Shown here: positions 1 through 13,710 of the stretch, piece by piece | Layout of the letters: each line of letters starts with the position of its first letter | Position numbering within the stretch: the stretch's first letter is position 1 | From: a virus | Lineage: Duplodnaviria > Heunggongvirae > Uroviricota > Caudoviricetes | Direction: 5' to 3' (one strand) | DNA length: 13,710 bases | Virus record (IMG/VR): IMGVR_UViG_2693429700_000003 | Span: 1-13,710 of that record | Notes under the pieces: generated by a model | Told to the model about the DNA's origin: nothing | Database searches by the model: none | Seen by the model: only the letters and a program-made list of their open reading frames with translations | Position numbers and translations under genes: made by a program

Positions 1-357
1 AACCATGACAGCGTTCTGTACTTCAGGGGCCAGCTTGTCAAAAGTGACGTTCATCGGATCTGATTCAGTCTCAACCGGGACAAAGGAAGCAGAGTCCTCA
101 TCCCAGCGGTTTTCCTGCATATATTCAGCATCCCAGGAATCGAGGGCAGGGCGGGGTATACCGGGTTTATCCTCGCAAACAAGAAATTTATAAGCGCAGT
201 CCTGAGCAGCCGGATATTGCTCCAGGAATTGCCAGGTAAATTTGGCACGGGCGCGGCGTTCGTCACCGGCTTCAATGGCAGTGGCTACAGCAATTGCACC
301 TTCTTCCTTTATTGCCTGTTCGTCCGGAATGGCGGCGCAAATAAAGACTTTACTCAT
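1..357 (-). CDS. Conserved prophage protein, N-terminal 119 codons only (gene runs off the left edge); occupies the ydfE position downstream of ydfD in Qin-type dicB operons
   Basis: ATG at 357-355 (minus) with GAGG 8 nt upstream; my manual translation MSKVFICAAIPDEQAIKEEGAIAVATAIEAGDERRARAKF... stays open to position 1; absent from the ORF track because there is no stop inside the window. Confidence 0.6.
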   Translation of the reverse strand, partial: MSKVFICAAIPDEQAIKEEGAIAVATAIEAGDERRARAKFTWQFLEQYPAAQDCAYKFLVCEDKPGIPRPALDSWDAEYMQENRWDEDSASFVPVETESDPMNVTFDKLAPEVQNAVMV

Positions 358-449
358 TTTGTTTTACCTCATTACAGATTTAAGGGTGAACAAATCCCTG
401 CCATTGCTGGCATATAAGAATGAAACCGGATATTTATTACGGAACTGTT

Positions 450-641
450 TTAAAGACCTGCCGGGATTTCGTTATTATCCTGGTGAATAACTTTATCGAC
501 CGGGTAACAGTTACCGGGAATTTTCTGTTCGGTTGCTGCAGTCACACACTCCTGCATTGTCCTGTGAACACTGACTGCAATATCAACTGGCTCTCCGGAA
601 ACAAGAAAAACTGTCAGAACAAGTGCAAATGCTGTATTCAT
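450..641 (-). CDS. Small membrane protein, 63 aa, YdfD-like (N-terminal hydrophobic helix MNTAFALVLTVFLVSG)
   Basis: Internal ATG of track ORF 450..695; AAAGGA 8 nt upstream; start overlaps the stop of the upstream gene (ATGA at 641-638), indicating translational coupling; size and position match ydfD of Qin. Confidence 0.65.
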   Translation of the reverse strand: MNTAFALVLTVFLVSGEPVDIAVSVHRTMQECVTAATEQKIPGNCYPVDKVIHQDNNEIPAGL

Positions 642-826
642 TGTGCACATCCTTTTTGTATCGGACGTAAACGGGCCAGCATTGAAAGAATGCATATTTT
701 ATTTAATAACTCCCGTTCGTGTTTTCTCTTGTTAATGGCATCTTCAGTAAATACAGGGTTACTGATAGTGACACCAATTTCAAAACAACCTTCAGACGTA
801 TTAACGTTTGGTAATAACGTTTCCAT
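638..826 (-). CDS. dicB: DicB-type cell-division inhibitor, 62 aa
   Basis: Internal ATG (826) of track ORF 638..931 with GAGGA 9 nt upstream; product METLLPNVNTSEGCFEIGVTISNPVFTEDAINKRK... agrees with my recollection of E. coli DicB (62 aa); lies immediately 3' of DicF as in Qin. Confidence 0.7.
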   Translation of the reverse strand: METLLPNVNTSEGCFEIGVTISNPVFTEDAINKRKHERELLNKICILSMLARLRPIQKGCAQ

Positions 827-995
827 TATCGCGTCCTCAACAATGAATTTTGTGATGCGGTGCCTGGTGCCTCCAGGTGACGTTAACCAGTTAACAATTA
901 ACGCCGGATACAGAGAATCCACCCATAACACTGTTTTTGGTTTTAACTGTTCCGCGTGCGCTGAGCCGCATTCACCGCATCACAAAATTCACTTT

Positions 996-1053
996 AAAAA
1001 GGGCGGCAGAGCAGTCACGGAGTAAAACTGATACCGCCAAACGTCACCAGAAA
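996..1053 (-). ncRNA. dicF: DicF small regulatory RNA (antisense regulator of ftsZ mRNA) with its intrinsic terminator hairpin and U-tail
   Basis: Minus-strand sequence TTTCTGGTGACGTTTGGCGGTATCAGTTTTACTCCGTGACTGCTCTGCCGCCCTTTTT matches my recollection of DicF essentially base for base; GGCGG...CCGCC stem followed by a T-run. Confidence 0.85.
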
Positions 1054-1384
1054 ATTGATAACAGAGGGCGTTGCAGCGGGGTTGTCGCTTAAGCGTATGG
1101 TCAACCTGACAACCCGGTGTCCTCAACGGGGAAGGAATAACCCCGCCATACTTACCGCCGCGCCATTTCGCGGAGTGCCACAACCGGAAGCGCACGGTCG
1201 AACTAAATTTAACGACACCGTACAGAGAGACCAATTTCGCCGTGCGCTTTCGCGTTATGCCCTGACTTTTCAGGGACATATCCTTTCAGTAAACTGTCAG
1301 TGCCGGATGTTCACCCGTGTCCGGCGCACGCACTCCACCTGACCCGTGGAGAACTCCTTAATTACCAACCCTCAGGAGGGTGAA

Positions 1385-1663
1385 ATGGATAAAAAGCAAA
1401 TTGAGGCCCTGCAATCTATTATTGAAAAACAAGATGAAGCTATCAGGATTCTTTCATATCGCACTGATATGATACTAAATATGCTTTCTGCATTAACGGC
1501 TGCGCTTGGTGGTACAAAAACAAACGTATACCGCGAAGTTGTTATTCAACAGATAGATAAATTTGAAAAAACCATACCAGGTATTAATGCTCATCTTGCA
1601 GAACAAGAGAAAGACCATGCTCTTATGGCAATTTCTTCAGTAGCTCTCCCGAAAGTTGAGTAG
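1385..1663 (+). CDS. Hypothetical protein, 92 aa, predicted helical/coiled-coil; opposite orientation to the surrounding operon
   Basis: ATG at 1385 preceded by AGGAGGG 5 nt upstream (internal start of track ORF 1346..1663); AT-rich; no competing minus-strand ORF of 60 aa or more across 1280-1622; 3' end overlaps the convergent 137-aa gene by 41 nt. Confidence 0.55.
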   Translation: MDKKQIEALQSIIEKQDEAIRILSYRTDMILNMLSALTAALGGTKTNVYREVVIQQIDKFEKTIPGINAHLAEQEKDHALMAISSVALPKVE

Positions 1664-2036
1664 TTTTAATTGTTGTTTTGAAATAATCACTGCTTTCACA
1701 TTTGAGTGATTTCATGGCAATCCAAATGCGGGCCTCTGTGCCTGCATTTGGTTCCAGTTGCTGTAGACGTTTTGCGTCTTCCAAAAGTAAGGCGATAATG
1801 TGTTTCAGCTTCTCATCATTTGCTTGATTCTTGTTTTCAGGCGAATTCTGTCCGCCGAATAGGCGCTTCTCTTCATACAGACCTATAAAGGCACGACGCA
1901 CGTTACCGGATATAGTATCGATGGTTTCTTTTTCTACGGTACTCAGGTCAAGAGTCGCCAGTTGAGAGCGAACCACATTCGATGCCATTTCCTGGAATGG
2001 TACTGGTAAATCTTTAAATTCCATCGTCAACCTCAT
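1623..2036 (-). CDS. Hypothetical protein, 137 aa (133 aa if started at ATG 2024 with GAGG upstream); unknown function
   Basis: Track ORF; start ATG overlaps the stop of the upstream ydfA-like gene (ATGA at 2038-2034); AT-rich relative to flanks. Confidence 0.65.
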   Translation of the reverse strand: MRLTMEFKDLPVPFQEMASNVVRSQLATLDLSTVEKETIDTISGNVRRAFIGLYEEKRLFGGQNSPENKNQANDEKLKHIIALLLEDAKRLQQLEPNAGTEARIWIAMKSLKCESSDYFKTTIKTTQLSGELLKKLP

Positions 2037-2188
2037 CAGTCAGTGTTTCTGGTTAACCAGCGACGCGCGCCAGCTTCAGTTTTAAACGTTTTGCTTCTGG
2101 TATACGCCATCGCGGTAAACGTGCCGTCCTGGTTGGGAAACACGCCGTACACCAGAGATTCGTTGTTGCCAAGATCGATAGTATCCAT
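2036..2188 (-). CDS. Small protein, 50 aa, YdfA-like first gene of the repressor-controlled leftward operon
   Basis: Internal ATG (2188) of track ORF 2036..2281 with GAGG 5 nt upstream; the track's longer start at 2281 lies inside the predicted promoter/operator and has no RBS; product MDTIDLGNNESLVYGVFPNQDGTFTAMAYTRSKTFKTEAGARRWLTRNTD. Confidence 0.55.
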   Translation of the reverse strand: MDTIDLGNNESLVYGVFPNQDGTFTAMAYTRSKTFKTEAGARRWLTRNTD

Positions 2189-2265
2189 GCTGACCTCATT
2201 TCCCCTTAACGCCAGGGTAGCGGAACTGTTTGCTGAGAACACCGTGCGGTGTCTTGATGGGTGGT

Positions 2266-2320
2266 AATTTAGTTTTCTCATGAAGGTTGGTCAAGCGTTT
2301 TTAATGAGAAAACTCAATAT
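2266..2320 (-). promoter_or_regulatory. Leftward early promoter with repressor operators (dicB-operon promoter equivalent): -35 TTGACC (plus 2289-2294 complement), 17-bp spacer, -10 TAAATT (2266-2271 complement)
   Basis: 14-bp TGAGAAAACTCAAT at 2305-2318 is identical to the operator at 2839-2852 in the repressor/cro intergenic region; inverted partial copy at 2271-2283. Confidence 0.5.
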
Positions 2321-2379
2321 TTAATGCAAAATAAAGCCAATACATTGAAATGTAAGGCTTTAAAATTTGTGAAGGGGGG

Positions 2380-2787
2380 TTACTGATGTTTGTTACGTTT
2401 GCGAGCTTCTAGTAGCTCGGTGAATAGGCGATTAAAATTCTCAACGCGGGCACGGAGTTCGCTGATTTGTGCTTGCTGCTCTGATTTTGGAAGTGCGCGA
2501 TACAATCGCAACATCTCCAACTCATCTTCCGATAAGTCTAAGGCGCTGTTGAGTGCAACTGGTGGATCTGGTGTTTTATCCTCGTCACCAAACAGTATCC
2601 AAGTTGGTGAACATTGCAATACCTCAGCCAGGCGATGCAAATTTTGCCCACGCGGGGCTGTATGGTCGCTTTCCCATAGTGAAATTGATGAGCCAGATAC
2701 GCCAGCGGCTTTGCTTAAATCGTTTTGACTTAAACCAACCTGTTTGCGTCTTTCTCTAATTCGTTGACCTAAAGTTTTCTCGTTCAT
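2380..2787 (-). CDS. dicA: DicA-type HTH (Xre/cI-like) prophage repressor, 135 aa
   Basis: Track ORF; N-terminal HTH (LSQNDLSKAAGVSGSSISLWE); motif VLQCSPTWILFGDEDK matches my recollection of E. coli DicA; divergent from a cro-like gene with operators between them. Confidence 0.8.
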   Translation of the reverse strand: MNEKTLGQRIRERRKQVGLSQNDLSKAAGVSGSSISLWESDHTAPRGQNLHRLAEVLQCSPTWILFGDEDKTPDPPVALNSALDLSEDELEMLRLYRALPKSEQQAQISELRARVENFNRLFTELLEARKRNKHQ

Positions 2788-2864
2788 ATTTAGATATCTT
2801 AATAACCCTTGACTTGAGATTCCTTGAGTGATTACTATTGAGAAAACTCAATTTTGGAGGGGTG
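2788..2864. promoter_or_regulatory. Divergent immunity-switch region: rightward promoter (-35 TTGACT 2809-2814, -10 ATTACT/TACTAT 2831-2838) and operator half-sites TTGAG/CTCAA, including the palindrome TTGAGAAAACTCAA (2839-2852)
   Basis: Direct inspection; the palindrome sits between the -10 and the cro RBS GGAGG (2855-2859). Confidence 0.55.
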
Positions 2865-3092
2865 ATGTTTAAATCAGACGTAATTAATTTTTATGGGACG
2901 AAAGCCAAAGTAGCGAAAGCTGCTGGTGTTGATCCATCTGCTGTTTCTCAATGGGGGGAGCTGGTTCCTGAAGGTCGCGCGATGCGCCTGCAAGAGGCAT
3001 CCGGCGGGGAACTTCAGTACGACCCCAAAGTTTATGACGAATATCGTAAGGCAAAGCGGGCGGGGCGGTTGAACAATGAAAATCACCCCTGA
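2865..3092 (+). CDS. dicC: Cro-like HTH regulator, 75 aa (DicC-type)
   Basis: ATG 2865 with GGAGG 5 nt upstream (track ORF 2838..3092 begins at an upstream TTG); divergent from the repressor; C-terminal PEGRAMRLQEASGGELQYDP fits the DicC/Cro family as I recall it. Confidence 0.7.
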   Translation: MFKSDVINFYGTKAKVAKAAGVDPSAVSQWGELVPEGRAMRLQEASGGELQYDPKVYDEYRKAKRAGRLNNENHP

Positions 3093-3627
3093 ACAGGTTT
3101 GTGAGGCTCTGGATGCCTGGGTGTGCCGACCAGGAATGACACAGGAGCAGGCGACGATATTAATCACGGAAGCATTCTGGGCTCTGAAAGAACGCCCGAA
3201 CATCGATGTTCAACGCGTCACGTTTAATGATGGCGAGGTTGATCAACGGGCGCTGGGCGTTAACCGGGTGAAGATATTCGAACGCTGGAAAGCTATCGAC
3301 ACCAGGGATAAGCGGAAAAAATTCACGGCGCTGATTCCGGCAATTATGGAGGCTATCCGAATTAGTGATTTCAGGTTGTATCGTGAGATCAGTGATGGAA
3401 AAAGCATTACGTACATGATCGCCGGATTAAACAAAGAATATGGCGATGTGGTGGAGTCCGGGCTGCTTTTTGCGGATCCAGCTGTTGTGGAACGTGAGAC
3501 TGACGAGCTTATAGAAAAAGCTATTGCTTTCAAGCATGCGTATCGTCAGCAATATCAATATTACTTTGCAGATAAACAAATGTCTGCCAGGGGTTCGTAT
3601 GAGTATCGATGCACTACGATGGGCTAA
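3076..3627 (+). CDS. Hypothetical early protein, 183 aa, in the CII position (possibly a YdaT-like CII analogue; function unverified)
   Basis: Track ORF; start overlaps the cro-like stop and end overlaps the O-like start, so it is in the rightward early operon. Confidence 0.6.
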   Translation: MKITPEQVCEALDAWVCRPGMTQEQATILITEAFWALKERPNIDVQRVTFNDGEVDQRALGVNRVKIFERWKAIDTRDKRKKFTALIPAIMEAIRISDFRLYREISDGKSITYMIAGLNKEYGDVVESGLLFADPAVVERETDELIEKAIAFKHAYRQQYQYYFADKQMSARGSYEYRCTTMG

Positions 3628-4639
3628 AAAGGTGAAAACCGGCAGTTCATCCAGTAAGTCTGTATTGACCTGGCTTGCTGATATGTGCGGTGCCGATTTG
3701 TGTGCATACCCGTCTGTATCTGCACTGGCAGAAGTAACGGAACTAAACAAAAAGACTGTGCAGGACAGCTTACGACACCTGATGGAGATTGGGTTAATTG
3801 TTGATACCGGTGAGAGAAAAGGCAGAACAAAGCAAATTGTGGTGTACCGACTTATCGGTGTAGAAGAAAGTGTTGCCGAGCCTGAATACACCCAAAAACG
3901 GGAGTCTTTAAAGGTGGGTAAAATTGGCGCTGTTAATAAAAACAGTACCGAAAATGGTTATGTTTCAGCACAAAACAGACCCAAAAACGGAACTCTTAGC
4001 TGCATGGAAAATAACCAAAGACACCCAAATTTTCCATCAAAGACACCCAAAAACGGATCACGGAACCCAAAGGAACCCAAAGATCTAAACCCCACACATA
4101 ACGCACGCGAGAGTGCTCCGACCAGTGAGCAGGAAGTTTTGTCGTTACAGGCAGCACCCCTTGTATTCCTGTATGGCCTGAGCGAACCCATCGGAAAATT
4201 TCCGATGACCGATAGCTGGTATCCGTCACGGGATTTTCGACGACGGGCTGCGTTGTGGGGGATGGCTTTGCCGGAGACAGAATTTACACCTGCTGAACTT
4301 GCCGCCTTCCGGGACTACTGGGCAGCGGAGGGGAAAGTGTTTACGCAGATTCAGTGGGAGCAGAAATTCGCCCGTCACGTAAATCACGTCAGGGCGCAGG
4401 TTAAACCAGTCAGCAAGGGGGTAAACCATGCAGCAGCACCAGGTGGCACCGCATCACGGGCAGTTCAGGAAATTCGGGCAGCACGTGAGCAGTGGGAACG
4501 TGAAAACGGATTTATCAGCGACGGAAACGGTCTGGAAGCTGTGGGAACTCATGGGGGAGGTTTATTCGAACCGCTGGACCCAGAAGAACGGGGCCGCACC
4601 TTCGAAGCTCTGGATTGCACAGATTGGCGCGATGACTGA
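3599..4639 (+). CDS. Replication initiator (lambda O-like role): N-terminal DNA-binding region, iteron-bearing linker, DnaT-like C-terminal segment; 346 aa as an ORF, but the true C-terminus may be earlier
   Basis: ATG 3599 (internal start of track ORF 3524..4639); N-terminal MSIDALRWAKKV...SVLTWLADMCG; origin-like iterons inside the coding region; followed by a P-like gene; the last ~70 codons are low-complexity and overlap the P-like frame. Confidence 0.65.
   Translation: MSIDALRWAKKVKTGSSSSKSVLTWLADMCGADLCAYPSVSALAEVTELNKKTVQDSLRHLMEIGLIVDTGERKGRTKQIVVYRLIGVEESVAEPEYTQKRESLKVGKIGAVNKNSTENGYVSAQNRPKNGTLSCMENNQRHPNFPSKTPKNGSRNPKEPKDLNPTHNARESAPTSEQEVLSLQAAPLVFLYGLSEPIGKFPMTDSWYPSRDFRRRAALWGMALPETEFTPAELAAFRDYWAAEGKVFTQIQWEQKFARHVNHVRAQVKPVSKGVNHAAAPGGTASRAVQEIRAAREQWERENGFISDGNGLEAVGTHGGGLFEPLDPEERGRTFEALDCTDWRDD
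3888..4085. repeat. Iteron cluster / putative phage origin of replication inside the initiator gene
   Basis: Repeated (A)GACACCCAAAAACGG-type units at 3888-3902, 3977-3990, 4018-4030 (variant), 4041-4056, plus two short AACCCAAAG copies at 4064-4082; in lambdoid phages the ori lies within the O linker region. Confidence 0.6.
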
Positions 4640-5093
4640 GCAGCAAATCCGACAGGTCTGCCGCCAGTGCATGGACCGCTGCCGGGCGGGTGAAACATGG
4701 CCTCCGGACCTGGCTGAGTTTGTGGCACTGATTTCGGAAAGCGGAGCCAATCCATTCGGTCTGACGGTGGATGCTGTGATGGAGGAGTACCGCCGCTGGC
4801 GCAATGAGTCCTGGCGATATGACGGAAGTGATAAGTACCCGTGGTCTCAGCCTGTGCTGTATCACATTTGCCTCGAGATGCGTTCAAAGGGGATTGAGCG
4901 CCAGATGACCGAAGGGGAATTAAAACGGCTTGCAGAACGGCAGCTGGCGAAATGGGCAAAGCATGTTAGTAACGGCCTGAGCGTTCCGCCAGTCCGGCGA
5001 CAACTGGCGGCACCCAAACGCCCGTCGGGGCCAACGCCAATTGAGTTGCTGAAACAGGAATATGAACGCCGGAAAGCGGCTGGGTTTGTTTGA
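4428..5093 (+). CDS. Lambda P-like replication protein (helicase loader), 221 aa; alternative starts at 4551 or 4632
   Basis: Track ORF; GGGGG 7 nt upstream of ATG 4428; by-eye similarity to lambda P (YPWSQPVLYHICLEMR vs YPWKSNAHYWLVTNLY; ELKRLAERQL vs AELRRKAADEL); no Walker A motif, so not DnaC-like. Confidence 0.65.
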   Translation: MQQHQVAPHHGQFRKFGQHVSSGNVKTDLSATETVWKLWELMGEVYSNRWTQKNGAAPSKLWIAQIGAMTEQQIRQVCRQCMDRCRAGETWPPDLAEFVALISESGANPFGLTVDAVMEEYRRWRNESWRYDGSDKYPWSQPVLYHICLEMRSKGIERQMTEGELKRLAERQLAKWAKHVSNGLSVPPVRRQLAAPKRPSGPTPIELLKQEYERRKAAGFV

Positions 5094-5125
5094 GTTGAGA
5101 AGTAATTTTTACCGGGAGGAAATTT

Positions 5126-5887
5126 ATGGAGACTGTTTTTGACGCACTGAAAGCGATGGGAAAAGCCACGTCGGTAGAACTGGCTGCGCGACTTGATATC
5201 AGTCGTGAAGAAGTGCTGAACGAACTATGGGAACTGAAAAAGGCTGGTTTCGTTGATAAAAGCGCGTACACCTGGCGTGTGGCTTATAACAACGTTCAGC
5301 GGGAACAGCCAGCGTCGGCAGAACTGTCGGAAGAAACCACCACGGCAACAGTCGCTAAAATTTCGGAGAGCGATTTAACTGCGACGATTGAACAACGTGG
5401 CCCACAAACGGCGGATGAACTGGCTACGTTTTTCGGCATCACATCACGCAAAGTGGCTTCAACGCTGGCAATGGCAATCAGTAAAGGTCGTCTGATTCGC
5501 GTTAATCAGAACGGTAAATTTCGTTACTGCATGCCGGGCGATAATTTACCAGCAGAGCCGAAAGCTGCATCGGTAGCGGAAACTGATGGTAAAGCCTTTC
5601 CTCAGCCAGCCGGTGTTGCGTTACCAGTACAGGAAGCTGCAACACAGGAAGATATTAAAACAGAAACTGTGGCGGACATTGTGCAGTCGTTGCCATCGTT
5701 TACCGAAACGCAAGCAGATGAGCTGATTTTTCCGTCCCTGCGCAGGGCAAACCTGGCGCTGCGCAGGGCGAAAAGTGATGTTCAGAAGTGGGAGCGAGTC
5801 TGCGCCGCGCTGCGGGAGCTGAACAAGCACCGGGATATTGTTCGACAGATTACTGATTCTTCCCGCCGTGTTGTATCGGAAAAGTGA
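5126..5887 (+). CDS. Hypothetical protein, 253 aa, with winged-helix-like segments at the N-terminus and mid-protein
   Basis: Track ORF; GGGAGG 7 nt upstream of ATG. Confidence 0.7.
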
Positions 5888-5902
5888 TTGCCGGAGGCGC
5901 TT

Positions 5903-6325
5903 ATGGCAAAAGTATTTACACAAGAAGAGCGGGAAAAAATTAAAGGGCAGGTTGTTGAACTAGTACGCCGGAGTGGGCGCGAGATGTTACGGCAACTGGA
6001 AGCCAAGACAGGTGCGACAAGATATCTGATGAGCGTTCTCGCCAGAGAGCTGGTTGCCAGTGGCGATGTATACAACTCTGGTTACGGGTTATTCCCGTCT
6101 GAACAGGCTCGTAAGGACTGGCAAAATGCCCGCAAAAAACTATCTAGGGCAAAGGTGAAGAAACCATCTGTGGTTGATCCGGATCTTATCTGGTCATTAC
6201 CAGACGGAGAAATACGCCGCTACGACAGGCGTCTGAACATAATCTGTAGCGAGTGCCGGAAGAGCGAAGCTATGCAGCGTGTACTGGCTTTCTATCAGGG
6301 TAATTTTCAGAAGGTGCTGTTGTGA
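5903..6325 (+). CDS. Hypothetical protein, 141 aa
   Basis: ATG 5903 with GGAGG 5 nt upstream (track ORF 5888..6325 begins at an upstream TTG). Confidence 0.65.
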   Translation: MAKVFTQEEREKIKGQVVELVRRSGREMLRQLEAKTGATRYLMSVLARELVASGDVYNSGYGLFPSEQARKDWQNARKKLSRAKVKKPSVVDPDLIWSLPDGEIRRYDRRLNIICSECRKSEAMQRVLAFYQGNFQKVLL

Positions 6326-6430
6326 GCCAAATTAACAATCGGAACTTCGTGAAGAGAAAGCATAATCCAAATCTGAATAATTAAGTTCAGCACTGTAAAT
6401 AAAATTTAATCCTTAACTGGAGGTATATTT

Positions 6431-6643
6431 ATGTTAAATACACAGAAAGCCATTAATGCGGAAAAATATAACGAGTGGGCAAGAAAATTCTCTGAGCAGA
6501 TTTTTAAAATTACTGGCGATGAGAATGTGGCAAAAAATGAATTAGAACCGTGGACACCTGAAGGAAACGCACCAAATTATTGCTGGTGGGAGGTTGATCC
6601 GGTTGATGCTGCAAATGAAGCCATGAGTTACCACAACGATTAA
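6431..6643 (+). CDS. Hypothetical small protein, 70 aa, in an AT-rich moron
   Basis: Track ORF; TGGAGG 7 nt upstream of ATG; marked drop in GC relative to flanks. Confidence 0.6.
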   Translation: MLNTQKAINAEKYNEWARKFSEQIFKITGDENVAKNELEPWTPEGNAPNYCWWEVDPVDAANEAMSYHND

Positions 6644-6675
6644 TGTCGGGAGGCCGCCCGAAAGGGCGGTAAGAA

Positions 6676-6894
6676 ATGACTACATTATTCAGAAAAGAAT
6701 ATCCGCAAAAAAGTAGGGCGACAGAATTTTTGTTTCTCATTCTGTTTATCGTATTGATGATACCGATATCCCCTCTAATTTTTGTCTGGGCAATCGGGAA
6801 AATAATTGAGCCAGTTACTGAATTGTATACCGACGTTGTATGGGCGTCGTTCAACACACTGCACAATAAAATTAATCCGTATAAGGAAAACTGA
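6676..6894 (+). CDS. Small membrane protein, 72 aa (hydrophobic core FLFLILFIVLMIPISPLIFVWAIG)
   Basis: Track ORF; follows a GC-rich hairpin (6652-6670); stop lies 1 nt before the next ATG. Confidence 0.55.
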   Translation: MTTLFRKEYPQKSRATEFLFLILFIVLMIPISPLIFVWAIGKIIEPVTELYTDVVWASFNTLHNKINPYKEN

Positions 6895-6895
6895 T

Positions 6896-7159
6896 ATGGC
6901 AACTTTGACAAAAAAAGAACGGGCATGGTTAAACGAATTACAGGAAGTTCTTGATCGCTGTCCATCACCGAAAAAAATTGGCTTTTACACCATTGGCGAT
7001 AAAAGCATTTACCTGTATGACCTACGCCGCATGGATGAAATCATGGAGGCTCTTGATAATCGTTCGTCGATGGATTGGTGTGTTGCTGTTCATGATATGA
7101 ATGCAGGGTTTGATGAAAAGATTTTGTTCCCCTCATCAGTTGAAAGCACTGCGGGTTAA
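6896..7159 (+). CDS. Hypothetical protein, 87 aa
   Basis: ATG 6896 with AAGGAAAA upstream (internal start of track ORF 6806..7159). Confidence 0.6.
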   Translation: MATLTKKERAWLNELQEVLDRCPSPKKIGFYTIGDKSIYLYDLRRMDEIMEALDNRSSMDWCVAVHDMNAGFDEKILFPSSVESTAG

Positions 7160-7169
7160 GGAGTAACAC

Positions 7170-8039
7170 ATGACCACTATTACCAAAGAACGTATTGAAT
7201 TGTTCATTAAAAATCCGGTTGAAAACGGGCTTACCCGTGGTGAACAAATGGAACTGGCACGGATTGCGCTGGCATCGCTGGAAGCAGAGCCGGTGGCAAA
7301 GATTATAGCTCATTACCCATTAGGGGTTGACGTAGGCAAACAAAAATTCGTACAGGCCATTAGAGAGCTTCCTGACTTTGGCGGATATCTATTTGCCGCC
7401 CCTCCAGCGCCGATAGTGCCGGAAGAAATGTATTGGCAGGATGCGCCAGTTGAAGGCAGCAGCAAAGCGGCTGCATACGCTACAGGCTGGAACGATTGCC
7501 GCGAAGCCATGCTTCAGTCCGGAAACTTTCGGGAAAATAAAGATTCGTCAACCAATAATTTTCGGAAAATCCCGGAAGCGTCAACCAGCTCTCCGGTAAC
7601 TCCGGCTCTTCTGCCTGGTGGTTTCACCATTGAGGAGGCGAAGGAATTACATGAAGACCTGGTACGCAGCCACATAAGCAAGGCCTTAAGTGGCGAAAAG
7701 ATGAAAAAGAAAGATCGCGATGCTGATTTGCGCTGGATTCATGGCGTTATAGTTCAGGCAGCGTGGTTTGTAAAAGCATCACTGGAGCAGAATGCACTAT
7801 CGGGCAACTATCCGGTAACTCCGGATAGTTGGATAAGCTGTAGTGAGCGAATGCCGGATACCAAAACAGCCGTTCTTGTTGCCGTGGAGTTTGACAGGAA
7901 AGGTGACTGGCGAATGAAATGGGCGACTTACATCCCGGGTCATCCTGACGCTAATGATGGGTGGATAATTCCTGGTGCGTCGTGGAAACCGTCACACTGG
8001 ATGCCGCTACCAGAACCGCCGCAGGAGGTGCGCCAATGA
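7170..8039 (+). CDS. Prophage protein, 289 aa, with DUF551-like C-terminal domain (...SHWMPLPEPP)
   Basis: Track ORF; AAGGAG upstream; the C-terminal tryptophan/proline-rich signature is typical of DUF551 proteins of enterobacterial prophages. Confidence 0.7.
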   Translation: MTTITKERIELFIKNPVENGLTRGEQMELARIALASLEAEPVAKIIAHYPLGVDVGKQKFVQAIRELPDFGGYLFAAPPAPIVPEEMYWQDAPVEGSSKAAAYATGWNDCREAMLQSGNFRENKDSSTNNFRKIPEASTSSPVTPALLPGGFTIEEAKELHEDLVRSHISKALSGEKMKKKDRDADLRWIHGVIVQAAWFVKASLEQNALSGNYPVTPDSWISCSERMPDTKTAVLVAVEFDRKGDWRMKWATYIPGHPDANDGWIIPGASWKPSHWMPLPEPPQEVRQ

Positions 8040-8119
8040 ACTGGCCTGAAGCATTTGCAATTACAGGCGTTGCTATGGCTATCGCTTTTTTAGTATATGT
8101 TATTTGTCGGTGGGGGTAA
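8036..8119 (+). CDS. Tiny hydrophobic peptide, 27 aa (MNWPEAFAITGVAMAIAFLVYVICRWG)
   Basis: Not in the ORF track (too short); GGAGG 8 nt upstream; ATG overlaps the stop of the DUF551 gene (ATGA at 8036-8039); predicted single transmembrane helix. Confidence 0.45.
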   Translation: MNWPEAFAITGVAMAIAFLVYVICRWG

Positions 8120-8154
8120 AAACGTTCGCCGGGATTAACACCAAAGGAGGGAAT

Positions 8155-8259
8155 ATGTCGGATGATATATCACTGGCAATGGAAGGTGCGCTGGCTGTTG
8201 TTGCTGTTGTGGGCGTTTACTGCCTGGTTGTGTTTTTGATGGATCGACTAGGGAACTGA
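8155..8259 (+). CDS. Tiny hydrophobic peptide, 34 aa (MSDDISLAMEGALAVVAVVGVYCLVVFLMDRLGN)
   Basis: Not in the ORF track; AAAGGAGGG 4 nt upstream of ATG; predicted single transmembrane helix. Confidence 0.45.
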   Translation: MSDDISLAMEGALAVVAVVGVYCLVVFLMDRLGN

Positions 8260-8267
8260 ATTCATTA

Positions 8268-8289
8268 CGATATGGGAATTCCCATATCG
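8268..8289. repeat. Perfect 22-bp palindrome CGATATGGGAATTCCCATATCG (candidate protein-binding site or RNA hairpin)
   Basis: Direct inspection; centred on GAATTC; immediately downstream of the second tiny peptide ORF. Confidence 0.6.
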
Positions 8290-8448
8290 GGTAAAAACGG
8301 TTTGCGGGAAAAGGAGAGTTAAGTAGAATTGCTGCGGGTGCTTGAGGCTATCTGTCTCAGGCATGAACACCAAAAGGCAGATAGAGAAAAGCCCCAGTTA
8401 ACATTACGCGTCCGGCAAGACGCTTAACATTAATCTGAGGCCATATCT

Positions 8449-8655
8449 ATGCTCTACACACGTAGGTTAGCCTCTTACGGACCGAAAGGTCAAGGAGAAG
8501 CAGGCTATGAAGCAGCAAAAGGCGATGTTAATCGCCCTGATCGTCATCTGTTTAACCGTCATAGTGACGGCACTGGTAACGAGGAAAGACCTCTGCGAGG
8601 TACGAATCCGAACCGGCCAGACGGAGGTCGCTGTCTTCACAGCTTACGAACCTGA
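8449..8655 (+). CDS. mok-like overlapping reading frame (translation-coupling frame of a hok locus), 68 aa
   Basis: Track ORF; starts 58 nt upstream of hok and overlaps it out of frame, as mok does in hok/sok loci. Confidence 0.5.
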   Translation: MLYTRRLASYGPKGQGEAGYEAAKGDVNRPDRHLFNRHSDGTGNEERPLRGTNPNRPDGGRCLHSLRT

Positions 8656-8662
8656 GGAGTAA
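8507..8662 (+). CDS. hokD: Hok-family type I toxin (HokD/RelF-like), 51 aa
   Basis: Manual translation MKQQKAMLIALIVICLTVIVTALVTRKDLCEVRIRTGQTEVAVFTAYEPEE matches the Hok/Gef family as I recall it (hydrophobic helix then TRKxLCEVR motif); not in the ORF track (too short). Confidence 0.85.
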   Translation: MKQQKAMLIALIVICLTVIVTALVTRKDLCEVRIRTGQTEVAVFTAYEPEE

Positions 8663-8731
8663 GAGACCCGGCGAGGGAGAAATCCCTCGCCACCTCTGAT
8701 GTGGCAGGCATTCTCAACGCACCCGCACTTA

Positions 8732-8760
8732 ACCCGCTTCGGCGGGTTTTTGTTTTTATT
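8732..8760 (+). terminator. Rho-independent terminator at the 3' end of the hok mRNA
   Basis: ACCCGC-TTCG-GCGGGT hairpin followed by TTTTTGTTTTTATTTT. Confidence 0.75.
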
Positions 8761-8878
8761 TTCAACGCATTTGAAGTTCTGGACGGTGCCGGAATAGAAT
8801 CAAAAATACTTAAGTAGCGCGCAGGGATAAGAGGGATGGTCCCTTAAAGGGGAGAGCTAATTATCCGGAAGGATTCTG

Positions 8879-9130
8879 ATGATGAACATCGAAGAACTGC
8901 GTAAAATTTTTTGTGAAGATGGCCTCTATGCTGTGTGCGTTGAAAATGGAAATATTGTTAGTCATTACCGCATTGTGTGTTTGCAAAAAAATGGGGCTGC
9001 GTTAATTAATTTTGTGGATGCCCGAGTGACGGACGGATTTATCTTGCGCGACGGTGAGTTTGTCACTTCATTACAGGTATTGAAAGAGATCGGAATAAAA
9101 GCTGGCTTTTCTGCTTTTTCAGAAGAATAA
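8879..9130 (+). CDS. Hypothetical protein, 83 aa (same size and position as rem next to hokD in Qin; sequence identity unverified)
   Basis: Track ORF; GGAAGGA upstream. Confidence 0.6.
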   Translation: MMNIEELRKIFCEDGLYAVCVENGNIVSHYRIVCLQKNGAALINFVDARVTDGFILRDGEFVTSLQVLKEIGIKAGFSAFSEE

Positions 9131-9196
9131 ACTCATCTACAATCTTGCGCGGGGCTGAACTCCCGCTGAGTAACACCGTGCCACCGGAGAAAACCG

Positions 9197-9475
9197 ATGG
9201 CACGCAACGCAAAATATTACAAACATGATAATTCGACCGTTCTTGCCCACACGCACGAGCGGTATTCTCACGCATTTAAGTCAGACTGGTACCAGCATCC
9301 CCCATGCACTGAAGAACAGGCCGAATGGCTCATTCAGTGTTACCGCAGGCGCGGATGCGAGGTTAAAAAAGCCCTTAGCCTCGACTACCGTCACTGGATA
9401 ATCTCCGTCAGGCTGCCTTACTCCGAACGCCCACCGCGTCCGTCCCGCACATTCCAGCAACGCATCTGGAGGTAA
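9197..9475 (+). CDS. Hypothetical protein, 92 aa
   Basis: Track ORF; GGAGAAAA upstream of ATG. Confidence 0.55.
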   Translation: MARNAKYYKHDNSTVLAHTHERYSHAFKSDWYQHPPCTEEQAEWLIQCYRRRGCEVKKALSLDYRHWIISVRLPYSERPPRPSRTFQQRIWR

Positions 9476-9476
9476 C

Positions 9477-10535
9477 GTGCGGGTATTACTTCGACCTGTT
9501 CTGGTACCGGAACTCGGGCTGGTGATCGTTAAGCCGGGCCGTGAATCCATGCCGGTATTCCACAATACCCGGGTACTGGTGGAGCCGGAACCGAAAAGCA
9601 TGCGTAATCTGCCGTCCGGGGTCGTTCCTGCCGTTCGCCAGCCGCTGGCGGAGGATAAATCATTACTGCCATTTTTCAGCGACGAACGAGTGATTCGTGC
9701 TGCTGGTGGCGCTGGCGCACTGTCTGACTGGCTCCTGCGTCATGTCAAATCCTGCCAGTGGCCTCATGGTGACTACCATCACAGTGAAACCGTCATACAT
9801 CGTTATGGTACCGGCGCAATGGTGTTGTGCTGGCACTGCGACAACCAGCTGCGCGACCAGACCTCCGAATCACTCGGGCAACTTGCTCACCAAAACCTGT
9901 CTGCATGGATGATTGACGTCATACGCCATGCAATGAATGGCTCGCAGGAACGGGAATTATCGCTGGCTGAATTATCCTGGTGGGCGGTCCGCAATCAGGT
10001 GGCGGACGCGCTACCGGAAGCGGTATTACGTCGTTCGCTGGGGTTGCGTGCGGAAAAAATCCGCTCAATGTACCGTGAAAGCGACATCGTACCGGGAGAG
10101 CAGACCGCCACCAGCATACTGAAGCAGCGCACAAAAAATATTGCTCCGTTGCCTCACGCCCACCAGCAACAGAATCCACCACAGGAAAAGACGGTGGTCA
10201 GCATTGCCGTTGATCCGGAGTCACCGGCTCAGTATCTCCAGCGCCAGAAACCACAACGGGAAGATATGCCTGTATACACGCGTTGGGTAAAAACGCAGAA
10301 ATGCATGACGTGTGGCAATCAGGCAGATGATCCGCATCACATCATTGGTCATGGACTGGGAGGGATGGGAACAAAGGCTGATGATTTGTTTGTTATTCCG
10401 CTGTGCCGTAAATGCCATAGCGAACTACACGCCGGGGTAAAAGATTTTGAAGAAAAACACGGCAGCCAGCTGTTGTTGCTGATTCGTTTTTTAATGCACG
10501 CGAGAAATTCGGGTGTCCTGAAGTGGAAAGCATGA
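9477..10535 (+). CDS. DUF968-like prophage protein (YdfU-like), 352 aa, with C-terminal HNH/His-Me-finger-like motif
   Basis: Track ORF, GTG start with GGAGG 7 nt upstream; C-terminal CMTCGNQADDPHHIIGHGLGG...PLCRKCHSELH. Confidence 0.7.
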   Translation: MRVLLRPVLVPELGLVIVKPGRESMPVFHNTRVLVEPEPKSMRNLPSGVVPAVRQPLAEDKSLLPFFSDERVIRAAGGAGALSDWLLRHVKSCQWPHGDYHHSETVIHRYGTGAMVLCWHCDNQLRDQTSESLGQLAHQNLSAWMIDVIRHAMNGSQERELSLAELSWWAVRNQVADALPEAVLRRSLGLRAEKIRSMYRESDIVPGEQTATSILKQRTKNIAPLPHAHQQQNPPQEKTVVSIAVDPESPAQYLQRQKPQREDMPVYTRWVKTQKCMTCGNQADDPHHIIGHGLGGMGTKADDLFVIPLCRKCHSELHAGVKDFEEKHGSQLLLLIRFLMHARNSGVLKWKA

Positions 10536-10901
10536 ATGACTGAACGCATAGAATTTGTTTTGCCTTACCCGCCAACGGTGAACACTTACTGGCGACGTCG
10601 TGGCAGCACATATTTTGTATCAAAAGCCGGTGAGCGTTATCGCCGTGATGTGGCGCTTATTGTTCGCCAGCAGCGGCTGAAATTAAACCTGTCCGGAAGG
10701 CTGGCGATAAAGATTATTGCAGAGCCACCGGATAAGCGTCGTCGTGACCTGGACAATATCCTGAAAGCACCACTGGATGCGCTGACGCATGCCGGACTTC
10801 TCATAGACGACGAGCAGTTTGATGAAATCAATATTGTGCGCGGTCAGCTCGTTCCTGGGGGGCGGCTGGGCGTGAAGATTTACAAAATTGAGAGTGAGTG
10901 A
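10536..10901 (+). CDS. rusA: RusA Holliday-junction resolvase, 121 aa
   Basis: Track ORF; motifs PYPPTVNTYWRR and DKRRRDLDNILKAPLDALTHAG match my recollection of E. coli RusA; start overlaps the upstream stop. Confidence 0.85.
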   Translation: MTERIEFVLPYPPTVNTYWRRRGSTYFVSKAGERYRRDVALIVRQQRLKLNLSGRLAIKIIAEPPDKRRRDLDNILKAPLDALTHAGLLIDDEQFDEINIVRGQLVPGGRLGVKIYKIESE

Positions 10902-11452
10902 TCGTAAATATGATATATCCGGAAATTACAGGCAAAAGCGGCGAGCATTTACGTCTAAAAACGCTGGAAGCCGTCTGGATCCAGGGGAAATTACGGATGT
11001 GGGGGCGTTGGTCGTATATAGGTGGTGGCAAACCAGGAAATATGTTCAATCAGTTGCTGACATCCAAAAAACTGACAAAAACCGCGATCAATGAAGCCCT
11101 GCGTAGAATCAGGGAGTCAGGGATTGATAAACCAGAGCTGGAAGCATTCTTGCGAGAGATGATCGCTGGCAGACAGAAGAGCTGGTTGTCTCACTGTACT
11201 GATGCAGAGGCGTTACGCATTGATGGGGTGATAAGTAAAGCGCTTGCACGTTATCCTGGATTGATTGATATCCTGCGGCAAAGGTACGAAGGGCGGGGGA
11301 TGAGTAAACGCAAAATGGCTGAATTGTTGAATGAGGTTCACCCTGAGTGGTGCTATGCAACATGCCGCAATCGTATAGATATGTGGCTGAGAATAGCTGA
11401 GTTTATTCTGTATCCACTGATGCGAGATGCATTTTCTTTTACTGACGCTTAG
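10898..11452 (+). CDS. Late-gene antiterminator Q, 184 aa (alternative ATG at 10910)
   Basis: Track ORF (GTG start overlapping the rusA stop); lies immediately upstream of a promoter-plus-terminator region, the classic Q/PR'/tR' layout; family assignment is by position and size. Confidence 0.6.
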   Translation: MIVNMIYPEITGKSGEHLRLKTLEAVWIQGKLRMWGRWSYIGGGKPGNMFNQLLTSKKLTKTAINEALRRIRESGIDKPELEAFLREMIAGRQKSWLSHCTDAEALRIDGVISKALARYPGLIDILRQRYEGRGMSKRKMAELLNEVHPEWCYATCRNRIDMWLRIAEFILYPLMRDAFSFTDA

Positions 11453-11618
11453 AATCTGGAGGGCGTTTGTTGTTGCACGAAGAGGATTTTTGGCTGGTAG
11501 TAAGGTTTGTGCAGTTTTAGAAAAAAAGCTTGTATTTTTAGCCATAAACTGTTTCAATCCAGCTACGCTTCGCAAAGCTGTACCGCGAGGCGAATAGCAG
11601 ACATGGACACCTGAAAGA
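11453..11618 (+). promoter_or_regulatory. Putative late promoter PR' / Q-utilisation region (exact -35/-10 not resolved)
   Basis: 166-bp non-coding AT-rich segment between Q and a strong intrinsic terminator; candidate TTGNNN hexamers at about 11471 and 11508. Confidence 0.45.
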
Positions 11619-11641
11619 ACCCGCTTTATGCGGGTTTTTTT
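11619..11641 (+). terminator. Rho-independent terminator (tR' equivalent)
   Basis: ACCCGC-TTTAT-GCGGGT hairpin followed by TTTTTTT. Confidence 0.8.
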
Positions 11642-11764
11642 ATGCCTGAAAAACGGCACAGAACATTAAACGCGCTGGTTGTTGTGAATACTGGTCTTTC
11701 AGCTTGCTGGCTTTTTCGACAAGAGGTATTGGTATGTCACGTTAACCGGAAAAGGGAAAAAGGC

Positions 11765-11962
11765 ATGCTAAAACAGCAGGATATGACCGAAACCGCCAGA
11801 GTGGTGTTTAATGAATTAAGCGTCACCGAACCGGCGACCGTCGGGGAAATTGCGCAGAATACTGACCTTTCACGCGAACGCTGCCAGTTAATACTGACTC
11901 AGCTTGTTATGGCGGGTCTGGCAGATTATCAGTTCGGTTGTTACAGACGCCTTCCGCAGTGA
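11765..11962 (+). CDS. Small winged-helix-like DNA-binding protein, 66 aa
   Basis: Internal ATG (11765) of track ORF 11642..11962 with AGGGAAAAAGG upstream; the N-terminal extension from 11642 starts right after the terminator T-run without an RBS and looks non-protein-like. Confidence 0.5.
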   Translation: MLKQQDMTETARVVFNELSVTEPATVGEIAQNTDLSRERCQLILTQLVMAGLADYQFGCYRRLPQ

Positions 11963-12112
11963 AGGCTTTTTAATTTGTGGTAATGGGCGGCTGGTGGGTG
12001 TTAGCGGCACCTGCCAGCCATCTGCTCATGCGTTGGGGTCACAAGCAAACCTCAGGCCCATCTGCTTTGCGCAAAAGCGGTATGAGCCTATCAGAGAAGT
12101 GCTTATTGATCT

Positions 12113-13162
12113 ATGGCTAATACTGTAAAAATATCCAGTTGTGAGTTAATCAACGCTGATTGCCTGGAATTTATCCAGACCTTACCGGAAAATTCTGTCG
12201 ATCTGATAGTCACAGACCCGCCATACTTTAAAGTGAAGCCCGAGGGCTGGGATAACCAGTGGGAGGGCGACGATGATTACCTGAAATGGCTGGACCAGTG
12301 TCTGGCGCAGTTCTGGCGGGTACTGAAGCCTACCGGAAGTCTTTACCTGTTCTGTGGTCATCGCCTGGCATCTGACACCGAAATCATGATGCGTGAGCGC
12401 TTTAATGTGCTGAACCACATTATCTGGGCGAAGCCGTCCGGACGCTGGAACGGGTGCAATAAGGAAAGTCTGCGGGCGTATTTTCCGGCAACAGAGCGCA
12501 TTCTGTTTGCAGAACATTATCAGGGACCGTATCGCCCGAAAGATGATGGCTATGTGGAGCAGGGGCGCGAGCTAAAACAGCACGTCATGGCCCCGCTGAT
12601 TTCTTACTTTCGTGATGCGCGTAAATCACTGGGAATAACGTCAAAACAGATAGCGGAAGCCACCGGAAAGAAAAACATGGCTTCGCACTGGTTTGGTGCC
12701 AGTCAGTGGCAGTTACCGAACGAGGGTGATTACAATAAATTGCAGGCGTTGTTTGCGCGTGTTGCGGCAGAAAAACATCAGCGCGGGGAACTGGAAAAGC
12801 CACACCACCAGCTGGTCAGCACATACAGTGAGCTGAACCGGCAGTATACGGAACTGCTGAGTGAATATAAAAATTTGCGGCGGTATTTCGGTGTGACGGC
12901 GCAGGTTCCGTACACCGATGTCTGGACGCATAAACCGGTGCAGTACTATCCAGGGAAACATCCGTGCGAAAAACCGGCAGAAATGCTGCAGCAGATAATC
13001 AACGCGAGCAGTCGTCCGGGAGACCTGGTTGCAGATTTTTTTATGGGTTCAGGTTCAACGGTAAAAGCGGCGATGGCACTGGGGCGTTGTGCGATTGGTG
13101 TTGAGCTGGAGACCGGACGTTTTGAACAGACAGTCAGGGAAGTTCAGGATTTAATCGTTTGA
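12113..13162 (+). CDS. DNA methyltransferase, beta class (N6-adenine or N4-cytosine), 349 aa; no partner restriction endonuclease in the window
   Basis: Track ORF; motif IV TDPPYF near the N-terminus and motif I FFMGSGST near the C-terminus (beta-class order). Confidence 0.8.
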   Translation: MANTVKISSCELINADCLEFIQTLPENSVDLIVTDPPYFKVKPEGWDNQWEGDDDYLKWLDQCLAQFWRVLKPTGSLYLFCGHRLASDTEIMMRERFNVLNHIIWAKPSGRWNGCNKESLRAYFPATERILFAEHYQGPYRPKDDGYVEQGRELKQHVMAPLISYFRDARKSLGITSKQIAEATGKKNMASHWFGASQWQLPNEGDYNKLQALFARVAAEKHQRGELEKPHHQLVSTYSELNRQYTELLSEYKNLRRYFGVTAQVPYTDVWTHKPVQYYPGKHPCEKPAEMLQQIINASSRPGDLVADFFMGSGSTVKAAMALGRCAIGVELETGRFEQTVREVQDLIV

Positions 13163-13211
13163 AACGGATGAGATTGCAGAATTAATTACGCACCATTATT
13201 ATTCTGCTCCC

Positions 13212-13287
13212 GGCCCTTTAGCTCAGTGGTGAGAGCGAGCGACTCATAATCGCCAGGTCGCTGGTTCAAATCCAGCAAGGGCCACCA
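13212..13287 (+). tRNA. tRNA with CAU anticodon, ileX/ileZ-like (tRNA-Ile2 type read after lysidine modification; Met not excluded)
   Basis: Manual cloverleaf: acceptor GGCCCTT/AAGGGCC, D-arm TAGCTCAGTGGTGAGAGC, anticodon loop CTCATAA, T-loop GGTTCAAATCC, 3' ACCA; close to my recollection of E. coli ileX. Confidence 0.8.
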
Positions 13288-13288
13288 A

Positions 13289-13365
13289 CCGCCACTAGCT
13301 CATCAGGAAAGAGCGTCAACCCTTTAAGTTGAGTGTGCGAGGTTCGAGTCCCCGGTGGCGGTCCA
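13289..13365 (+). tRNA. tRNA of uncertain identity: anticodon loop CCUUUAA (UUU at positions 34-36, Lys-like, but with non-canonical C33)
   Basis: Manual cloverleaf: acceptor CCGCCAC/GTGGCGG (perfect 7 bp), D-stem GCTC/GAGC, anticodon stem TCAAC/GTTGA, T-arm with TTCGAGT loop and one mismatch, 3' TCCA; starts 1 nt after the preceding tRNA. Confidence 0.55.
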
Positions 13366-13367
13366 GT

Positions 13368-13443
<76 letters not shown>

Positions 13444-13446
13444 TAT

Positions 13447-13521
<75 letters not shown>

Positions 13522-13525
13522 GTTA

Positions 13526-13573
13526 GAGTCTTTCAGTCTGCGATGATGGGAAATCCCGGAGTGACTGAAAGAC
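13526..13573 (+). other. Structured element after the tRNA cluster: 11-bp inverted repeat GTCTTTCAGTC / GACTGAAAGAC around a 24-nt loop that itself contains GGGAAATCCC
   Basis: Direct inspection; possible processing site or terminator-like hairpin, but no clean U-tail. Confidence 0.4.
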
Positions 13574-13580
13574 GTTTAGG

Positions 13581-13653
13581 TTATGAATGATCGCTTTTTT
13601 TTGCAAAATTGCTGTGCAGAAATACTAACCTTCGGGCAGGCGATCATTCATAA
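13581..13653. repeat. Perfect 14-bp inverted repeat TTATGAATGATCGC ... GCGATCATTCATAA separated by 45 nt, with a T8 run next to the left arm
   Basis: Direct inspection. Confidence 0.5.
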
Positions 13654-13710
13654 GCACTCTGCTTTTATTCCGATTAACTGTGGGTGGTTTGTTGGATAGA
13701 GTGCTTTCCT

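Follow-up and report, generated by a model that had tools for sequence, protein, structure and literature searches.

The closest described relative of the locus analysed here is the dicBF operon of the Qin (Kim) prophage of E. coli K-12, in which the genes stand in the order ydfABC-dicF-dicB-ydfDE under dicA/dicC control. Repression of its promoter, dicBp, by DicA was shown in K-12 (PMC10448788). The K-12 DicF RNA binds Hfq, is processed by RNases E and III and represses ftsZ in vivo (PMC5069750, PMC10448788), with xylR and pykA as further targets (PMC5069750). Longer forms of this RNA have also been described: a 190-nt precursor, its 5' end generated by an RNase III cut between +813 and +814 (PMC10448788), and a 72-nt form that owes its 3' end to RNase III cleavage of read-through transcripts (PMC5069750). 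On the protein side, K-12 DicB acts via MinC to block division (PMC4967827) and inhibits ManYZ, which protects against phages that use ManYZ (PMC6832061), and YdfD is a lysis protein (PMC8835842). The operon has already been described in multiple prophage contexts (PMC5069750).

Lambda Kil and other phage inhibitors of FtsZ have no sequence relationship to DicB. Kil is likewise a small division inhibitor encoded in a repressor-controlled leftward early operon, adjoining recombination/exonuclease genes, and the place of the dicB module in the leftward early operon is one that we take to be the place of lambda kil. The module differs from Kil in that DicB acts through MinC (PMC4967827) and in having an extra sRNA arm.

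Here we compare with these systems a locus at one end of a 13,710-nt stretch of viral DNA, hereafter the window, which was analysed as a whole. A blastn comparison aligns window positions 1..1370 (-) at 94% identity with the part of K-12 Qin that begins just past ydfC and runs through ydfE. Gene order, stems, the ATGA overlap and the position of the promoter are the same as in K-12, and the replacement of ydfB/ydfC is the only structural difference. We are highly confident that the locus is an intact dicBF operon of a lambdoid (Qin/P22-immC-type) prophage, one that would work by DicA-type repression, RNase processing and division inhibition. Its features are collected in Table 1.

Table 1. Features of the dicBF locus, with positions in the window and the basis for each assignment.
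Feature	Position	Strand	Basis
ydfE-like / exonuclease gene, N-terminal 119 codons, cut by window edge	1..357	minus	K-12 YdfE, phrog_2082
ydfD-like gene, 63 aa, DUF1482 (PF07358)	450..641	minus	Pfam, K-12 identity
dicB, 62 aa, cell-division inhibitor	638..826	minus	Pfam, NCBIfam, K-12 identity
Long stem, 21 pairs, between DicF and dicB	842..993	minus	Inverted repeat, fold, conservation
DicF sRNA, 53 nt, plus terminator U-run	1053..1001, U-run 1000..996	minus	Rfam and K-12 identity
Non-coding leader of the DicF precursor, conserved	1054..1257	minus	Alignments; 94% K-12 identity across window 1..1370
Leader hairpin, arms 1252..1240 and 1197..1185	1185..1252	minus	Inverted repeat I3 in window and K-12
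92-aa gene, convergent with the operon	1385..1663	plus	phrog_18692 full length, 210 bits; hypothetical in RefSeq H3
137-aa gene	1623..2036	minus	phrog_1363; hypothetical in RefSeq strain H3
ydfA-like first operon gene (DUF1391)	2036..2188	minus	Pfam DUF1391, 93.6 bits; 90% identical to K-12 YdfA
Sigma-70-like promoter of the leftward operon, TTGACC-17-TAAATT	2266..2294	minus	Position of K-12 dicBp
Two putative operators, ATTGAG-N4-CTCAAT type	2267-2282, 2303-2318		Repeat motif
DicA-family repressor, 135 aa	2380..2787	minus	NCBIfam NF007257, HTH_3
Divergent control region, dicA-like/dicC-like	2770..2852		Operator palindrome 2837-2852, half-conserved copy 2773-2781, promoter-like site 2809-2838 (+)
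DicC/Cro-like regulator, 75 aa	2865..3092	plus	NCBIfam NF007282, P22_Cro

The DicF RNA

A preliminary description of this DNA, made by reading the sequence, had recognised a DicF sRNA with its terminator hairpin at 996-1053 (-), and had proposed a search with the Rfam DicF model and a comparison with E. coli K-12 dicF as checks. Both bear the identification out. An Rfam cmscan search of the whole window gave a match to RF00039 (DicF) at 1052..1001 (-) that spans the full model (1-52 of 52) and scores 76.7 bits, where the gathering score is 48 (E = 7.8e-16), and K-12 dicF (b1574) is identical to window 1053..1001 (-) at 53/53 nt. The 3' end carries an intrinsic terminator, in which the hairpin GGCGGUA...UGCCGCC folds as expected and is followed by UUUUU to position 996. 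A generic terminator scan, restricted to loops of 3-8 nt, missed it. The DicF allele of the window is the commonest one, present in 72 of the 128 loci that bear DicF.

The preliminary description also expected a segment complementary to ftsZ, and there is one. Computed with RNAduplex on a 62-nt target taken from the K-12 ftsZ leader only, the host's own ftsZ lying outside the window, nt 25-52 of DicF (its 3' half) pair with positions -28 to -1 of ftsZ, which form the ribosome-binding region. This is the region tested by compensatory mutation (PMC5069750). The energy of the duplex is not significantly better than that obtained with shuffled DicF (z = -1.1; 270/2000 shuffles as good), and a 140-nt ftsZ target yielded an uninformative RNAduplex structure with very long loops. 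We therefore set the energy aside as evidence of pairing. The expectation that this DicF would pair with ftsZ rests instead on its identity to the experimentally tested K-12 RNA.

The dicB and ydfD genes

That dicB is intact, as first described, is confirmed by profile searches. DicB matches Pfam PF05358 over its full length (129.2 bits, cut-off 27) and NCBIfam NF049927 (130.6 bits, cut-off 100), with residues 1-62 aligned to profile positions 1-62. Compared with K-12 DicB, 56/62 residues are identical, and four of the six substitutions lie in the C-terminal 16 residues; the protein is one residue away from the second-commonest allele of the related loci. A Shine-Dalgarno sequence, GAGGA, is found 7 nt 5' of the ATG. 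The length of 62 aa is kept in 106/107 homologous loci.

Some details of the first reading need revision. The order of DicF and then dicB stands, but the two do not adjoin: between them is a structured spacer of 174 nt (1000..827). The ydfD-like gene is present, its product matching Pfam DUF1482 (88 bits, cut-off 25) with no NCBIfam match, and it is identical to K-12 YdfD at 59/63 residues, the allele being the commonest among related loci. The gene does overlap dicB, the stop of dicB and the start of ydfD sharing ATGA at 641..638 in an arrangement present in 94/107 loci, but this is the one ATGA junction of the module, where several had been described. Likewise, the span of 638-1053 given for the module encloses DicF and dicB and leaves ydfD (450..641) outside. 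The ydfE-like product that follows is 93% identical to residues 1-119 of K-12 YdfE and falls in phrog_2082, an exonuclease family.

Conserved stems flanking DicF

DicF lies between a leader hairpin and a long stem, both found in K-12 as well as in the window. The hairpin is a 16-pair helix whose loop is a hypervariable cassette; across 92 distinct sequences 95.2% of cells in the helix are paired. Three small hairpins are enclosed by the long stem (993..973 with 862..842), within which 19 bp form a perfect repeat (991..973 with 862..844). The stem starts 7 nt past the terminator U-run, and a few nt separate its base from the dicB Shine-Dalgarno sequence downstream. In the same 92 sequences 99.1% of its cells are paired, and its two variable pairs change mainly to G-U wobble. 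The 239-nt segment from DicF to dicB folds with z = -4.64, and none of 200 shuffles was as stable. When the 260-nt precursor is folded as a whole, DicF and the leader pair with each other; the signal is weak (z = -1.96) and we have not built upon it.

The 20-nt DicF core, sought in one genome per species, was found at 6 loci, in Escherichia, Shigella and two probably mis-binned MAG contigs. Because these species-representative loci were too few for an analysis of covariation, 120 IMG/VR loci were added to them, giving the 92 distinct sequences of 450 nt that were aligned. Compensatory double changes are nearly absent from the stems across these sequences because the sequences are so similar. 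Support for the stems comes from conservation of pairing, changes to wobble only, fold energy and fit to published products, and not from covariation.

The published products can be placed by our own arithmetic. The 5' end of the 190-nt precursor would fall at 1190 (1001 + 189), within the 3' arm of the leader hairpin, and the +813/+814 cut, counted from a start just downstream of the K-12 -10 hexamer, falls in the homologous K-12 arm. The 3' end of the 72-nt DicF would fall at 982 (1053 - 71), within the 5' arm of the long stem. On this mapping, the leader hairpin is probably the RNase III site for the 5' end of the 190-nt precursor, and the long stem is probably the RNase III site that gives the 72-nt form its 3' end. 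We regard the placement of the two RNase III products on two conserved stems as a small, useful anatomical note and not as a discovery. Across prophage contexts that are otherwise unrelated, homology sets in about 200-215 nt upstream of DicF, just ahead of the leader hairpin, and for this reason the block from the leader hairpin to the long stem behaves as the conserved DicF unit. The RNase III-type stems that flank DicF had no place in the preliminary description.

Control regions and immunity genes

The promoter of the leftward operon shares its -35 hexamer with K-12, where the corresponding site reads TTGACC-17-TAATCT, and from 2259 the sequence is again homologous to K-12. The two putative operators bracket the -35 and overlap the spacer and -10 of this promoter. 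A 9-mer, GAGAAAACT, occurs in four copies in the window against 0.13 expected, a count that none of 200 shuffles reached. All four copies are within the two control regions, where the 9-mer forms the core of a 16-bp palindrome, ATTGAG-N4-CTCAAT. The palindrome is perfect at 2837-2852, where it overlaps the -10 of the dicC-side promoter-like site; the copy at 2303-2318, immediately upstream of the leftward -35, departs from it at one position, and the copy at 2267-2282, which covers the spacer and -10 of the leftward promoter, at three. At the same positions the K-12 control regions have a different repeat, of the TGTTAGTCATGGCTAA type, in contrast to the ATTGAGAAAACTCAAT of the window.

The preliminary description had placed the module under a DicA-like repressor. 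A member of this family is indeed encoded here: the repressor matches NF007257 at 238.3 bits (cut-off 101) over positions 1-135 of 135, and the DicC/Cro homologue matches NF007282 at 167.1 bits (cut-off 130) and is 71% identical to K-12 DicC. The motif shared by the control regions fits repression of the DicF/dicB promoter by this DicA-family protein, with operators predicted from the repeats and binding presumed from them. The repressor shares no more than 56% identity with K-12 DicA and has a different operator, which suggests a heteroimmune form of this same DicA-controlled switch.

Genes in the place of ydfB and ydfC

Between ydfA and the DicF leader, the 137-aa gene and the convergent 92-aa gene occupy the place of K-12 ydfB/ydfC. 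Neither product resembles YdfB or YdfC. We considered the 137-aa gene as a diverged ydfB-ydfC fusion and rejected this, as blastp found no similarity. A strong GGAGG ribosome-binding site serves the 92-aa gene, which shares 41 nt with the 137-aa gene in a tail-to-tail overlap. This convergent gene is absent in K-12 and could alter read-through to DicF and dicB.

Relatives, distribution and the wider window

Copies of dicF/dicB are carried by several temperate lambdoid phages and prophages, for example the ompW prophage of strain H3, mEp460, Tritos and the PPompW/Stx2 phages; the phage records annotate DicB at the matching place, and that of Tritos also annotates DicF. Strain H3 matches window 400-2227 at 99.3% and has the same pair of 137-aa and 92-aa genes. 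Its prophage, inserted at ompW, has an integrase, an excisionase and an exonuclease gene of 823 aa. More broadly, a 411-nt DicF segment (840-1250) is present in 4719/5426 complete E. coli genomes (87%), with a median of 2 copies and a maximum of 10. The locus is an ordinary intact copy of an already known and well-studied prophage module of most E. coli genomes.

The rest of the window encodes YdaT-like, DnaT/O-like and P genes, DUF1627, DUF977, hok/sok and DUF968, together with RusA, a Q-like DUF1133 gene, a DNA methylase and four tRNAs. K-12 Qin is decayed and IS-interrupted, whereas this neighbourhood looks like a complete lambdoid early region. The whole 13.7-kb window is in no complete E. 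coli genome of the collection, the best reaching 81% coverage at 96% identity. Judged by its sequence, the window is thus a new mosaic of known modules and not a new module.

Discussion

The identities, the intactness and order of the parts, the promoter-like site, the operator-like repeats and the conserved stems are properties of this DNA. Expression, processing and targets would follow K-12, where the experiments concerned identical or near-identical molecules. By analogy, in a lysogen the DicA-family repressor would sit on palindromic operators over the leftward promoter (~2294..2266) and keep the operon off. Derepression would then give a single transcript through the ydfA-like gene, the 137-aa gene, the DicF leader, DicF, dicB, ydfD and the exonuclease gene. 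Cleavage by RNase III in the leader hairpin (1252..1185) would yield a precursor of ~190 nt, which RNase E would trim to the 5' end of the 53-nt DicF at 1053. The intrinsic terminator (to 996) would set the 3' end, or else, where transcripts read through, RNase III would do so by cutting in the 21-bp stem and would thereby also release the dicB-ydfD message. DicF with Hfq would pair with the ribosome-binding region of the ftsZ mRNA and block synthesis of FtsZ, and would also repress xylR and pykA. DicB would bind MinC and bring it to the septum, where the FtsZ ring would be taken apart, and would inhibit the inner-membrane phage receptor ManYZ as well. YdfD would act as a lysis protein.

The same genes and mechanism may have been selected for something other than control of the host cell cycle as such. 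The selected role could be superinfection exclusion, through DicB and ManYZ, combined with metabolic reprogramming, through DicF and xylR/pykA; or it could be a Kil-like aid to the lytic cycle. We hold this to be possible, though on balance improbable. In its favour, DicB protects against phages that use ManYZ (PMC6832061) and DicF has targets beyond ftsZ (PMC5069750). The module also stands in a leftward early operon, with an exonuclease gene as neighbour, and the early region around it looks complete, having O/P-like replication genes, RusA and a Q-like gene. Sequence separates none of these roles, however, and all of them are compatible with division inhibition.

The gene pair in the place of ydfB/ydfC invites a more speculative reading. 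The convergent 92-aa gene may throttle read-through to DicF and dicB, by transcriptional interference or as a source of antisense RNA, or else the pair may be a separate moron with a function of its own, for example in defence. We consider this doubtful and give it little weight. If true, the convergent gene would give a toxic module one more safeguard.

Its position between the promoter and DicF is also one of the points that could be cited for a silent relic, in which the genes, intact as they are, would sit in a mosaic prophage without ever being effectively expressed and would do nothing for phage or host. In K-12 the operon is kept under tight repression and is toxic on induction (PMC10448788), and the DicF terminator would end part of the transcripts ahead of dicB. 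Counter to this, all parts of the locus are intact, from the promoter-like site and operators to the processing stems, the Shine-Dalgarno sequence and the 62-aa frame; that frame is kept in all but one of the homologous loci, and the DicF segment is retained, often in several copies, by the great majority of complete E. coli genomes. Moreover, K-12 DicF accumulates in stationary phase. We therefore find a silent relic very unlikely and retain the reading of an intact operon that would be repressed, processed and active in division inhibition.

The locus is another case in which the toxic dicBF module and its processing stems are kept while immunity specificity and upstream genes swap between prophages. 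Its consequence is one of annotation: dicF, dicB, ydfD and the dicA/dicC switch should be added and three overlapping ORF calls dropped. We see little importance in it beyond correct annotation.

Overlapping reading frames

The three ORFs in question, 989..1279(-), 1055..1342(+) and 420..1025(+), had been called spurious in the preliminary description, and we agree, since they are broken, truncated or frameshifted in homologous loci. None of the three has a Pfam match or a RefSeq annotation. The 989..1279(-) frame meets a TGA just upstream of DicF in 7/9 loci first compared, and it is open in the window and in H3 only through one T-to-C change. The frame at 420..1025(+) runs antisense to dicB and ydfD; K-12 and several other loci have it in split form. 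The frame at 1055..1342(+) starts with TTG, without a Shine-Dalgarno sequence. In two loci (L004 and L007) it ends after 57 aa, and in a third (L006) a 1-nt deletion shifts the frame, leaving a version unrelated in sequence from about residue 39. This 95-aa antisense ORF is open in K-12; we considered it as a real gene and rejected it on the truncation and frameshift in other loci.

That the region 989-1342 encodes a protein, as the 96-aa minus-strand ORF or the 95-aa plus-strand ORF, instead of or besides an RNA leader, is scarcely credible: the window leaves both ORFs open, and each of the nine loci first compared has 57 or more open codons in the plus-strand frame (111 aa in K-12), but these frames are interrupted and unannotated as just described, and the conservation of the region is accounted for by the RNA stems.

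Results and discussion

The small RNA DicF, together with its flanking structures, need not be linked to dicB. Five IMG/VR phage contigs (L033, L035, L129, L101 and L055) keep DicF with its leader and long stem but have another gene next to them where dicB would lie downstream, and the 3' arm of the long stem is slightly changed (columns 440-500 of A1, our alignment of 92 distinct DicF-region sequences). The DicF unit can therefore be separated from dicB. Upstream of DicF, the leader hairpin has a hypervariable cassette as its loop (window 1198-1239; A1 columns 24-60): the 92 sequences show at least five versions of it that are unrelated to one another, as well as insertions and deletions, and the enclosing stem is conserved. 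Two genome contigs (L007 and L008), binned with Veillonella parvula and Collinsella sp. metagenome-assembled genomes, also carry an exact DicF core between flanks of the E. coli type; most likely, these are mis-binned Escherichia prophage contigs.

When the DicF-to-dicB segment is folded, the minimum-energy structure pairs DicF nucleotides 8-15 (UGACGUUU; window 1039-1046) with dicB codons 2-4 (AAACGUUA; 815-822). This 8-bp match is within what chance allows.

The 9-mer GAGAAAACT is present in four copies in the window, versus 0.13 expected, all confined to two control regions around the dicA-like gene (2267-2318 and 2770-2852). A palindrome, ATTGAG-N4-CTCAAT, has this 9-mer at its core. A heteroimmune DicA homologue probably uses these sites as its operators. 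The operator that K-12 has at the corresponding promoter positions is a different one.

Gene content within the DicA-controlled operon also differs from that of K-12. Where the Qin prophage has ydfB/ydfC, the window (1385-2036) instead carries two convergent genes whose 3' ends share 41 nt. Pfam and NCBIfam searches returned zero matches for both.

Features of the window
Feature	Position	Strand	Remarks
137-aa gene	2036..1623	-	phrog_1363
92-aa gene	1385..1663	+	phrog_18692; convergent; strong GGAGG ribosome-binding site
68-aa ORF	8449..8655	+	overlaps sok RF01794 match
Q-like DUF1133 gene	10898..11452		upstream of tRNA cluster
DNA methylase	12113..13162		tRNA cluster directly downstream
Four tRNA genes (Met-CAT, Lys-TTT, Thr-TGT, Gly-TCC)	13212-13521	+	

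The window ends 190 nt past the tRNA cluster. Within the prophage early region, the Rfam sok model (RF01794) matches 8336-8509 (+) at 109.5 bits, and window 8336-8655 is a type I toxin-antitoxin locus of the hok/sok type. The early region of the related prophage in E. coli strain H3 likewise has an annotated hokD.

Follow-up and report, generated by a model that had tools for sequence, protein, structure and literature searches.

A backwards accessory gene in the variable slot of a Qin-type prophage early operon

We analysed a 13,710-nt stretch of viral DNA (hereafter the window) that carries an early operon of the Qin type and, on the opposite strand, a gene for a 92-aa protein. The results showed that this 92-aa gene is one of several interchangeable accessory genes that lie backwards in the repressor-controlled early operon of E. 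coli and Salmonella prophages. We consider it fairly probable that the 92-aa gene and the operon gene it overlaps are two real, functionally independent genes, and that the former is moron-type cargo lying backwards in the slot of a Qin-type lambdoid prophage. The locus as a whole is ordinary prophage mosaicism, with a moron in a variable slot and an uncharacterised protein as its product.

The dicBF operon is a well-studied case of toxic cryptic-prophage genes retained by E. coli. In published accounts, its stretch from ydfA to dicF consists of ydfB and ydfC together with a long leader that is not translated (PMC5069750, PMC10448788). Our analysis shows that about 6% of the complete E. coli genomes hold a conserved, selected opposite-strand gene in this stretch, which is a cargo-exchange point with a common leader. 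If the 92-aa gene is transcribed in lysogens, it would put DicF and DicB under one more level of control, and it would belong to a small set of accessory proteins that are candidates for a role in phage resistance or in host physiology.

Locus layout and the operon-strand gene

The ORF listing, Pfam and Rfam agreed on a convergent pair between a ydfA-like gene and DicF, as the earlier note had described it. The listing gave a 137-aa frame on the minus strand (1623-2036) and a 105-aa frame on the plus strand (1346-1663), within which translation from the ATG at 1385 gives 92 aa (1385-1663; WP_000358771.1 in RefSeq, phrog_18692 in PHROGs). Both frames cover positions 1623-1663, so that the 3' overlap of 41 nt claimed in that note was confirmed. 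The first gene of the operon is the ydfA-like DUF1391 gene (2036-2281, minus strand; Pfam DUF1391, E 5e-27), which is 94% identical to K-12 ydfA and whose RefSeq form has 50 aa. Downstream in the operon lies the DicF sRNA gene (1001-1052, minus strand; Rfam RF00039, 76.7 bits), and past it DicB (638-823) and DUF1482/YdfD. A DicA-like HTH repressor gene (2380-2787) was found upstream of the operon, together with a promoter-like site equivalent to dicBp (2266-2294, minus strand), recognised by consensus match only (TTGACC-17-TAAATT, 9/12). The order of the DicA-repressed early operon would thus be ydfA, the operon-strand gene of the pair, DicF, dicB and ydfD.

We then compared the window with K-12 Qin by blastn. 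Positions 400-1370 and 2057-2259 matched at 94-95%, and 1371-2056 had no match in K-12 Qin, whose ydfB (42 aa) and ydfC (72 aa) occupy that place, indicating a mosaic cassette at 1371-2056 in place of ydfB-ydfC. The GC content of 1385-2036 was 40.2% against 48.5% for the whole window, within the lowest 1.7% of equal-sized windows, and that of the 92-aa gene was 36.9%, with flanks at 53.9% and 50.0%. The low GC content and the missing Qin match bear out the proposal that an AT-rich cassette, exchanged horizontally, fills a variable slot of the dicBF operon, the slot being that of ydfB/ydfC in a Qin-type lambdoid prophage if our reading is right. Further mosaic joints were located at 1343/1344 and 1622/1623 by comparison with locus L012, and at 1387/1388 and 1864/1865 by comparison with L014.

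The minus-strand protein probably has 133 aa and not 137, starting from the second ATG, since all its homologues begin there (MEFKDL..., with GAGG 6 nt upstream) and RefSeq does likewise (WP_001339605.1, 1623-2024). EPEC E2348/69 is a natural lysogen with this locus (E2348C_RS07385/RS07390). The idea that the longer frame is an unbroken ydfB plus ydfC was rejected on alignment to K-12 Qin, which gave no blastn match and BLASTP E values of 27 for YdfB and 1.7 for YdfC, that is, no similarity.

On sequence comparison, the 133-aa protein instead is a chimera of a widespread N-terminal domain and the motif of e14 YmfJ, and the gene would have arisen as a recombinant fusion of the two. The N-terminal domain (1866-2024, minus strand) has about 53 residues and occurs with other C-termini in about 1859 E. 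coli genomes. The YmfJ-like half (1623-1820, minus strand) is similar to e14 YmfJ, with 75% identity to the K-12 protein over 40 residues (73-112; E 3e-20). PHROG matches fell in two blocks accordingly placed, at residues 5-66 and 73-121. The motif common to both proteins reads LKH(I/V)IALLLEDAKRLQQ(L/I)EPNAGTEARI; the 133-aa protein is YmfJ-like through this motif (LKHxIALLLEDAKRLQQxEPNAGTEARI), and the remainder of it differs. Over the first 36 aligned codons of the motif, omega was 0.12 against L010 and 0.08 between two Salmonella copies, and synonymous sites were saturated against L004. The maximum 19-residue hydropathy of the 133-aa protein was 0.38, and its structure model (pLDDT 55) was too poor for a structure search.

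The 92-aa gene and its protein family

The 92-aa gene matched phrog_18692 over its full length (E 6e-63). In the part outside the overlap, dN/dS was 0.08-0.23, third codon positions held most substitutions, and the other five frames each contained 2-8 stops. An ORF length of 90-93 aa was retained in the family down to 28-45% identity and in unrelated contexts. One might suppose that pipelines have over-annotated the plus-strand ORF and that it arose antisense by chance, as the family is small and without a known domain and the structure model has moderate confidence; the substitution pattern, the stops in all other frames, the constant length and the strong ribosome-binding site (RBS) effectively refute this. 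The outcome that the earlier note had held to be damaging, a plus-strand ORF with neither conservation nor a translation signal, is not what we found, because both overlapping ORFs are, on their substitutions, real genes under purifying selection, and the plus-strand one is conserved, is preceded by an RBS and has coding-type substitution patterns.

The 92-aa protein has no transmembrane segment, a pI of 5.7 and a maximum 19-residue hydropathy of 0.93. Its AlphaFold model (pLDDT 69.6) contains helices at residues 3-41, 48-59 and 69-84. The protein is thus predicted to be soluble, acidic and helical, and such a three-helix protein would most likely act by binding another protein.

The sequences of both genes were already on record, as RefSeq and PHROGs list the two as hypothetical proteins; the PHROGs entries, phrog_18692 for the 92-aa protein and phrog_1363 for the minus-strand protein, are function-unknown families only. 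Searches of Pfam, NCBIfam and PADLOC with both proteins gave no match above noise, the best domain match being RelB-like (E 0.011; 15.9 bits, where the cut-off is 50), and seven members of the 92-aa family had no Pfam match either. A HMMER scan of 1.84 billion representatives with the 92-aa protein returned 15 matches, three of which were long and repetitive and were taken as spurious, and a profile search recovered about 46 clusters among 5.8 billion. The family is tiny and belongs to enterobacterial prophages. The profile matched nothing among PDB sequences better than E 0.074, Foldseek of the model against PDB and BFVD found no match with E <0.5 and generic helical bundles only, tblastn against 50,697 deposited phage genomes found no match, and a literature search by the protein accessions found no paper.

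We also considered whether the 92-aa protein is a superinfection-exclusion or anti-phage factor expressed by the lysogen, like SieB of Rac and P22. The position and orientation of the gene resemble those of sieB in Rac, and its moron-like traits would suit such a role, being AT richness, facultative presence and, in the L016 relative, a terminator of its own after the family gene. Known Sie-type proteins have transmembrane segments, but the 92-aa protein has none, it matched nothing in PADLOC or in Pfam, which includes the SieB family, and disrupted copies of the gene are fairly common (6/45). We therefore judge this role improbable.

Leader, candidate promoter and interchangeable cargo

The Shine-Dalgarno sequence AGGAGGG, which had been noted before, was read at 1374-1380 on the plus strand, 4 nt before the ATG at 1385. 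Five different cargo ORFs are preceded by the same CCAACCCTCAGGAGGGTGA(A)ATG. Upstream of it lies a conserved leader with two hairpins (1302-1351, plus strand), recognised by fold and by covariation across loci: hp1 at 1302-1325 (GCCGGA..TCCGGC) and hp2 at 1333-1351 (CTCCAC..GTGGAG). The plus-strand fold of 1297-1400, which includes the leader, had an energy of -33.9 kcal/mol (z -2.66). Across 11 loci, 84.6% of cells were paired, and 4 pairs were changed on both sides. Rfam, searched with 1040-2300 at E up to 5, gave no RNA family for the leader.

K-12 Qin, without the 92-aa gene, has both hairpins too. Because Qin keeps them without cargo, they may act on either strand and could belong to the operon transcript; the hp2 of one Salmonella copy forms all of its pairs on the minus strand only. 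We rejected the idea that the hairpins are where RNase III cuts to give the 190-nt DicF precursor, as that cut lies about 110 nt nearer dicF, near window position 1187 (our own arithmetic, from PMC10448788).

A candidate promoter for the 92-aa gene was placed at 1267-1295 on the plus strand, with TTTTCA as -35, a 17-nt spacer and TAAACT (1290-1295) as -10. It has 8 of 12 consensus matches, which is under the scan threshold, and implies a start at about hp1. Of 7 independent upstream contexts, 6 have a -10-like hexamer 5-10 nt upstream of hp1 (p about 2.5e-4, post hoc, the test having been designed after the sequences had been inspected). From these sequence features we infer that the 92-aa gene has its own promoter, a weak one, from which it would be transcribed during prophage repression.

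Behind the identical leader, other prophages carry ORFs of 91, 77, 73 or 57 aa, so that, with the 92-aa gene included, the slot after the common leader and RBS is occupied by five or more different opposite-strand ORFs. Of these, the 91-aa cargo is distantly related to the 92-aa protein (28% identity, E 9e-6); no homology to the 92-aa protein was found for YmfI or for the 57-aa and 77-aa cargo proteins, and the 73-aa cargo belongs to a separate PHROG family, phrog_7249, being set apart by family only. The 92-aa gene is absent from K-12 Qin, from L013 and from 31 of 80 IMG/VR loci. Among 5426 complete E. coli genomes, 127 carry the 92-aa type and 198 the 91-aa type. Our preferred reading is that the 92-aa moron-type gene was inserted backwards behind this conserved leader, composed of the -10-like element, two hairpins and the strong RBS, and that the leader would be used, from one prophage to another, by five or more alternative cargo ORFs. 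A more far-reaching reading would make the leader an expression platform for at least five unrelated ORFans expressed in lysogens, with the 92-aa family as a new protective or host-modifying factor whose transcription gates dicF and dicB, or as the protective partner of the opposing C-terminal half; we give this a low probability.

The window scan found no plus-strand terminator-like site past 1663 and none between the two genes. Since there is no terminator between them, cargo transcription probably enters the operon and operon transcription probably enters the cargo. Such mutual read-through would make expression of the 92-aa gene and of the dicBF operon mutually exclusive, in the manner of an excludon, and by analogy with ymfI-ymfJ and sieB-ydaF antisense coupling is plausible at the RNA level.

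The same features could be read as a brake, with the plus-strand unit acting mainly in cis to damp read-through from dicBp into the toxic dicF and dicB, and with the protein as a secondary matter. The unit lies between dicBp and dicF and is directed against the operon, no terminator follows the 92-aa gene, the leader and the promoter-like element are kept even in the cargo-less K-12 Qin, and the dicBF transcript is already known as an RNase III substrate (PMC10448788). However, the protein is under clear purifying selection (omega 0.08-0.23), members of its family are found in elements lacking DicF or DicB, and PMC10448788, which did not look for antisense control, gives no hint of it. We regard a brake of this kind as unlikely.

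Partner changes and known systems

To return to the reading as independent cargo, we compared the neighbours of the 92-aa family. In eight contexts its orientation was constant, convergent on an early-operon gene, a repressor or an integrase. The partner was the 133-aa chimera in E. coli Qin-like elements, a 71-aa YmfJ-like protein in Salmonella lambdoid elements and a 214-aa HTH protein in a P2-like element; a recombinant had no partner. Sites beside an S24 (cI-type) repressor, where the gene has its own terminator, and beside an integrase had no overlapping gene, and the 91-aa subfamily was convergent on its neighbour too. These comparisons indicate that the family occurs with four different convergent neighbours or without overlap. 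The 133-aa gene, for its part, was also paired with an unrelated 57-aa opposite ORF, and stood intact beside a frameshifted or IS-disrupted 92-aa gene.

The 41-nt length of the overlap (1623-1663, both strands) was identical in Salmonella, with the 71-aa partner, and in the P2-like element, with the 214-aa partner. The partner tails across these three overlaps are similar (ARIAPTHLSEALLKKCT / GRITPSQIPEELLIRCS / TTQLSGELLKKLP), and the tail is therefore what the conserved C-terminal codons of the 92-aa family encode when read antisense. The overlap would then be a by-product of packing, in which the conserved C-terminal codons hold an antisense-frame stop and any abutting operon gene would end there.

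The earlier note had expected a toxin/antitoxin, abortive-infection or exclusion module. This expectation found no support, as the partner is swapped or missing and neither Pfam, NCBIfam nor PADLOC gave a match. Type II toxin-antitoxin genes are co-directional and co-transcribed, encode a toxin or antitoxin domain and occur obligately with their partner; the present pair is convergent on opposite strands, neither protein has such a domain, and the partner is not obligate. The two proteins, of 92 and 133 aa, also differ from type I systems, in which an antisense RNA acts against a small hydrophobic toxin of fewer than about 60 aa with a transmembrane helix.

A toxin/immunity pair like that of pore-forming colicins deserves separate weighing. 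Here the variable C-terminal half of the operon gene would be harmful and made only on induction, and the convergent, constitutive gene would protect against it. The cargo ORF and the C-terminal half of its partner are often swapped together between the leader and the N-terminal domain, as 92-aa ORF with YmfJ-like half, 91-aa ORF with b-type half and 77-aa ORF with a third type, and e14 YmfJ too is overlapped by a convergent gene. Among the closest relatives, in E. coli and Salmonella (dS 0.7-1.0), the 92-aa gene has been passed on jointly with the YmfJ-like half in a stretch of 560 nt, and because of this a functional link between them may exist. Yet physical linkage alone explains the joint swapping, and the one-to-one co-variation of C-terminal half and convergent gene that marks colicin-type immunity was not observed: the YmfJ-like half stands opposite the 92-aa ORF, the 57-aa ORF or a broken 92-aa gene, and the b-type half has no opposite ORF (31 loci), a 91-aa ORF (4) or a 73-aa ORF (1). 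The mixture seen across the sample of 80 loci speaks against a cognate pair. Members of the 92-aa family are also solitary beside a repressor or integrase, and no toxin, immunity or defence model was matched. A toxin/immunity pair is accordingly quite unlikely in our judgement, and we compare the locus below as independent cargo.

The slot itself, between ydfA and the DicF leader, is that of ydfB/ydfC in K-12 Qin, which are likewise small proteins without known function (PMC5069750). Those two proteins have no similarity to either window protein, and the slot in K-12 has the leader hairpins but lacks a gene on the opposite strand. As in lambdoid morons, the 92-aa gene is present or absent at a fixed site, including absence at the same site in close relatives, and has a distinct base composition (36.9% against 48.5% GC). 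It may have its own promoter, and a terminator of its own was found in relatives though not in the window. Unlike those morons, it is placed within an operon and antisense to it, overlaps one of the resident genes, and has its conserved leader and RBS in common with at least four other cargo ORFs.

In ymfI/ymfJ of e14 (K-12), a convergent pair with overlapping 3' ends likewise lies just beyond the immunity repressor gene, with an overlap of 63 nt in e14 against 41 nt here. The YmfJ motif recurs in the 133-aa operon-strand protein, here fused behind an unrelated N-terminal domain, whereas YmfI (113 aa) and the 92-aa protein are not similar. Induction of ymfJ, as part of a repressor-controlled operon, comes late in the SOS response (PMC11002266). 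The sieB gene of Rac (sieB/ydaF), P22 and lambda is similarly an accessory gene set against the early-left operon near the repressor, but SieB has no sequence or family relation to the 92-aa protein, which has no Pfam match and no membrane segment. Both ymfI-ymfJ and sieB-ydaF have been classed as convergent excludons (PMC12288877), the term for convergent genes with overlapping, mutually inhibitory transcripts. In the present locus the convergent coding regions overlap by 41 nt and no terminator was found between the genes, so that their transcripts may overlap. The arrangement fits a moron-type cargo slot like ymfI/ymfJ of e14 and sieB/ydaF of Rac, and not a two-protein module.

The interval within the prophage early region

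ORF, Pfam, Rfam and promoter scans identified the window as a lambdoid prophage's early region. Its minus strand carries a DicA-like HTH repressor gene (2380-2787), a promoter-like site (2294-2266), a DUF1391/YdfA-like gene (2036-2281) followed by the 137-aa ORF (1623-2036), DicF (1001-1052; Rfam 76.7 bits), DicB (638-823) and a DUF1482/YdfD gene. P22-Cro-like, YdaT-like and replication genes, hok/sok, RusA, a Q-like gene, a methylase and four tRNAs lie on the plus strand, as does the 92-aa ORF (1385-1663), which has AGGAGGG 4 nt ahead of its start codon (ATG) and overlaps the 137-aa ORF over 41 nt (1623-1663). The GC content was 40.2% in the interval (1385-2036) vs 48.5% in the window, within the lowest 1.7% of equal-sized windows, and 36.9% in the 92-aa gene. 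Positions 400-1370 and 2057-2259 aligned to K-12 Qin at 94-95%, while K-12 Qin had no counterpart of 1371-2056, its ydfB and ydfC occupying that place. The ORF, Rfam, composition and Qin-alignment checks thus agreed with the earlier note's description of two overlapping ORFs with an RBS and low GC between the YdfA-like gene and DicF, and the low GC and missing Qin counterpart agreed with its proposal of a horizontally acquired AT-rich cassette.

Elsewhere in the window, a sok antitoxin RNA in the nin-like region (8336-8509; Rfam 109.5 bits) points to a type I toxin-antitoxin locus of the hok/sok kind, and a tRNA cluster (13212-13521; Met-CAT, Lys-TTT, Thr-TGT, Gly-TCC) lies downstream of the Q-like gene (DUF1133) and of a gene for an N6/N4 DNA methylase. 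Next to the Cro-like gene, the following 183-aa gene (3076-3627, plus strand) matched the YdaT family weakly (E 2e-5) and overlaps the start of a DnaT-domain replication gene (3524-4639; longest ORF beginning at TTG). In some relatives (L012, 1401-1589; L013, 901-1755), the DicF-leader region and dicB are separated by an insertion that carries a Rha-family gene together with C4 antisense RNA and isrK (Rfam 73.9 and 69.2 bits). Rfam did not find DicF in L012, and a dicB remnant was present in L013.

Coding evidence and protein families

Both genes were already catalogued as hypothetical proteins in RefSeq and PHROGs (WP_000358771.1/phrog_18692 and WP_001339605.1/phrog_1363). Salmonella copies of the 92-aa gene had 71-74% protein identity, with differences mostly at third codon positions, and dN/dS in its non-overlapping part was 0.23, 0.16 and 0.08 for three pairs. 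The five other frames of the same DNA contained 2-8 stop codons each, with ratios of 0.3-3. The dN/dS values and frame comparison therefore speak against the case that the earlier note had named as contrary to its reading, a non-conserved, non-coding plus-strand ORF. Constraint was seen also in the minus-strand gene's YmfJ-like motif, with omega at 0.12 and 0.08 in two pairs and saturated synonymous sites in the third. Judged by these substitution patterns, both overlapping genes are real. The start codon of the operon-strand gene is almost certainly the second ATG, which has GAGG upstream and gives 133 aa; all homologues and the RefSeq entry begin there. The gene and its overlap stood, and the proposed 137-aa length almost certainly did not.

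Database searches indicated that the 92-aa family is very small, with 22 clusters in a single-sequence search and 46 in a profile search, while a full HMMER scan over 1.84 billion representatives yielded 15 hits; all were from E. coli, Salmonella enterica, S. bongori or Klebsiella oxytoca. A search of 50,697 deposited phage genomes found no member. Of 5426 complete E. coli genomes, 127 carried the gene, in nearly every case with ≥99% identity, and 198 carried a distant 91-aa subfamily (28% identity, E 9e-6). The protein is acidic (pI 5.7), lacks a membrane segment and was predicted with moderate confidence to form three helices (3-41, 48-59, 69-84). L9, R26 and D28 are invariant in the family; L31, S35, R50, E75, K76 and S85 are kept in at least 90% of sequences. 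The earlier note had noticed no motif in either protein. The 92-aa protein matched nothing in searches of Pfam, NCBIfam, PADLOC, PDB sequences and folds; the operon-strand protein does carry a motif, that of YmfJ.

Its domain composition indicates that the 133-aa protein is a chimera. Residues 1-53 (MEFKDLPVPFQEMASNVVRSQLATLDLSTVEKETIDTISGNVRRAFIGLYEEK; window 1866-2024, minus strand) form an N-terminal domain of about 53 residues present in about 1859 of the 5426 E. coli genomes (about a third). At least three different C-terminal halves follow this domain, which therefore behaves as a conserved recombination arm. The C-terminal half here contains LKHIIALLLEDAKRLQQLEPNAGTEARIWIA, which shares 75% identity with the YmfJ N-terminus from the K-12 e14 prophage (E 3e-20); in Salmonella this motif is a separate 71-aa gene, preceded in one case by a ydfB homologue. 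An intact ydfB+ydfC gene, a possibility that the earlier note put up for checking, was rejected because the protein is unrelated to both YdfB and YdfC. The structure model was poor (pLDDT 55).

Exchange of partners and cargo

The position and orientation of the 92-aa family were constant, convergent on an adjoining early-operon gene, immunity repressor or integrase, and its partner changed. The 41-nt overlap was made with the 133-aa chimera in the E. coli Qin-like window, a 71-aa YmfJ-like protein in Salmonella lambdoid elements and a 214-aa HTH protein in a P2-like element. Partner and overlap were both lacking beside an S24 cI-type repressor, where the gene has its own terminator-like hairpin, beside a P4-type integrase and in a recombinant copy. 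Conversely, the 133-aa gene (93% identical DNA) also occurred with an unrelated 57-aa opposite ORF. Such changing or absent partners contradict, on comparative evidence, the two-protein toxin/antitoxin or abortive-infection module proposed earlier, and that interpretation is partly supported: an acquired cassette with real genes holds, the module does not. RNA-level coupling of the two genes is possible.

The three overlapping partners end in similar tails (TTQLSGELLKKLP, ARIAPTHLSEALLKKCT and GRITPSQIPEELLIRCS). They correspond to the 92-aa family's C-terminus (EK-H-L--ISSVALP) read in antisense; this C-terminus is conserved also in members that overlap nothing, suggesting that the overlap is best read as a by-product. 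An operon gene abutting the cargo would terminate at an antisense stop within the cargo's conserved 3' codons.

Among 80 IMG/VR loci bearing the N-terminal domain, an intact 92-aa gene lay beside the 133-aa gene in 39. It was disrupted by a one-base frameshift in five (L026 and L061 types; extra T in an ATTCTTT run) and by an IS in one (L071), with the neighbouring 133-aa gene intact; some of the frameshifts could be sequencing errors. The other common C-terminal half was found in 36 loci, 31 without an opposite ORF, four with the 91-aa gene and one with a 73-aa gene. The O157:H7 cargo was a 77-aa ORF (WP_000920491.1). All five cargo types (92, 91, 77, 73 and 57 aa) were preceded by CCAACCCTCAGGAGGGTGA(A)ATG, so that, in different E. 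coli prophages, at least five opposite-strand ORFs stand behind a common leader and RBS (window 1371-1384 and the related loci L012, L014, L019 and L098); only the 92- and 91-aa ORFs are related, distantly. Mosaic joints fell at the ATG or second leader hairpin on one side and at the partner's stop codon or N-terminal domain end on the other. The site is therefore a point of cargo exchange between two conserved arms; the cargo and the C-terminal half of its partner swap together, as physical linkage predicts.

Across 11 loci, compensatory changes preserve the leader hairpins (1302-1325 and 1333-1351; 84.6% of cells paired, four pairs changing both sides), and against shuffled controls the plus strand folded better (z -2.66) than the minus strand (z -1.37). 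K-12 Qin (L003, about 3580-3660, minus strand) retains them without any cargo, and they may therefore equally serve the operon transcript. They and a further hairpin at 1260-1275 fall within the "long untranslated region" that precedes DicF; all three are conserved between E. coli and Salmonella and persist in K-12 Qin. A -10-like hexamer, TAAACT (1290-1295), with TTTTCA 17 nt upstream, matched below the scanning tool's threshold; six of seven independent upstream contexts had such a hexamer 5-10 nt ahead of the first hairpin (post hoc p about 2.5e-4), which suggests that the cargo has its own weak promoter and a transcript beginning at the 5' hairpin. The window scan found no plus-strand terminator-like site after the 92-aa gene, from which cargo transcription would be expected to continue into the operon. 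Together with the listing of two analogous K-12 pairs, ymfI-ymfJ and sieB-ydaF, as convergent excludons (PMC12288877) and the processing of the dicBF transcript by RNase III (PMC10448788), this makes mutually exclusive expression of cargo and operon plausible.

Comparison with known systems

Published accounts of the dicBF operon note ydfA, ydfB, ydfC, a long untranslated region and non-conserved genes, and do not mention the opposite-strand gene (PMC5069750, PMC10448788). The 92-aa gene or the pair departs in every testable feature from type I and type II toxin-antitoxin systems, from colicin-type toxin/immunity pairs and from SieB. It is unlikely that the site is an expression platform dedicated to cargo that shields the lysogen or gates DicF/DicB, or that the cargo is a cognate protective partner. 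The closest described arrangement is ymfI/ymfJ of K-12 e14 (L011, 2013-2600), where ymfI (plus) and ymfJ (minus) overlap by 63 nt and adjoin the repressor gene ymfK; ymfJ behaves as a repressor-controlled, late SOS-induced gene (PMC11002266). The two arrangements agree in their location with respect to the repressor, in the 3' overlap of convergent genes and in the YmfJ motif, but the opposite-strand protein of e14 is unrelated to the 92-aa protein. The 92-aa gene shows two features of a moron, presence or absence at a fixed site and deviant composition. These comparisons indicate that it is a moron-type accessory gene in a variable slot of the lambdoid early operon. The notable twist is that one leader serves at least five ORFan cargo genes running antisense to the dicBF operon.

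Follow-up and report, generated by a model that had tools for sequence, protein, structure and literature searches.

The window (the whole stretch of viral DNA that was analysed, 13,710 bp) carries a repressor gene at 2380-2787 on the minus strand, which encodes a 135-aa HTH_3 protein and lies between two clusters of a palindromic site. Divergent from it on the plus strand is a cro-like gene (2865-3092, 75 aa; PF14549, E 1e-17), a DicC homologue of the P22_Cro family, and 77 bp separate the two start codons. The cro-like protein shares 71% identity with K-12 DicC, and the differing residues cluster in the HTH. Downstream of the rightward promoter come this gene, a YdaT/cII-like gene, genes for replication and finally Q, and the leftward promoter lies upstream of ydfA, DicF, dicB and ydfD.

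The first gene of the leftward operon is a ydfA homologue (2036-2188, minus strand; 50 aa, DUF1391). A longer ORF of 81 aa that extends to 2281 was rejected as ydfA: its start falls within the proximal left operator (O_L1, see below), the DUF1391 Pfam match is limited to residues 33-79 and relatives are annotated at 153 nt. The same operon contains, also on the minus strand, the DicF small RNA (1001-1052; Rfam RF00039, 76.7 bits against a gathering score of 48), the gene for the cell-division inhibitor DicB (638-826; Pfam PF05358, E 4e-38) and, following dicB, a ydfD-like gene (450-641; DUF1482, PF07358, E 4e-25). The leftward operon does not begin with a recognisable N-type gene. A Rem homologue (8879-9130, plus strand; 83 aa), 93% identical to K-12 Rem, is a candidate antirepressor and presumably acts on the repressor encoded at 2380-2787.

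The repressor is 56% identical to K-12 DicA over 128 residues (E 2e-51), and its residues 1-72 match the DNA-binding domain of P22 C2 (PDB 1adr, 2r1j and 3jxb; E 2e-15). Its Pfam matches are to HTH families only, with no Peptidase_S24, and the protein ends at residue 135; since an S24 domain is lacking, RecA-mediated cleavage is not expected. The structure model is poor (single sequence, pLDDT 62) and past the HTH consists of helices only, which makes dimerisation through the C-terminal helices no more than a suggestion. The repressor ATG has no Shine-Dalgarno sequence upstream.

Predicted operators at the two early promoters

A preliminary description of this DNA reported an identical 14-bp site on either side of the repressor gene, and this is borne out: TGAGAAAACTCAAT occurs exactly at 2305-2318 and 2839-2852, both on the plus strand. 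The inverted partial copy reported at 2271-2283 is also real, being identical at 13 of 14 bases (TGAGAAAACTAAAT), but its position is better given as 2267-2280, minus strand. At up to one mismatch TGAGAAAACTCAAT has three matches in the 13,710-bp window, and 0 of 200 dinucleotide-preserving shuffles gave any (mean 0.00). The operator motif is common to the promoter in the repressor/cro intergenic region and the promoter downstream of the repressor gene. Conservation around the sites was measured as a footprint over 90 same-type loci, with 27 and 52 distinct intergenic sequences, and is given below as the percentage of mismatching cells.

The rightward promoter (PR or dicCp-like; 2809-2838, plus strand) reads TTGACT-18-TACTAT and aligns with K-12 dicCp (TTGACT-17-TATCTT). 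Its predicted OR1-like operator, O_C (2837-2852, ATTGAGAAAACTCAAT), is a perfect 16-bp palindrome, ATTGAG-AAAA-CTCAAT, in the same position as Oc of K-12 Qin. It overlaps the expected start point of the cro-like gene and is followed by GGAGG (2856-2860) and the cro-like ATG (2865). The preliminary description placed the site between the -10 and the ribosome-binding site; as a 16-mer it overlaps the last 2 bp of the -10. Mismatches affect 0.9% of cells in the 13-bp core of O_C versus 10% in the adjoining leader and -10 (27 distinct intergenic sequences). Between the -35 and the -10 is an O_M-like element (2813-2828) with TTGAG half-sites at 2814-2818 and 2824-2828, which had been listed as additional half-sites. 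They are present, but they form a direct and not an inverted repeat and are weakly conserved: 5.9% of cells mismatch at 2824-2828, and the 2.2% at 2814-2818 is confounded with the -35. They are not kept in Buttiauxella, and the element is at best a degenerate operator (9/16).

Another palindrome, absent from the preliminary description, lies at 2788-2803. This OR3-like candidate, O_A (ATTTAGATATCTTAAT), is a near-palindrome that reads ATTAAG-ATAT-CTAAAT on the minus strand and is identical to O_C at 12 of 16 bases. It abuts the repressor ATG, and the only -10-like hexamers of the repressor gene are overlapped by it. No other intergenic stretch is as well conserved as O_A: 0.2% of its cells mismatch, and 90 of 91 loci carry it exactly. 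Other alleles each have their own palindrome at this position, such as 'Oa' of K-12 (TTAGC-ATTA-GCTAA). The operator consensus in the scan that covered O_A and a third left site was derived from the sites themselves. The centres of O_C, the O_M-like element and O_A are spaced 24 and 25 bp apart, and of the three only O_C and O_A are well conserved. A possible fifth site in repressor codons 2-5 (2773-2784, AACGAGAAAACT) was rejected, as it is not kept in Buttiauxella and can be accounted for by the N-E-K-T codons.

The leftward promoter (PL or dicBp-like; 2266-2294, minus strand) reads TTGACC-17-TAAATT from 2294 to 2266, with an expected start near 2258-2259 (CATCAA). The -35 TTGACC is common to K-12 dicBp and lies at an equal distance from the operators. 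The preliminary description had the left copy of the 14-bp site overlapping this promoter. The promoter-like hexamers are indeed present, but the exact copy belongs to a distal predicted operator, O_L2 (2303-2318, AATGAGAAAACTCAAT), that lies 8 bp upstream of the -35. The overlapping site is the inverted copy, in the proximal predicted operator O_L1 (2267-2282, minus strand, CATGAGAAAACTAAAT), which spans five of the six bases of the -10 and 11 bp of the promoter spacer and whose right half-site, CTAAAT, is also part of the -10. The O_L2 core has 1.5% mismatching cells versus 19% in the 8 bp that separate it from the -35, and at the corresponding position K-12, Buttiauxella and the viral locus L217 all carry a site, each of its own type. 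In the O_L1 core the figure is 0.6%, whereas it is 39% in the 6 bp on the side facing the -35 and 16% on the side facing the start point. The two left sites lie 36 bp apart, one on either side of the -35 of the leftward promoter, and four alleles have a spacing of 35-36 bp between the distal and the proximal site. A spacing of 36 bp is about 3.4 helical turns, which simple side-by-side cooperativity would not predict. No third left operator was found around 2238 and 2292, and TGAGAACAC at 2234-2242 was rejected as one because it lies within the leader common to all alleles and is therefore not allele-specific.

A terminator-like hairpin of the intrinsic type with UUUAUUUUG (2323-2362, minus strand) lies 3' of the repressor stop codon. 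It has an MFE of -12.3 kcal/mol (z = -4.0; 0 of 200 shuffles equally good) and 1.4% mismatching cells, and it sets repressor transcription apart from the leftward promoter. The leftward leader was also considered as a put- or nut-like element. It gave no Rfam match and, in RNAalifold on a MAFFT alignment, no consensus; it has no second copy on the rightward side and no sequence resemblance to the PL-nun interval of HK022 (putL region). Its hairpins are short (4-7 bp), whereas the HK022 putL type is an RNA of about 70 nt with two stems just downstream of PL. An antiterminator RNA of the HK022 put type was rejected on these grounds.

Conservation and co-variation of the sites

Among the same-type loci, the operator cores have 0.6-1.5% mismatching cells and O_A 0.2%, compared with 7-39% in the spacers. 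Compared with the spacers that separate them, the sites are 5 to 60 times less variable among loci with the same repressor type. The repeats were sought in related immunity regions, and all three sites are present within 2 mismatches in 91 of 91 loci having the VSGSSISLWES-type recognition helix. The exact 14-mer occurs in 120 IMG/VR stretches, mostly as chance matches in unrelated environmental viruses, so that the loci were sorted by number of sites and presence of the repressor. The 11 stretches with three sites all encode this DicA-type repressor, and 103 of the 120 have a lone single match and no DicA-like gene. One apparent two-site locus (L127) was rejected as a chance pair within a coding region. 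The immunity type is found in 797 of 5,426 complete E. coli genomes (about 15%), and no mention of the operator sequence was found in the searchable literature.

DicA homologues fall into six specificity classes, each with its own palindrome at the corresponding positions, and the palindrome changes jointly with the recognition helices of both the repressor and Cro. Homologues in Buttiauxella (75-76% aa identity) and L217 (73% aa identity, with another first leftward gene) have TGAGAAAACTCAA at all three positions; their repressor helix is likewise preserved, as VS(G/D)S(S/T)ISLWES, and so is their Cro helix, as (V/I)DPSAVSQW. Elsewhere the repressor helix ISHVSVSQWER pairs with the palindrome TTGTTAGTCATAACTAACAA, V(A/S)HVTISQWE with TTGTTAGATTTnnCTAACAA, (R/K)SSVSVFKWE with TAACTTTTGTTA and ISHATISLWES with TTGTTGAGTTTATTTAACAA. 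The promoter hexamers TTGACC and TTGACT are unchanged across alleles while the operators differ. A profile search of viral contigs with a diverse DicA alignment revealed no new specificity classes; it gave the same near-identical relatives as the single-protein search.

Likeness to known prophage switches

The closest parallel in layout is the DicA-DicC-dicBp region of the cryptic prophage Qin, which has reportedly also been described by Bejar, Bouche and Bouche in 1988. K-12 Qin has the same order of dicB, dicF, ydfA and repressor followed by a divergent cro-like gene, and the repressor is a homologous 135-aa protein. The geometry is also the same, with one site over the cro-side start, two left sites bracketing the -35 and likewise a palindrome adjoining the repressor ATG, and the promoter hexamers are alike. 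However, the K-12 operator TTGTTAGTCATAACTAACAA is unrelated to ATTGAGAAAACTCAAT, so the K-12 specificity is not found here, and the recognition helix is VSGSSISLWES in place of the ISHVSVSQWER of K-12 DicA. Because both operators and helices differ, this allele and K-12 Qin should be heteroimmune. In the ydfA-dicF interval, a 137-aa protein stands here in place of K-12 ydfB and ydfC.

For K-12 Qin, control of both sides has been established by experiment. DicA binds Oc and represses dicC, and binding is lost when single bases of the operator are mutated (Yun et al. 2012, PMC3441716). Om, which corresponds to the O_M-like element, and Oa showed no DicA binding in the in-vivo assay (PMC3441716), and work based on RegulonDB gives the dicB site as low-evidence and of unknown location (PMC7567609). 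Rem relieves DicA repression of dicBp 165-fold (PMC10448788). Because direct DicA binding in K-12 is seen only at Oc, occupancy of the left sites and O_A by the repressor, as opposed to the Cro-like protein, would be expected by analogy.

Two phages carry the same immunity allele, mEp460_ev081 (LR597641) and HannyBb (PP925841), with 91% nucleotide identity over 2191-2864. Their operator cores are all identical, whereas the inter-operator spacers and parts of the early-left region differ. mEp460 is a functional temperate phage in the literature (PMC10448788), and the module therefore serves a functional, temperate phage. Literature on mEp460, as far as searchable, notes the similarity to DicA and Rem and does not describe operators.

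The region also resembles those of P22, lambda and 434 in having divergent repressor and cro genes, operator clusters at the rightward and leftward early promoters, and dyad-symmetric operators with a 4-bp A/T centre like those of P22 c2/Cro. However, P22 C2 and lambda CI have a C-terminal S24 (LexA-like) peptidase/oligomerisation domain that is absent here, and P22 C2 is 216 aa long (as cited in PMC10448788) compared with 135 aa for this repressor. Set against the two regular operator triplets of P22 and lambda, the arrangement here appears to differ, with two clear sites in the left cluster and a strong, a related and a degenerate one in the right. As in the Gifsy prophages of Salmonella, the repressor is short and without a cleavage site, and a small antirepressor is expected to inactivate it (Lemire et al. 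2011, as cited in PMC10448788); this likeness is drawn from the Rem homologue and the K-12 data.

Interpretation of the immunity region

Taken from sequence and from analogy with K-12, the region is very probably a lambdoid (mEp460/Qin-type) prophage immunity region, a heteroimmune allele of the DicA-DicC switch in which the repressor would silence both early promoters. The layout is already known from K-12 Qin and occurs here with a different operator sequence. The gene identities, the K-12-like positions of the sites, their conservation relative to the flanks and their co-variation with the recognition helices support the two-operator arrangement proposed earlier by analogy with OL/OR, in which one repressor would serve both early operons. 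The repressor would bind the 16-bp operators of the ATTGAG-AAAA-CTCAAT type as a dimer through its P22-C2-like helix-turn-helix, and occupied operators would exclude RNA polymerase, as the K-12 experiments suggest, so that a single repressor would keep both early operons off, toxic division inhibitors included. The Cro-like protein probably recognises operators of this family too. O_A would sit at the repressor's own weak promoter and ATG and is likely the point at which repressor synthesis is shut off, like lambda OR3, by the Cro-like protein or by excess repressor. Because the repressor lacks an autocleavage domain, derepression would be expected to come from the Rem-type antirepressor (8879-9130) and not from RecA.

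On a different reading, the Cro-like (DicC-type) protein would be the main or sole ligand of the palindromes; the repressor would read O_C alone, and the dicB operon would not be directly repressed through the left sites. In K-12, what directly shows binding to both flanks of dicA is ChIP-seq peaks of DicC (PMC11430063), DicA having been shown at Oc alone (PMC3441716), and changes in the operator are tracked by the Cro-like helix no less closely than by the repressor helix. Such a division of labour is nevertheless improbable. It is deletion of dicA and not of dicC that derepresses dicBp 22-fold in K-12 (Ragunathan et al. 2023, PMC10448788). The left sites also match O_C at 13-14 of 14 bases, so that a protein that binds O_C should bind them as well. 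Moreover, repressor and Cro share their operators in lambda, P22 and 434.

The repeats could also be conserved as promoter architecture or as recombination junctions of lambdoid modules without binding a protein. Some of the conservation is indeed promoter-derived, since O_L1 and the -10 have bases in common and the TTGAG half-site at 2814-2818 runs into the -35, and homology between heteroimmune alleles ends close to the operators. Yet O_L2 and most of O_C lie outside the hexamers and exceed their flanks 5- to 20-fold in conservation, and the sites are dyad-symmetric with a 4-bp centre like P22-type operators. Their sequence follows the recognition helices while the hexamers stay constant, and junction scars would not persist at three positions in Buttiauxella and L217, where the flanks are otherwise unalignable; an origin of this kind is therefore highly improbable. 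That the main ligand is a host-encoded regulator and not the prophage repressor is hardly credible, as alleles within one host species differ in operator and track the prophage HTH helices, and the clustered site occurs only beside this DicA-type repressor.

Some further features can be proposed, although as a whole they are rather doubtful. The clusters, 534 bp apart, may loop through the repressor in the manner of lambda OL/OR, and O_A together with a leaderless repressor mRNA may give lambda-like autoregulation without the lambda C-terminal domain. One Rem may also switch on several heteroimmune dicB operons together, since Rem is 93% identical between this prophage and K-12 Qin and the repressors are 56% identical.

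The understanding of how such switches work is unchanged by this locus. It does provide a concrete predicted operator sequence for an immunity type carried by about 15% of complete E. coli genomes and by the temperate phages mEp460_ev081 and HannyBb. The DicA homologues, with their matched operators and helices, form a natural series for the evolution of HTH specificity, and could aid in predicting which resident prophages silence or cross-react with each other's dicB/DicF operons for division inhibitors.

Gene content of the immunity region

Gene identities mark the window as the early region of a Qin/mEp460-type lambdoid prophage. The repressor gene (2380-2787, minus strand) encodes a 135-aa protein that is matched by helix-turn-helix (HTH) families only and is 56% identical to DicA of K-12 Qin. 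Its residues 1-72 align with the DNA-binding domain of P22 C2 (E 2e-15), and it has no cleavage domain. The structure predicted from the single sequence is poor (pLDDT 62); it suggests only an HTH domain (residues 1-66) joined by a flexible linker to two C-terminal helices. Directly 3' of the repressor stop lies a hairpin with a U-run (UUUAUUUUG; 2323-2362, minus strand; z = -4.0), a strong and conserved terminator-like structure of the intrinsic type. On the plus strand follow a Cro-like gene (2865-3092; P22_Cro family, 71% identical to DicC), a YdaT/cII-like gene (3076-3627; PF06254 (YdaT), PHROG 'CII-like activator') and DnaT-like and lambda P-like replication genes (3599-5093).

The leftward genes, all on the minus strand, are a ydfA homologue (2036-2188; DUF1391), a gene for an unknown 137-aa protein (1623-2036), the DicF RNA (1001-1052; Rfam, 76.7 bits), dicB (638-826; Pfam DicB) and a ydfD-like gene (450-641; DUF1482), so that the term "dicB-type operon" in the preliminary description was apt. 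The stop of ydfA overlaps the start of the 137-aa gene (ATGA, 2034-2037), which suggests translational coupling. An 81-aa mechanical ORF (2036-2281, minus strand) was rejected as ydfA: it begins at an ATG that falls inside a candidate operator (O_L1, below), ahead of where transcription is predicted to start. The gene itself is the 50-aa ydfA with its start at 2188.

Heteroimmune alleles share a conserved leader on the leftward (ydfA/dicF/dicB) transcript (about 2189-2258, minus strand). Species that have diverged retain, in this order, the sequence CATCAA, one hairpin, the motif GTTC(C/T)G and another hairpin, and the four elements persist even in a viral locus with a different first gene (L217). 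The first stem shows compensatory changes (ACACC/GGTGT, AATCACT/AGTGATT, AATCACC/GGTGATT, CGGC/GCCG); the second occurs as CCC/GGG, GCC/GGC, ATCTG/CAGAT, GTTCG/CGAAC and GCCG/CGGC. The leader matched no Rfam family, folded as a single sequence no better than its shuffles, did not resemble HK022 putL and was not found a second time on the rightward side. One possibility is a nut-like element, or another element of processive antitermination or stability, required for reading through the DicF terminator.

Palindromes at the two promoters

A consensus scan of 1900-3100 found exactly two promoter-like sites, both named in the preliminary description: TTGACC-17-TAAATT leftward (2294 to 2266, minus strand) and TTGACT-18-TACTAT rightward (2809-2838, plus strand). 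The 14-bp site reported on either side of the repressor gene, TGAGAAAACTCAAT, is indeed exact at 2305-2318 and 2839-2852 (plus strand), and the reported inverted partial copy is a 13/14 match (TGAGAAAACTAAAT) whose position is corrected to 2267-2280 on the minus strand. No other match with at most one mismatch occurs in the whole 13,710-bp window, and 0 of 200 dinucleotide-preserving shuffles gave any at that threshold. At 16 bp the right-hand copy (O_C, 2837-2852) is a perfect palindrome, ATTGAG-AAAA-CTCAAT; the left copies read AATGAGAAAACTCAAT (distal site O_L2, 2303-2318) and CATGAGAAAACTAAAT (proximal site O_L1, 2282 to 2267, minus strand). O_C starts within the rightward -10 and spans the expected start point, and is followed by GGAGG (2856-2860) and the Cro-like ATG (2865). 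The overlap with the leftward promoter had been assigned to the exact left copy; it belongs instead to the inverted copy, O_L1, which covers five of the six bases of the -10, while O_L2 stands upstream of the -35, separated from it by 8 bp. The terminator-like hairpin stands between the repressor gene and O_L2.

A fourth palindrome, O_A (ATTTAGATATCTTAAT, 2788-2803; ATTAAG-ATAT-CTAAAT on the repressor strand), was absent from the earlier list. It adjoins the repressor ATG; 12 of its 16 positions agree with O_C, and its half-site CTAAAT recurs in O_L1. Because O_A overlaps the sole -10-like hexamers available to the repressor gene (TAAGAT, 2801 to 2796) and no Shine-Dalgarno sequence precedes the ATG, we infer that the repressor mRNA may be leaderless, like that from lambda PRM, and that O_A may act like OR3. 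O_A also resembles the synthetic P22 operator ATTTAAGATATCTTAAAT minus one A per half, a likeness that would fit the P22-C2-like DNA-binding domain of the repressor. The extra TTGAG half-sites are present (2814-2818 and 2824-2828), but they form a direct repeat, the 16-mer that they define matches the operator at only 9 of 16 positions, and the second varies (5.9% mismatching cells), with Buttiauxella not retaining it. Centre to centre, this element is 24 bp from O_C and 25 bp from O_A, a spacing reminiscent of lambda OR. The K-12 counterpart of the half-site element, Om, is not bound by DicA in vivo (PMC3441716). Of the three right-hand sites, the outer two alone, O_C and O_A, are convincing.

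Conservation and specificity of the sites

Counted at ≥90% nucleotide identity over 2191-2864, this immunity allele is present in 797 of 5,426 complete E. coli genomes, and also in phages mEp460_ev081 and HannyBb. Ninety loci with this repressor type yielded 27 different intergenic sequences on the cro side and 52 on the ydfA side. Mismatching cells amount to 0.9% in the O_C core, 1.5% in O_L2 and 0.6% in O_L1; the values are 10% in the cro-like leader, 16% between the leftward -10 and start point, 19% between O_L2 and the -35 and 39% between the -35 and O_L1. No intergenic stretch is as conserved as O_A (0.2%), which is exact in 90/91 loci. The three repeated sites are retained with at most two mismatches in all 91 loci with this recognition helix, 68 of which have the exact pattern of the window. 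The region also turns up in metagenome-assembled genomes that bear the names 'Bacillota bacterium' and 'Veillonella parvula' (repressor 96% identical, ydfA leader matching K-12), most likely because prophage DNA from E. coli contaminated these bins.

Co-variation was followed in DicA homologues from other species and in L217. Two Buttiauxella species (75-76% aa identity) and also L217 (73%) keep the repressor helix VS(G/D)S(S/T)ISLWES; they keep the Cro helix (V/I)DPSAVSQW too, and TGAGAAAACTCAA stands at all three positions although the remaining intergenic DNA is unalignable. Different repressor helices pair with different palindromes at the same positions: ISHVSVSQWER with TTGTTAGTCATAACTAACAA, V(A/S)HVTISQWE with TTGTTAGATTTnnCTAACAA, (R/K)SSVSVFKWE with TAACTTTTGTTA and ISHATISLWES with TTGTTGAGTTTATTTAACAA. 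These other alleles also have a palindrome of their own at the place of O_A, each like its main operator; that of K-12 is Oa, TTAGC-ATTA-GCTAA. The exact 14-mer occurs in 120 IMG/VR stretches; 103 are isolated single matches without a DicA-like gene, the chance expectation for a collection of that size, and all 11 three-site stretches carry this repressor.

Proposed two-sided control by the repressor

The architecture is textbook, following the OL/OR logic of lambdoid phages and the DicA/DicC operators at dicCp and dicBp of K-12 Qin. There, Oc (TTGTTAGTCATAACTAACAA) lies directly 3' of the dicCp -10, and two related copies bracket the dicBp -35. Both systems have the hexamers TTGACC leftward and TTGACT rightward, and the two left sites are 36 bp apart (start to start) in the window and L217 and 35 bp in K-12 and Buttiauxella. 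Alignments show homology in the ydfA leader and coding regions, whereas the operators are unrelated in sequence at the same positions. Two-sided control is experimentally established for K-12: DicA binds Oc, single-base changes abolish binding, dicC is repressed and dicA itself activated (PMC3441716); dicBp is derepressed 22-fold by dicA deletion and 165-fold by the antirepressor Rem (PMC10448788); and DicC ChIP-seq gives peaks on either side of dicA (PMC11430063).

The sites might instead be mainly targets of the Cro-like protein, with the repressor acting on O_C alone, but this is made less likely by the left sites being identical to O_C and by the phenotype of the K-12 dicA deletion. Were the repeats promoter parts or recombination junctions, their dyad symmetry, their conservation outside the hexamers and their co-variation with the helices would be left unexplained, and a host factor binding the sites would not account for sequences specific to each allele. 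The preliminary interpretation, one repressor shutting off both operons, is supported.

The analysis shows the gene identities, the site positions relative to promoter-like hexamers, the conservation of the sites and their co-variation with HTH helices; the mechanism proposed on this basis takes its steps from the homologues in K-12 and from what is generally known of P22- and 434-type repressors. A repressor dimer would bind each 16-bp site, blocking the rightward promoter at O_C and, at O_L1 aided by O_L2, the leftward promoter, which would keep DicF, DicB and the other early-left genes silent. The Cro-like protein would read the same sites and switch the repressor gene off, probably via O_A. 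The hairpin at 2323-2362 would stop repressor transcription from entering the leftward operon. Only the operator sequence belonging to this specificity class may be new; it was not found in the searchable literature, and the passages searched in papers that mention mEp460 DicA and Rem contain no description of the mEp460 operators.

Further rightward, a Q-type antiterminator homologue (10898-11452; DUF1133/antitermQ) is followed by a DNA methyltransferase gene (12113-13162) and four tRNA genes (13212-13518), all on the plus strand, a layout like that found ahead of the toxin genes in Stx-converting phages; the window stops before anything more is visible. A sok antisense RNA (Rfam, 109.5 bits) and an overlapping small ORF that may be its hok partner (8449-8655; PHROG match, function unknown) occupy 8336-8655 (plus strand), just upstream of rem, where K-12 Qin has hokD.

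Since the repressor has no cleavage domain and a Rem homologue is encoded at 8879-9130 (plus strand), induction would be expected to proceed via an antirepressor and not RecA. This Rem is 93% identical to that of K-12, whereas the repressors are only 56% identical, which raises the question of whether one Rem serves several heteroimmune DicA alleles.

Follow-up and report, generated by a model that had tools for sequence, protein, structure and literature searches.

A probable iteron origin of replication within the initiator gene of a lambdoid prophage

The principle of a replication origin that lies within the gene of its own initiator is already known, having been established decades ago in lambda and P22. 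The 'replisome organizer' genes of SPP1 (G38P/oriL) and of the lactococcal phages Tuc2009 and TP901-1 also contain their own binding repeats, although the protein families and hosts of these Gram-positive origins differ from those at the locus described here. In iteron plasmids, the iterons are usually regular 17–22-bp units placed about two helical turns apart and accompanied by A+T-rich regions and DnaA/IHF boxes. Lambda ori is made up of iterons and an AT-rich tract located centrally in O, and the Stx phages 933W and P27 have six iterons (PMC7466680). On Paracoccus plasmids, Rep proteins of the HTH_36 type have been described together with predicted iteron-like repeats (PMC3832669). For the Rac prophage, an active origin, oriJ, and oriJ plasmids have been reported (PMC3945230; reference list of PMC11014345).

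In Stx phages, the dosage of toxin genes is set by prophage replication. Several 'non-lambdoid' Stx-phage replication types have been listed with related HTH_36-type proteins, their origin being undescribed, and the 'Eru' Stx-phage papers note HTH_36 proteins and neither iterons nor an origin. In the literature searched we found no binding or replication data, iterons or origin for the initiator family considered here, and no origin mapping data for HTH_36/DnaT-like phage initiators, PPompW or oriJ. Here we analyse a 13.7-kb stretch of phage DNA (the window) containing a repeat array that we regard as a probable iteron origin of known arrangement and for which origin activity is predicted. This candidate array of 200 bp makes prophage replication, replicon specificity and incompatibility accessible to experiment.

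The initiator gene and its repeat array

The gene order at the locus is lambda-like. A cI-like gene (2380–2787, − strand) is followed by a pR-like sigma-70 promoter identified by consensus scan (TTGACT-18-TACTAT; 2809–2838, + strand), the P22-Cro-like gene that this promoter precedes (2838–3092), a YdaT-like gene, the replication initiator gene (3599–4639, + strand) and a lambda-P-like helicase loader gene (4632–5093, + strand), the start of which overlaps the initiator stop codon (ATGACTGA). The loader matches Pfam Phage_lambda_P (PF06992; 1e-16) and the PHROG P-like helicase loader family (8.7e-50). As in lambda, the P-type loader gene is immediately downstream of the initiator gene, and the module lies downstream of cI, pR and cro and would be transcribed from the pR-like promoter past cro. 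The stretch from this promoter to the initiator gene shows no terminator-like site, and a promoter and terminator scan found neither element inside the initiator gene. Rightward transcription from the pR-like promoter would cross the array.

The initiator is a protein of 346 aa with a winged-helix N-domain, a disordered linker and a DnaT-like C-domain. It matches Pfam DnaT (PF17948; 6.5e-17) and the PHROG 'replication initiation protein' family (1.7e-90), with weak PHROG matches to DnaD-like and replisome-organizer families. Its score against Pfam HTH_36 (PF13730) is 20.8 bits, for a gathering cut-off of 25, and most homologues at 35–67% identity have a precomputed PF13730 match. AlphaFold2 models the N-domain (aa 1–90; 3599–3868, + strand) at pLDDT 91–98 with a helix-helix-helix-helix-strand-strand topology, and Foldseek matches it to winged-helix regulators and, weakly, to plasmid RepA_N-type Rep N-domains (4pql, 5kbj); this DNA-binding domain is the presumed iteron reader. 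The linker (aa 91–200), within which the array is located, is modelled at pLDDT 42–59 and predicted to be disordered. The C-domain (aa 197–267; 4187–4399, + strand) is confidently modelled and matches the C-terminal ssDNA-binding domain of DnaT both in sequence (PDB 6aep, 1.6e-19; PF17948) and in predicted fold (Foldseek matches to 4ou6, a DnaT–dT10 complex, and 6aeq, with TM 0.89–0.91 and 54–58% identity), and is predicted to bind ssDNA.

The array contains three exact copies of a 12-mer, ACCCAAAAACGG, at 3890, 3979 and 4045, all on the + strand, and no further site within one mismatch of it occurs elsewhere in the window. The heptamer ACCCAAA is found seven times in the window, with six of the seven falling inside 192 bp (3890–4081) on the + strand, a degree of clustering that has a chance probability of about 7e-10 when calculated analytically and that was reached in none of 2,000,000 simulations. 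A direct-repeat search of the whole window returned the array as the sole family with at least three copies. The output of Tandem Repeats Finder consisted solely of the terminal GGAACCCAAA ×2 at 4062–4082, the rest of the array being missed because its units are separated by other sequence and not in tandem. Alignment with relatives extended the unit to about 24 nt, AAnAnnCCCAAAAACGGnAnnnTT, and exposed degenerate copies at 3916 (GGGTAAAATTGG) and 3946 (TACCGAAAATGG) as well as a variant copy at 4023 (ACCCAAATTTTCC).

All units are on the + strand. Iteron unit 1 (AATACACCCAAAAACGGGAGTCTT; 3885–3908) has its core at 3890–3901, which is read TQKR in frame 0, and its offset in the gene (291) is identical in all enterobacterial relatives. 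Degenerate unit 2 (AAGGTGGGTAAAATTGGCGCTGTT; 3911–3934, core 3916–3927) aligns with full CCCAAAAACGGnAnTGTT units in the relatives, and degenerate unit 3 (AACAGTACCGAAAATGGTTATGTT; 3941–3964, core 3946–3957), read TENG, emerged from both the repeat search and the alignment. Iteron unit 4 (AACAGACCCAAAAACGGAACTCTT; 3974–3997, core 3979–3990) is read PKNG in frame 2 and carries a CGG>CAG change in PPompW_132418. Variant unit 5 (AAGACACCCAAATTTTCCATCAAA; 4018–4041, core 4023–4035) is read HPNFP in frame 1; in relatives this site is an inverted AAAAACGG half-site (ACCGTTTTTCCC in the relatives L004, L005 and L007). Iteron unit 6 (AAGACACCCAAAAACGGATCACGG; 4040–4063, core 4045–4056) is the best conserved copy, and it is followed by two tandem half-copies (GGAACCCAAA ×2.1; 4062–4082) detected by Tandem Repeats Finder and the heptamer scan.

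These searches confirm the array described in the initial annotation of this DNA, as an interspersed one with a unit of about 24 nt, and its count of four to six copies in about 200 bp was right or slightly low: when degenerate and half copies are included, about eight same-strand units occupy 3885–4082 (gene offsets 287–484). Start-to-start spacings are irregular (26, 30, 33, 44, 22, 20 and 10), and the sign of helical phasing (R = 0.81 at 11 bp for 7 sites) is no more than suggestive, because the period was picked afterwards and the relatives form two phase classes. There is no inverted full copy of the motif with up to two mismatches; only the variant site at 4023 resembles an inverted half-site, and does so in relatives.

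Comparison with known origins

We think it likely that the array at 3885–4082 comprises the iterons for the initiator encoded by the same gene and constitutes the recognition part of the replication origin of a lambdoid prophage. Because what many bacteria conserve in this cluster is its DNA sequence and not the encoded protein, it is most likely the phage's replication origin; it is predicted to fire. In the mechanism that we propose, rightward transcription from the pR-like promoter would supply the cro-like, YdaT-like, initiator and P-like proteins, and the N-terminal winged helix, which we infer to be the binder of the array, would engage the same-oriented (A/T)CCCAAAAACGG(G)A units to form an O-some-like nucleoprotein complex. 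The DNA would then open in or beside the array, where the least stable stretch is 3905–3978, and the DnaT-like domain would hold single-stranded DNA and/or dock the P-like loader, leading to delivery of host DnaB. The top strand of the array is A-rich and T-poor. Placement of the array in the disordered linker would follow from this being the sole part of the gene that tolerates a DNA-dictated sequence.

The initial annotation likened the arrangement to lambda ori within O, a reading that our comparisons support, and the parallel extends to position, orientation and motif shape. In both phages, direct repeats of the same orientation lie inside the initiator ORF, in the linker straight after the N-terminal DNA-binding domain. 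Within lambda O, the iterons lie at gene offsets 348, 368, 392 and 415 (span 348–432), occupy three frames and come directly after Phage_rep_O (aa 22–115); P22 ori is annotated inside gene 18 at offsets 352–496, with direct repeats (…TCGGTAAAAC…) after the N-domain; and the corresponding span here is 291–483. The motifs of lambda (ATCCCTCAAAACGAGGGA) and of this phage ((A/T)CCCAAAAACGGGA) share a CCC / A-tract / C / GGG layout. Unit number varies among relatives, L004, L005 and L007 having one extra unit, as it does between the Stx phages and lambda.

The designation of the initiator as 'O-like' holds for function and position but not for family membership. The protein has no PF04492 match at E ≤ 0.01, whereas lambda O scores 5.7e-36; BLASTP detects no similarity to lambda O or P22 gp18; and a profile–profile comparison using hhalign gives E = 6e-4 with a probability of 28%, a borderline result for remote homology. 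Because the initiator is not a detectable member of Phage_rep_O, transfer of the lambda mechanism to this locus is by analogy. Further differences from lambda are that the C-terminal half of the protein is a DnaT-like ssDNA-binding domain, that the short symmetric arms of the motif are 3–4 nt rather than 6, that spacing is an irregular 10–44 bp rather than 20–24 bp, and that the iterons are not followed by a 40-bp AT-rich tract. P22 differs in that gp18, which belongs to Phage_rep_O (6.9e-38), has a DnaB-type helicase as its partner instead of a P-like loader, and in the clear A+T-rich tract after its repeats.

The Rac proteins YdaU and YdaV resemble those encoded here: the two initiators have near-identical DnaT-like C-terminal halves, and YdaV of Rac-SA53 shares 99% identity with the P-like loader. 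However, the N-module of the Rac protein is DUF1376, the ACCCAAAAACGG motif is absent, and the linker contains short palindromes rather than a direct-repeat array. Iteron plasmids share with this locus a winged-helix initiator and same-oriented direct repeats, but their iterons are predicted upstream of rep rather than inside the gene, and the regular architecture of plasmid origins is absent here, as is any DnaA box.

A lambda-like 40-bp AT-rich tract after the last iteron was sought in the window and is absent, and the sequence that follows the array (4057–4105) is 53% A+T; the earlier observation that no obvious AT-rich region follows the repeats was therefore correct. The least stable DNA of the gene is instead inside the array, at 3905–4033. 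This includes its most A+T-rich stretch (3905–3978, about 64% A+T), and the interval 3902–3978 (64% A+T) is made of degenerate iterons; GC is 0.33 at 3920–3979, with nearest-neighbour stability in the top 4–5% of the window. By its position only, 3905–3978 is a candidate unwinding region. In the family as a whole, A+T content is only slightly raised immediately after the arrays (mean excess about +6%), and some relatives have a 30-bp window of 67–90% A+T within 40 nt downstream of the array.

The lack of a clear unwinding element adjoining the array could also be accounted for if the repeats were initiator-binding sites with a regulatory function and the true origin were at another site, for instance in A+T-rich intergenic DNA. 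The repeats might then act as a roadblock, autoregulate the expression of the initiator and the P-like protein, titrate the initiator or control copy number by a handcuffing-type mechanism. Intergenic DNA at 6357–6457 and 2755–2855 is indeed the least stable in the whole window, and the iterons of iteron plasmids serve control roles as well. We nevertheless judge this explanation improbable, since the window contains neither a second multi-copy repeat cluster nor a DnaA box (TTWTNCACA), the position of the array is that of the experimentally defined lambda ori and of P22 ori (annotated by similarity to lambda), and the array stays with the N-domain when modules are exchanged. A control role would, moreover, be compatible with an origin role.

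Mosaicism and recurrence of the array

Megablast matches to the initiator gene begin at query position 481–485, which is the end of the array. Together with protein and DNA alignments, they place at 4076–4105 (+ strand) a conserved AAAGATCT that contains GATC and a mosaic junction (…LNPTHNA). Upstream of the junction the N-module and array are lineage-specific, and downstream of it the sequence is near-identical to Rac-SA53 and pPE4, in which the N-modules are unrelated and the motif is absent despite the near-identical C-terminal half. In Edwardsiella-type relatives it is the N-domain and iterons that are kept and the C-domain that is different. The motif tracks the N-domain in hosts from Escherichia to an uncultured gammaproteobacterium. 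These alignments show, at the level of sequence, that the N-domain and the array are co-inherited. Motif sharing is also associated with N-domain identity (Mantel p ≤ 5e-4, confounded by physical linkage), but we do not count this result as independent evidence because linkage alone would give the same co-variation.

Arrays recur at this place throughout the family. A 9-mer is present at least three times in nt 241–540 of 34 of the 47 homologous genes, compared with 0/46, 1/47 and 0/47 in control regions. Spacings of 17–18, 21–24, 33 and 44 are common across the family, those of 21–24 bp being the commonest. In 19 loci of about 5 kb each, all 46 occurrences of exact CCAAAAACGG are on the gene strand within the linker and none is outside it. 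At the corresponding position, distant members of the family carry repeats of quite another sequence. A multi-copy array within 300 nt downstream of the winged-helix domain, often in several frames, could serve as a rule for origin annotation, applying to 34 of 47 homologues.

A conserved junction at the array end would also be expected if the array marked a boundary between modules that is prone to recombination and so favours mosaic exchange, and a binder other than the initiator can be envisaged, either a host architectural protein or the neighbouring DUF1627 winged-helix protein (5126–5887), which has HTH-like domains. Either possibility appears quite unlikely. The motif follows the initiator N-domain across hosts and is missing from E. 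coli Rac-SA53 despite the same downstream genes; the differing repeats that distant members have at the same place are ill-suited to a conserved host factor; and recombination junctions need no six- to eightfold repetition.

If the array is read by the winged helix of its own initiator, as we favour, it is conceivable that winged helix and iteron-bearing disordered linker form a portable, self-contained origin-recognition cassette in which the sites dictate the linker sequence. As part of this tentative proposal, DnaT-like versions of the cassette might do without a classical A+T-rich element, their own ssDNA-binding domain capturing the A-rich, T-poor strand in or beside the array. Relatives of the cassette extend from Enterobacterales to Acinetobacter, Desulfovibrio and Actinomycetota, and it may have been joined by recombination to a variety of helicase-recruiting C-domains, among them DnaT-like and Phg_2220_C domains.

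Selection on the repeats as DNA

The initial annotation had noted a matching PKNG pattern in the protein. Two copies of the repeat do encode PKNG, but copy 1 encodes TQKR, and the ACCCAAA copies in this gene are read in frames 0, 2, 1, 2, 1 and 2, which is to say in all three. The 12-mer ACCCAAAAACGG is translated as TQKR or PKNG here and as PKTG in the relative L038. The last iteron, CCCAAAAACGG, has 11 nt that are invariant in 10 of 10 enterobacterial relatives from eight genera, and is read PKNG in five of these genera (Escherichia, Kluyvera, Scandinavium, Enterobacter and Yersinia) and QKR in the other three (Edwardsiella, Plesiomonas and Serratia). In the same ten sequences, just 2.3% of third codon positions are invariant in the folded N-domain, and the longest invariant run is 5 nt in the N-domain versus 11 nt in the linker. 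Copies are in two or more frames in 23 of the 34 homologue arrays. These comparisons show purifying selection acting on the repeats at the level of DNA and not of the peptide.

The repeats are, accordingly, not explained by repetitive linker codons, an outcome that had been named as grounds for refuting the origin; this explanation fails because three frames are used, because the last copy is nucleotide-invariant across genera in differing frames and because arrays recur family-wide. A purely protein-level low-complexity or repeat linker, of which the DNA repeats would be a mere echo, has some appeal in that peptides of the PKNG, TENG and NGT type reappear in numerous homologues and 63 of 101 family repeat spacings are multiples of 3. 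It is nonetheless very unlikely in view of the frame usage and the contrast with the folded domain described above, and the linker is predicted to be disordered. Least probable of all is that the CCCAAAA/CCCAAAT runs are translational slippery sites or another RNA-level signal: C CCA AAA and C CCA AAT do match the X XXY YYZ heptamer pattern of −1 frameshift sites, but programmed frameshifting at the array was rejected on reading-frame grounds, most copies being out of the frame needed for slippage and stops closing the alternative frames (the sole overlapping ORF is 54 aa, 3924–4088), and the DNA motif reaches well past the heptamer.

As iterons for the initiator, the repeats illustrate clearly how two codes can overlap: the sequence of a disordered protein linker is shaped by DNA-binding sites, and the peptides TQKR, PKNG, TENG and PNFP arise as side products of those sites.

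Of 5,426 complete E. coli genomes, 908 carry the module, among them O157:H7, O145:H28, O26:H11 and O111:H8 strains. The only hints of initiator-dependent replication come from two small circular 'plasmid' database records that also carry it, NZ_CP148379.1 (8.46 kb) and NZ_CP148543.1; one of the two has a split initiator gene, and these records could be lambda-dv-like replicons or assembly artefacts.

The repeat array and the initiator gene

The initiator gene (3599-4639, + strand) encodes a protein of 346 aa and contains the array at gene offsets 287-484. Three exact copies of ACCCAAAAACGG lie at 3890, 3979 and 4045, with no further site at one mismatch or fewer in the 13.7-kb window, and six of the seven window copies of the heptamer ACCCAAA fall within 3890-4081 on the + strand, a clustering with a chance of about 7e-10. 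No other repeat family with at least three copies was found in the window. Alignment with relatives defines a full unit of about 24 nt (AAnAnnCCCAAAAACGGnAnnnTT). Two degenerate units (3916 and 3946), a variant unit (ACCCAAATTTTCC; 4018-4041, core at 4023) and two half-copies (4062-4082) also emerge from it. The array described in the initial annotation is thus confirmed and extended. All units have the same orientation, with spacings of 26, 30, 33, 44, 22, 20 and 10.

The variant unit lies 22 bp ahead of the last iteron at a conserved position (alignment A4, columns 195-215) and encodes a PFFP/PNFP peptide that is present even in Ralstonia-like and Methylobacter relatives; in Enterobacter and Scandinavium its site reads ACCGTTTTTCCC, an inverted AAAAACGG half-site. 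A natural variant of the 3979 iteron occurs in PPompW_132418 (L001) and its close relatives, whose module is otherwise about 99% identical: CGG becomes CAG (window 3988, L001 6391), changing PKNG to PKNR.

An AlphaFold2 model of the initiator, built from a 47-sequence alignment, comprises a winged helix at the N terminus, modelled with confidence (aa 1-90, pLDDT 91-98), a linker of low confidence (aa 91-200, pLDDT 42-59) and a confidently modelled C-domain. The array corresponds to aa 97-162, wholly within the predicted disordered linker. The C-domain matches the ssDNA-binding domain of DnaT (Pfam, 6.5e-17; PDB 6aep, 1.6e-19) and the DnaT-dT10 complex (Foldseek TM about 0.9); for the N-domain, the resemblance is to winged-helix DNA binders in general and, weakly, to plasmid Rep N-domains.

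The window shares about 99% identity with the E. coli lambdoid prophage PPompW (LC567822 and relatives). Upstream of the initiator gene are a cI/DicA-like repressor gene (2380-2787, minus strand), a pR-like promoter (2809-2838), a P22-Cro-like gene (2838-3092) and a YdaT-like gene (3076-3627); directly downstream, a lambda-P-like helicase loader gene (4632-5093) overlaps the initiator stop codon. This order, from the cI/DicA-like to the P-like gene, follows the classical arrangement of lambdoid immunity and replication genes. After the loader come two conserved genes, for a DUF1627 protein with HTH-like N-terminal domains (5126-5887) and a DUF977 protein (5888-6325). Four tRNA genes (Met-CAT, Lys-TTT, Thr-TGT and Gly-TCC) cluster at 13212-13521 at the right end of the window; the 349-aa ORF upstream of them (12113-13162) matches by position a 350-aa ORF of NZ_CP148543.1 annotated as a site-specific DNA-methyltransferase.

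Selection on the repeat units as DNA

Within the initiator gene, ACCCAAA occurs in reading frames 0, 2, 1, 2, 1 and 2, and the exact 12-mer is translated once as TQKR and twice as PKNG. For comparison, we fetched 51 loci encoding N-domain relatives. Every enterobacterial relative, together with the uncultured gammaproteobacterium L038, has 3-6 copies of (A/T)CCCAAAAACGG, which is translated as TQKR, PKNG or, in L038, PKTG, a usage that covers all three frames. When the DNA of 10 linkers from 8 genera was aligned, the last iteron, CCCAAAAACGG (window 4046-4056), did not vary at any position; it encodes PKNG in five genera (Escherichia, Kluyvera, Scandinavium, Enterobacter and Yersinia) and QKR in three (Edwardsiella, Plesiomonas and Serratia). 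In the same 10 sequences, invariance at third codon positions of the folded N-domain is limited to 2.3%, and no invariant run in N-domain coding sequence exceeds 5 nt, versus 11 nt at the last iteron. Exact CCAAAAACGG matches number 46 in 19 loci of about 5 kb; every one is on the gene strand within the linker, with none elsewhere in these loci. Frame usage, the invariant last iteron and the confinement of CCAAAAACGG to the linker together show that the array is under purifying selection as DNA. The peptide repeats are a by-product, and the array illustrates cleanly how a DNA code can take precedence over the sequence of a protein linker. The fixed orientation of the units is plausibly a coding compromise: K, N, Q, T and P, the residues encoded by the A-rich strand, are suited to a disordered linker, and the complement would give F, L and V.

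The pattern recurs across the family. A 9-mer is present at least three times in nt 241-540 of 34 of the 47 full-length homologues, compared with control regions upstream (0/46), in N-domain coding sequence (0/47) and at nt 601-900 (1/47). Copies occupy at least two frames in 23 of the 34 repeat-bearing homologues, and spacings cluster at 17-18, 21-24, 33 and 44 bp. Distant homologues have different repeats at the equivalent position, some with striking regularity (locus L047 has 6 x 18 bp, L048 has units of 21 bp, and the spacing is 22/44 bp in L041, L042 and L054). Motif sharing falls as the N-domain diverges, a trend that linkage on the same DNA would likewise yield. The repeat pattern is useful for annotation.

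Inheritance of the array with the DNA-binding domain

The C-terminal half of the initiator is almost identical, from …LNPTHNA onwards, in YdaU of the E. coli Rac-type prophage Rac-SA53 and in gp14 of the Actinobacillus phage pPE4, and the Rac-SA53 P-like protein is 99% identical to that of the window. The N-modules of both are unrelated to the window's (DUF1376 in Rac-SA53, a third, unclassified type in pPE4), and the ACCCAAAAACGG motif is absent from both. The mosaic junction (window ~4083) coincides with the end of the array. In Edwardsiella-type relatives, the N-domain and iterons are retained and the C-domain is a different one. Thus, the DNA-binding domain moves together with the array as a single unit, and the C-domain goes with the loader. 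In lambda O, labour is divided in the same way: iteron recognition lies with the N-terminal part, and contact with P lies with the C-terminal part.

The junction region (4076-4105) contains a conserved AAAGATCT (GATC) and the …LNPTHNA sequence, and the same DnaT-like/P-like module is joined to three unrelated N-modules (winged helix, DUF1376 and pPE4 type). Short repeat families with few copies, which could be chance, occur at the equivalent linker position in Rac-SA53 (L002 2422-2475; palindromes TGTTCAAACA / TGTTTGAACA) and pPE4 (L003 2311-2469; GCCTAAGGATAA twice plus GATAAGGC… copies).

Comparison with lambda and the proposed origin

Lambda has four annotated iterons at O-gene offsets 348, 368, 392 and 415, in three frames and immediately beyond the Phage_rep_O domain (aa 22-115), and an A+T-rich tract comes after them. 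In P22, the annotated ori occupies gene 18 offsets 352-496, against 287-484 for the array. The motifs are similar in shape (ATCCCTCAAAACGAGGGA in lambda, (A/T)CCCAAAAACGGGA here), and a CCC / A-tract / C / GGG layout is common to the lambda iterons (L055 1135-1219) and window 3885-4063. The N-domain aligns weakly with that of lambda O (hhalign, E = 6e-4, probability 28%), the alignment stopping just ahead of the iterons in both proteins. This alignment and the similar iteron layout are a hint that the two initiator types may share an ancient ancestor. Unit number varies among the window's relatives (loci L004, L005 and L007 have one extra unit), as iteron number does between Stx phages, with six, and lambda, with four (PMC7466680).

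Two defining features of the lambda type fail here. Neither Pfam nor BLASTP places the initiator in Phage_rep_O, and the iterons have no lambda-like A+T-rich tract after them: at 4057-4105 the A+T content is 53%, with strong strand asymmetry (45% A, 8% T). The parallel with the lambda ori-within-O arrangement drawn in the initial annotation holds for the location after the DNA-binding domain and for the use of multiple frames; its remark that no obvious AT-rich unwinding region follows the repeats was correct. The least stable DNA of the initiator gene, 3905-4033, is within the array and composed of degenerate units. The literature searched yielded no origin or iteron mapping for the HTH_36/DnaT-like initiator family: the Stx-phage 'Eru' papers only mention HTH_36 proteins, and for plasmid Reps of the HTH_36 type the predicted iterons lie upstream of rep (PMC3832669). 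Rac is reported to have an active oriJ (PMC3945230), for which no position relative to ydaU was found in the same literature.

Selection as DNA, recurrence across the family and co-inheritance with the N-domain support the original interpretation of the array as an origin embedded in the initiator gene. An embedded origin of known type, in an initiator family distinct from lambda O, is well supported; its variant traits are the DnaT-like C-domain and the lack of an obvious A+T-rich tract. We consider it likely that the winged helix binds the units, where it would form an O-some-like complex, that the duplex opens within or next to the array, perhaps aided by transcription from the pR-like promoter, and that the DnaT-like domain binds ssDNA and/or the P-like loader, which would bring DnaB. 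Of this picture, the analysis establishes the repeats, their selection as DNA, the domain architecture and the co-inheritance, whereas unit binding, origin firing, the site of opening and the part played by the C-domain are inferred.

The units could instead be initiator sites for control only, with the origin elsewhere, which we regard as improbable. Less probable again is that they are sites of another protein or, at the mosaic junction, a recombination boundary. Pure peptide repeats, which the initial annotation named as refuting its reading, are very unlikely, because repeated linker codons do not explain units that use multiple frames and include an iteron invariant as DNA across different translations, and a frameshift signal is the least credible reading of all. 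Compared with these alternatives, we favour the embedded origin.

The N-domain and array module (window 3599-4100) is present at 95% identity or more in 908 of 5,426 complete E. coli genomes, in up to 4 copies per genome, with major EHEC serotypes among the carriers. Two small circular 'plasmid' records from a single sequencing project, NZ_CP148379.1 (L057, 1-8461) and NZ_CP148543.1 (L059, 1-15643), contain the cI/cro/YdaT/initiator/P-like module without another replication gene. The initiator of the former (8.46 kb) is 99.4% identical to the window's, and a frameshift splits the initiator ORF of the latter (15.6 kb). These records could be lambda-dv-like mini-replicons or assembly artefacts; if they are mini-replicons, they would provide natural evidence of autonomous replication by the module.

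Follow-up and report, generated by a model that had tools for sequence, protein, structure and literature searches.

The modular theory of phage evolution developed by Susskind and Botstein envisages 'linker' or boundary homologies between exchangeable modules; to our knowledge, most mosaic joints in lambdoid phages carry no conserved linker of any kind. Morons, as defined from HK97 and HK022, are extra genes with their own promoter and terminator, inserted between genes that are adjacent in relatives. In phage T4, a hairpin cuts the distance between the Shine-Dalgarno (SD) sequence and the AUG of gene 38 from 22 to 5 nt and is needed for expression, while in gene 25 the distance falls from 27 to 11 nt and the intervening structure is required for efficient initiation (PMC3014915). 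The prophage locus described here has something in common with each of these systems, and with the nin genes of lambda and the 'ea' genes of P22, which it resembles in carrying small, tightly packed early-operon genes whose mosaicism is high and whose presence varies. A stable hairpin separates a distant SD from an AUG, in the manner of T4 genes 38 and 25, and would restore functional spacing; the linear distance of 22 nt is that of gene 38 (27 nt in gene 25). Each of the T4 cases concerns a single gene and has been demonstrated through mutagenesis, reporters and probing, whereas the present element is a candidate that resides in temperate lambdoid prophages within a conserved leader of ~100 nt and stands before at least six unrelated genes. 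Like the linkers of Susskind and Botstein, it is a short conserved sequence between exchangeable modules, at which breakpoints fall; unlike them, it also has the anatomy of a translation-initiation site. We consider that the locus is best explained as a mosaic accessory segment in which a portable leader supplies both a hairpin-bridged ribosome-binding site (RBS) and a module joint, and put the probability of this reading at roughly 60%.

The window, by which we mean the whole stretch of 13,710 nt that was analyzed (positions 1 to 13,710 of IMG/VR record IMGVR_UViG_2693429700_000003, Caudoviricetes), had drawn attention through an AT-rich interval at 6326-6900. Gene order was taken from family scans and from the RefSeq annotation of an identical copy; the features of the window, in this order, are:

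Before the cI-like repressor (family scans and RefSeq): DicB/DicF
2380-2787, minus strand: cI-like repressor
2838-3092, plus strand: Cro
Between Cro and the DnaT-domain initiator, plus strand: YdaT-like protein
3524-4639, plus strand: DnaT-domain initiator
4428-5093, plus strand: lambda-P-like protein
5126-5887, plus strand: DUF1627 protein
5888-6325, plus strand: DUF977 protein with the PHROG label Ren-like, directly before the interval
6373-6423, plus strand: 5' part of the leader, conserved intergenic sequence with a weak AT-rich stem-loop, CTGAATAATTAAGTTCAG, at 6373-6390 and the motif AATCCTTAACTGGAGG at 6408-6423
6431-6643, plus strand: ORF70, 70 aa, ATG start, acidic (pI 4.5), soluble, predicted three-helix protein, phrog_4659
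6648-6653, plus strand: SD sequence GGGAGG, abutting the hairpin on its 5' side, 22 nt (linear) upstream of the ORF72 AUG
6654-6669, plus strand: hairpin CCGCCC-GAAA-GGGCGG, 3' end of the portable leader and joint between the ORF70 and DUF4014 modules
6676-6894, plus strand: ORF72, 72 aa, DUF4014 (PF13198), phrog_1832, basic N-terminus and one transmembrane segment
6896-7159, plus strand: ORF87, 87 aa, acidic, phrog_1714 (E 1e-50), third small gene of the low-GC stretch
7170-8039, plus strand: DUF551 protein, after the interval
Downstream of DUF551 and before Q, plus strand: hok/sok, DUF968 and RusA
10898-11452, plus strand: Q-like antiterminator
After the Q-like antiterminator: DNA methylase and four tRNAs

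All genes from Cro to Q lie on the plus strand, with the repressor on the minus strand; the sole promoter-like site suitably placed for a rightward operon is at 2809-2838, and the terminator-like sites on the plus strand begin with a weak one at 8210-8226, followed by the first convincing and strong one at 8731-8748. Together, the unbroken run of plus-strand genes, this promoter-like site and the terminator at 8731-8748 put the interval within the rightward early operon of a STEC prophage of Rac/lambda-like type, where the nin region lies in lambda; the replication genes are on one side of it and hok/sok-RusA-Q on the other. In lytic growth, transcription from the early promoter on the Cro side would read through it. 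The accessory genes here lie between the P/Ren-like position and RusA-Q; compared with P22, the ea-type genes are in the rightward operon and not the leftward one; and no named gene of lambda or P22 corresponds to ORF70. A stretch of 1 kb around the interval is 100% identical to prophages in E. coli chromosomes, mostly of O26:H11-type STEC, and some part of it is present in 3,119 of 5,426 complete E. coli genomes. ORF70 and DUF4014 are ordinary prophage genes, already annotated as hypothetical or DUF4014 in hundreds of E. coli genomes.

The first-pass annotation had reported a sharp drop in GC content across 6326-6900, and sliding 575-nt windows bear this out: the interval has 38.3% GC and the window 48.5%, a value as low is reached in only 0.5% of all 575-nt windows, the minimum falls at 6342, and composition along the window is not uniform. 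The boundary that it drew at 6900 does not stand, since the trough runs through a third gene, ORF87 (41.7% GC), to end at ~7250, with 39.2% GC over 6326-7250. Its description of the small genes was sound. The 70-aa reading frame does have a strong RBS, GGAGG at 6419-6423 within AATCCTTAACTGGAGG, which stands 7 nt before the ATG and has a predicted anti-SD duplex of -10.6 kcal/mol; the 72-aa protein does have a single hydrophobic segment (residues ~17-41, Kyte-Doolittle 19-residue maximum 2.96). The checks that it proposed on conservation and homology came out in favor of real genes, with ORF70 (pN/pS 0.17-0.33), ORF72 (0.29-0.39) and ORF87 (0.04-0.20) all under purifying selection (overall range 0.04-0.39), and with ORF70 and ORF72 both falling in conserved families, phrog_4659 (E 3e-51) and phrog_1832 (E 2e-45)/DUF4014. 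Fold and PDB searches with the predicted structures of these two proteins gave no match at E < about 3. A 152-aa reading frame on the minus strand (6510-6968) was rejected as spurious, as it has no family match and overlaps two plus-strand genes under purifying selection.

ORF70 is predicted by AlphaFold2 to form three helices at modest confidence (pLDDT 69), and has no match in Pfam, PADLOC or NCBIfam. Its homologs at 70% identity or more are confined to Escherichia and Shigella; in a profile search of 1.84 billion representatives, three small remote relatives carry the motif DPVDAANEALSY, and the matches to very long proteins were set aside as low-complexity artefacts, judging from the one sequence inspected (P0247). 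Our best guess, held with low confidence, is that ORF70 may be a cytoplasmic binder of a host protein. ORF72 is, on profile alignment, a full-length member of Pfam DUF4014, with residues 1-72 aligned to positions 1-72 of PF13198 (E 3.7e-26; 91.8 bits against a cut-off of 23.2). AlphaFold2 predicts a helical hairpin (pLDDT 82), the conserved portion is the C-terminal helix with the end LHNKINPYKE, and the charge distribution points to an N-in, C-out topology. With equally low confidence, we suggest that DUF4014 could be an inner-membrane protein of that topology, made early and acting on an envelope component. Literature searches for DUF4014 found no source, nor did they find a source experiment for the two labels that databases attach to it, 'released from the phage upon host infection' and 'O-polysaccharide acetyltransferase inhibitor'.

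Relatives of DUF4014 occur in 127 phage records. Copies of ~50% identity, epsilon15 gp46, ES18 gp39 and HK225 gp56, lie among eaD/eaE/eaA-type genes of the leftward early region, and these relatives, like that of 933W, occupy the leftward early 'ea' region with neither the hairpin nor ORF70. When the hairpin was sought before these four divergent genes it was absent, and ordinary SD sequences or coupling are found in its place (in 933W, AAGGAG 6 nt before a GTG start). The hairpin is therefore no feature of the DUF4014 family and is not needed for the gene as such. A scan of genome contigs for DUF4014 returned two loci only, in E. coli and Shigella.

The GC-rich GNRA hairpin that the first-pass annotation had placed at 6652-6670 is real, with the string GGCCGCCCGAAAGGGCGG occupying 6652-6669 and so ending one base short of that range; 0.01 chance matches are expected, and the window holds this one copy. 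Positions 6654-6659 pair with 6664-6669 around the GAAA loop, G6653 and U6670 offer an optional seventh pair (G.U), and the predicted structure has a free energy of -14.4 kcal/mol and a pairing probability of ~1 in context. The absence of a U-tail was also correctly reported, the stem being followed by TAAGAAATG. An intrinsic terminator was considered and rejected: the stem is present, but its tail, TAAGAAATGAC, has no U-tract, and the terminator scan does not call it. Immediately upstream, GGGAGG at 6648-6653 has a predicted anti-SD duplex of -10.3 kcal/mol and is mostly unpaired in the ensemble (0.42-0.93). Rfam, run on the window and on the full-length leader, has no match at the element, and a literature search with the hairpin sequence found no source; a preprint on the Pas sRNA proved to concern other prophage regions.

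Viral contigs with the exact 21-mer that joins SD and hairpin, GGAGGCCGCCYGAAAGGGCGG, number at least 120. In 130 instances among the matches listed (where an SD is present by construction, GGAGG having been part of the search pattern), what precedes the hairpin is the 3' end of ORF70 or else a non-coding leader that is conserved, ...CTGAATAATTAAATTYAG...AAATTTAATCCTTAACCGGAGGGATTTCTGCACCCTCAGAACATCA, the first part of which is the same sequence that precedes ORF70 in the window (6373-6423). This 5' part occurs 129 times among the phage contigs listed and is always followed by the SD-hairpin, after 24 nt in 94 instances and after ~225 nt, with ORF70 in between, in 35. Since every 5' part leads to a hairpin, we regard the two arrangements as forms of one unit, short and non-coding or ORF70-bearing. 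The hairpin with its abutting SD is the 3' end of this conserved, portable leader of ~100 nt. A short peptide encoded in the short leader was rejected as a candidate, given that there is no canonical start codon and that the end of the frame, judged by eye, varies with the spacer. Across sampled phage contigs, at least six unrelated gene families follow the hairpin, and 6-11 nt separate the stem from their start codons. Where sampling did not depend on GGAGG, almost all copies have an SD directly against the stem, GGAGA and GGAAG being rare variants.

This anatomy is that of a split RBS, in which an overlong distance between SD and AUG, a spacer devoid of SD and a stable hairpin that restores spacing to 5-11 nt are found together. 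The spacer before the ORF72 AUG, UAAGAA, has an anti-SD duplex of only -1.2 kcal/mol, and spacers lack an SD in five of the six downstream families (-1.2 to +2.2 kcal/mol), the sixth having an 11-nt spacer with a GGAG of its own. Folding of the hairpin would remove 16 of the 22 nt that separate the sole usable SD from the AUG of ORF72, leaving 5-6 nt, and its stability may shield the start region from upstream sequence. By analogy with the two T4 genes, the hairpin probably aids ribosomes in starting on the genes downstream. The pattern of variation bears on the same point. In samples not conditioned on the exact sequence, the stem variants include, at three 5'-arm positions, C-to-T changes that give U.G pairs, and also G6653A, which turns G.U into A-U, while the 3' arm does not vary; changes restricted to the 5' arm are what selection on plus-strand RNA would give, although with three sites this is only suggestive.

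Several observations count against a split RBS. The covariation test, on sequences of too little diversity to be informative, found no compensatory double changes and 2 of 63 cells unpaired, with no support from shuffle controls. A C-to-G change leaves a stem mismatch in lineage 666R9, and three contigs in which the 5' arm is different or lacking, with the breakpoint inside the hairpin, nonetheless keep the downstream gene. The constant short distance to the start codon could reflect no more than dense packing of genes, initiation is possible without an SD where spacers are A-rich and unstructured, and, as outlined above, the DUF4014 genes of 933W, epsilon15, ES18 and HK225 manage without a hairpin.

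The element also marks a joint. Megablast against phages splits the interval into 6364-6671 (leader, ORF70 and hairpin), 6680-6907 (DUF4014) and 6892-7200 (ORF87), with breakpoints that coincide with gene junctions and with each module found alone in different phages; 6671 is thus the last position of the ORF70 module and 6680 the first of the DUF4014 module, with the hairpin at their junction. In ArgO145, two hairpin copies lie 1,072 nt apart, the first matching the window on its left flank (98%) and not its right (27%), the second on its right (90%) and not its left (24%), so that the arrangement in the window is the one expected from exchange between two such copies. Other relatives carry ORF70, hairpin and DUF4014 plus a second hairpin copy 1,064 nt downstream. 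At the DNA level, an identical element of 20-25 bp before different genes would offer a short homology at which modules could join, and from these breakpoints we infer a role in recombination beside the probable translational one.

The hairpin might also have no RNA function whatever, and be just a linker or scar in the DNA, conserved and persisting since recombinants form at it and then spread. Its exact position at module breakpoints, its near-invariant sequence among E. coli prophages that have exchanged recently, the lack of compensatory covariation and the working of DUF4014 without it elsewhere all fit such a scar. This reading nevertheless leaves unexplained the perfect abutting SD together with the missing spacer SDs, the narrow range of 6-11 nt to the start codon, and the restriction of all point changes to the arm in which such changes yield G.U pairs on plus-strand RNA; we therefore think it rather unlikely. 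We judge it distinctly less credible that the hairpin serves the stability or processing of the mRNA, whether as a 3' barrier that guards the upstream message against exonucleases or as a 5' stem-loop that guards the downstream message once RNase E has cleaved the A/U-rich flanks. Such hairpins are known stabilizers in polycistronic mRNAs, and a very stable GC stem with a tetraloop, A/U-rich flanks and no U-tract would suit that purpose. However, protection of a 3' end is less obvious in the short-leader form, where the nearest upstream gene ends ~100 nt away, and a stabilizer predicts constraint neither on the abutting SD nor on how far away the AUG lies.

As to the genes themselves, the first-pass annotation had proposed a foreign two-gene cassette, typical of phage morons, that pairs a soluble with a membrane protein in an exclusion, toxin/immunity or membrane-targeting function. 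Two parts of the comparison with the morons of HK97 and HK022 stand, namely the deviant composition and the presence/absence polymorphism among relatives: the genes are accessory, variable and compositionally distinct. Unlike those morons, they have no promoter or terminator of their own that we could find, they sit in an early operon, and they are three independent genes, such that variable presence and deviant GC are found gene by gene and not for a pair. Of 5,426 complete E. coli genomes, 564 carry ORF70 and 1,003 carry DUF4014, with the two adjacent in only 228; each gene is thus variably present among relatives, and the pair is not gained or lost as such. A tally of flanking genes in 120 phage contigs, drawn from the hairpin matches listed, has ORF70 followed by DUF4014 in 19, by Ead/Ea22-like genes in 6 and by an acidic 60-aa gene in 1 (26 with a readable downstream gene), while DUF4014 is preceded by ORF70 in 19 and by the non-coding leader in 13. 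The ORF87 module (6892-7200) likewise occurs alone in other phages. To judge from these sequence comparisons, ORF70, DUF4014 and ORF87 are independently assorting single-gene mosaic modules and do not form a self-contained two-gene insert; they may be swapped by recombination at gene junctions.

The suggestion that the pair is such an insert, horizontally acquired and expressed independently from the prophage, retains some appeal in the real GC trough, in the accessory and variable nature of both genes, in the 19 of 26 readable ORF70 copies among the contigs listed that have DUF4014 behind them, and in the room that the AT-rich leader leaves for a weak promoter. The separate megablast modules and the independent assortment (564 and 1,003 genomes, 228 with both adjacent) argue against it, as do the solitary DUF4014 genes of epsilon15, ES18, HK225 and 933W and the low GC shared by a third gene. 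The plus strand of 6326-6430 has no match of 9/12 or better to the sigma-70 consensus (the best, by eye, has ~8/12), a scan that weak or non-sigma-70 promoters may escape, and there is no terminator just downstream, the first plus-strand terminator-like sites being those at 8210 and 8731. A toxin/immunity-type pair is also not borne out: against the toxin, antitoxin, immunity and defense models of PADLOC, Pfam and NCBIfam, the only match for either protein is DUF4014, and the obligate co-occurrence expected of toxin and antitoxin fails in the genome counts, with alternative partners in existence. We consequently regard a self-contained cassette as improbable.

Two further interpretations of the hairpin fare worse. 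In the first, the 3' arm, GGGCGGU, would be the true SD of ORF72, hidden in the stem until ribosomes that finish ORF70 melt it, a form of repressive translational coupling. Unfolded, the 3' arm and spacer could form an anti-SD duplex of -8.1 kcal/mol, at 5-6 nt from the AUG; the ORF70 stop codon (6641-6643) is 10 nt before the stem, and the 3' arm never varies. Against this, GGCGGU is mismatched centrally to GGAGGU, the short leader, too, leads into this hairpin with no ORF end nearby, and a perfect, accessible SD is available just upstream, all of which makes the proposal very improbable. In the second, resemblance to lambda boxB, a GC stem with a GNRA-like purine loop, would make the hairpin the target of an RNA-binding protein such as an N-type antiterminator. 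This is scarcely credible for an element that has no Rfam match, that is 3.8 kb distant from the early promoter region and of which two copies can stand within 1.1 kb amid accessory genes, and a nut site was rejected because the plus strand of the window has no boxA-like match with one mismatch or fewer.

The portable leader with its hairpin-bridged RBS therefore remains our preferred explanation, and its two roles can be put together. We propose, tentatively and as a doubtful extension, that the leader acts as a natural 'cassette adaptor' of Rac/Stx-type prophages, which would provide incoming genes with an insulated, hairpin-bridged RBS and, at the same time, homology by which phage recombinases could swap, duplicate or delete them, a means of shuffling independent of integrase. 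If the SD-hairpin is a working split RBS, a mechanism known from two T4 genes would be extended to temperate enterobacterial phages, and the leader might serve as a natural insulated RBS part for engineering. More broadly, the clusters of small genes in prophage early regions are to be read as independently assorting modules rather than cassettes. If our reading is true, one conserved element would serve both translation and mosaic recombination before many different genes, which bears on how accessory genes are reshuffled in Stx and other lambdoid prophages.

Within the AT-rich interval (6326-6900), the arms of a 15-nt inverted repeat of 87% complementarity (6372-6386 versus 6679-6693) coincide with the leader stem-loop and with codons 2-6 of the DUF4014 gene, such that ORF70 and the hairpin lie between them. 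By rough estimate, such a repeat is about what chance would yield in AT-rich DNA. Promoter-like matches at the 9/12 level, including one inside ORF70, are no more numerous in this region than chance would provide.

Features in the window, within and around the AT-rich interval
1001-1052 and 794-1003, minus strand: a pair of matches, comprising DicF antisense RNA, which clears its gathering score at 76.7 bits, and, directly beside it, an STnc100-like match (37.7 versus a gathering score of 47, and so below it)
6551-6580, plus strand: promoter-like match TGGACA-18-AATTAT (9/12), upstream of the hairpin
7170-8039: intact DUF551 ORF of 289 aa (counterpart at 8471-9340 in L001, from strain FWSEC0001)
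8336-8509, plus strand: complete hok/sok-type type I toxin-antitoxin locus (ORF 8449-8655; sok 109.5 bits)
8731-8748, plus strand: first strong plus-strand terminator, 3' of the hok/sok-type locus
13212-13518, plus strand: four tRNA genes, downstream of a DNA methylase gene (12113-13162) and the Q-like antiterminator gene

In the unrelated, GC-rich contig L044 (11456-11476), the exact 21-mer that joins the Shine-Dalgarno sequence to the hairpin is also present, in a single copy. It is coding there (..QAQEAARKGGNE..) and falls close to the beginning of an ORF of 218 aa, which is preceded by a 401-aa ORF that looks capsid-like from a reading of its translation. This occurrence is probably a matter of chance or a coding coincidence.

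The region immediately 3' of the AT-rich interval is also in flux, because the DUF551 ORF is intact in our window whereas the matching stretch of O26:H11 strain FWSEC0001 is annotated as partial pseudogene fragments together with a short DUF551 gene. Further downstream, the early operon carries the hok/sok-type locus, which is followed by a weak isrK-like match (8671-8752). The succession of Q-like antiterminator, DNA methylase and tRNA genes at the 3' end of the window is a layout typical of Stx-type lambdoid phages. At the opposite end, a dicB-type region adjoins the DicF match; a connection between the STnc100 and PasD small RNAs has been drawn in a 2026 preprint.

Beyond the window, Rac-type leader and DUF4014 DNA of E. 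coli recurs at 89-94% identity in PP818812.1 (vB_Apl-pPE4; approximately 11316-12584). This record is labelled as an Actinobacillus pleuropneumoniae phage, and the host label looks odd given so close an identity. In several otherwise different phages, HNH endonuclease genes directly adjoin DUF4014:

ArgO145 (L002), 4105-4470: HNH endonuclease gene
HK225 (L127), 827-1204: HNH endonuclease gene
g341c, gene 24: HNH endonuclease gene

Free-standing homing endonucleases may therefore target the DUF4014 neighbourhood.

Follow-up and report, generated by a model that had tools for sequence, protein, structure and literature searches.

Background

Are the two very short, hydrophobic reading frames just upstream of the hok locus in this prophage genes at all and, if so, do they encode toxins of the hok kind, partners of Hok, or something else? 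The window (the whole stretch of 13,710 nucleotides analysed here) had been described in a first-pass annotation as carrying two uncalled membrane-peptide ORFs, each behind a near-consensus Shine-Dalgarno (SD) sequence and each followed by a copy of a direct repeat, the second also by a perfect palindrome, and the peptides had been likened to type I toxins.

Hemm et al. 2008 and Weaver et al. 2019 are said to have found small E. coli inner-membrane proteins by means of RBS models, comparative genomics and ribosome profiling. ORF1 and ORF2, as we call the two frames, resemble these proteins in having fewer than 50 aa, one hydrophobic helix, a strong SD and a conserved frame, and in being missed by length cut-offs, and differ from them in being prophage-borne and missing from the GTDB E. 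coli representative genome. The explanation that we consider reasonably probable as a whole is that two independent, genuine inner-membrane-peptide genes sit just upstream of the promoter of a complete hok/sok/mok locus. The stretch itself would then, with the same fair degree of probability, be a joint between mosaic modules, located in the early (nin-like) region of a prophage of the lambdoid, Qin/Sp6-like kind. The outcome is a modest annotation finding and not a new system, as ORF2 is already annotated and ORF1 is conserved but almost unannotated; the current understanding of type I toxins is unchanged.

Results and discussion

Layout of the region

All genes of the window described here lie on the + strand. 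The first is a 289-aa gene with a DUF551-type C-terminus (7170-8039), assigned to PHROG 60, a homologue of which is named DUF551 domain-containing protein by PGAP. ORF1 (8036-8119; ATG at 8036, TAA at 8117-8119) encodes a 27-aa single-helix peptide, MNWPEAFAITGVAMAIAFLVYVICRWG; its SD, AGGAGG at 8023-8028, lies within the 3' end of the DUF551 gene, 7 nt 5' of the ATG, and the TGA of that gene (8037-8039) shares bases with the ORF1 start (ATGA). ORF2 (8155-8259; ATG at 8155, TGA at 8257-8259) encodes a 34-aa single-helix peptide behind the SD AAAGGAGGG at 8143-8151. Both ORFs, their SDs and the overlap with the DUF551 stop are thus present where they had been reported, and the claim of a single hydrophobic helix in each agrees with the Kyte-Doolittle profiles, which show one strongly hydrophobic stretch per peptide (best 17-aa means of 2.48 for ORF1 and 2.94 for ORF2; 3.22 for Hok). 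Downstream lies a complete hok locus (8336-8748) composed of the leader (8336-8509; Rfam RF01794, 109.5 bits), mok (8449-8655), hok (8507-8662) and a terminator (8731-8748). The proposed parallel with K-12 Qin is sound, relB-relE-hokD being present at the corresponding place.

Coding status and family of ORF1

ORF1 belongs to a family with the pattern MxWPEAF…VYxICRW[G/R], represented by 22 unique nucleotide versions from lambdoid/Stx prophages and the P1-like phage SJ46, whose variant is shorter and ends FIFWG. The ORF1 frame is conserved in these 22 versions and is the sole frame open in all of them. Four different indels occur, every one a multiple of three; all four CGN Arg codons are found among the versions; pooled pN/pS is 0.36, versus 0.96 and 1.66 in the shifted frames; and pairwise dN/dS ranges from 0.08 to 0.55.

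At least four different genes precede ORF1 with a stop that overlaps its start (the DUF551 gene, 933W L0139, a third and a fourth gene, SJ46 gp092). The overlap reads ATGA in E. coli and Shigella and TAATG in SJ46, and in every other upstream context a purine-rich, SD-like motif lies about 5-10 nt ahead of the ATG. From one context to the next, ORF1 thus keeps both the overlap and an SD that lies within the preceding gene, as in a translationally coupled gene pair, and the suggestion that it is coupled to the preceding gene is upheld by the persistence of the overlap when that gene changes. The peptide would be made by termination-reinitiation coupled to whichever gene precedes it, through the ATGA overlap and the SD within that gene.

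Taken together, these comparative signatures mark ORF1 as a predicted coding gene, conserved yet almost never annotated. It is not indispensable: phage POCJ13 has a nonsense codon, one locus (L111) a frameshift and 8 loci a truncation two codons short of the end, and the commonest O157 allele places an Asp within the helix. ORF1 is found without hok as well: in SJ46 it is followed by a different gene, and in E. coli ECMA0423 and Shigella flexneri a canonical terminator comes next.

The statement that both ORFs are uncalled applies to ORF1, which is without annotation in the PGAP and Sakai RefSeq records and is called only sporadically elsewhere (ETJ68712.1, ASL59204.1); it does not apply to ORF2 (WP_001278454.1, ECs_5710). 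At 84 nt, ORF1 is presumably below the length limit of Prodigal. It is missed by standard annotation, including that of reference Stx phages such as 933W, and has no entry in Pfam, NCBIfam or PHROGs, so that many pathogenic E. coli prophages would have their annotation corrected if it were included. Among GTDB species representatives a strict ORF1 pattern gave no match, and the matches of a relaxed one were confined to E. coli, Shigella flexneri and a pair of short contaminant contigs.

Relatives of the short peptides were sought by exact cluster look-ups and one exhaustive phmmer run. A 90% cluster that mixes ORF1 with 121-aa DUF551 proteins suggested a DUF551-ORF1 fusion and was set aside as an artefact, because the 121-aa proteins end before ORF1. 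Descent of ORF1 and ORF2 from a tandem duplication was likewise rejected, as their alignment scores barely exceed those of composition-matched shuffles (p 0.008-0.5, 12 tests). Scans of ORF1, ORF2, the 933W ORF1 allele, a divergent relative of ORF2 (ORF2', below) and a 59-aa protein against Pfam, NCBIfam, PHROGs and PADLOC returned chance-level matches only (PTR2/POT, E 0.0015; phrog_38566, E 0.0065; Cmr5, E 0.04).

ORF2 and its translation

The window allele of ORF2 is identical to WP_001278454.1 (PGAP) and differs by one residue, V16I, from the Sakai allele, which bears the RefSeq name ECs_5710 and forms the core of the ORF XECs145. It is the same gene in the same place, between ORF1 and hok, as in Sakai prophage Sp6 (PMC5597208). 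ORF2 occurs on about 1000 or more contigs, and its SD is AAAGGAGGG or AAGGGAGGG throughout the 38 unique contexts. Distinct substitutions comprise 13 synonymous and 12 non-synonymous changes (per-site ratio 0.33), and all four CGN codons are used. A phmmer search of 1.84 billion representatives returned near-identical sequences only, of low diversity and confined to E. coli-type prophages.

A divergent clade of 29 aa, ORF2', has a GTG start behind AGGAGG and aligns with ORF2 without gaps, at 66% nucleotide identity and with a shared stop position (Smith-Waterman score 75, against 23.8±4.5 for shuffles); its pN/pS is 0.47. The ORF2' start is preceded by about 215 nt of conserved non-coding DNA, the folding of which is not unusual (z +0.44) and in which neither an Rfam match nor a consensus promoter was found. 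The idea that the ORF2' locus is a diverged hok locus failed on three counts: the nucleotide local score equals the shuffle mean, Rfam gives no hok-leader match, and the proteins have no similarity.

Ribo-seq had been put forward as a check on translation, and for ORF2 such footprints are already published. In E. coli O157:H7 Sakai, Hücker et al. 2017 (PMC5597208, S2 Table) list XECs145, which is ORF2 with an artificially extended start, at an RNA RPKM of 79.1, a footprint RPKM of 346.1 and a coverage of 0.99 in LB. Its ratio of footprints to RNA (RCV) in LB is 4.35, versus a mean of 1.55 for annotated short genes, and across uninduced Sakai cultures the RNA RPKM is 79-121 and the footprint RPKM 150-346 (PMC5597208). 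The published model begins at an upstream ATA under a 'farthest upstream start' rule, and the conserved ATG at 8155 with its AAAGGAGGG is the likely start. ORF2 is thus translated above average in exponentially growing Sakai, although the signal could reflect a spontaneously induced subpopulation or multi-mapped reads, since there are several copies in O157 and the authors merged identical ORFs. ORF1, with 27 aa, lies outside these data because only ORFs of 30 aa or more were considered (PMC5597208). Literature searches on the accession, the peptide motif, the palindrome and hokW found no mention, and the EDL933 RIBOseq supplement lists neither peptide.

We hold it very improbable that the ORFs are not genes and owe their conservation to recent common descent or to a constraint on the DNA or RNA. 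The low diversity of ORF2, its confinement to E. coli-type prophages, and the stops or frameshifts in some copies of both ORFs would fit such a view. Against it stand the frame-specific synonymous excess and in-frame indels of ORF1, the homologous ORF2' clade at 66% nucleotide identity with its shared stop, and the ribosome footprints on ORF2 (PMC5597208). ORF2 is a genuine gene by its comparative coding signatures and published ribosome profiling, and the frames of both ORFs are conserved in homologous regions. The view that both are real small membrane-peptide genes is therefore borne out by coding signatures in each case, by ribosome profiling for ORF2 and by the conserved overlap for ORF1.

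Comparison with type I toxins

Both peptides (27 and 34 aa) have the size and hydrophobicity of type I toxins, their single helices recall Hok/Gef and other members of that class, and they adjoin a bona fide hok/sok/mok locus. The reading that one or both are toxins silenced by an antisense RNA or by mRNA folding, like the adjacent Hok, draws on these traits, on two minus-strand promoter-like sites in a simple scan (8120→8092 and 8179→8152) and on the conserved ORF2' leader of about 215 nt, which recalls the long leaders of type I toxin mRNAs. We nevertheless judge it unlikely. Neither peptide belongs to a known toxin family: models for Hok/Gef (PF01848), Ibs, Ldr, TisB, ShoB, DinQ and Zor are unmatched in Pfam and NCBIfam (E ≤ 1), and similarity to Hok is no better than that of shuffles (Smith-Waterman p 0.08-0.56). 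Nor does either ORF form a stand-alone unit with its own promoter and the long structured 5' leader by which translation of such toxins is limited. ORF1 lies within an operon, its translation coupled to that of at least four upstream genes, and has no leader of its own; only 35 nt, with no usable promoter, separate its stop from the ORF2 ATG; the fold of this intergenic stretch is not unusual (z -1.18), and the scan found no + strand promoter-like site before ORF2. A search of the opposite strand for an antisense RNA had been proposed. Rfam searches of 7900-8400 at E ≤ 10 give the hok leader only, and the minus-strand promoter-like sites, both weak, are unconserved in sequence in the other ORF1 clade. 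The ORF2' leader, as described, has no unusual fold, Rfam match or consensus promoter. Finally, ORF2 is translated with above-average efficiency in exponentially growing Sakai (PMC5597208), in normal growth and hence unlike the toxins of this class. The likeness to type I toxins suggested at the outset is not supported on any of these grounds: family, promoter and leader, the operon setting of ORF1, or the translation of ORF2 in growing lysogens.

Our preferred reading of the two genes is closer to the moron concept (Juhala/Hendrix), which reportedly denotes a single extra gene between genes adjacent in related phages. ORF2 and its hairpin amount to 175 bp of extra DNA between ORF1 and the hok promoter, and ORF2 is expressed from a repressed prophage (XECs145 in uninduced Sakai, spontaneous induction being possible). 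Unlike a moron, ORF2 has no sigma-70 promoter of its own in the window and its hairpin has no U-tract of a factor-independent terminator. Since it has no promoter there, ORF2 would be read, from its own strong SD, on the same upstream transcript as ORF1. The peptides would most likely be accessory, moron-like products expressed by the prophage that modulate a host membrane protein or exclude other phages, rather than toxins; that they are non-toxic accessory inner-membrane peptides is our best guess from their context and from translation in growing cells. ORF2 is a tiny orphan peptide of O157 prophages and, because it is translated in lysogens, may affect host membrane physiology or phage exclusion.

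Association with hok

A different possibility is that the peptides are functional partners of hok, for example second effectors, or membrane-level factors that modulate Hok or serve as its antidotes; this would account for the frequency with which a gene for a small hydrophobic protein stands directly before prophage hok. Among viral contigs sampled by way of hok, 53 of 95 newly fetched loci have such a gene in front of hok, in addition to 21 re-listed loci that carry ORF2 or ORF2'. These genes end 41-103 nt before the hok +1 and fall into three apparently unrelated families. ORF2' is directly 5' of hok in 95 of 111 loci, and ORF2 is followed by hok except in one small group of loci. The sample is, however, highly redundant, with many E. 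coli isolates, so that these counts are not independent events; hok stands without such a gene in 42 of the 95 loci, ORF1 and ORF2-family genes exist without hok, and the three families have no detectable similarity to one another or to Hok. The minimal hok/sok cassette of plasmid R1 is functional without any such peptide gene. We therefore regard a partnership with hok as doubtful.

The same low standing applies to its broader form, a long shot in which prophage hok is systematically preceded by a small hydrophobic-peptide gene that works with Hok at the membrane, with the palindrome as the point of cassette exchange. If it were true, prophage hok would be a multi-peptide module of modulators, antidotes or alternative effectors, and not a solitary type I system. 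At least three families would enter such a module: ORF1, ORF2/ORF2' and a 59-aa two-helix protein.

The direct repeat and the hok promoter

The two copies of the direct repeat, GGGTAAAAACGTTCGCCGGGA at 8114-8134 and GGGTAAAAACGGTTTGCGGGA at 8289-8309, match at 17 of 21 ungapped positions, contain an exact 11-mer core and are spaced 175 bp apart. The existence of a copy after each ORF had been correctly reported, with the position of the second off by 1-2 nt. Their interpretation as a feature of each peptide gene does not stand; what is repeated is instead the junction at which the ORF1 stop meets the hok promoter, and the duplicates flank a 175-bp segment. Copy 1 consists of the last Gly codon and stop of ORF1 followed by degenerate sequence from upstream of the hok promoter, with a ruined -35 (TTCGCC), and may extend, by way of an 8-nt indel, to the ORF2 SD at 8143-8151. 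Copy 2 consists of a relic of the ORF1 3' end (GGG TAA) and the upstream half of the putative hok promoter, including its -35. This promoter (8302-8329; -35 TTGCGG at 8302-8307, a 16-nt spacer, -10 TAGAAT at 8324-8329) was read from the sequence, its placement being given by the hok leader, which starts at 8336; the equivalent site in another locus (L150), TTGGCG-17-TAGAAT, was flagged.

In 933W, PSS-15, B19695 and C5, AAACGGTTTGCGGGAAAAGGAGAGTTAAGTAGAAT and the start of the hok leader directly follow the ORF1 stop, and these sequences align to the window with a single gap of 175 columns. The missing segment holds ORF2 and the palindrome and is absent from 933W-type phages; where Megablast finds the hok cassette in other genomes, the matches start at window positions 8286-8293. 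Since the ORF1 stop abuts the hok promoter in 933W-type phages and the window has 175 bp between two copies of that junction, the repeat would, with reasonable probability and as part of the overall explanation given above, be a recombination scar, copy 1 being a dead promoter half and copy 2 the live hok -35 region. The ORF1 alleles on either side of the event differ by a dS >1, so the event is old. The difference may stem from an insertion in the lineage of the window or from a deletion in the other lineage. Copy 1 was also considered as a promoter for ORF2 and rejected: its -35 is TTCGCC, the sole -10-like hexamer is without the key A, and the start would fall inside ORF2.

The repeat and the palindrome look like joints left by module shuffling and not parts of a new toxin system. 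This anatomy reveals the way in which neighbouring modules attach to the hok cassette and helps to read mosaic joints; it also cautions that promoter relics and junction hairpins can be mistaken for regulatory repeats. The PeSLs that Arbiol et al. 2010 reportedly described are promoter/stem-loop 'mobile regulatory cassettes' flanking small ORFs in T4-type phages. ORF2 is likewise a small ORF flanked by a stem-loop and by repeats that contain promoter sequence, at a place where modules are shuffled, and differs in phage group and sequence and in having two repeat copies only, one of them degenerate.

The palindrome

The palindrome 3' of ORF2 is a perfect 22-bp dyad (11+11, 8268-8289, no strand), as had been noted, and we estimate that chance alone would place about 0.003 such palindromes in 13.7 kb. 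It is not specific to ORF2, being also found upstream of hok without ORF2 and in unrelated phage contexts. As + strand RNA it folds into a 9-bp stem with a 4-nt AAUU loop (-14.5 kcal/mol, z -3.7), 8 nt 3' of the ORF2 stop. After the stem come GGUAAAAACGG on the + strand and, on the - strand, UAAUGAAUUC, neither a U-tract as in an intrinsic terminator, and the terminator scan did not report the hairpin. Across 10 variants, 98.9% of cells pair; stem changes are G·U-compatible on the + strand except for a 1-nt deletion in L004, and the remaining changes lie in the loop. No compensatory double changes occur and there is no U-tract; the hairpin would most likely act in + strand RNA, as a 3'-end stabiliser or a partial barrier before the hok promoter, and the palindrome would also be a recurrent junction sequence in module exchange.

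There is a modest chance, well short of even, that the palindrome functions in double-stranded DNA and not as an RNA hairpin: it could bind a dimeric protein of the phage or the host, possibly with an effect on the hok promoter, or be a cruciform-prone recombination site. Its perfect dyad is centred about 58 bp upstream of the hok +1, and the left-hand joint of the hok cassette carries it in three different settings (behind ORF2, behind an ORF6N-domain gene and behind the paa/adfO region). Yet the spacing to the hok -35 varies, L362/L363 having about 25 nt more; substitutions in the stem disrupt the dyad in DNA but leave G·U pairs in + strand RNA; one arm commonly has a 1-nt deletion (26 loci); and the window has a single copy of the site. 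Beyond the hok cassettes, the palindrome recurs inside genes for KilA-N DNA-binding proteins and, as an identical 23-mer, in the intergenic DNA of many Dhillonvirus phages, beside iteron-like repeats near a helicase/primase gene, both of which would suit a role as DNA. A mini-element that duplicates its target site was considered for these occurrences and discarded, the flanking Dhillonvirus repeats being multi-copy iterons and not a duplication.

Genomic context of the peptide ORFs

The window is a lambdoid prophage, early and nin-like region, that carries DicF, DUF1627-, DUF977- and DUF551-type genes, hok, DUF968, rusA, Q and four tRNA genes (13212-13518, plus strand). The DicF RNA gene is full-length (1001-1052, minus strand; 76.7 bits). 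Since the Rfam RF01794 model aligns with the hok leader from position 8336 to the hok ATG (109.5 bits), all features discussed here immediately precede a complete hok/mok locus. The first-pass annotation had described two uncalled hydrophobic peptide ORFs, a direct repeat and a palindrome at this place and had noted relBE at the matching place of K-12 Qin; all four features are present in the sequence, each of the two ORFs encodes a single strongly hydrophobic stretch, and relB-relE was found in Qin as described. Of 5426 complete E. coli genomes, 670 have a single match that spans at least 80% of the region 8000-8340, E. coli 2013C-4187 matches it at 100%, and no record of the phage collection searched covers 80% of 7900-8500. 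Two further elements were observed nearby: an inverted repeat within the DUF551-type gene (CAACTATCCGGTAACTCCGGATAGTTG, 7805-7831; arms of 11 bp, loop of 5 nt), and a promoter-like site (TTGAAG-18-TAGAAT, 8771-8800) directly past the hok terminator, ahead of an 83-aa ORF (8879-9130) that occupies the position held by rem in K-12 Qin.

ORF1 is a conserved small gene

ORF1 (8036-8119, plus strand) encodes 27 aa and starts within the end of the DUF551 gene, whose TGA shares bases with the ORF1 ATG; an AGGAGG lies 7 nt upstream of that ATG. The same frame was found in 933W and in E. coli PSS-15, B19695 and C5, where the upstream genes differ and the ATGA overlap is constant, and a 24-aa version in the P1-like phage SJ46, which has no hok, overlaps gp092 via TAATG. 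Maintenance of a start/stop overlap across different upstream genes indicates translational coupling of ORF1. A degenerate pattern scan combined with regular-expression mining of all fetched loci gathered 22 distinct nucleotide versions, with encoded lengths of 23-27 aa and four different in-frame indels. Codon variation among them is of the coding type (CGG/CGC/CGT/CGA, TGT/TGC, GGG/GGA/GGT, TTT/TTC), between-clade dN/dS is 0.08-0.55 (Nei-Gojobori), the ORF1 frame has a pooled pN/pS of 0.36 and the two shifted frames have values of 0.96 and 1.66, and only the ORF1 frame is open across all 22 versions.

In E. coli and Shigella flexneri species representatives a canonical terminator, not hok, lies downstream of ORF1, which is therefore an independent gene outside the hok cassette. 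Broken or altered versions (W3* in phage POCJ13, one frameshift, W26* in 8 loci, and A17D, the commonest allele in O157) show that some lineages can do without it. ORF1 matched no family in Pfam, NCBIfam, PHROG or PADLOC, and GenBank calls of it are sporadic. Judged by these sequence comparisons, ORF1 is a real, conserved small gene absent from annotation and family databases. Short contigs in two GTDB species-representative assemblies, a Segatella copri MAG (L143, 1780 nt) and Xanthomonas pisi (L145, 431 nt), consist of E. coli Stx-prophage DNA with ORF1 and the hok promoter and are probably contamination.

ORF2 and its divergent homologue ORF2'

ORF2 (8155-8259, plus strand; 34 aa) is preceded by AAAGGAGGG. 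The description "uncalled" holds for ORF1, which lacks annotation in both the PGAP record of E. coli 2013C-4187 and the Sakai RefSeq record, but not for ORF2, which is WP_001278454.1 in the former and ECs_5710 of prophage Sp6 in the latter. Ribosomes have been shown to occupy ORF2 in uninduced cultures: XECs145 of Hücker et al. 2017 (PMC5597208) is MCYLSVGVKTFAGIHTKGGN-MSDDISLAMEGALAVIAVVGVYCLVVFLMDRLGN and gave in LB an RNA RPKM of 79.1, a footprint RPKM of 346.1, an RCV of 4.35 and a coverage of 0.99. Its long N-terminus arises because the rule of that study picks the start that lies farthest upstream and admits rare codons, and ORF1 falls outside the set because the minimum was 30 aa (PMC5597208). 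ORF2 is thus a real gene, backed by published translation evidence and previously known as a hypothetical gene; it is ORF1 that has so far been missing from annotation.

The exact ORF2 peptide is carried by roughly a thousand contigs, as is a one-residue variant, and an exhaustive phmmer search of 1.84 billion representatives returned nothing beyond near-identical sequences. The 123 copies comprise 14 nucleotide versions; third positions account for 14 of the 25 distinct substitutions, and the non-synonymous/synonymous ratio per site is 0.33, counts to be read with the caveat that the search pattern held the first 11 codons fixed. A divergent homologue, ORF2', was spotted on reading comparison locus L014 by eye. 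It encodes 29 aa from a GTG start 5 nt past AGGAGG; at least 114 viral contigs carry it, occasionally annotated as "membrane protein". The two form a gap-free alignment (66% nucleotide identity) in which the stop codons coincide; the protein score is 75 (shuffles, 23.8±4.5) and the pN/pS is 0.47. Taken together, the substitution patterns show protein-level constraint on both ORF1 and ORF2.

ORF2' is preceded by conserved non-coding DNA of about 215 nt that starts at the hairpin GTCCGCTTTTCGCTCAAAGCGGAC (L150, 2620-2930, and some 110 other viral loci); this stretch has no Rfam hit and no consensus promoter, and its folding energy is unremarkable. In L274, L270 and related loci, an unrelated gene immediately before hok has the final 8 codons of ORF2' (…MDHLSD*) fused behind it, a relic which shows that recombination has taken place within the small ORF.

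The peptides are probably accessory rather than toxic

As there is no promoter between them, ORF1 and ORF2 would be read from one shared upstream transcript. Their products would insert in the inner membrane. The likeness to type I toxins proposed in the first-pass annotation fails the tests that could be run: neither peptide matched a toxin family or has its own promoter and leader, no known RNA family other than the hok leader was found in 7900-8400, no conserved antisense promoter was found, and efficient translation during growth fits poorly with a toxin. We infer that both are accessory peptides, not toxins, and place them among the small phage membrane peptides.

The direct repeat is a duplicated junction

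The direct repeat (8114-8134 and 8289-8309; 21 nt, 17 of 21 matching, with an exact 11-mer core) and the palindrome had been noted as following the peptide ORFs; mosaic architecture around the hok promoter explains both. Loci of the 933W type have AAACGGTTTGCGGGAAAAGGAGAGTTAAGTAGAAT immediately behind the ORF1 stop and the 5' end of the hok leader next; in alignment with the window they are short of exactly 175 columns. Because these loci join the ORF1 stop to the hok leader, copy 2 is recognized as two pieces, an ORF1-end relic (GGG TAA) and the upstream half of the promoter of hok (-35 TTGCGG, 8302-8307; 16 nt; -10 TAGAAT, 8324-8329; leader from 8336). Other genomes match the hok cassette from 8286-8293 onwards. 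Copy 1 is the same junction behind an intact ORF1, with its -35 destroyed, and ORF1 and copy 1 precede ORF2 in all 38 unique contexts. The repeat is thereby shown to be a duplicated junction, a recombination scar. The 175 bp may have been inserted in one lineage or deleted in the other; the ORF1 alleles on either side differ by dS >1, so the event is old.

The palindrome recurs in unrelated contexts

The perfect 22-bp palindrome (8268-8289) folds into a hairpin with a stem of 9 bp and AAUU as its loop (plus strand, -14.5 kcal/mol; minus strand, -14.3; both far from shuffles), and the absence of a U-run after it on both strands means that it is no canonical terminator. In a comparison of ten variants, 98.9% of cells are paired on the plus strand; stem substitutions give G·U pairs, two others fall in the loop, one lineage has a 1-nt bulge, and none of the ten shows compensatory double changes.

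By its distribution the palindrome is not tied to ORF2. PPompW phages carry it with the last 14 nt of ORF2 downstream of the paa/adfO region, and in other E. coli (L362 and L363) it lies, with the opposite flank, 17 nt past an ORF6N-domain gene and is followed by the ORF1-end relic and the hok promoter. A 35-nt stretch that includes it (8258-8292) is 88.6% identical to the RDMGIPIS-coding part of KilA-N-domain genes (L023, 4228-4989, minus strand). The KilA-N and ORF6N contexts suggest either capture of a gene fragment or recombination at the hairpin. The exact 23-mer CGATATGGGAATTCCCATATCGG (8268-8290) recurs with 100% identity between genes in many virulent Dhillonvirus genomes, among them phage "rolling" (MN850575, 901-923). 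There some 20 nt separate it from the stop codon of the helicase/primase gene before it, and it is flanked by GCAACCAAT iteron-like repeats and GTCCCGC repeats. The palindrome may possibly act as a DNA site; we read it as a recurrent junction hairpin, here ending the ORF2 message ahead of the hok promoter.

Small hydrophobic genes next to hok

In about two thirds of the loci of a hok-anchored, redundant sample, a small hydrophobic protein gene ends 41-103 nt before the hok +1. These genes come from three unrelated families, and the pattern could reflect functional linkage or merely the shared ancestry of a few prophage lineages. In another prophage set (L277, L262 and 15 other loci) the gene just before the hok promoter encodes a third small membrane protein of 59 aa with two hydrophobic segments (MKNALQFLFVAFWLF…INALFLGVFMAVMCIEYWR).

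What the first reader, a model, noticed from the sequence alone, without database searches (positions are those of the whole stretch)
8330..8760. Stand-alone hok/mok type I toxin locus without relBE
A Hok-family toxin gene (8507-8662) has an overlapping mok-like frame (8449-8655) and a strong terminator (8732-8760). On the minus strand a candidate Sok promoter (-35 TTGACC at plus 8488-8493, -10 TAACCT about 18 nt downstream) would produce an antisense RNA over the mok start. An imperfect long hairpin (CTATCTG 8348-8354 / CAGATAG 8378-8384) lies in the predicted 5' leader, where hok mRNAs have fold-back regulatory structure. In K-12 the homologous hokD is the third gene of relBEF; here no relB/relE is present.
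Basis: partly seen in the sequence, partly recalled or inferred. Interest (0 to 1): 0.5.

Follow-up and report, generated by a model that had tools for sequence, protein, structure and literature searches.

The report
Prophage hok/mok/sok toxin-antitoxin cassette
This is an intact copy of the well-known hok/sok "host-killing" toxin and antisense-RNA antidote module, sitting in a lambda-like prophage; it is present in most E. coli genomes and is therefore ordinary.

Summary
Window 8324-8757 is a complete hok/mok/sok type I toxin-antitoxin cassette. It contains a 51-aa Hok toxin identical to K-12 HokD and an overlapping mok leader ORF. The hok mRNA leader scores 109.5 bits on Rfam RF01794. The 5' end (tac) pairs with a 3' element (fbi), and an antisense Sok gene and a terminator complete the unit. 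The cassette lies in the early-right region of a Qin-like lambdoid prophage, and relB/relE are absent.

None of this is new. A full-length cassette occurs in 4018 of 5426 complete E. coli genomes, where it is annotated hokD. It is 92% identical to hokW/mokW/sokW of phage 933W/Sp5, which has been shown experimentally to be a type I TA. The K-12 relE-hokD fusion is the minority state (1165 genomes). It is derived, because homology to K-12 starts only at window 8493.

Two side observations are mildly interesting. A 23-nt patch at 8441-8463, covering the Sok 5' tail and the target-hairpin loop, is 4-5 times more variable than the rest of the cassette. The mok frame relative to hok also differs between near-identical alleles, and this window has the rare R1-like +1 frame.

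The parts
8324..8329 (+). hok mRNA promoter -10 (TAGAAT), 6 nt upstream of the predicted start G8336; left edge of the conserved cassette
   Evidence: Sequence. The hexamer is kept in nearly all of 70 unique alleles, while sequence further upstream differs between loci. No conserved -35 was found (TTGCGG at 8302-8307, 16-nt spacer, in this window). Use as a promoter is inferred.
8336..8757 (+). full-length mok-hok (hok) mRNA, about 420 nt
   Evidence: The 5' end is position 1 of the Rfam RF01794 model and the invariant GGGTGCTTGAGGC. The 3' end is the terminator. MFE -168.3 kcal/mol, z = -7.7. The transcript ends are inferred by homology, not measured.
8336..8346 (+). tac (translational activator) element GGGUGCUUGAG
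   Evidence: Pairs with 8713-8724 in the full-length MFE fold. Pairs with 8389-8395 in the 3'-truncated fold and in the Rfam consensus structure. Invariant in 79 loci.
8348..8384 (+).
   Evidence: Compensatory AT<->GC change at pair 8350/8382 among alleles.
8389..8397 (+). ucb / anti-SD box (AAGCCCCAG): partner of tac in the truncated mRNA, and complementary to the mok SD region CUGAGGC at 8435-8441
   Evidence: Pairs 8336-8343 with 8389-8395 are 70/70 canonical. Role assigned by analogy with R1 (PMC9841398).
8386..8457 (-). Sok antisense RNA (predicted, about 65-72 nt): 15-nt single-stranded 5' tail, long hairpin, then UUUUC
   Evidence: The coordinates of the annotated sokW of 933W map here. 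Fold -28.6 kcal/mol, z = -4.6. Overlaps the first 9 nt of mok, as sokC does with mokC in K-12 and sokW with mokW in 933W. The transcript was not observed here.
8464..8493 (-). Sok promoter: -35 TTGACC (8493-8488), 18-nt spacer, -10 TAACCT (8469-8464)
   Evidence: Sequence. The homologous -10 was mutated experimentally in hokW-sokW and antitoxin function was lost. Not called by the consensus scan.
8437..8474 (+). Sok-target hairpin holding the mok SD (GAGG 8437-8440) and the mok AUG (8449-8451); closing stem GAGGC/GCCUC; hypervariable loop
   Evidence: Rfam consensus structure. Closing pairs 8437-8441 with 8470-8474 are 70/70 canonical. The loop lies within the variable patch 8441-8463.
8449..8655 (+). 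mok leader ORF (68 codons, +1 frame relative to hok, start 58 nt upstream of the hok ATG)
   Evidence: Same 58-nt spacing as R1 (mok A116, hok A174; PMC9841398). The frame differs among alleles.
8480..8491 (+). small GAAA-tetraloop hairpin (GACC GAAA GGUC) just upstream of the hok SD; carries the Sok -35
   Evidence: Other alleles have UGCC GAAA GGCA, so a 4-bp stem is kept through a substitution plus a 1-nt insertion.
8493..8497 (+). hok Shine-Dalgarno (AGGAG); also the first base of homology with K-12 hokD
   Evidence: Sequence. K-12 homology runs from 8493 to 8506 and onward.
8507..8662 (+). hok toxin gene (51 aa, identical to K-12 HokD)
8670..8691 (+). 3' UTR hairpin (GGCGAGGGA GAAA UCCCUCGCC)
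   Evidence: Presumed 3' end-protecting stem of the processed mRNA, by analogy with R1. Inferred.
8713..8724 (+). fbi (fold-back inhibitory) element CUCAACGCACCC, complementary to tac
   Evidence: RNAduplex -19.2 kcal/mol with tac. Paired in the MFE fold. Compensatory changes relative to R1-type hok and hokB.
8731..8757 (+). intrinsic terminator of the hok mRNA; right edge of the conserved cassette
   Evidence: Flanks diverge beyond about 8756.

Best explanation
Window 8324-8757 is an intact hok/mok/sok type I toxin-antitoxin cassette of the hokD/hokW subtype. It is carried as a self-contained module of about 430 bp in the early-right (replication-to-Q) region of a Qin-like lambdoid prophage.

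Most likely mechanism, by homology with R1 hok/sok and Sp5 hokW-sokW:
- A weak constitutive promoter (-10 at 8324-8329) produces a stable mRNA of about 420 nt.
- The 5' end of this mRNA (tac, 8336-8346) is locked to a 3' element (fbi, 8713-8724). The full-length RNA is then neither translated nor bound by Sok.
- Slow 3' trimming removes fbi. tac then pairs with ucb (8389-8395). This frees the mok ribosome-binding site and forms the target hairpin (8437-8474).
- The short-lived antisense Sok RNA (about 8457 to 8386, minus strand) uses its single-stranded 5' tail to bind the hairpin loop. It covers the mok SD and start, and the duplex is degraded by RNase III.
- When Sok synthesis stops, through loss of the prophage, transcription shut-off by an infecting phage, or prophage induction, mok is translated. 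Ribosomes run through the hok start region, and the 51-aa Hok peptide is made and depolarises the inner membrane.

Shown here: every sequence element, their positions, the predicted alternative pairings, family membership and conservation. Inferred: the transcripts themselves, processing, toxicity, and the biological role.
For: Family membership:
- Hok ORF matches Pfam PF01848 at E 1.2e-23. It is identical to K-12 HokD, 47/51 identical to HokW and 42% identical to R1-type Hok.
- The leader matches Rfam RF01794 at 109.5 bits over the full model, ending exactly at the hok AUG. The same model hits R1-type hok, hokB, hokC and hokW in the same register.

RNA structure:
- The full-length fold pairs 8336-8346 with 8713-8724, z = -7.7.
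- The truncated fold forms the tac-stem with 8389-8395.
- tac/fbi complementarity is kept by compensatory changes across the family. Window: GGGUGCUUGAG with CUCAA(C)GCACCC. R1-type: GGCGCUU with AAGCGCC. hokB: GGGUGCCUGAGA with UCUCA(U)GGCACCC.

mok and Sok:
- mok starts 58 nt before hok, as in R1.
- The Sok region maps onto the annotated sokW and folds as a 5' tail plus a terminator hairpin.
- The homologous sokW -10 is needed for antitoxin function, and HokW is toxic (PMC8621323).

Conservation and context:
- The cassette is conserved as a unit with sharp edges, at the -10 on the left and the terminator on the right.
- It occurs in 4018 of 5426 E. coli genomes, annotated hokD.
- Prophage context is shown by Pfam hits to CI/Cro, YdaT, DnaT, P, RusA, Q-like and methylase proteins and by the 96%-identical SLK172 prophage.
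Against: No expression or toxicity data exist for this allele.

The Sok -10 (TAACCT) matches consensus at only 3 of 6 positions with an 18-nt spacer, and the promoter scan did not call it. No conserved -35 precedes the hok promoter.

Chromosomal hokA, hokB and hokC loci tested earlier did not mediate post-segregational killing. This is reported in bioRxiv 10.1101/2025.08.07.668861.

This exact allele is rare. Its combination of the GACC..GGUC hairpin and the +1 mok frame occurs in 2 of 5426 complete genomes and 2 of 79 leader-containing loci. It looks recombinant, so its regulation has not been validated by abundance.

MFE folds only partly reproduce the R1 model of mok-SD sequestration.
Confidence: 0.9

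Rival explanations
1. The cassette is an evolutionary relic that is structurally intact but physiologically silent. It would resemble the chromosomal hok loci of laboratory strains: transcribed at most weakly, and never releasing Hok.
For: Native chromosomal hokA, hokB and hokC loci did not give post-segregational killing or rifampicin activation, as summarised in bioRxiv 10.1101/2025.08.07.668861. The promoter hexamers are weak. The allele is rare and apparently recombinant.
Against: Every regulatory element is intact. The tac, ucb, fbi, SD sequences and the ORF are invariant or nearly so across 79 loci, whereas the flanks are not. That pattern indicates purifying selection on the whole unit. 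The 92%-identical hokW-sokW is active in its native prophage (PMC8621323). A single chromosomal copy of R1 hok with its own promoter is lethal without Sok (PMC9841398).
Confidence: 0.12
2. The cassette is a working hok/sok module, but its role is not prophage addiction. It would be a lysis helper at induction, as proposed for hokW-sokW of Sp5, and/or an abortive-infection defence against other phages, as reported for R1 hok/sok against T4.
For: In Sp5, mitomycin C removes sokW RNA. HokW then appears in a RecA-dependent way, and deleting the locus halves phage release (PMC8621323). Here the cassette is co-directional with the early-right operon, between the replication genes and Q. Induction-driven read-through could therefore flood the locus with sense transcripts and interfere with the convergent Sok promoter; this step is inference. 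T4 exclusion by R1 hok/sok is cited.
Against: In Sp5/933W the cassette sits elsewhere in the phage genome, so position-dependent arguments do not transfer. No data exist for Qin-like prophages. This rival concerns the role only and is compatible with the molecular mechanism given above.
Confidence: 0.4
3. The long mok frame is a chance ORF, and Sok acts directly on hok translation.
For: The Mok peptide has no Pfam match. Its frame and length are not conserved between alleles: 70 aa in frame with hok, 19 aa ending at an ATGA overlap, or 68 aa in the +1 frame.
Against: The ATG at 8449, its GAGG SD, and translation through to at least the hok start are kept in all 79 leader-containing loci in every frame variant. 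Predicted Sok (8386-8457) does not reach the hok SD at 8493-8497. [quoted passage not shown] So it is the act of translating mok that matters, not the peptide.
Confidence: 0.03

Closest known systems
hokW / mokW / sokW of Stx2 phage 933W and Sakai prophage Sp5 (AF125520; Takada et al. 2021, PMC8621323)
   Same: 92.4% nucleotide identity over 405 nt. Hok is 47/51 identical. The tac, ucb, mok SD/ATG, Sok -10 (TAACCT), hok SD and fbi are the same. The setting is a lambdoid prophage. It has been shown experimentally to be a type I TA.
   Different: 933W lacks the window's terminator sequence after fbi, where homology ends at about 8727. mokW is in frame with hokW (57-nt spacing), whereas here the spacing is 58 nt and the frame is +1. 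The Sok -35 and spacer are TTGCCT/17 there and TTGACC/18 here. The Sok-target loop sequence differs. The location within the phage genome differs.
hokD (relF) of E. coli K-12 cryptic prophage Qin, third gene of relBEF
   Same: The Hok protein is identical. The 3' UTR, fbi and terminator are nearly identical, as is the downstream rem-ydfU neighbourhood. The prophage type is the same, with dicB-dicF-dicA/C upstream.
   Different: K-12 homology starts at window 8493. K-12 therefore has no hok promoter, tac, ucb, mok or Sok gene, and relBE occupies that side. The window is the complete form. The K-12 junction is found in 1165 of 5426 genomes, against 4018 with the full cassette.
hok/sok (parB) of plasmid R1, the archetype
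   Same: The order and spacing of all elements are the same. The mRNA 5' end is GGCGCUUGAGGC in R1 and GGGUGCUUGAGGC here. mok begins 58 nt before hok. fbi lies about 380 nt downstream and is complementary to tac through compensatory changes. A small hairpin carrying the Sok -35 lies just before the hok SD. The Rfam RF01794 hit is in the same register.
   Different: Hok is only 42% identical. There is no detectable DNA similarity by blastn. R1 is a plasmid, not a prophage.
Chromosomal hokB/sokB and hokC(gef)/sokC of E. coli K-12
   Same: The family and leader structure are the same, with RF01794 scores of 109.7 and 118.3 bits. Annotated Sok RNAs overlap the first 9-11 nt of mok in the same way.
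   Different: They are at different chromosomal sites outside prophages. hokC is followed by IS186 20 nt after its stop, which separates it from any fbi. mokC is in frame with hokC.

Membership tests
hok/mok/sok type I toxin-antitoxin family | Small hydrophobic Hok/Gef toxin ORF of about 50 aa | tested here: met
   ORF 8507-8662, 51 aa. Pfam PF01848 82.9 bits against a cut-off of 22. Identical to HokD. NCBIfam Hok subfamily 48.5 bits, below its strict cut-off of 73.
hok/mok/sok type I toxin-antitoxin family | Upstream leader ORF (mok) with its own SD, starting about 57-58 nt before hok and read through the hok start region | tested here: met
   ATG at 8449, SD GAGG at 8437-8440, 58 nt before the hok ATG, open to 8655. 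R1 has the same spacing. The ATG and SD are kept in all 79 related loci.
hok/mok/sok type I toxin-antitoxin family | Structured hok mRNA 5' leader (covariance model RF01794) | tested here: met
   109.5 bits against a gathering score of 59, model positions 1-157 of 157, 8336-8509 plus strand.
hok/mok/sok type I toxin-antitoxin family | Long-range complementarity between the mRNA 5' end (tac) and a 3' element (fbi) just before the terminator | tested here: met
   8336-8346 pairs with 8713-8724, -19.2 kcal/mol, and is paired in the MFE fold. Compensatory differences relative to R1-type hok and hokB. Invariant within the hokD subtype, so there is no covariation inside it.
hok/mok/sok type I toxin-antitoxin family | Alternative tac/ucb stem in the 3'-processed mRNA that frees the mok SD | tested here: met
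   The truncated fold (8336-8712) forms 8336-8343 with 8389-8395. The same pairs are in the Rfam consensus and are 70/70 canonical. Processing itself was not tested.
hok/mok/sok type I toxin-antitoxin family | cis-encoded antisense Sok RNA with its promoter inside the 5' part of mok, covering the mok SD and start | tested here: inconclusive
   The hexamers TTGACC-18-TAACCT and a 5'-tail-plus-hairpin-plus-U RNA are present at the positions of the annotated sokW. The homologous -10 is functionally required in hokW-sokW. However, the promoter is weak by consensus and was not called by the scan. No transcript data exist for this sequence.
hok/mok/sok type I toxin-antitoxin family | Hok toxicity, neutralisation by Sok, and killing after loss of Sok synthesis | not testable with these tools
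   This needs cloning and expression. It has been shown for the 92%-identical hokW-sokW (PMC8621323).
relBEF operon (K-12 arrangement of hokD) | relB and relE immediately upstream of hokD, with hokD lacking its own leader | tested here: not met
   No RelB or RelE similarity anywhere in the window; best tblastn E = 2.5. A full hok leader is present instead.

The most novel reading that the evidence does not exclude
The 23-nt patch at 8441-8463 covers the Sok 5' recognition tail, the loop of its target hairpin and the first mok codons. It may be a specificity determinant that is swapped or diversified among otherwise near-identical prophage hok/sok cassettes. Co-resident prophages, of which there is a median of 2 and up to 9 cassette copies per genome, would then carry non-cross-reacting Sok antidotes, and each would remain individually 'addictive'.

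Evidence so far:
- The patch has a mean pairwise difference of 0.30, against 0.067 for the rest of the non-coding cassette and 0.010 for hok. This is the highest of all 23-nt segments.
- Among allele pairs whose backbone differs by 1% or less, the patch is either identical (48%) or at least 20% different (43%).

The alternative is simple lack of constraint in a loop whose complement is encoded automatically on the other strand. The four same-genome pairs available (1 identical, 3 different) do not discriminate between the two.
Probability: 0.3. Interest if true: 0.4.

Novelty: already known. Interest (0 to 1): 0.12.

Why it matters
It matters little as a discovery. The cassette is routinely annotated as hokD in thousands of genomes, its phage orthologue hokW-sokW has been characterised, and its regulatory logic is the textbook R1 hok/sok model.

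Its practical value is as a clean example of the complete, ancestral form of the K-12 'hokD/relF' gene. It shows that in K-12 the relBE module replaced the hok promoter, leader, mok and Sok, up to 14 nt before the hok ATG.

The side observations could be used to ask whether multiple hok/sok copies in one genome are insulated from each other. These are the hypervariable Sok recognition patch and the free variation of the mok frame among near-identical alleles.

Tried and rejected
(1) The consensus promoter scan did not find the Sok promoter or the hok promoter. It did find a plus-strand site at 8424-8453 inside the leader, which I regard as chance. The promoters were therefore assigned by homology only.

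(2) I mapped the Rfam consensus structure onto 70 unique hokD-type alleles to look for covariation. Only three pairs show compensatory changes (8350/8382, 8397/8435, 8400/8431). Two helices are mis-registered for this subtype because of an insertion. tac/fbi is invariant within the subtype, so its covariation support had to come from cross-family comparison.

(3) An exact-pattern scan of GTDB species representatives for this allele's hairpin found one soil MAG contig (L004). It carries DicF and a hok cassette but a different mok region, so it is not the source of the window.

(4) L141 has nearly the same length as the window but is not identical to it.

(5) Testing Sok orthogonality with same-genome cassette pairs yielded only four usable pairs from IMG/VR, which is inconclusive.

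(6) blastn against plasmids did not reach R1 hok/sok. It was retrieved with the Hok protein instead.

(7) A sub-threshold Rfam isrK match at 8671-8752 (26.6 bits against 50) was rejected. It is essentially the 3' hairpin plus the terminator.

(8) I considered that the plus-strand Rfam 'sok' hit meant Sok is on the plus strand. This was rejected. The model ends at the hok AUG and is antisense to the annotated sokC and sokB in K-12.

Full report
**What is there**

The first is 8507-8662 (51 aa, ATG). The second is 8449-8655 (68 aa, ATG, +1 frame relative to the first).

The 51-aa product matches Pfam Hok/Gef (PF01848) at 82.9 bits, E 1.2e-23. It is 100% identical to K-12 HokD, 47/51 identical to HokW of phage 933W and 42% identical to R1-type Hok. 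The 68-aa frame has no family match, as expected for mok.

Rfam gives a full-length hit to RF01794 ('sok') at 8336-8509 on the plus strand: 109.5 bits against a gathering score of 59. A terminator (stem 8731-8748, T-run to 8757) is found by the scan.

**A caveat on the Rfam model**

The RF01794 hit lies on the hok sense strand and ends exactly at the hok AUG. The same is true for R1-type hok (L086), hokB, hokC and hokW. In K-12 the hit is antisense to the annotated sokC and sokB genes. The model therefore describes the hok mRNA leader, which contains the Sok target. It does not describe Sok itself. It is good evidence of family membership but not of an antisense transcript.

**RNA architecture**

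Folding 8336-8756 gives an MFE of -168.3 kcal/mol, z = -7.7 against shuffles. In this fold the first 11 nt (GGGUGCUUGAG) pair with CUCAA(C)GCACCC at 8713-8724. This is the tac/fbi lock of the R1 model.

Removing the last ~45 nt (fold of 8336-8712) makes the 5' end pair with AAGCCCC at 8389-8395 instead. This is the tac/ucb stem, and it is also the Rfam consensus.

Within 79 hokD-type loci both tac and fbi are invariant. Across the family the complementarity is kept by compensatory changes. R1-type hok has GGCGCUU with AAGCGCC. hokB has GGGUGCCUGAGA with UCUCA(U)GGCACCC.

The predicted Sok RNA (8457 to 8386, minus strand) folds as a 15-nt free 5' tail, a long hairpin and UUUUC (-28.6 kcal/mol, z = -4.6). 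It coincides with the annotated sokW of 933W when the coordinates are transferred.

The Sok -10 is weak by consensus (3 of 6), and the scan did not call it. However, the identical hexamer in hokW-sokW was the one mutated (primer YO-421) to abolish antitoxin activity.

The spacing from the mok ATG to the hok ATG is 58 nt. This is the same as in R1, where substitutions T117/G118 hit the mok start codon and G176 hits the hok start codon (PMC9841398).

**Context**

The window is the early-right arm of a Qin-like lambdoid prophage. Its features, in order, are:
- DicF (1001-1052, minus strand)
- a CI-like repressor and a P22-Cro-like protein
- YdaT
- a DnaT-domain replication protein and P
- DUF1627 and DUF551 proteins
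- the hok cassette
- a Rem homologue (93% to K-12 Rem)
- DUF968 (YdfU, 79%)
- RusA
- a Q-like DUF1133 protein
- a DNA methylase
- four tRNAs

This rests, and on the annotation of the 96%-identical SLK172 prophage. The order matches K-12 Qin. No RelB or RelE similarity exists in the window.

**Relation to K-12 hokD**

Aligning the window with K-12 shows near-identity from 8493 through hok, the 3' UTR, the terminator and into rem. Position 8493 is the hok SD, 14 nt before the ATG. There is no similarity upstream, where K-12 has relE. K-12 hokD is thus the truncated derivative, and the window carries the complete cassette.

In 5426 complete E. coli genomes, 4018 hold a place covering at least 80% of the 431-nt cassette. 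Only 1165 hold the K-12 relE-hokD junction. 'Stand-alone' is therefore the rule. RefSeq annotates these loci as hokD, and phage records annotate them as hokW/mokW/sokW, 'host killer protein' and similar. The cassette also occurs on 594 plasmids, mostly non-mobilizable ones of about 90-100 kb.

**Mechanism**

The most likely mechanism is the R1 scheme, as described in PMC9841398 and PMC8621323:
- A stable full-length mRNA is locked by tac/fbi.
- 3' trimming occurs slowly.
- The RNA refolds to tac/ucb.
- The mok TIR is exposed in a target hairpin.
- Unstable Sok captures the target through its 5' tail, and RNase III cleaves the duplex.
- If Sok is lost, mok is translated and Hok translation is coupled to it.

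The sequence elements and predicted pairings are shown here. Transcription, processing, toxicity and the physiological role are inferred.

For the role, three options remain open: prophage maintenance, help with lysis at induction (shown for Sp5) and exclusion of other phages.

The main counter-argument to activity comes from earlier tests of chromosomal hokA, hokB and hokC loci, which were inactive in killing assays. Against that, the whole cassette is conserved as a unit with sharp edges at the -10 and the terminator, while the flanks vary.

**Allele-level observations**

Among 79 leader-containing loci encoding an identical Hok, the distance from the mok ATG to the hok ATG takes three values:
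- 57 nt in 65 loci. mok is in frame with hok, so Mok is a 70-aa N-terminally extended Hok.
- 56 nt in 12 loci. A 19-codon leader ORF ends in an ATGA overlap with the hok start.
- 58 nt in only 2 loci, the window and E. coli ECO2947. This is the +1 frame with a 68-aa product, as in R1.

The window's state results from a 1-nt insertion plus substitutions in the small GAAA hairpin (GACC..GGUC instead of UGCC..GGCA). These keep a 4-bp stem and change the Sok -35 and spacer from TTGCCT/17 to TTGACC/18. The exact 77-nt stretch occurs in 2 of 5426 complete genomes. [quoted passage not shown]

Variability along the cassette is low (0-0.45 bit per column) except for a sharp peak at about 8441-8463 (0.87 bit). 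In that patch the mean pairwise difference is 0.30, against 0.067 for the remaining non-coding cassette and 0.010 for hok. It is the most variable of all 23-nt segments. Among allele pairs with 1% or less backbone divergence, the patch is either identical (48%) or at least 20% different (43%).

The patch is the loop of the target hairpin and the single-stranded 5' tail of Sok. In R1 this region initiates Sok-hok recognition (Thisted et al. 1994, from my own knowledge). Diversification of antidote specificity is a possible reading, and the Sib/Ibs family offers a precedent for discrimination by variable regions (PMC2943612, listed). Lack of constraint is the simpler alternative. Four same-genome pairs (1 identical, 3 different) do not decide between them.

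**Verdict**

The finding is a correct identification of an ordinary, already known element. Interest is low.

Noticed in passing
window 8441-8463: Hypervariable patch inside an otherwise highly conserved cassette. Mean pairwise difference is 0.30, against 0.067 for the backbone and 0.010 for hok, with 18 haplotypes in 79 loci. Among near-identical backbones the patch is bimodal: either identical or at least 20% different. It coincides with the Sok 5' tail, the target-hairpin loop and the first mok codons.
   Followed up: partly
window 8449-8507 and loci L001-L085: The mok frame relative to hok is not conserved among cassettes encoding an identical Hok. It is in frame in 65 loci (57 nt, 70 aa). 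It is a 19-codon ORF ending in an ATGA overlap in 12 loci (56 nt). It is in the +1 frame in 2 loci including this window (58 nt, 68 aa, as in R1).
   Followed up: yes
window 8336-8509 (+); L086, L087, L088, L001: Rfam RF01794, named 'sok antitoxin', matches the hok sense strand (the mRNA leader ending at the hok AUG) in every family member tested. It is antisense to the annotated sokC and sokB of K-12. The family name is misleading about strand.
   Followed up: yes
window 8493; L003 5275-5290: The breakpoint of homology with K-12 relBE-hokD lies 14 nt upstream of the hok ATG. K-12 keeps the hok SD but lacks the promoter, tac, ucb, mok and Sok. The K-12-type junction is present in 1165 of 5426 genomes.
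   Followed up: yes
window 8645-8647: Tyr47 codon UAC followed by G (UACG), in a loop-like context CAGC-UUACGAA-CCUG. A preprint states that hokC, hokD and hokE mRNAs undergo TadA A-to-I editing that recodes this Tyr to Cys, as in hokB. The site is intact here (A8646).
   Followed up: no
window 1001-1052 (-): Full-length DicF sRNA gene, 76.7 bits. In the 96%-identical SLK172 prophage a dicB gene lies just downstream on the minus strand. This matches the division-inhibition operon of Qin-type prophages.
   Followed up: partly
window 13212-13521 (+): Cluster of four tRNA genes after the DNA methylase gene. In the related SLK172 prophage it lies ahead of the lysis genes. The anticodons are CAT (called Met by ARAGORN but annotated tRNA-Ile in SLK172), Lys-TTT, Thr-TGT and Gly-TCC. 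The related ECO2947 prophage has Ile-Arg-Arg instead.
   Followed up: no
window 8155-8259 (+): A 34-aa hydrophobic ORF (MSDDISLAMEGALAVVAVVGVYCLVVFLMDRLGN) just upstream of the cassette. It is annotated as a hypothetical protein in SLK172 and has no Pfam or NCBIfam match. A weak terminator-like site lies inside it at 8210-8226.
   Followed up: no
window 8771-8800 (+) and 8879-9130 (+): Promoter-like site TTGAAG-18-TAGAAT directly after the hok terminator and ahead of a Rem homologue that is 93% identical to K-12 Rem.
   Followed up: no
plasmid hits H73-H95; phage hit H28: hokD-type cassettes occur on 594 plasmids, mostly non-mobilizable and about 90-100 kb. A 96.5%-identical copy is in a record named Actinobacillus phage vB_Apl-pPE4, an unexpected host for an E. 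coli-type cassette.
   Followed up: no
L004 (JAGTSE010000010.1) 1247-1298 and 6959-7127: A contig of a soil MAG labelled 'Proteobacteria bacterium CTSoil_132' carries DicF and a hok cassette of the same subtype. It looks like an Escherichia-type prophage fragment binned into a MAG.
   Followed up: no

Follow-up and report, generated by a model that had tools for sequence, protein, structure and literature searches.

How a phage keeps the methyltransferase (MTase) M.EcoGII silent and then turns it on has so far only been guessed at, although the enzyme is in wide use as a reagent and serves as a model for an “ancestral” MTase of the beta class. The same question is raised by a 13,710-nucleotide stretch of a caudoviral genome (IMG/VR record IMGVR_UViG_2693429700_000003, positions 1 to 13,710; hereafter the window), in which a Q-like gene is followed by a terminator, a small open reading frame (ORF), and an MTase gene, all on the plus strand. 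A first-pass annotation had described an orphan beta-class MTase and a small winged helix-turn-helix (wHTH) gene as the first genes after the Q gene and its terminator, and these parts do lie where it placed them. What can be read directly from this DNA and its relatives comprises the gene identities, the integrity of the motifs, family placement by sequence, the conserved position behind Q genes, the fold of the terminator, and the conserved structure of the leader. Late, Q-dependent expression of the MTase, which would hypermethylate progeny DNA against restriction, is the probable role of the module.

An orphan methyltransferase of the M.EcoGII family

The MTase ORF (12113–13162, plus strand) encodes a 349-residue beta-class N6-adenine DNA MTase of the M.EcoGII family that is predicted to be non-specific. 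The protein matches Pfam PF01555 (N6_N4_Mtase) over residues 29–340 with E = 7e-45 and 154 bits against a cutoff of 26.7, as well as the PADLOC MTase_II model with E = 3e-159, and its structural relatives in the PDB are M.RsrI, CcrM, and M.MboIIA. Its motifs follow the beta-class order, with DPPY at residue 35, the target recognition domain (TRD), and FMGSG at residue 310, which bears out the 349-residue protein with N-terminal DPPY and C-terminal FxGxG reported earlier. These catalytic motifs are intact, and the reading frame is free of frameshifts.

The MTase is identical to M.EcoGII at 316 of 349 positions over the full 349 residues, i.e., at least 90.5%, a lower bound that reflects a few errors in the machine-read PDF copy used as reference (PMC11551740, supplementary Table S1). 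About 30 substitutions separate the two proteins in total; 12 fall in the target-recognition region (residues 160–237), where 66 of 78 residues are identical. Identity is 85% to Anc291 and 71% to SUPREM, which is still non-site-specific (PMC11551740). Full-length similarity places the enzyme inside the M.EcoGII clade, whose tested members are non-specific, and homology suggests that it methylates adenine in any sequence context. M.EcoGII itself methylates any adenine (PMC5778455), and “nonspecific” is the label given to homologs at ~93% similarity in REBASE-based papers. The first-pass annotation did not recognize this family; the REBASE look-up it proposed would be expected to yield “non-specific” in place of a target motif, and the lack of a methylation motif would not refute an active MTase because it is expected for this non-specific family.

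M.EcoGI and M.EcoGII were described from prophages of E. coli O104:H4 C227-11 (Murray et al. 2018, PMC5778455) and share with the present enzyme its length of 349 residues, the order DPPY … TRD … FxGxG, prophage carriage, and orphan status. Non-specificity, silence in lysogens, and toxicity are taken from the literature on such near-identical enzymes. Lysogens carrying M.EcoGI and M.EcoGII give no methylation signal, constitutive expression is deleterious, and a switch-on at induction is assumed (PMC5778455). RT-PCR shows no transcription of an ST131 homolog with 99% identity to M.EcoGI (PMC4659465), lysogen silence is reported for M.EcoMV, and SMRT methylomes of lysogens contain no motif from homologs of this MTase. 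A 2025 review classes M.EcoGII and Mu Mom together as toxic enzymes that are silent in lysogens (PMC12707154).

The window contains no restriction endonuclease gene, none is annotated in a 99.7%-identical prophage, and a PADLOC scan detected none, in line with the missing restriction partner noted earlier. The MTase is an orphan and holds the same phage position in all ~200 loci examined. By its sequence, it is a member of the already characterized M.EcoGII family in the usual slot, real but ordinary. In the closest RefSeq relative (99.7% DNA identity), the MTase is frameshifted, so the gene is dispensable for prophage maintenance.

The Q gene, candidate promoter, and terminator

The gene at 10910–11452 (plus strand) encodes a Q-like late-gene antiterminator (DUF1133/PHROG 753) that is a distant relative of phage 21 Q. 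Its frame is open from 10898, and the RefSeq relative annotates a start equivalent to 10910. The protein matches Pfam DUF1133 with E = 3e-101 and PHROG 753 (“anti-termination protein Q-like”) with E = 9e-79, passes the Phage_antitermQ cutoff marginally (27.6 bits versus 26), and matches the Q21 structures 6P18/6JNX faintly (E ~0.009).

A pR′-like promoter candidate spans 11530–11558 (plus strand), with a −35 element TTGTAT (11530–11535), a 17-nt spacer, and a TGn-extended −10 element TTCAAT (11553–11558). The candidate −10 is followed by a conserved initial transcribed region, GCTTnGCAAAGCTG, with the terminator next. Three loci with PHROG-753 Q genes (the window, L021, and L027) carry a promoter-like block at the same position, which in L021 and L027 reads TTGAAA-16-AATAAT. 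The candidate is weak by consensus, and a consensus promoter scan at default thresholds called no promoter.

The intrinsic, tR′-like terminator (11613–11641, plus strand) consists of the stem and loop CCCGC/UUUAU/GCGGG followed by U7. Folding of the RNA from 11530 to 11660 gives −41.5 kcal/mol (z = −4.0) with the terminator hairpin formed, although a consensus terminator scanner did not call the hairpin-U7 at 11613–11641. Nearly all related loci have a hairpin and U-run here, with stems of differing sequence, and similarity to Stx phages starts within the terminator, at ~11630. A transcript from the candidate promoter would be stopped here after ~80 nt. The PR′-tR′ arrangement proposed in the first-pass annotation holds for the terminator, which folds as expected, and is less firm for the promoter, which the scanner left uncalled and for which the block common to three loci speaks. 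No independently identifiable Q-binding or pause element was found in the window; from position only, we infer that expression of the module is Q-dependent.

The segment 11538–11643 has sub-threshold Rfam matches to AgrB and isrK that are dominated by the terminator hairpin. The isrK match (11567–11640) scores 21.6 bits with E = 0.026, below the Rfam gathering score of 50 bits; the segment is hence not an isrK family member, and isrK is kept as a positional analogy only.

The small winged-helix protein and its flanks

The small ORF (11765–11962, plus strand) encodes a stand-alone winged-helix protein of 65 residues, not the 66 first reported, that matches PHROG 331 with E = 2e-36. A good Shine-Dalgarno sequence, AAGGGA, lies 8 nt upstream of its start, and conservation by codon position is 0.79/0.82/0.57. 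Its homologs (n = 331) are from Enterobacterales throughout and mostly 63–65 residues long. A longer version of 106 residues from the ATG at 11642, inside the terminator U-run, was rejected, since conservation over the additional 41 codons is poor (identity 0.57) and 11647–11764 is broken by indels or absent in relatives.

The winged-helix character noted earlier is upheld by an AlphaFold2 model (pLDDT 87.8) with three helices, H1-H2-H3, followed by a beta-hairpin, i.e., wHTH topology. Foldseek against the PDB retrieves MarR/IclR-type winged-helix domains (TM ~0.8, E ~2e-3) and also the winged-helix dimerization domains of O-methyltransferases; these are generic winged helices only, and therefore no function is assigned to the protein. 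PHROG 331 is of unknown function, while the NCBI name is “TrmB family transcriptional regulator”. The match to Pfam PF01978 (TrmB) reaches 20.8 bits, below the cutoff of 25.6, and the protein is not a TrmB family member. The NCBI name rests on weak similarity, and the predicted structure supports a generic wHTH fold alone. Neither the small protein nor Q has a match in PADLOC or NCBIfam. Helix 3, CQLILTQLVMAGL, is a putative recognition helix and is nearly unchanged even at 53% overall identity.

The linkage of this ORF to the MTase is tight. The leader of the MTase is accompanied by this ORF in 179 of 192 cases, and the stop codon of the ORF lies 150 nt from the MTase ATG, a spacing that is constant in 25 genome loci. 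About 9 loci (~5%) keep the leader and MTase with a different upstream ORF in place of the small one; these alternative ORFs have no PHROG match. One further locus has a truncated small ORF and an intact MTase. The earlier proposal of a dedicated regulator gains from the co-occurrence with the leader and loses from these exceptions, so that such a role of the small protein toward the MTase is only suggested.

Two conserved elements flank the small ORF. On its 5′ side, a non-coding block (11703–11740, plus strand; CTTGCTG...N...CAAGAGGTATTGGTATGTCAC) is kept in 26 of 26 aligned loci, and the sequence from the terminator to the block is variable or absent. The block is not a convincing sigma-70 promoter because the key T at −7 is missing from its −10-like hexamers, and no palindromic operator is evident in it. 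Across the stop codon of the small ORF lies a hairpin (11949–11976, plus strand; GCCUUC-CGCAGU-GAAGGC, then UUUUUAAUUU) that was called by the terminator scan and is terminator-like in the E. coli lineage. Compensatory changes preserve it in other genera (GCCUCC/GGGGGC, GCUGCC/GGCAG); the U-run is missing in some of them, and the hairpin is thus not a universal terminator.

The structured leader of the methyltransferase gene

A structured 5′ leader of ~130 nt (11982–12112, plus strand) separates the small ORF from the start codon of the MTase. No other stretch of the module is as conserved: the leader has a mean pairwise identity of 0.82 and 54 of 134 columns invariant, compared to an identity of 0.53 at MTase third codon positions. 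The sample comprises 74 to 95 unique versions, each ending 141–147 nt before an M.EcoGII-like ATG. The elements of the plus strand are, in order, segment S1 (AUGGGC, 11983–11988), hairpin P2 of 12–14 bp (11989–12019), S2 (GCUCAUG, 12024–12030), S3 (GGUCACAAGC, 12037–12046), S4 (GGCCCA, 12055–12060), hairpin P4 (12062–12080), S5 (UGAGCC, 12083–12088), S6 (GCUUAU, 12101–12106), and S7 (UGAUC, 12107–12111). P2 forms in 39 of 39 leader variants.

The leader segments can pair in two mutually exclusive ways. In the closed fold B, S3 pairs with S6/S7 and the start region is occluded, whereas in the open fold A, S1 pairs with S4 and S2 with S3. Fold B is the minimum-free-energy fold, with a mean advantage of 4.8 kcal/mol over fold A; 97.7% of its cells are paired and 6 pairs are changed on both sides, against 89.7% and 7 pairs for fold A and ~35% paired in slid controls. 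In Providencia-type leaders, S2, S3, and S6 are altered together. Positions −1 to −6 and −9 to −13 relative to the MTase start are taken up by the computed helix P6, which is 96.5% paired over 74 sequences and includes 4 pairs that differ on both sides. The bases from −1 to −13 have P(unpaired) ≤0.15, save −7 and −8, and no recognizable Shine-Dalgarno sequence precedes the MTase. This structure suggests translational control of the MTase, perhaps of the kind seen in Mu com-mom, in which the leader would limit translation.

The conserved element upstream of the MTase looks like an RNA structure, not an operator. A DNA palindrome is disfavored because the invariant plus-strand G·U pairs (e.g., columns 120–141, GU in 71/74; 18–61, GU in 68/74; 73–147, GU in 59/74) are mismatches in DNA or on the other strand. 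Whole-sequence folding energies of −56.4 and −53.6 kcal/mol do not tell the strands apart. An extended −10-like element, TGTGAAAAT, at the 5′ edge of the leader could point to an internal promoter for the MTase but is disfavored: transcripts that begin at this element would lack S1, which is invariant and paired, and the key A at position 2 is unconserved (GGTAAT in E. coli). A 47-codon GTG ORF (11977–12120) over the MTase start, a possible coupling peptide, has no PHROG match, and the leader and this ORF are judged non-coding because 1-nt indels between lineages break the frame.

The leader was not found in Rfam or in the literature. Rfam yields no match at gathering score and, with E up to 5 or 10, one chance miRNA match (14.7 bits); a full-text literature search with the most conserved leader 15-mers returned nothing relevant. 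The known EHEC anti-sRNAs AsxR and AgvB were considered and are located elsewhere, 3′ of the moron. In the available parts of the published M.EcoGII work (PMC5778455), neither the upstream small ORF nor the leader is described, and the leader in front of the MTase is apparently an undescribed part of the module. Locus L136, a viral contig used as a proxy for the C227-11 locus, encodes an MTase 96.9% identical to the machine-read M.EcoGII and has the same leader as the window.

A model for silence and late expression

In the lysogen, transcripts from a constitutive pR′-like promoter would end at the hairpin-U7 terminator (11613–11641), and any leak would be suppressed by the second hairpin with its U-run after the small ORF and by the start-pairing ground-state fold of the leader. 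Terminator, second hairpin, and occluding leader together would therefore keep the toxic MTase off. Upon induction, Q would be loaded onto RNA polymerase at pR′, and the polymerase would pass both hairpins and transcribe the small ORF and the MTase gene together with the tRNAs and the genes for lysis and morphogenesis. The MTase would then modify adenines of replicating phage DNA regardless of sequence. This would shield progeny from the Type I, II, and III restriction systems that they meet in the next host, at a stage when killing the current host no longer matters. The timing of expression and the anti-restriction benefit in this scheme are inferred, like Q-dependence and a translation-limiting leader. 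Heavy adenine methylation may also carry a cost because M.EcoGII-modified plasmid DNA transforms E. coli 10^4–10^5-fold worse (PMC5778455).

Relation to known control systems

The module shares an architecture with Mu com-mom: a harmful, late, broad-specificity, adenine-modifying anti-restriction enzyme with a small regulator gene before it and mRNA structure, here computed, over the start site of the enzyme. The same architecture is seen in com-hin1523, nma1821, and hia5 of Mu-like prophages, and the MTases of the com-hin1523/hia5 operons are also non-specific (Drozdz et al. 2012, PMC3299994; PMC6483171). The likeness is one of architecture only, with no homology. Com is a four-cysteine zinc finger, whereas the 65-residue protein is a predicted winged helix with only two conserved cysteines and no Com-like match in Pfam or PHROGs; it is thus not a Com-type member. 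The spacer is ~150 nt here, whereas the genes overlap in Mu com-mom, and the lambdoid module would be under Q control, whereas the Mu genes are under C/Dam/OxyR.

Upstream, the candidate promoter and terminator of the module resemble lambda pR′-6S RNA-tR′, StxS of Stx phages, and Salmonella Gifsy-1 IsrK, in which a short post-Q transcript ends at an intrinsic terminator that is followed by late genes or morons (PMC7547250, PMC4825925). It differs from the controller (C) protein restriction-modification systems in that the cognate endonuclease is absent and tRNAs and lysis genes lie downstream.

Alternative readings of the leader, the small protein, and the enzyme

The roles of the small protein and the leader can be read in two ways. 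In one, the small protein regulates transcription by binding DNA in the ordinary way, or is a moron in its own right, and the leader, with no protein partner, constitutively dampens translation or serves as a site of RNase III cleavage or processing. This is quite possible, and we lean only slightly against it. Its appeal lies in the MarR/IclR-type DNA-binding domains that are the best fold likeness, the “transcriptional regulator” label used by NCBI and Stx-phage papers, the conserved non-coding block just 5′ of the small ORF, the persistence of the leader without the small ORF in ~5% of loci, and a long, near-perfect P1′-P2 helix of ~20 bp that seems to resemble RNase III substrates. Possible targets might be the block at 11703–11740 or host or phage promoters. 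However, the Foldseek matches are to generic winged-helix domains at E of only ~2e-3, the upstream block is without an evident palindromic operator, and the close association of the small ORF with the MTase, at a distance that stays fixed from genus to genus, points to a functional connection. Such a connection is central to the other reading, in which the leader is an undescribed cis-regulatory RNA switch between start-occluding and open states and the winged-helix protein is a trans-activator that shifts fold B to fold A, so that the toxic MTase is made only once its partner has accumulated. A small gene directly 5′ of a harmful, broad-specificity DNA-modifying enzyme, as in Mu com-mom and com-hin1523/hia5, fits this switch, as do two exclusive folds that are both maintained, with S2, S3, and S6 covarying in Providencia-type leaders. 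The stabler fold B buries −1 to −13 of an MTase without a Shine-Dalgarno, and the putative recognition helix and leader are near-invariant as the rest of the small protein drifts, the small ORF and leader occurring together in most loci. Against it, the predicted winged helix is no Com zinc finger and makes RNA binding a putative step, ~9 loci pair the leader and MTase with an unrelated ORF, and one locus has a truncated small ORF beside an intact MTase. Support for fold A comes from few independent events among closely related sequences, and a single structure plus chance could account for both folds. The switch is accordingly a doubtful proposal.

The favored anti-restriction role of the enzyme has two further competitors. 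A sequence-specific orphan MTase, serving epigenetic control of the lysogen in the manner of Dam or CcrM or left over as half of a lost restriction-modification system, would suit a beta class shared with CcrM and many Type II MTases and the lack of a nearby endonuclease. It is nevertheless highly improbable given the at least 90% identity to an enzyme that methylates any adenine, homologs that are untranscribed and motif-less in lysogen SMRT methylomes, a gene that sits behind terminators in the late operon, and a constant phage position as an orphan across the ~200 loci. Epigenetic control, one of two roles offered by the first-pass annotation, is unlikely in the lysogen because all adenines would be methylated and the gene lies behind two hairpins and an occluded start; the other role, anti-restriction, agrees with the M.EcoGI/M.EcoGII literature. 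RNA as the relevant substrate (late mRNAs, adjacent phage tRNAs, host rRNA, or the leader itself) deserves equally little credence. The MTase gene often adjoins phage tRNA genes, and m6A, which weakens A-U pairs, could in theory exert feedback through helix P6, which contains A and U. M.EcoGII acts on ssRNA and RNA:DNA hybrids in vitro (PMC5778455), but the native enzyme is ~100-fold less active on RNA (V0 0.12 versus 11.1; PMC11551740, supplementary table), and tRNA genes do not adjoin the MTase in most loci outside E. coli.

Distribution and significance

Among 5426 complete E. coli genomes, 2146 (~40%) carry the small-ORF and MTase (+tRNA) module, often in several copies, and it is also present in phiP27 and many Stx2 phages. 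More than 12 enterobacterial genera have it behind Q-like genes, which belong to at least four families (PHROG 753, 304, 127, and 79). The arrangement of Q, terminator, small ORF, and MTase is already known and is a standard late-operon “moron” module of Enterobacterales lambdoid prophages; a “regulator + DNA methylase” between q and the tRNAs has been drawn or mentioned in Stx-phage papers (PMC3491183, PMC8456039). By itself the locus matters little, since it adds a further member to a well-known enzyme family at the genomic position where that family is usually found. The conserved arrangement of terminator, small ORF, hairpin, and structured leader does provide concrete, mutable control elements. 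If the leader and winged-helix protein did form a switch, they would represent a lambdoid, non-homologous counterpart of Mu Com/mom that times translation of a lethal pan-adenine methyltransferase. Unrelated phage lineages would then have converged on the same control logic of a small activator and an occluded start, and the protein would be an uncommon stand-alone bacterial wHTH acting on RNA.

Downstream of the MTase, the window has four tRNA genes (13212–13521, plus strand; ARAGORN, Rfam): CAT, annotated as Ile2 in relatives, Lys-TTT, Thr-TGT, and Gly-TCC. They are followed in relatives by holin and lysis genes (RefSeq annotation, 99.7%-identical prophage), and a close E. coli relative likewise has the module upstream of tRNAs and lysis genes. 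Most loci outside E. coli either lack the tRNA cluster or have it at another place. Compared with phiP27 (L23–L24) and the 45-kb Stx2a, Stx2c, and Stx2d phages, the window is 88–90% identical at the DNA level over the segment that runs from the terminator to the first tRNAs inclusive, with the same gene order and spacing. The Q allele differs, being DUF1133/PHROG 753 in the window versus the 933W/phiP27 type in Stx phages, as do the tRNAs (Ile2-Lys-Thr-Gly versus Ile2-Arg-Arg), and the window has no stx. In Stx phages, the equivalent tRNAs precede stx, and in phiP27, Stx2a_WGPS2, and 1720a-02 the module lies upstream of both. Given its presence in ~40% of complete E. coli genomes and its position between Q and stx in Stx phages, transcription or processing of the module may affect toxin expression.

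Gene order and distribution of the module

The window covers the early-right and late-left portions of an E. coli prophage of the lambdoid type, in which DicF, dicB-side genes, hok/sok, a DUF968 gene, and RusA precede the Q/methyltransferase (MTase) region. DicF sRNA (1001-1052, − strand, 76.7 bits) and sok antitoxin RNA (8336-8509, + strand, 109.5 bits), the latter adjoined by a hokD-type ORF, are ordinary parts of Qin/Rac-type lambdoid prophages. ORFs, Pfam/PHROG matches, and the terminator fold confirm every element listed by the first-pass annotation; the small winged-helix protein has 65 residues, not the 66 assigned to it. The Q-like antiterminator gene (DUF1133; PHROG 753, E = 9 × 10−79) lies upstream of the terminator; its Pfam Phage_antitermQ match is barely over cutoff, and it faintly resembles Q21 structures. 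It is followed by the small ORF (11765-11962), which has a good ribosome-binding site, the MTase ORF (12113-13162), and four tRNA genes. Holin and lysis genes come after the tRNAs in a 99.7%-identical RefSeq prophage. The MTase was described as lacking a restriction partner, and none occurs in the window, among the genes that RefSeq annotates in that prophage, or in a PADLOC scan.

From the terminator through the first tRNAs, the window shares 88-90% identity with phiP27, phage 1720a-02 (which the M.EcoGII paper mentions, PMC5778455), and many Stx2a, Stx2c, and Stx2d phages, in which the module sits between Q and the tRNA/stx genes. Of 5426 complete E. coli genomes, 2146 contain matches to a 700-nt probe that runs from the small ORF through the spacer into the MTase 5′ end, and a single genome can have as many as seven copies. 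In one-genome-per-species data, the MTase lies ~150 nt 3′ of the small-protein gene in 23 of 24 loci, spanning Escherichia, Salmonella, Klebsiella, Citrobacter, Kluyvera, Buttiauxella, Enterobacter, Mixta, Scandinavium, Mangrovibacter, Providencia, and others. The placement of both genes behind a Q gene and terminator thus recurs across phages and genera and is real, conserved, and already described; as originally stated, the finding is known and very common, hence of low interest. Across loci, the upstream Q-like genes belong to at least four PHROG families, and tRNA clusters stand after the module, before it, or are absent. Homology to the phages named here begins within the terminator (~11630), and the Q gene and its promoter region make up a separate mosaic unit.

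The methyltransferase

The MTase (349 aa; Pfam N6_N4_Mtase, E = 7 × 10−45) has intact catalytic motifs, DPPY (residue 35) and FMGSG (residue 310). It is identical to M.EcoGII, a characterized prophage enzyme, at 316 of 349 positions (90.5%), a value slightly below the true identity because the reference, from the SUPREM paper supplement (PMC11551740), is a machine-read copy with a few obvious errors. Engineered ancestors sharing 85% and 71% identity with the window MTase still lack site specificity (PMC11551740), and “nonspecific” is the routine label for homologues at about 93% similarity. Sequence identity, together with these ancestor and homologue data, places the window enzyme in the known M.EcoGII family, and it is probably indifferent to adenine context. 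In the closest RefSeq relative, E. coli TB4019 (L001 15216-16264; 99.7% identity with the window), the annotation gives the MTase as a pseudogene with a frameshift, while the window copy is intact.

M.EcoGII, encoded by an E. coli O104:H4 prophage, modifies adenines of dsDNA and ssDNA regardless of sequence context and acts more weakly on RNA; its signal is absent in the lysogen, its constitutive expression is deleterious, and its authors propose that it is turned on at prophage excision to defeat restriction (PMC5778455). An ST131 homologue is not transcribed in the lysogen (PMC4659465), and M.EcoGII is placed alongside Mu Mom in a 2025 review, both being silent in lysogens and toxic (PMC12707154). 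The first-pass reading of the MTase largely agrees with this published view but left the family unrecognized at 90.5% identity, and its suggestion that lack of an attributable methylation motif would count against the enzyme would misfire for a family regarded as non-specific.

Candidate promoter, terminator, and predicted short transcript

The intrinsic terminator between Q and the small ORF (11613-11641; CCCGC-UUUAU-GCGGG plus U7) is of textbook form and folds as predicted, although a simple scanner missed it. A consensus scan of 11453-11640 called no promoter. Immediately downstream of Q, however, all three loci available for this Q family (the window, Buttiauxella L021, and Scandinavium L027) have a common block that comprises a −35 element TTGAAA (window TTGTAT, 11530-35), a −10 element AATAAT (window TGt-TTCAAT, 11553-58) at a spacing of 16-17 nt, a strongly conserved initial transcribed region GCTTnGCAAAGCTG, and the terminator ~75-85 nt beyond. 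This block has the apparent layout of pR′-tR′ and predicts a short RNA of ~80 nt. Window 11567-11640 gives sub-threshold Rfam matches to isrK (21.6 bits, E = 0.026) and AgrB (27.1 bits), both far below gathering. IsrK is an sRNA encoded just past the Q-like gene of Salmonella Gifsy-1 (PMC4825925), and at such scores the likeness of the predicted transcript is one of position only.

A terminator scan also found a hairpin plus U-run across the stop codon of the small ORF (11949-11976). Upstream of the small ORF, a conserved non-coding block (11703-11746; CTTGCTG...GTATTGGTATGTCAC) contains an ATG that opens a mini-ORF of only three codons in the window (ATG TCA CGT TAA); some relatives have this ATG in the reading frame of the small ORF, whose annotated product there is 72-74 aa long.

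The small winged-helix protein

The small protein is a member of PHROG 331, a family of unknown function; its 331 homologues all come from Enterobacterales, and most are 63-65 aa long. Conservation by codon position (0.79/0.82/0.57) shows that the ORF is translated. Its AlphaFold2 model is a confident winged helix (pLDDT 87.8); Foldseek retrieves only generic MarR/IclR-type winged-helix domains, and the Pfam TrmB match is under threshold. The N-terminus MLKQQDMT and helix 3, CQLILTQLVMAGL, are essentially unchanged in family members at 53% overall identity. Helix 3 is the usual recognition helix of a winged helix, and the pattern points to a putative conserved nucleic-acid target.

Both the winged-helix ORF and the MTase accompany 179 of the 192 leaders (the spacer before the MTase) that have enough flanking sequence. 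In ~9 viral-contig loci (L045, L084, L113, L127, and ~5 others), an unrelated ORF of ~95 aa, ending ...VETITD or ...VDTIGN and matching no PHROG, replaces the winged-helix ORF directly upstream of the leader while leader and MTase are kept. In Mangrovibacter yixingensis (L026 4001-4070), the small ORF is truncated at codon 22 beside an intact MTase. The small protein is therefore a habitual, not an obligatory, partner of the MTase. At L022 4177-4300, the MTase is lost, and the small ORF and a decaying leader remain.

A conserved leader with two competing folds

In an alignment of 26 loci, the leader (11982-12112) is the most conserved stretch of the module, above either flanking gene, with a mean pairwise identity of 0.82 and 54 of 134 columns invariant, compared with 0.53 for MTase third codon positions and 0.57 upstream of the small ORF. 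One-nucleotide indels rule it out as coding sequence. A pattern search of viral contigs yields at least 120 leader loci, and a second search brings the unique versions to 95, all of which end 141-147 nt upstream of an M.EcoGII-like start codon; overall, the leader occurs in loci L002-L028 and more than 150 viral-contig loci.

The window leader folds at −63 kcal/mol (z = −4.0), and near-invariant G·U pairs assign the structure to the + strand. Hairpin P2 (11989-12019, 12-14 bp) forms in 39 of 39 sequence variants with many compensatory changes, such as GGCUGGUGGG/CCUGCCAGCC versus GACUGUAAAGG/CCUUUACAGUC. Beyond P2, the leader segments (S1-S7) have two mutually exclusive pairings. Fold B, which has the lowest free energy in most sequences (mean −55.7 kcal/mol), pairs S1 AUGGGC with S2 GCUCAU and S3 GGUCA..AAGC with S6/S7 GCUU..UGAUC, which occupy positions −13 to −1 before the MTase AUG. 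Fold A (mean −50.9 kcal/mol) pairs S1 with S4 GCCCA, S2 with S3, and S5 with S6, and frees UGAUC and the AUG.

Over 74 distinct sequences, 97.7% of cells are paired in fold B and 89.7% in fold A, with six and seven pairs, respectively, changed on both sides; slid controls are ~35% paired and no shuffle reaches the observed covariation, statistics that are subject to the tool's caveats on related sequences. Column 58-82 (UA 28, CG 24, AU 16) supports S2:S3, column 71-149 (AU 34, GC 14, GU 12) supports S3:S7, and S2, S3, and S6 change in concert in Providencia-type leaders. The MTase start has no recognizable Shine-Dalgarno sequence, and in the window ensemble pairing is 85% or more at positions −1 to −6 and −9 to −13. 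No Rfam family matches the leader, and a full-text literature search for its core sequence found nothing; this conserved two-fold leader is the one element found in neither resource and deserves a small follow-up.

The MTase start codon is preceded, at a distance of 2 nt, by an invariant Dam site, GATC (12107-12112), which pairs in RNA with GGUCA (12037-12041); of 74 leaders, 13 have GAUCA in place of GGUCA and so contain a second GATC. Methylation of the DNA by Dam matters at Mu mom and might do so here.

Regulatory model

The best-supported reading is Q-dependent read-through to an MTase that would hypermethylate progeny DNA. In the lysogen, pR′ transcripts would end at 11641, and the 11949-11976 hairpin and closed leader would damp any leak-through; after induction, Q-modified polymerase would read through to the MTase. 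From the folding models, the leader is inferred to be a translational damper.

In this putative role the leader bears a striking likeness to the com-mom logic of Mu. Non-specific adenine MTases of Mu-like prophages, among them Hin1523 and Hia5, are preceded by Com homologues, and the start, covered by an mRNA structure, is freed when Com opens that structure (PMC3299994, PMC6483171). This likeness makes activation by the winged-helix protein worth testing, but such a Com-like role is rather improbable, given that the protein is no Com homologue and that ~5% of loci do without it.

The tRNA cluster and adjacent repeats

The second tRNA (Lys, anticodon TTT; 13289-13365) scores 44 bits against the Rfam tRNA model, while its three neighbours score 65-74 bits; in L014, a related locus, the tRNA at the equivalent position is aberrant. 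Just 3′ of the cluster lie two long inverted repeats, AGTCTTTCAGTC...GACTGAAAGAC (13527-13575) and TTATGAATGATCGC...GCGATCATTCATAA (13581-13653), the second of which encloses a T8 run just past its first arm. Neither matches Rfam at E up to 1, and they occupy the same position as the convergent anti-sRNA genes (AsxR/AgvB) of EHEC prophages.
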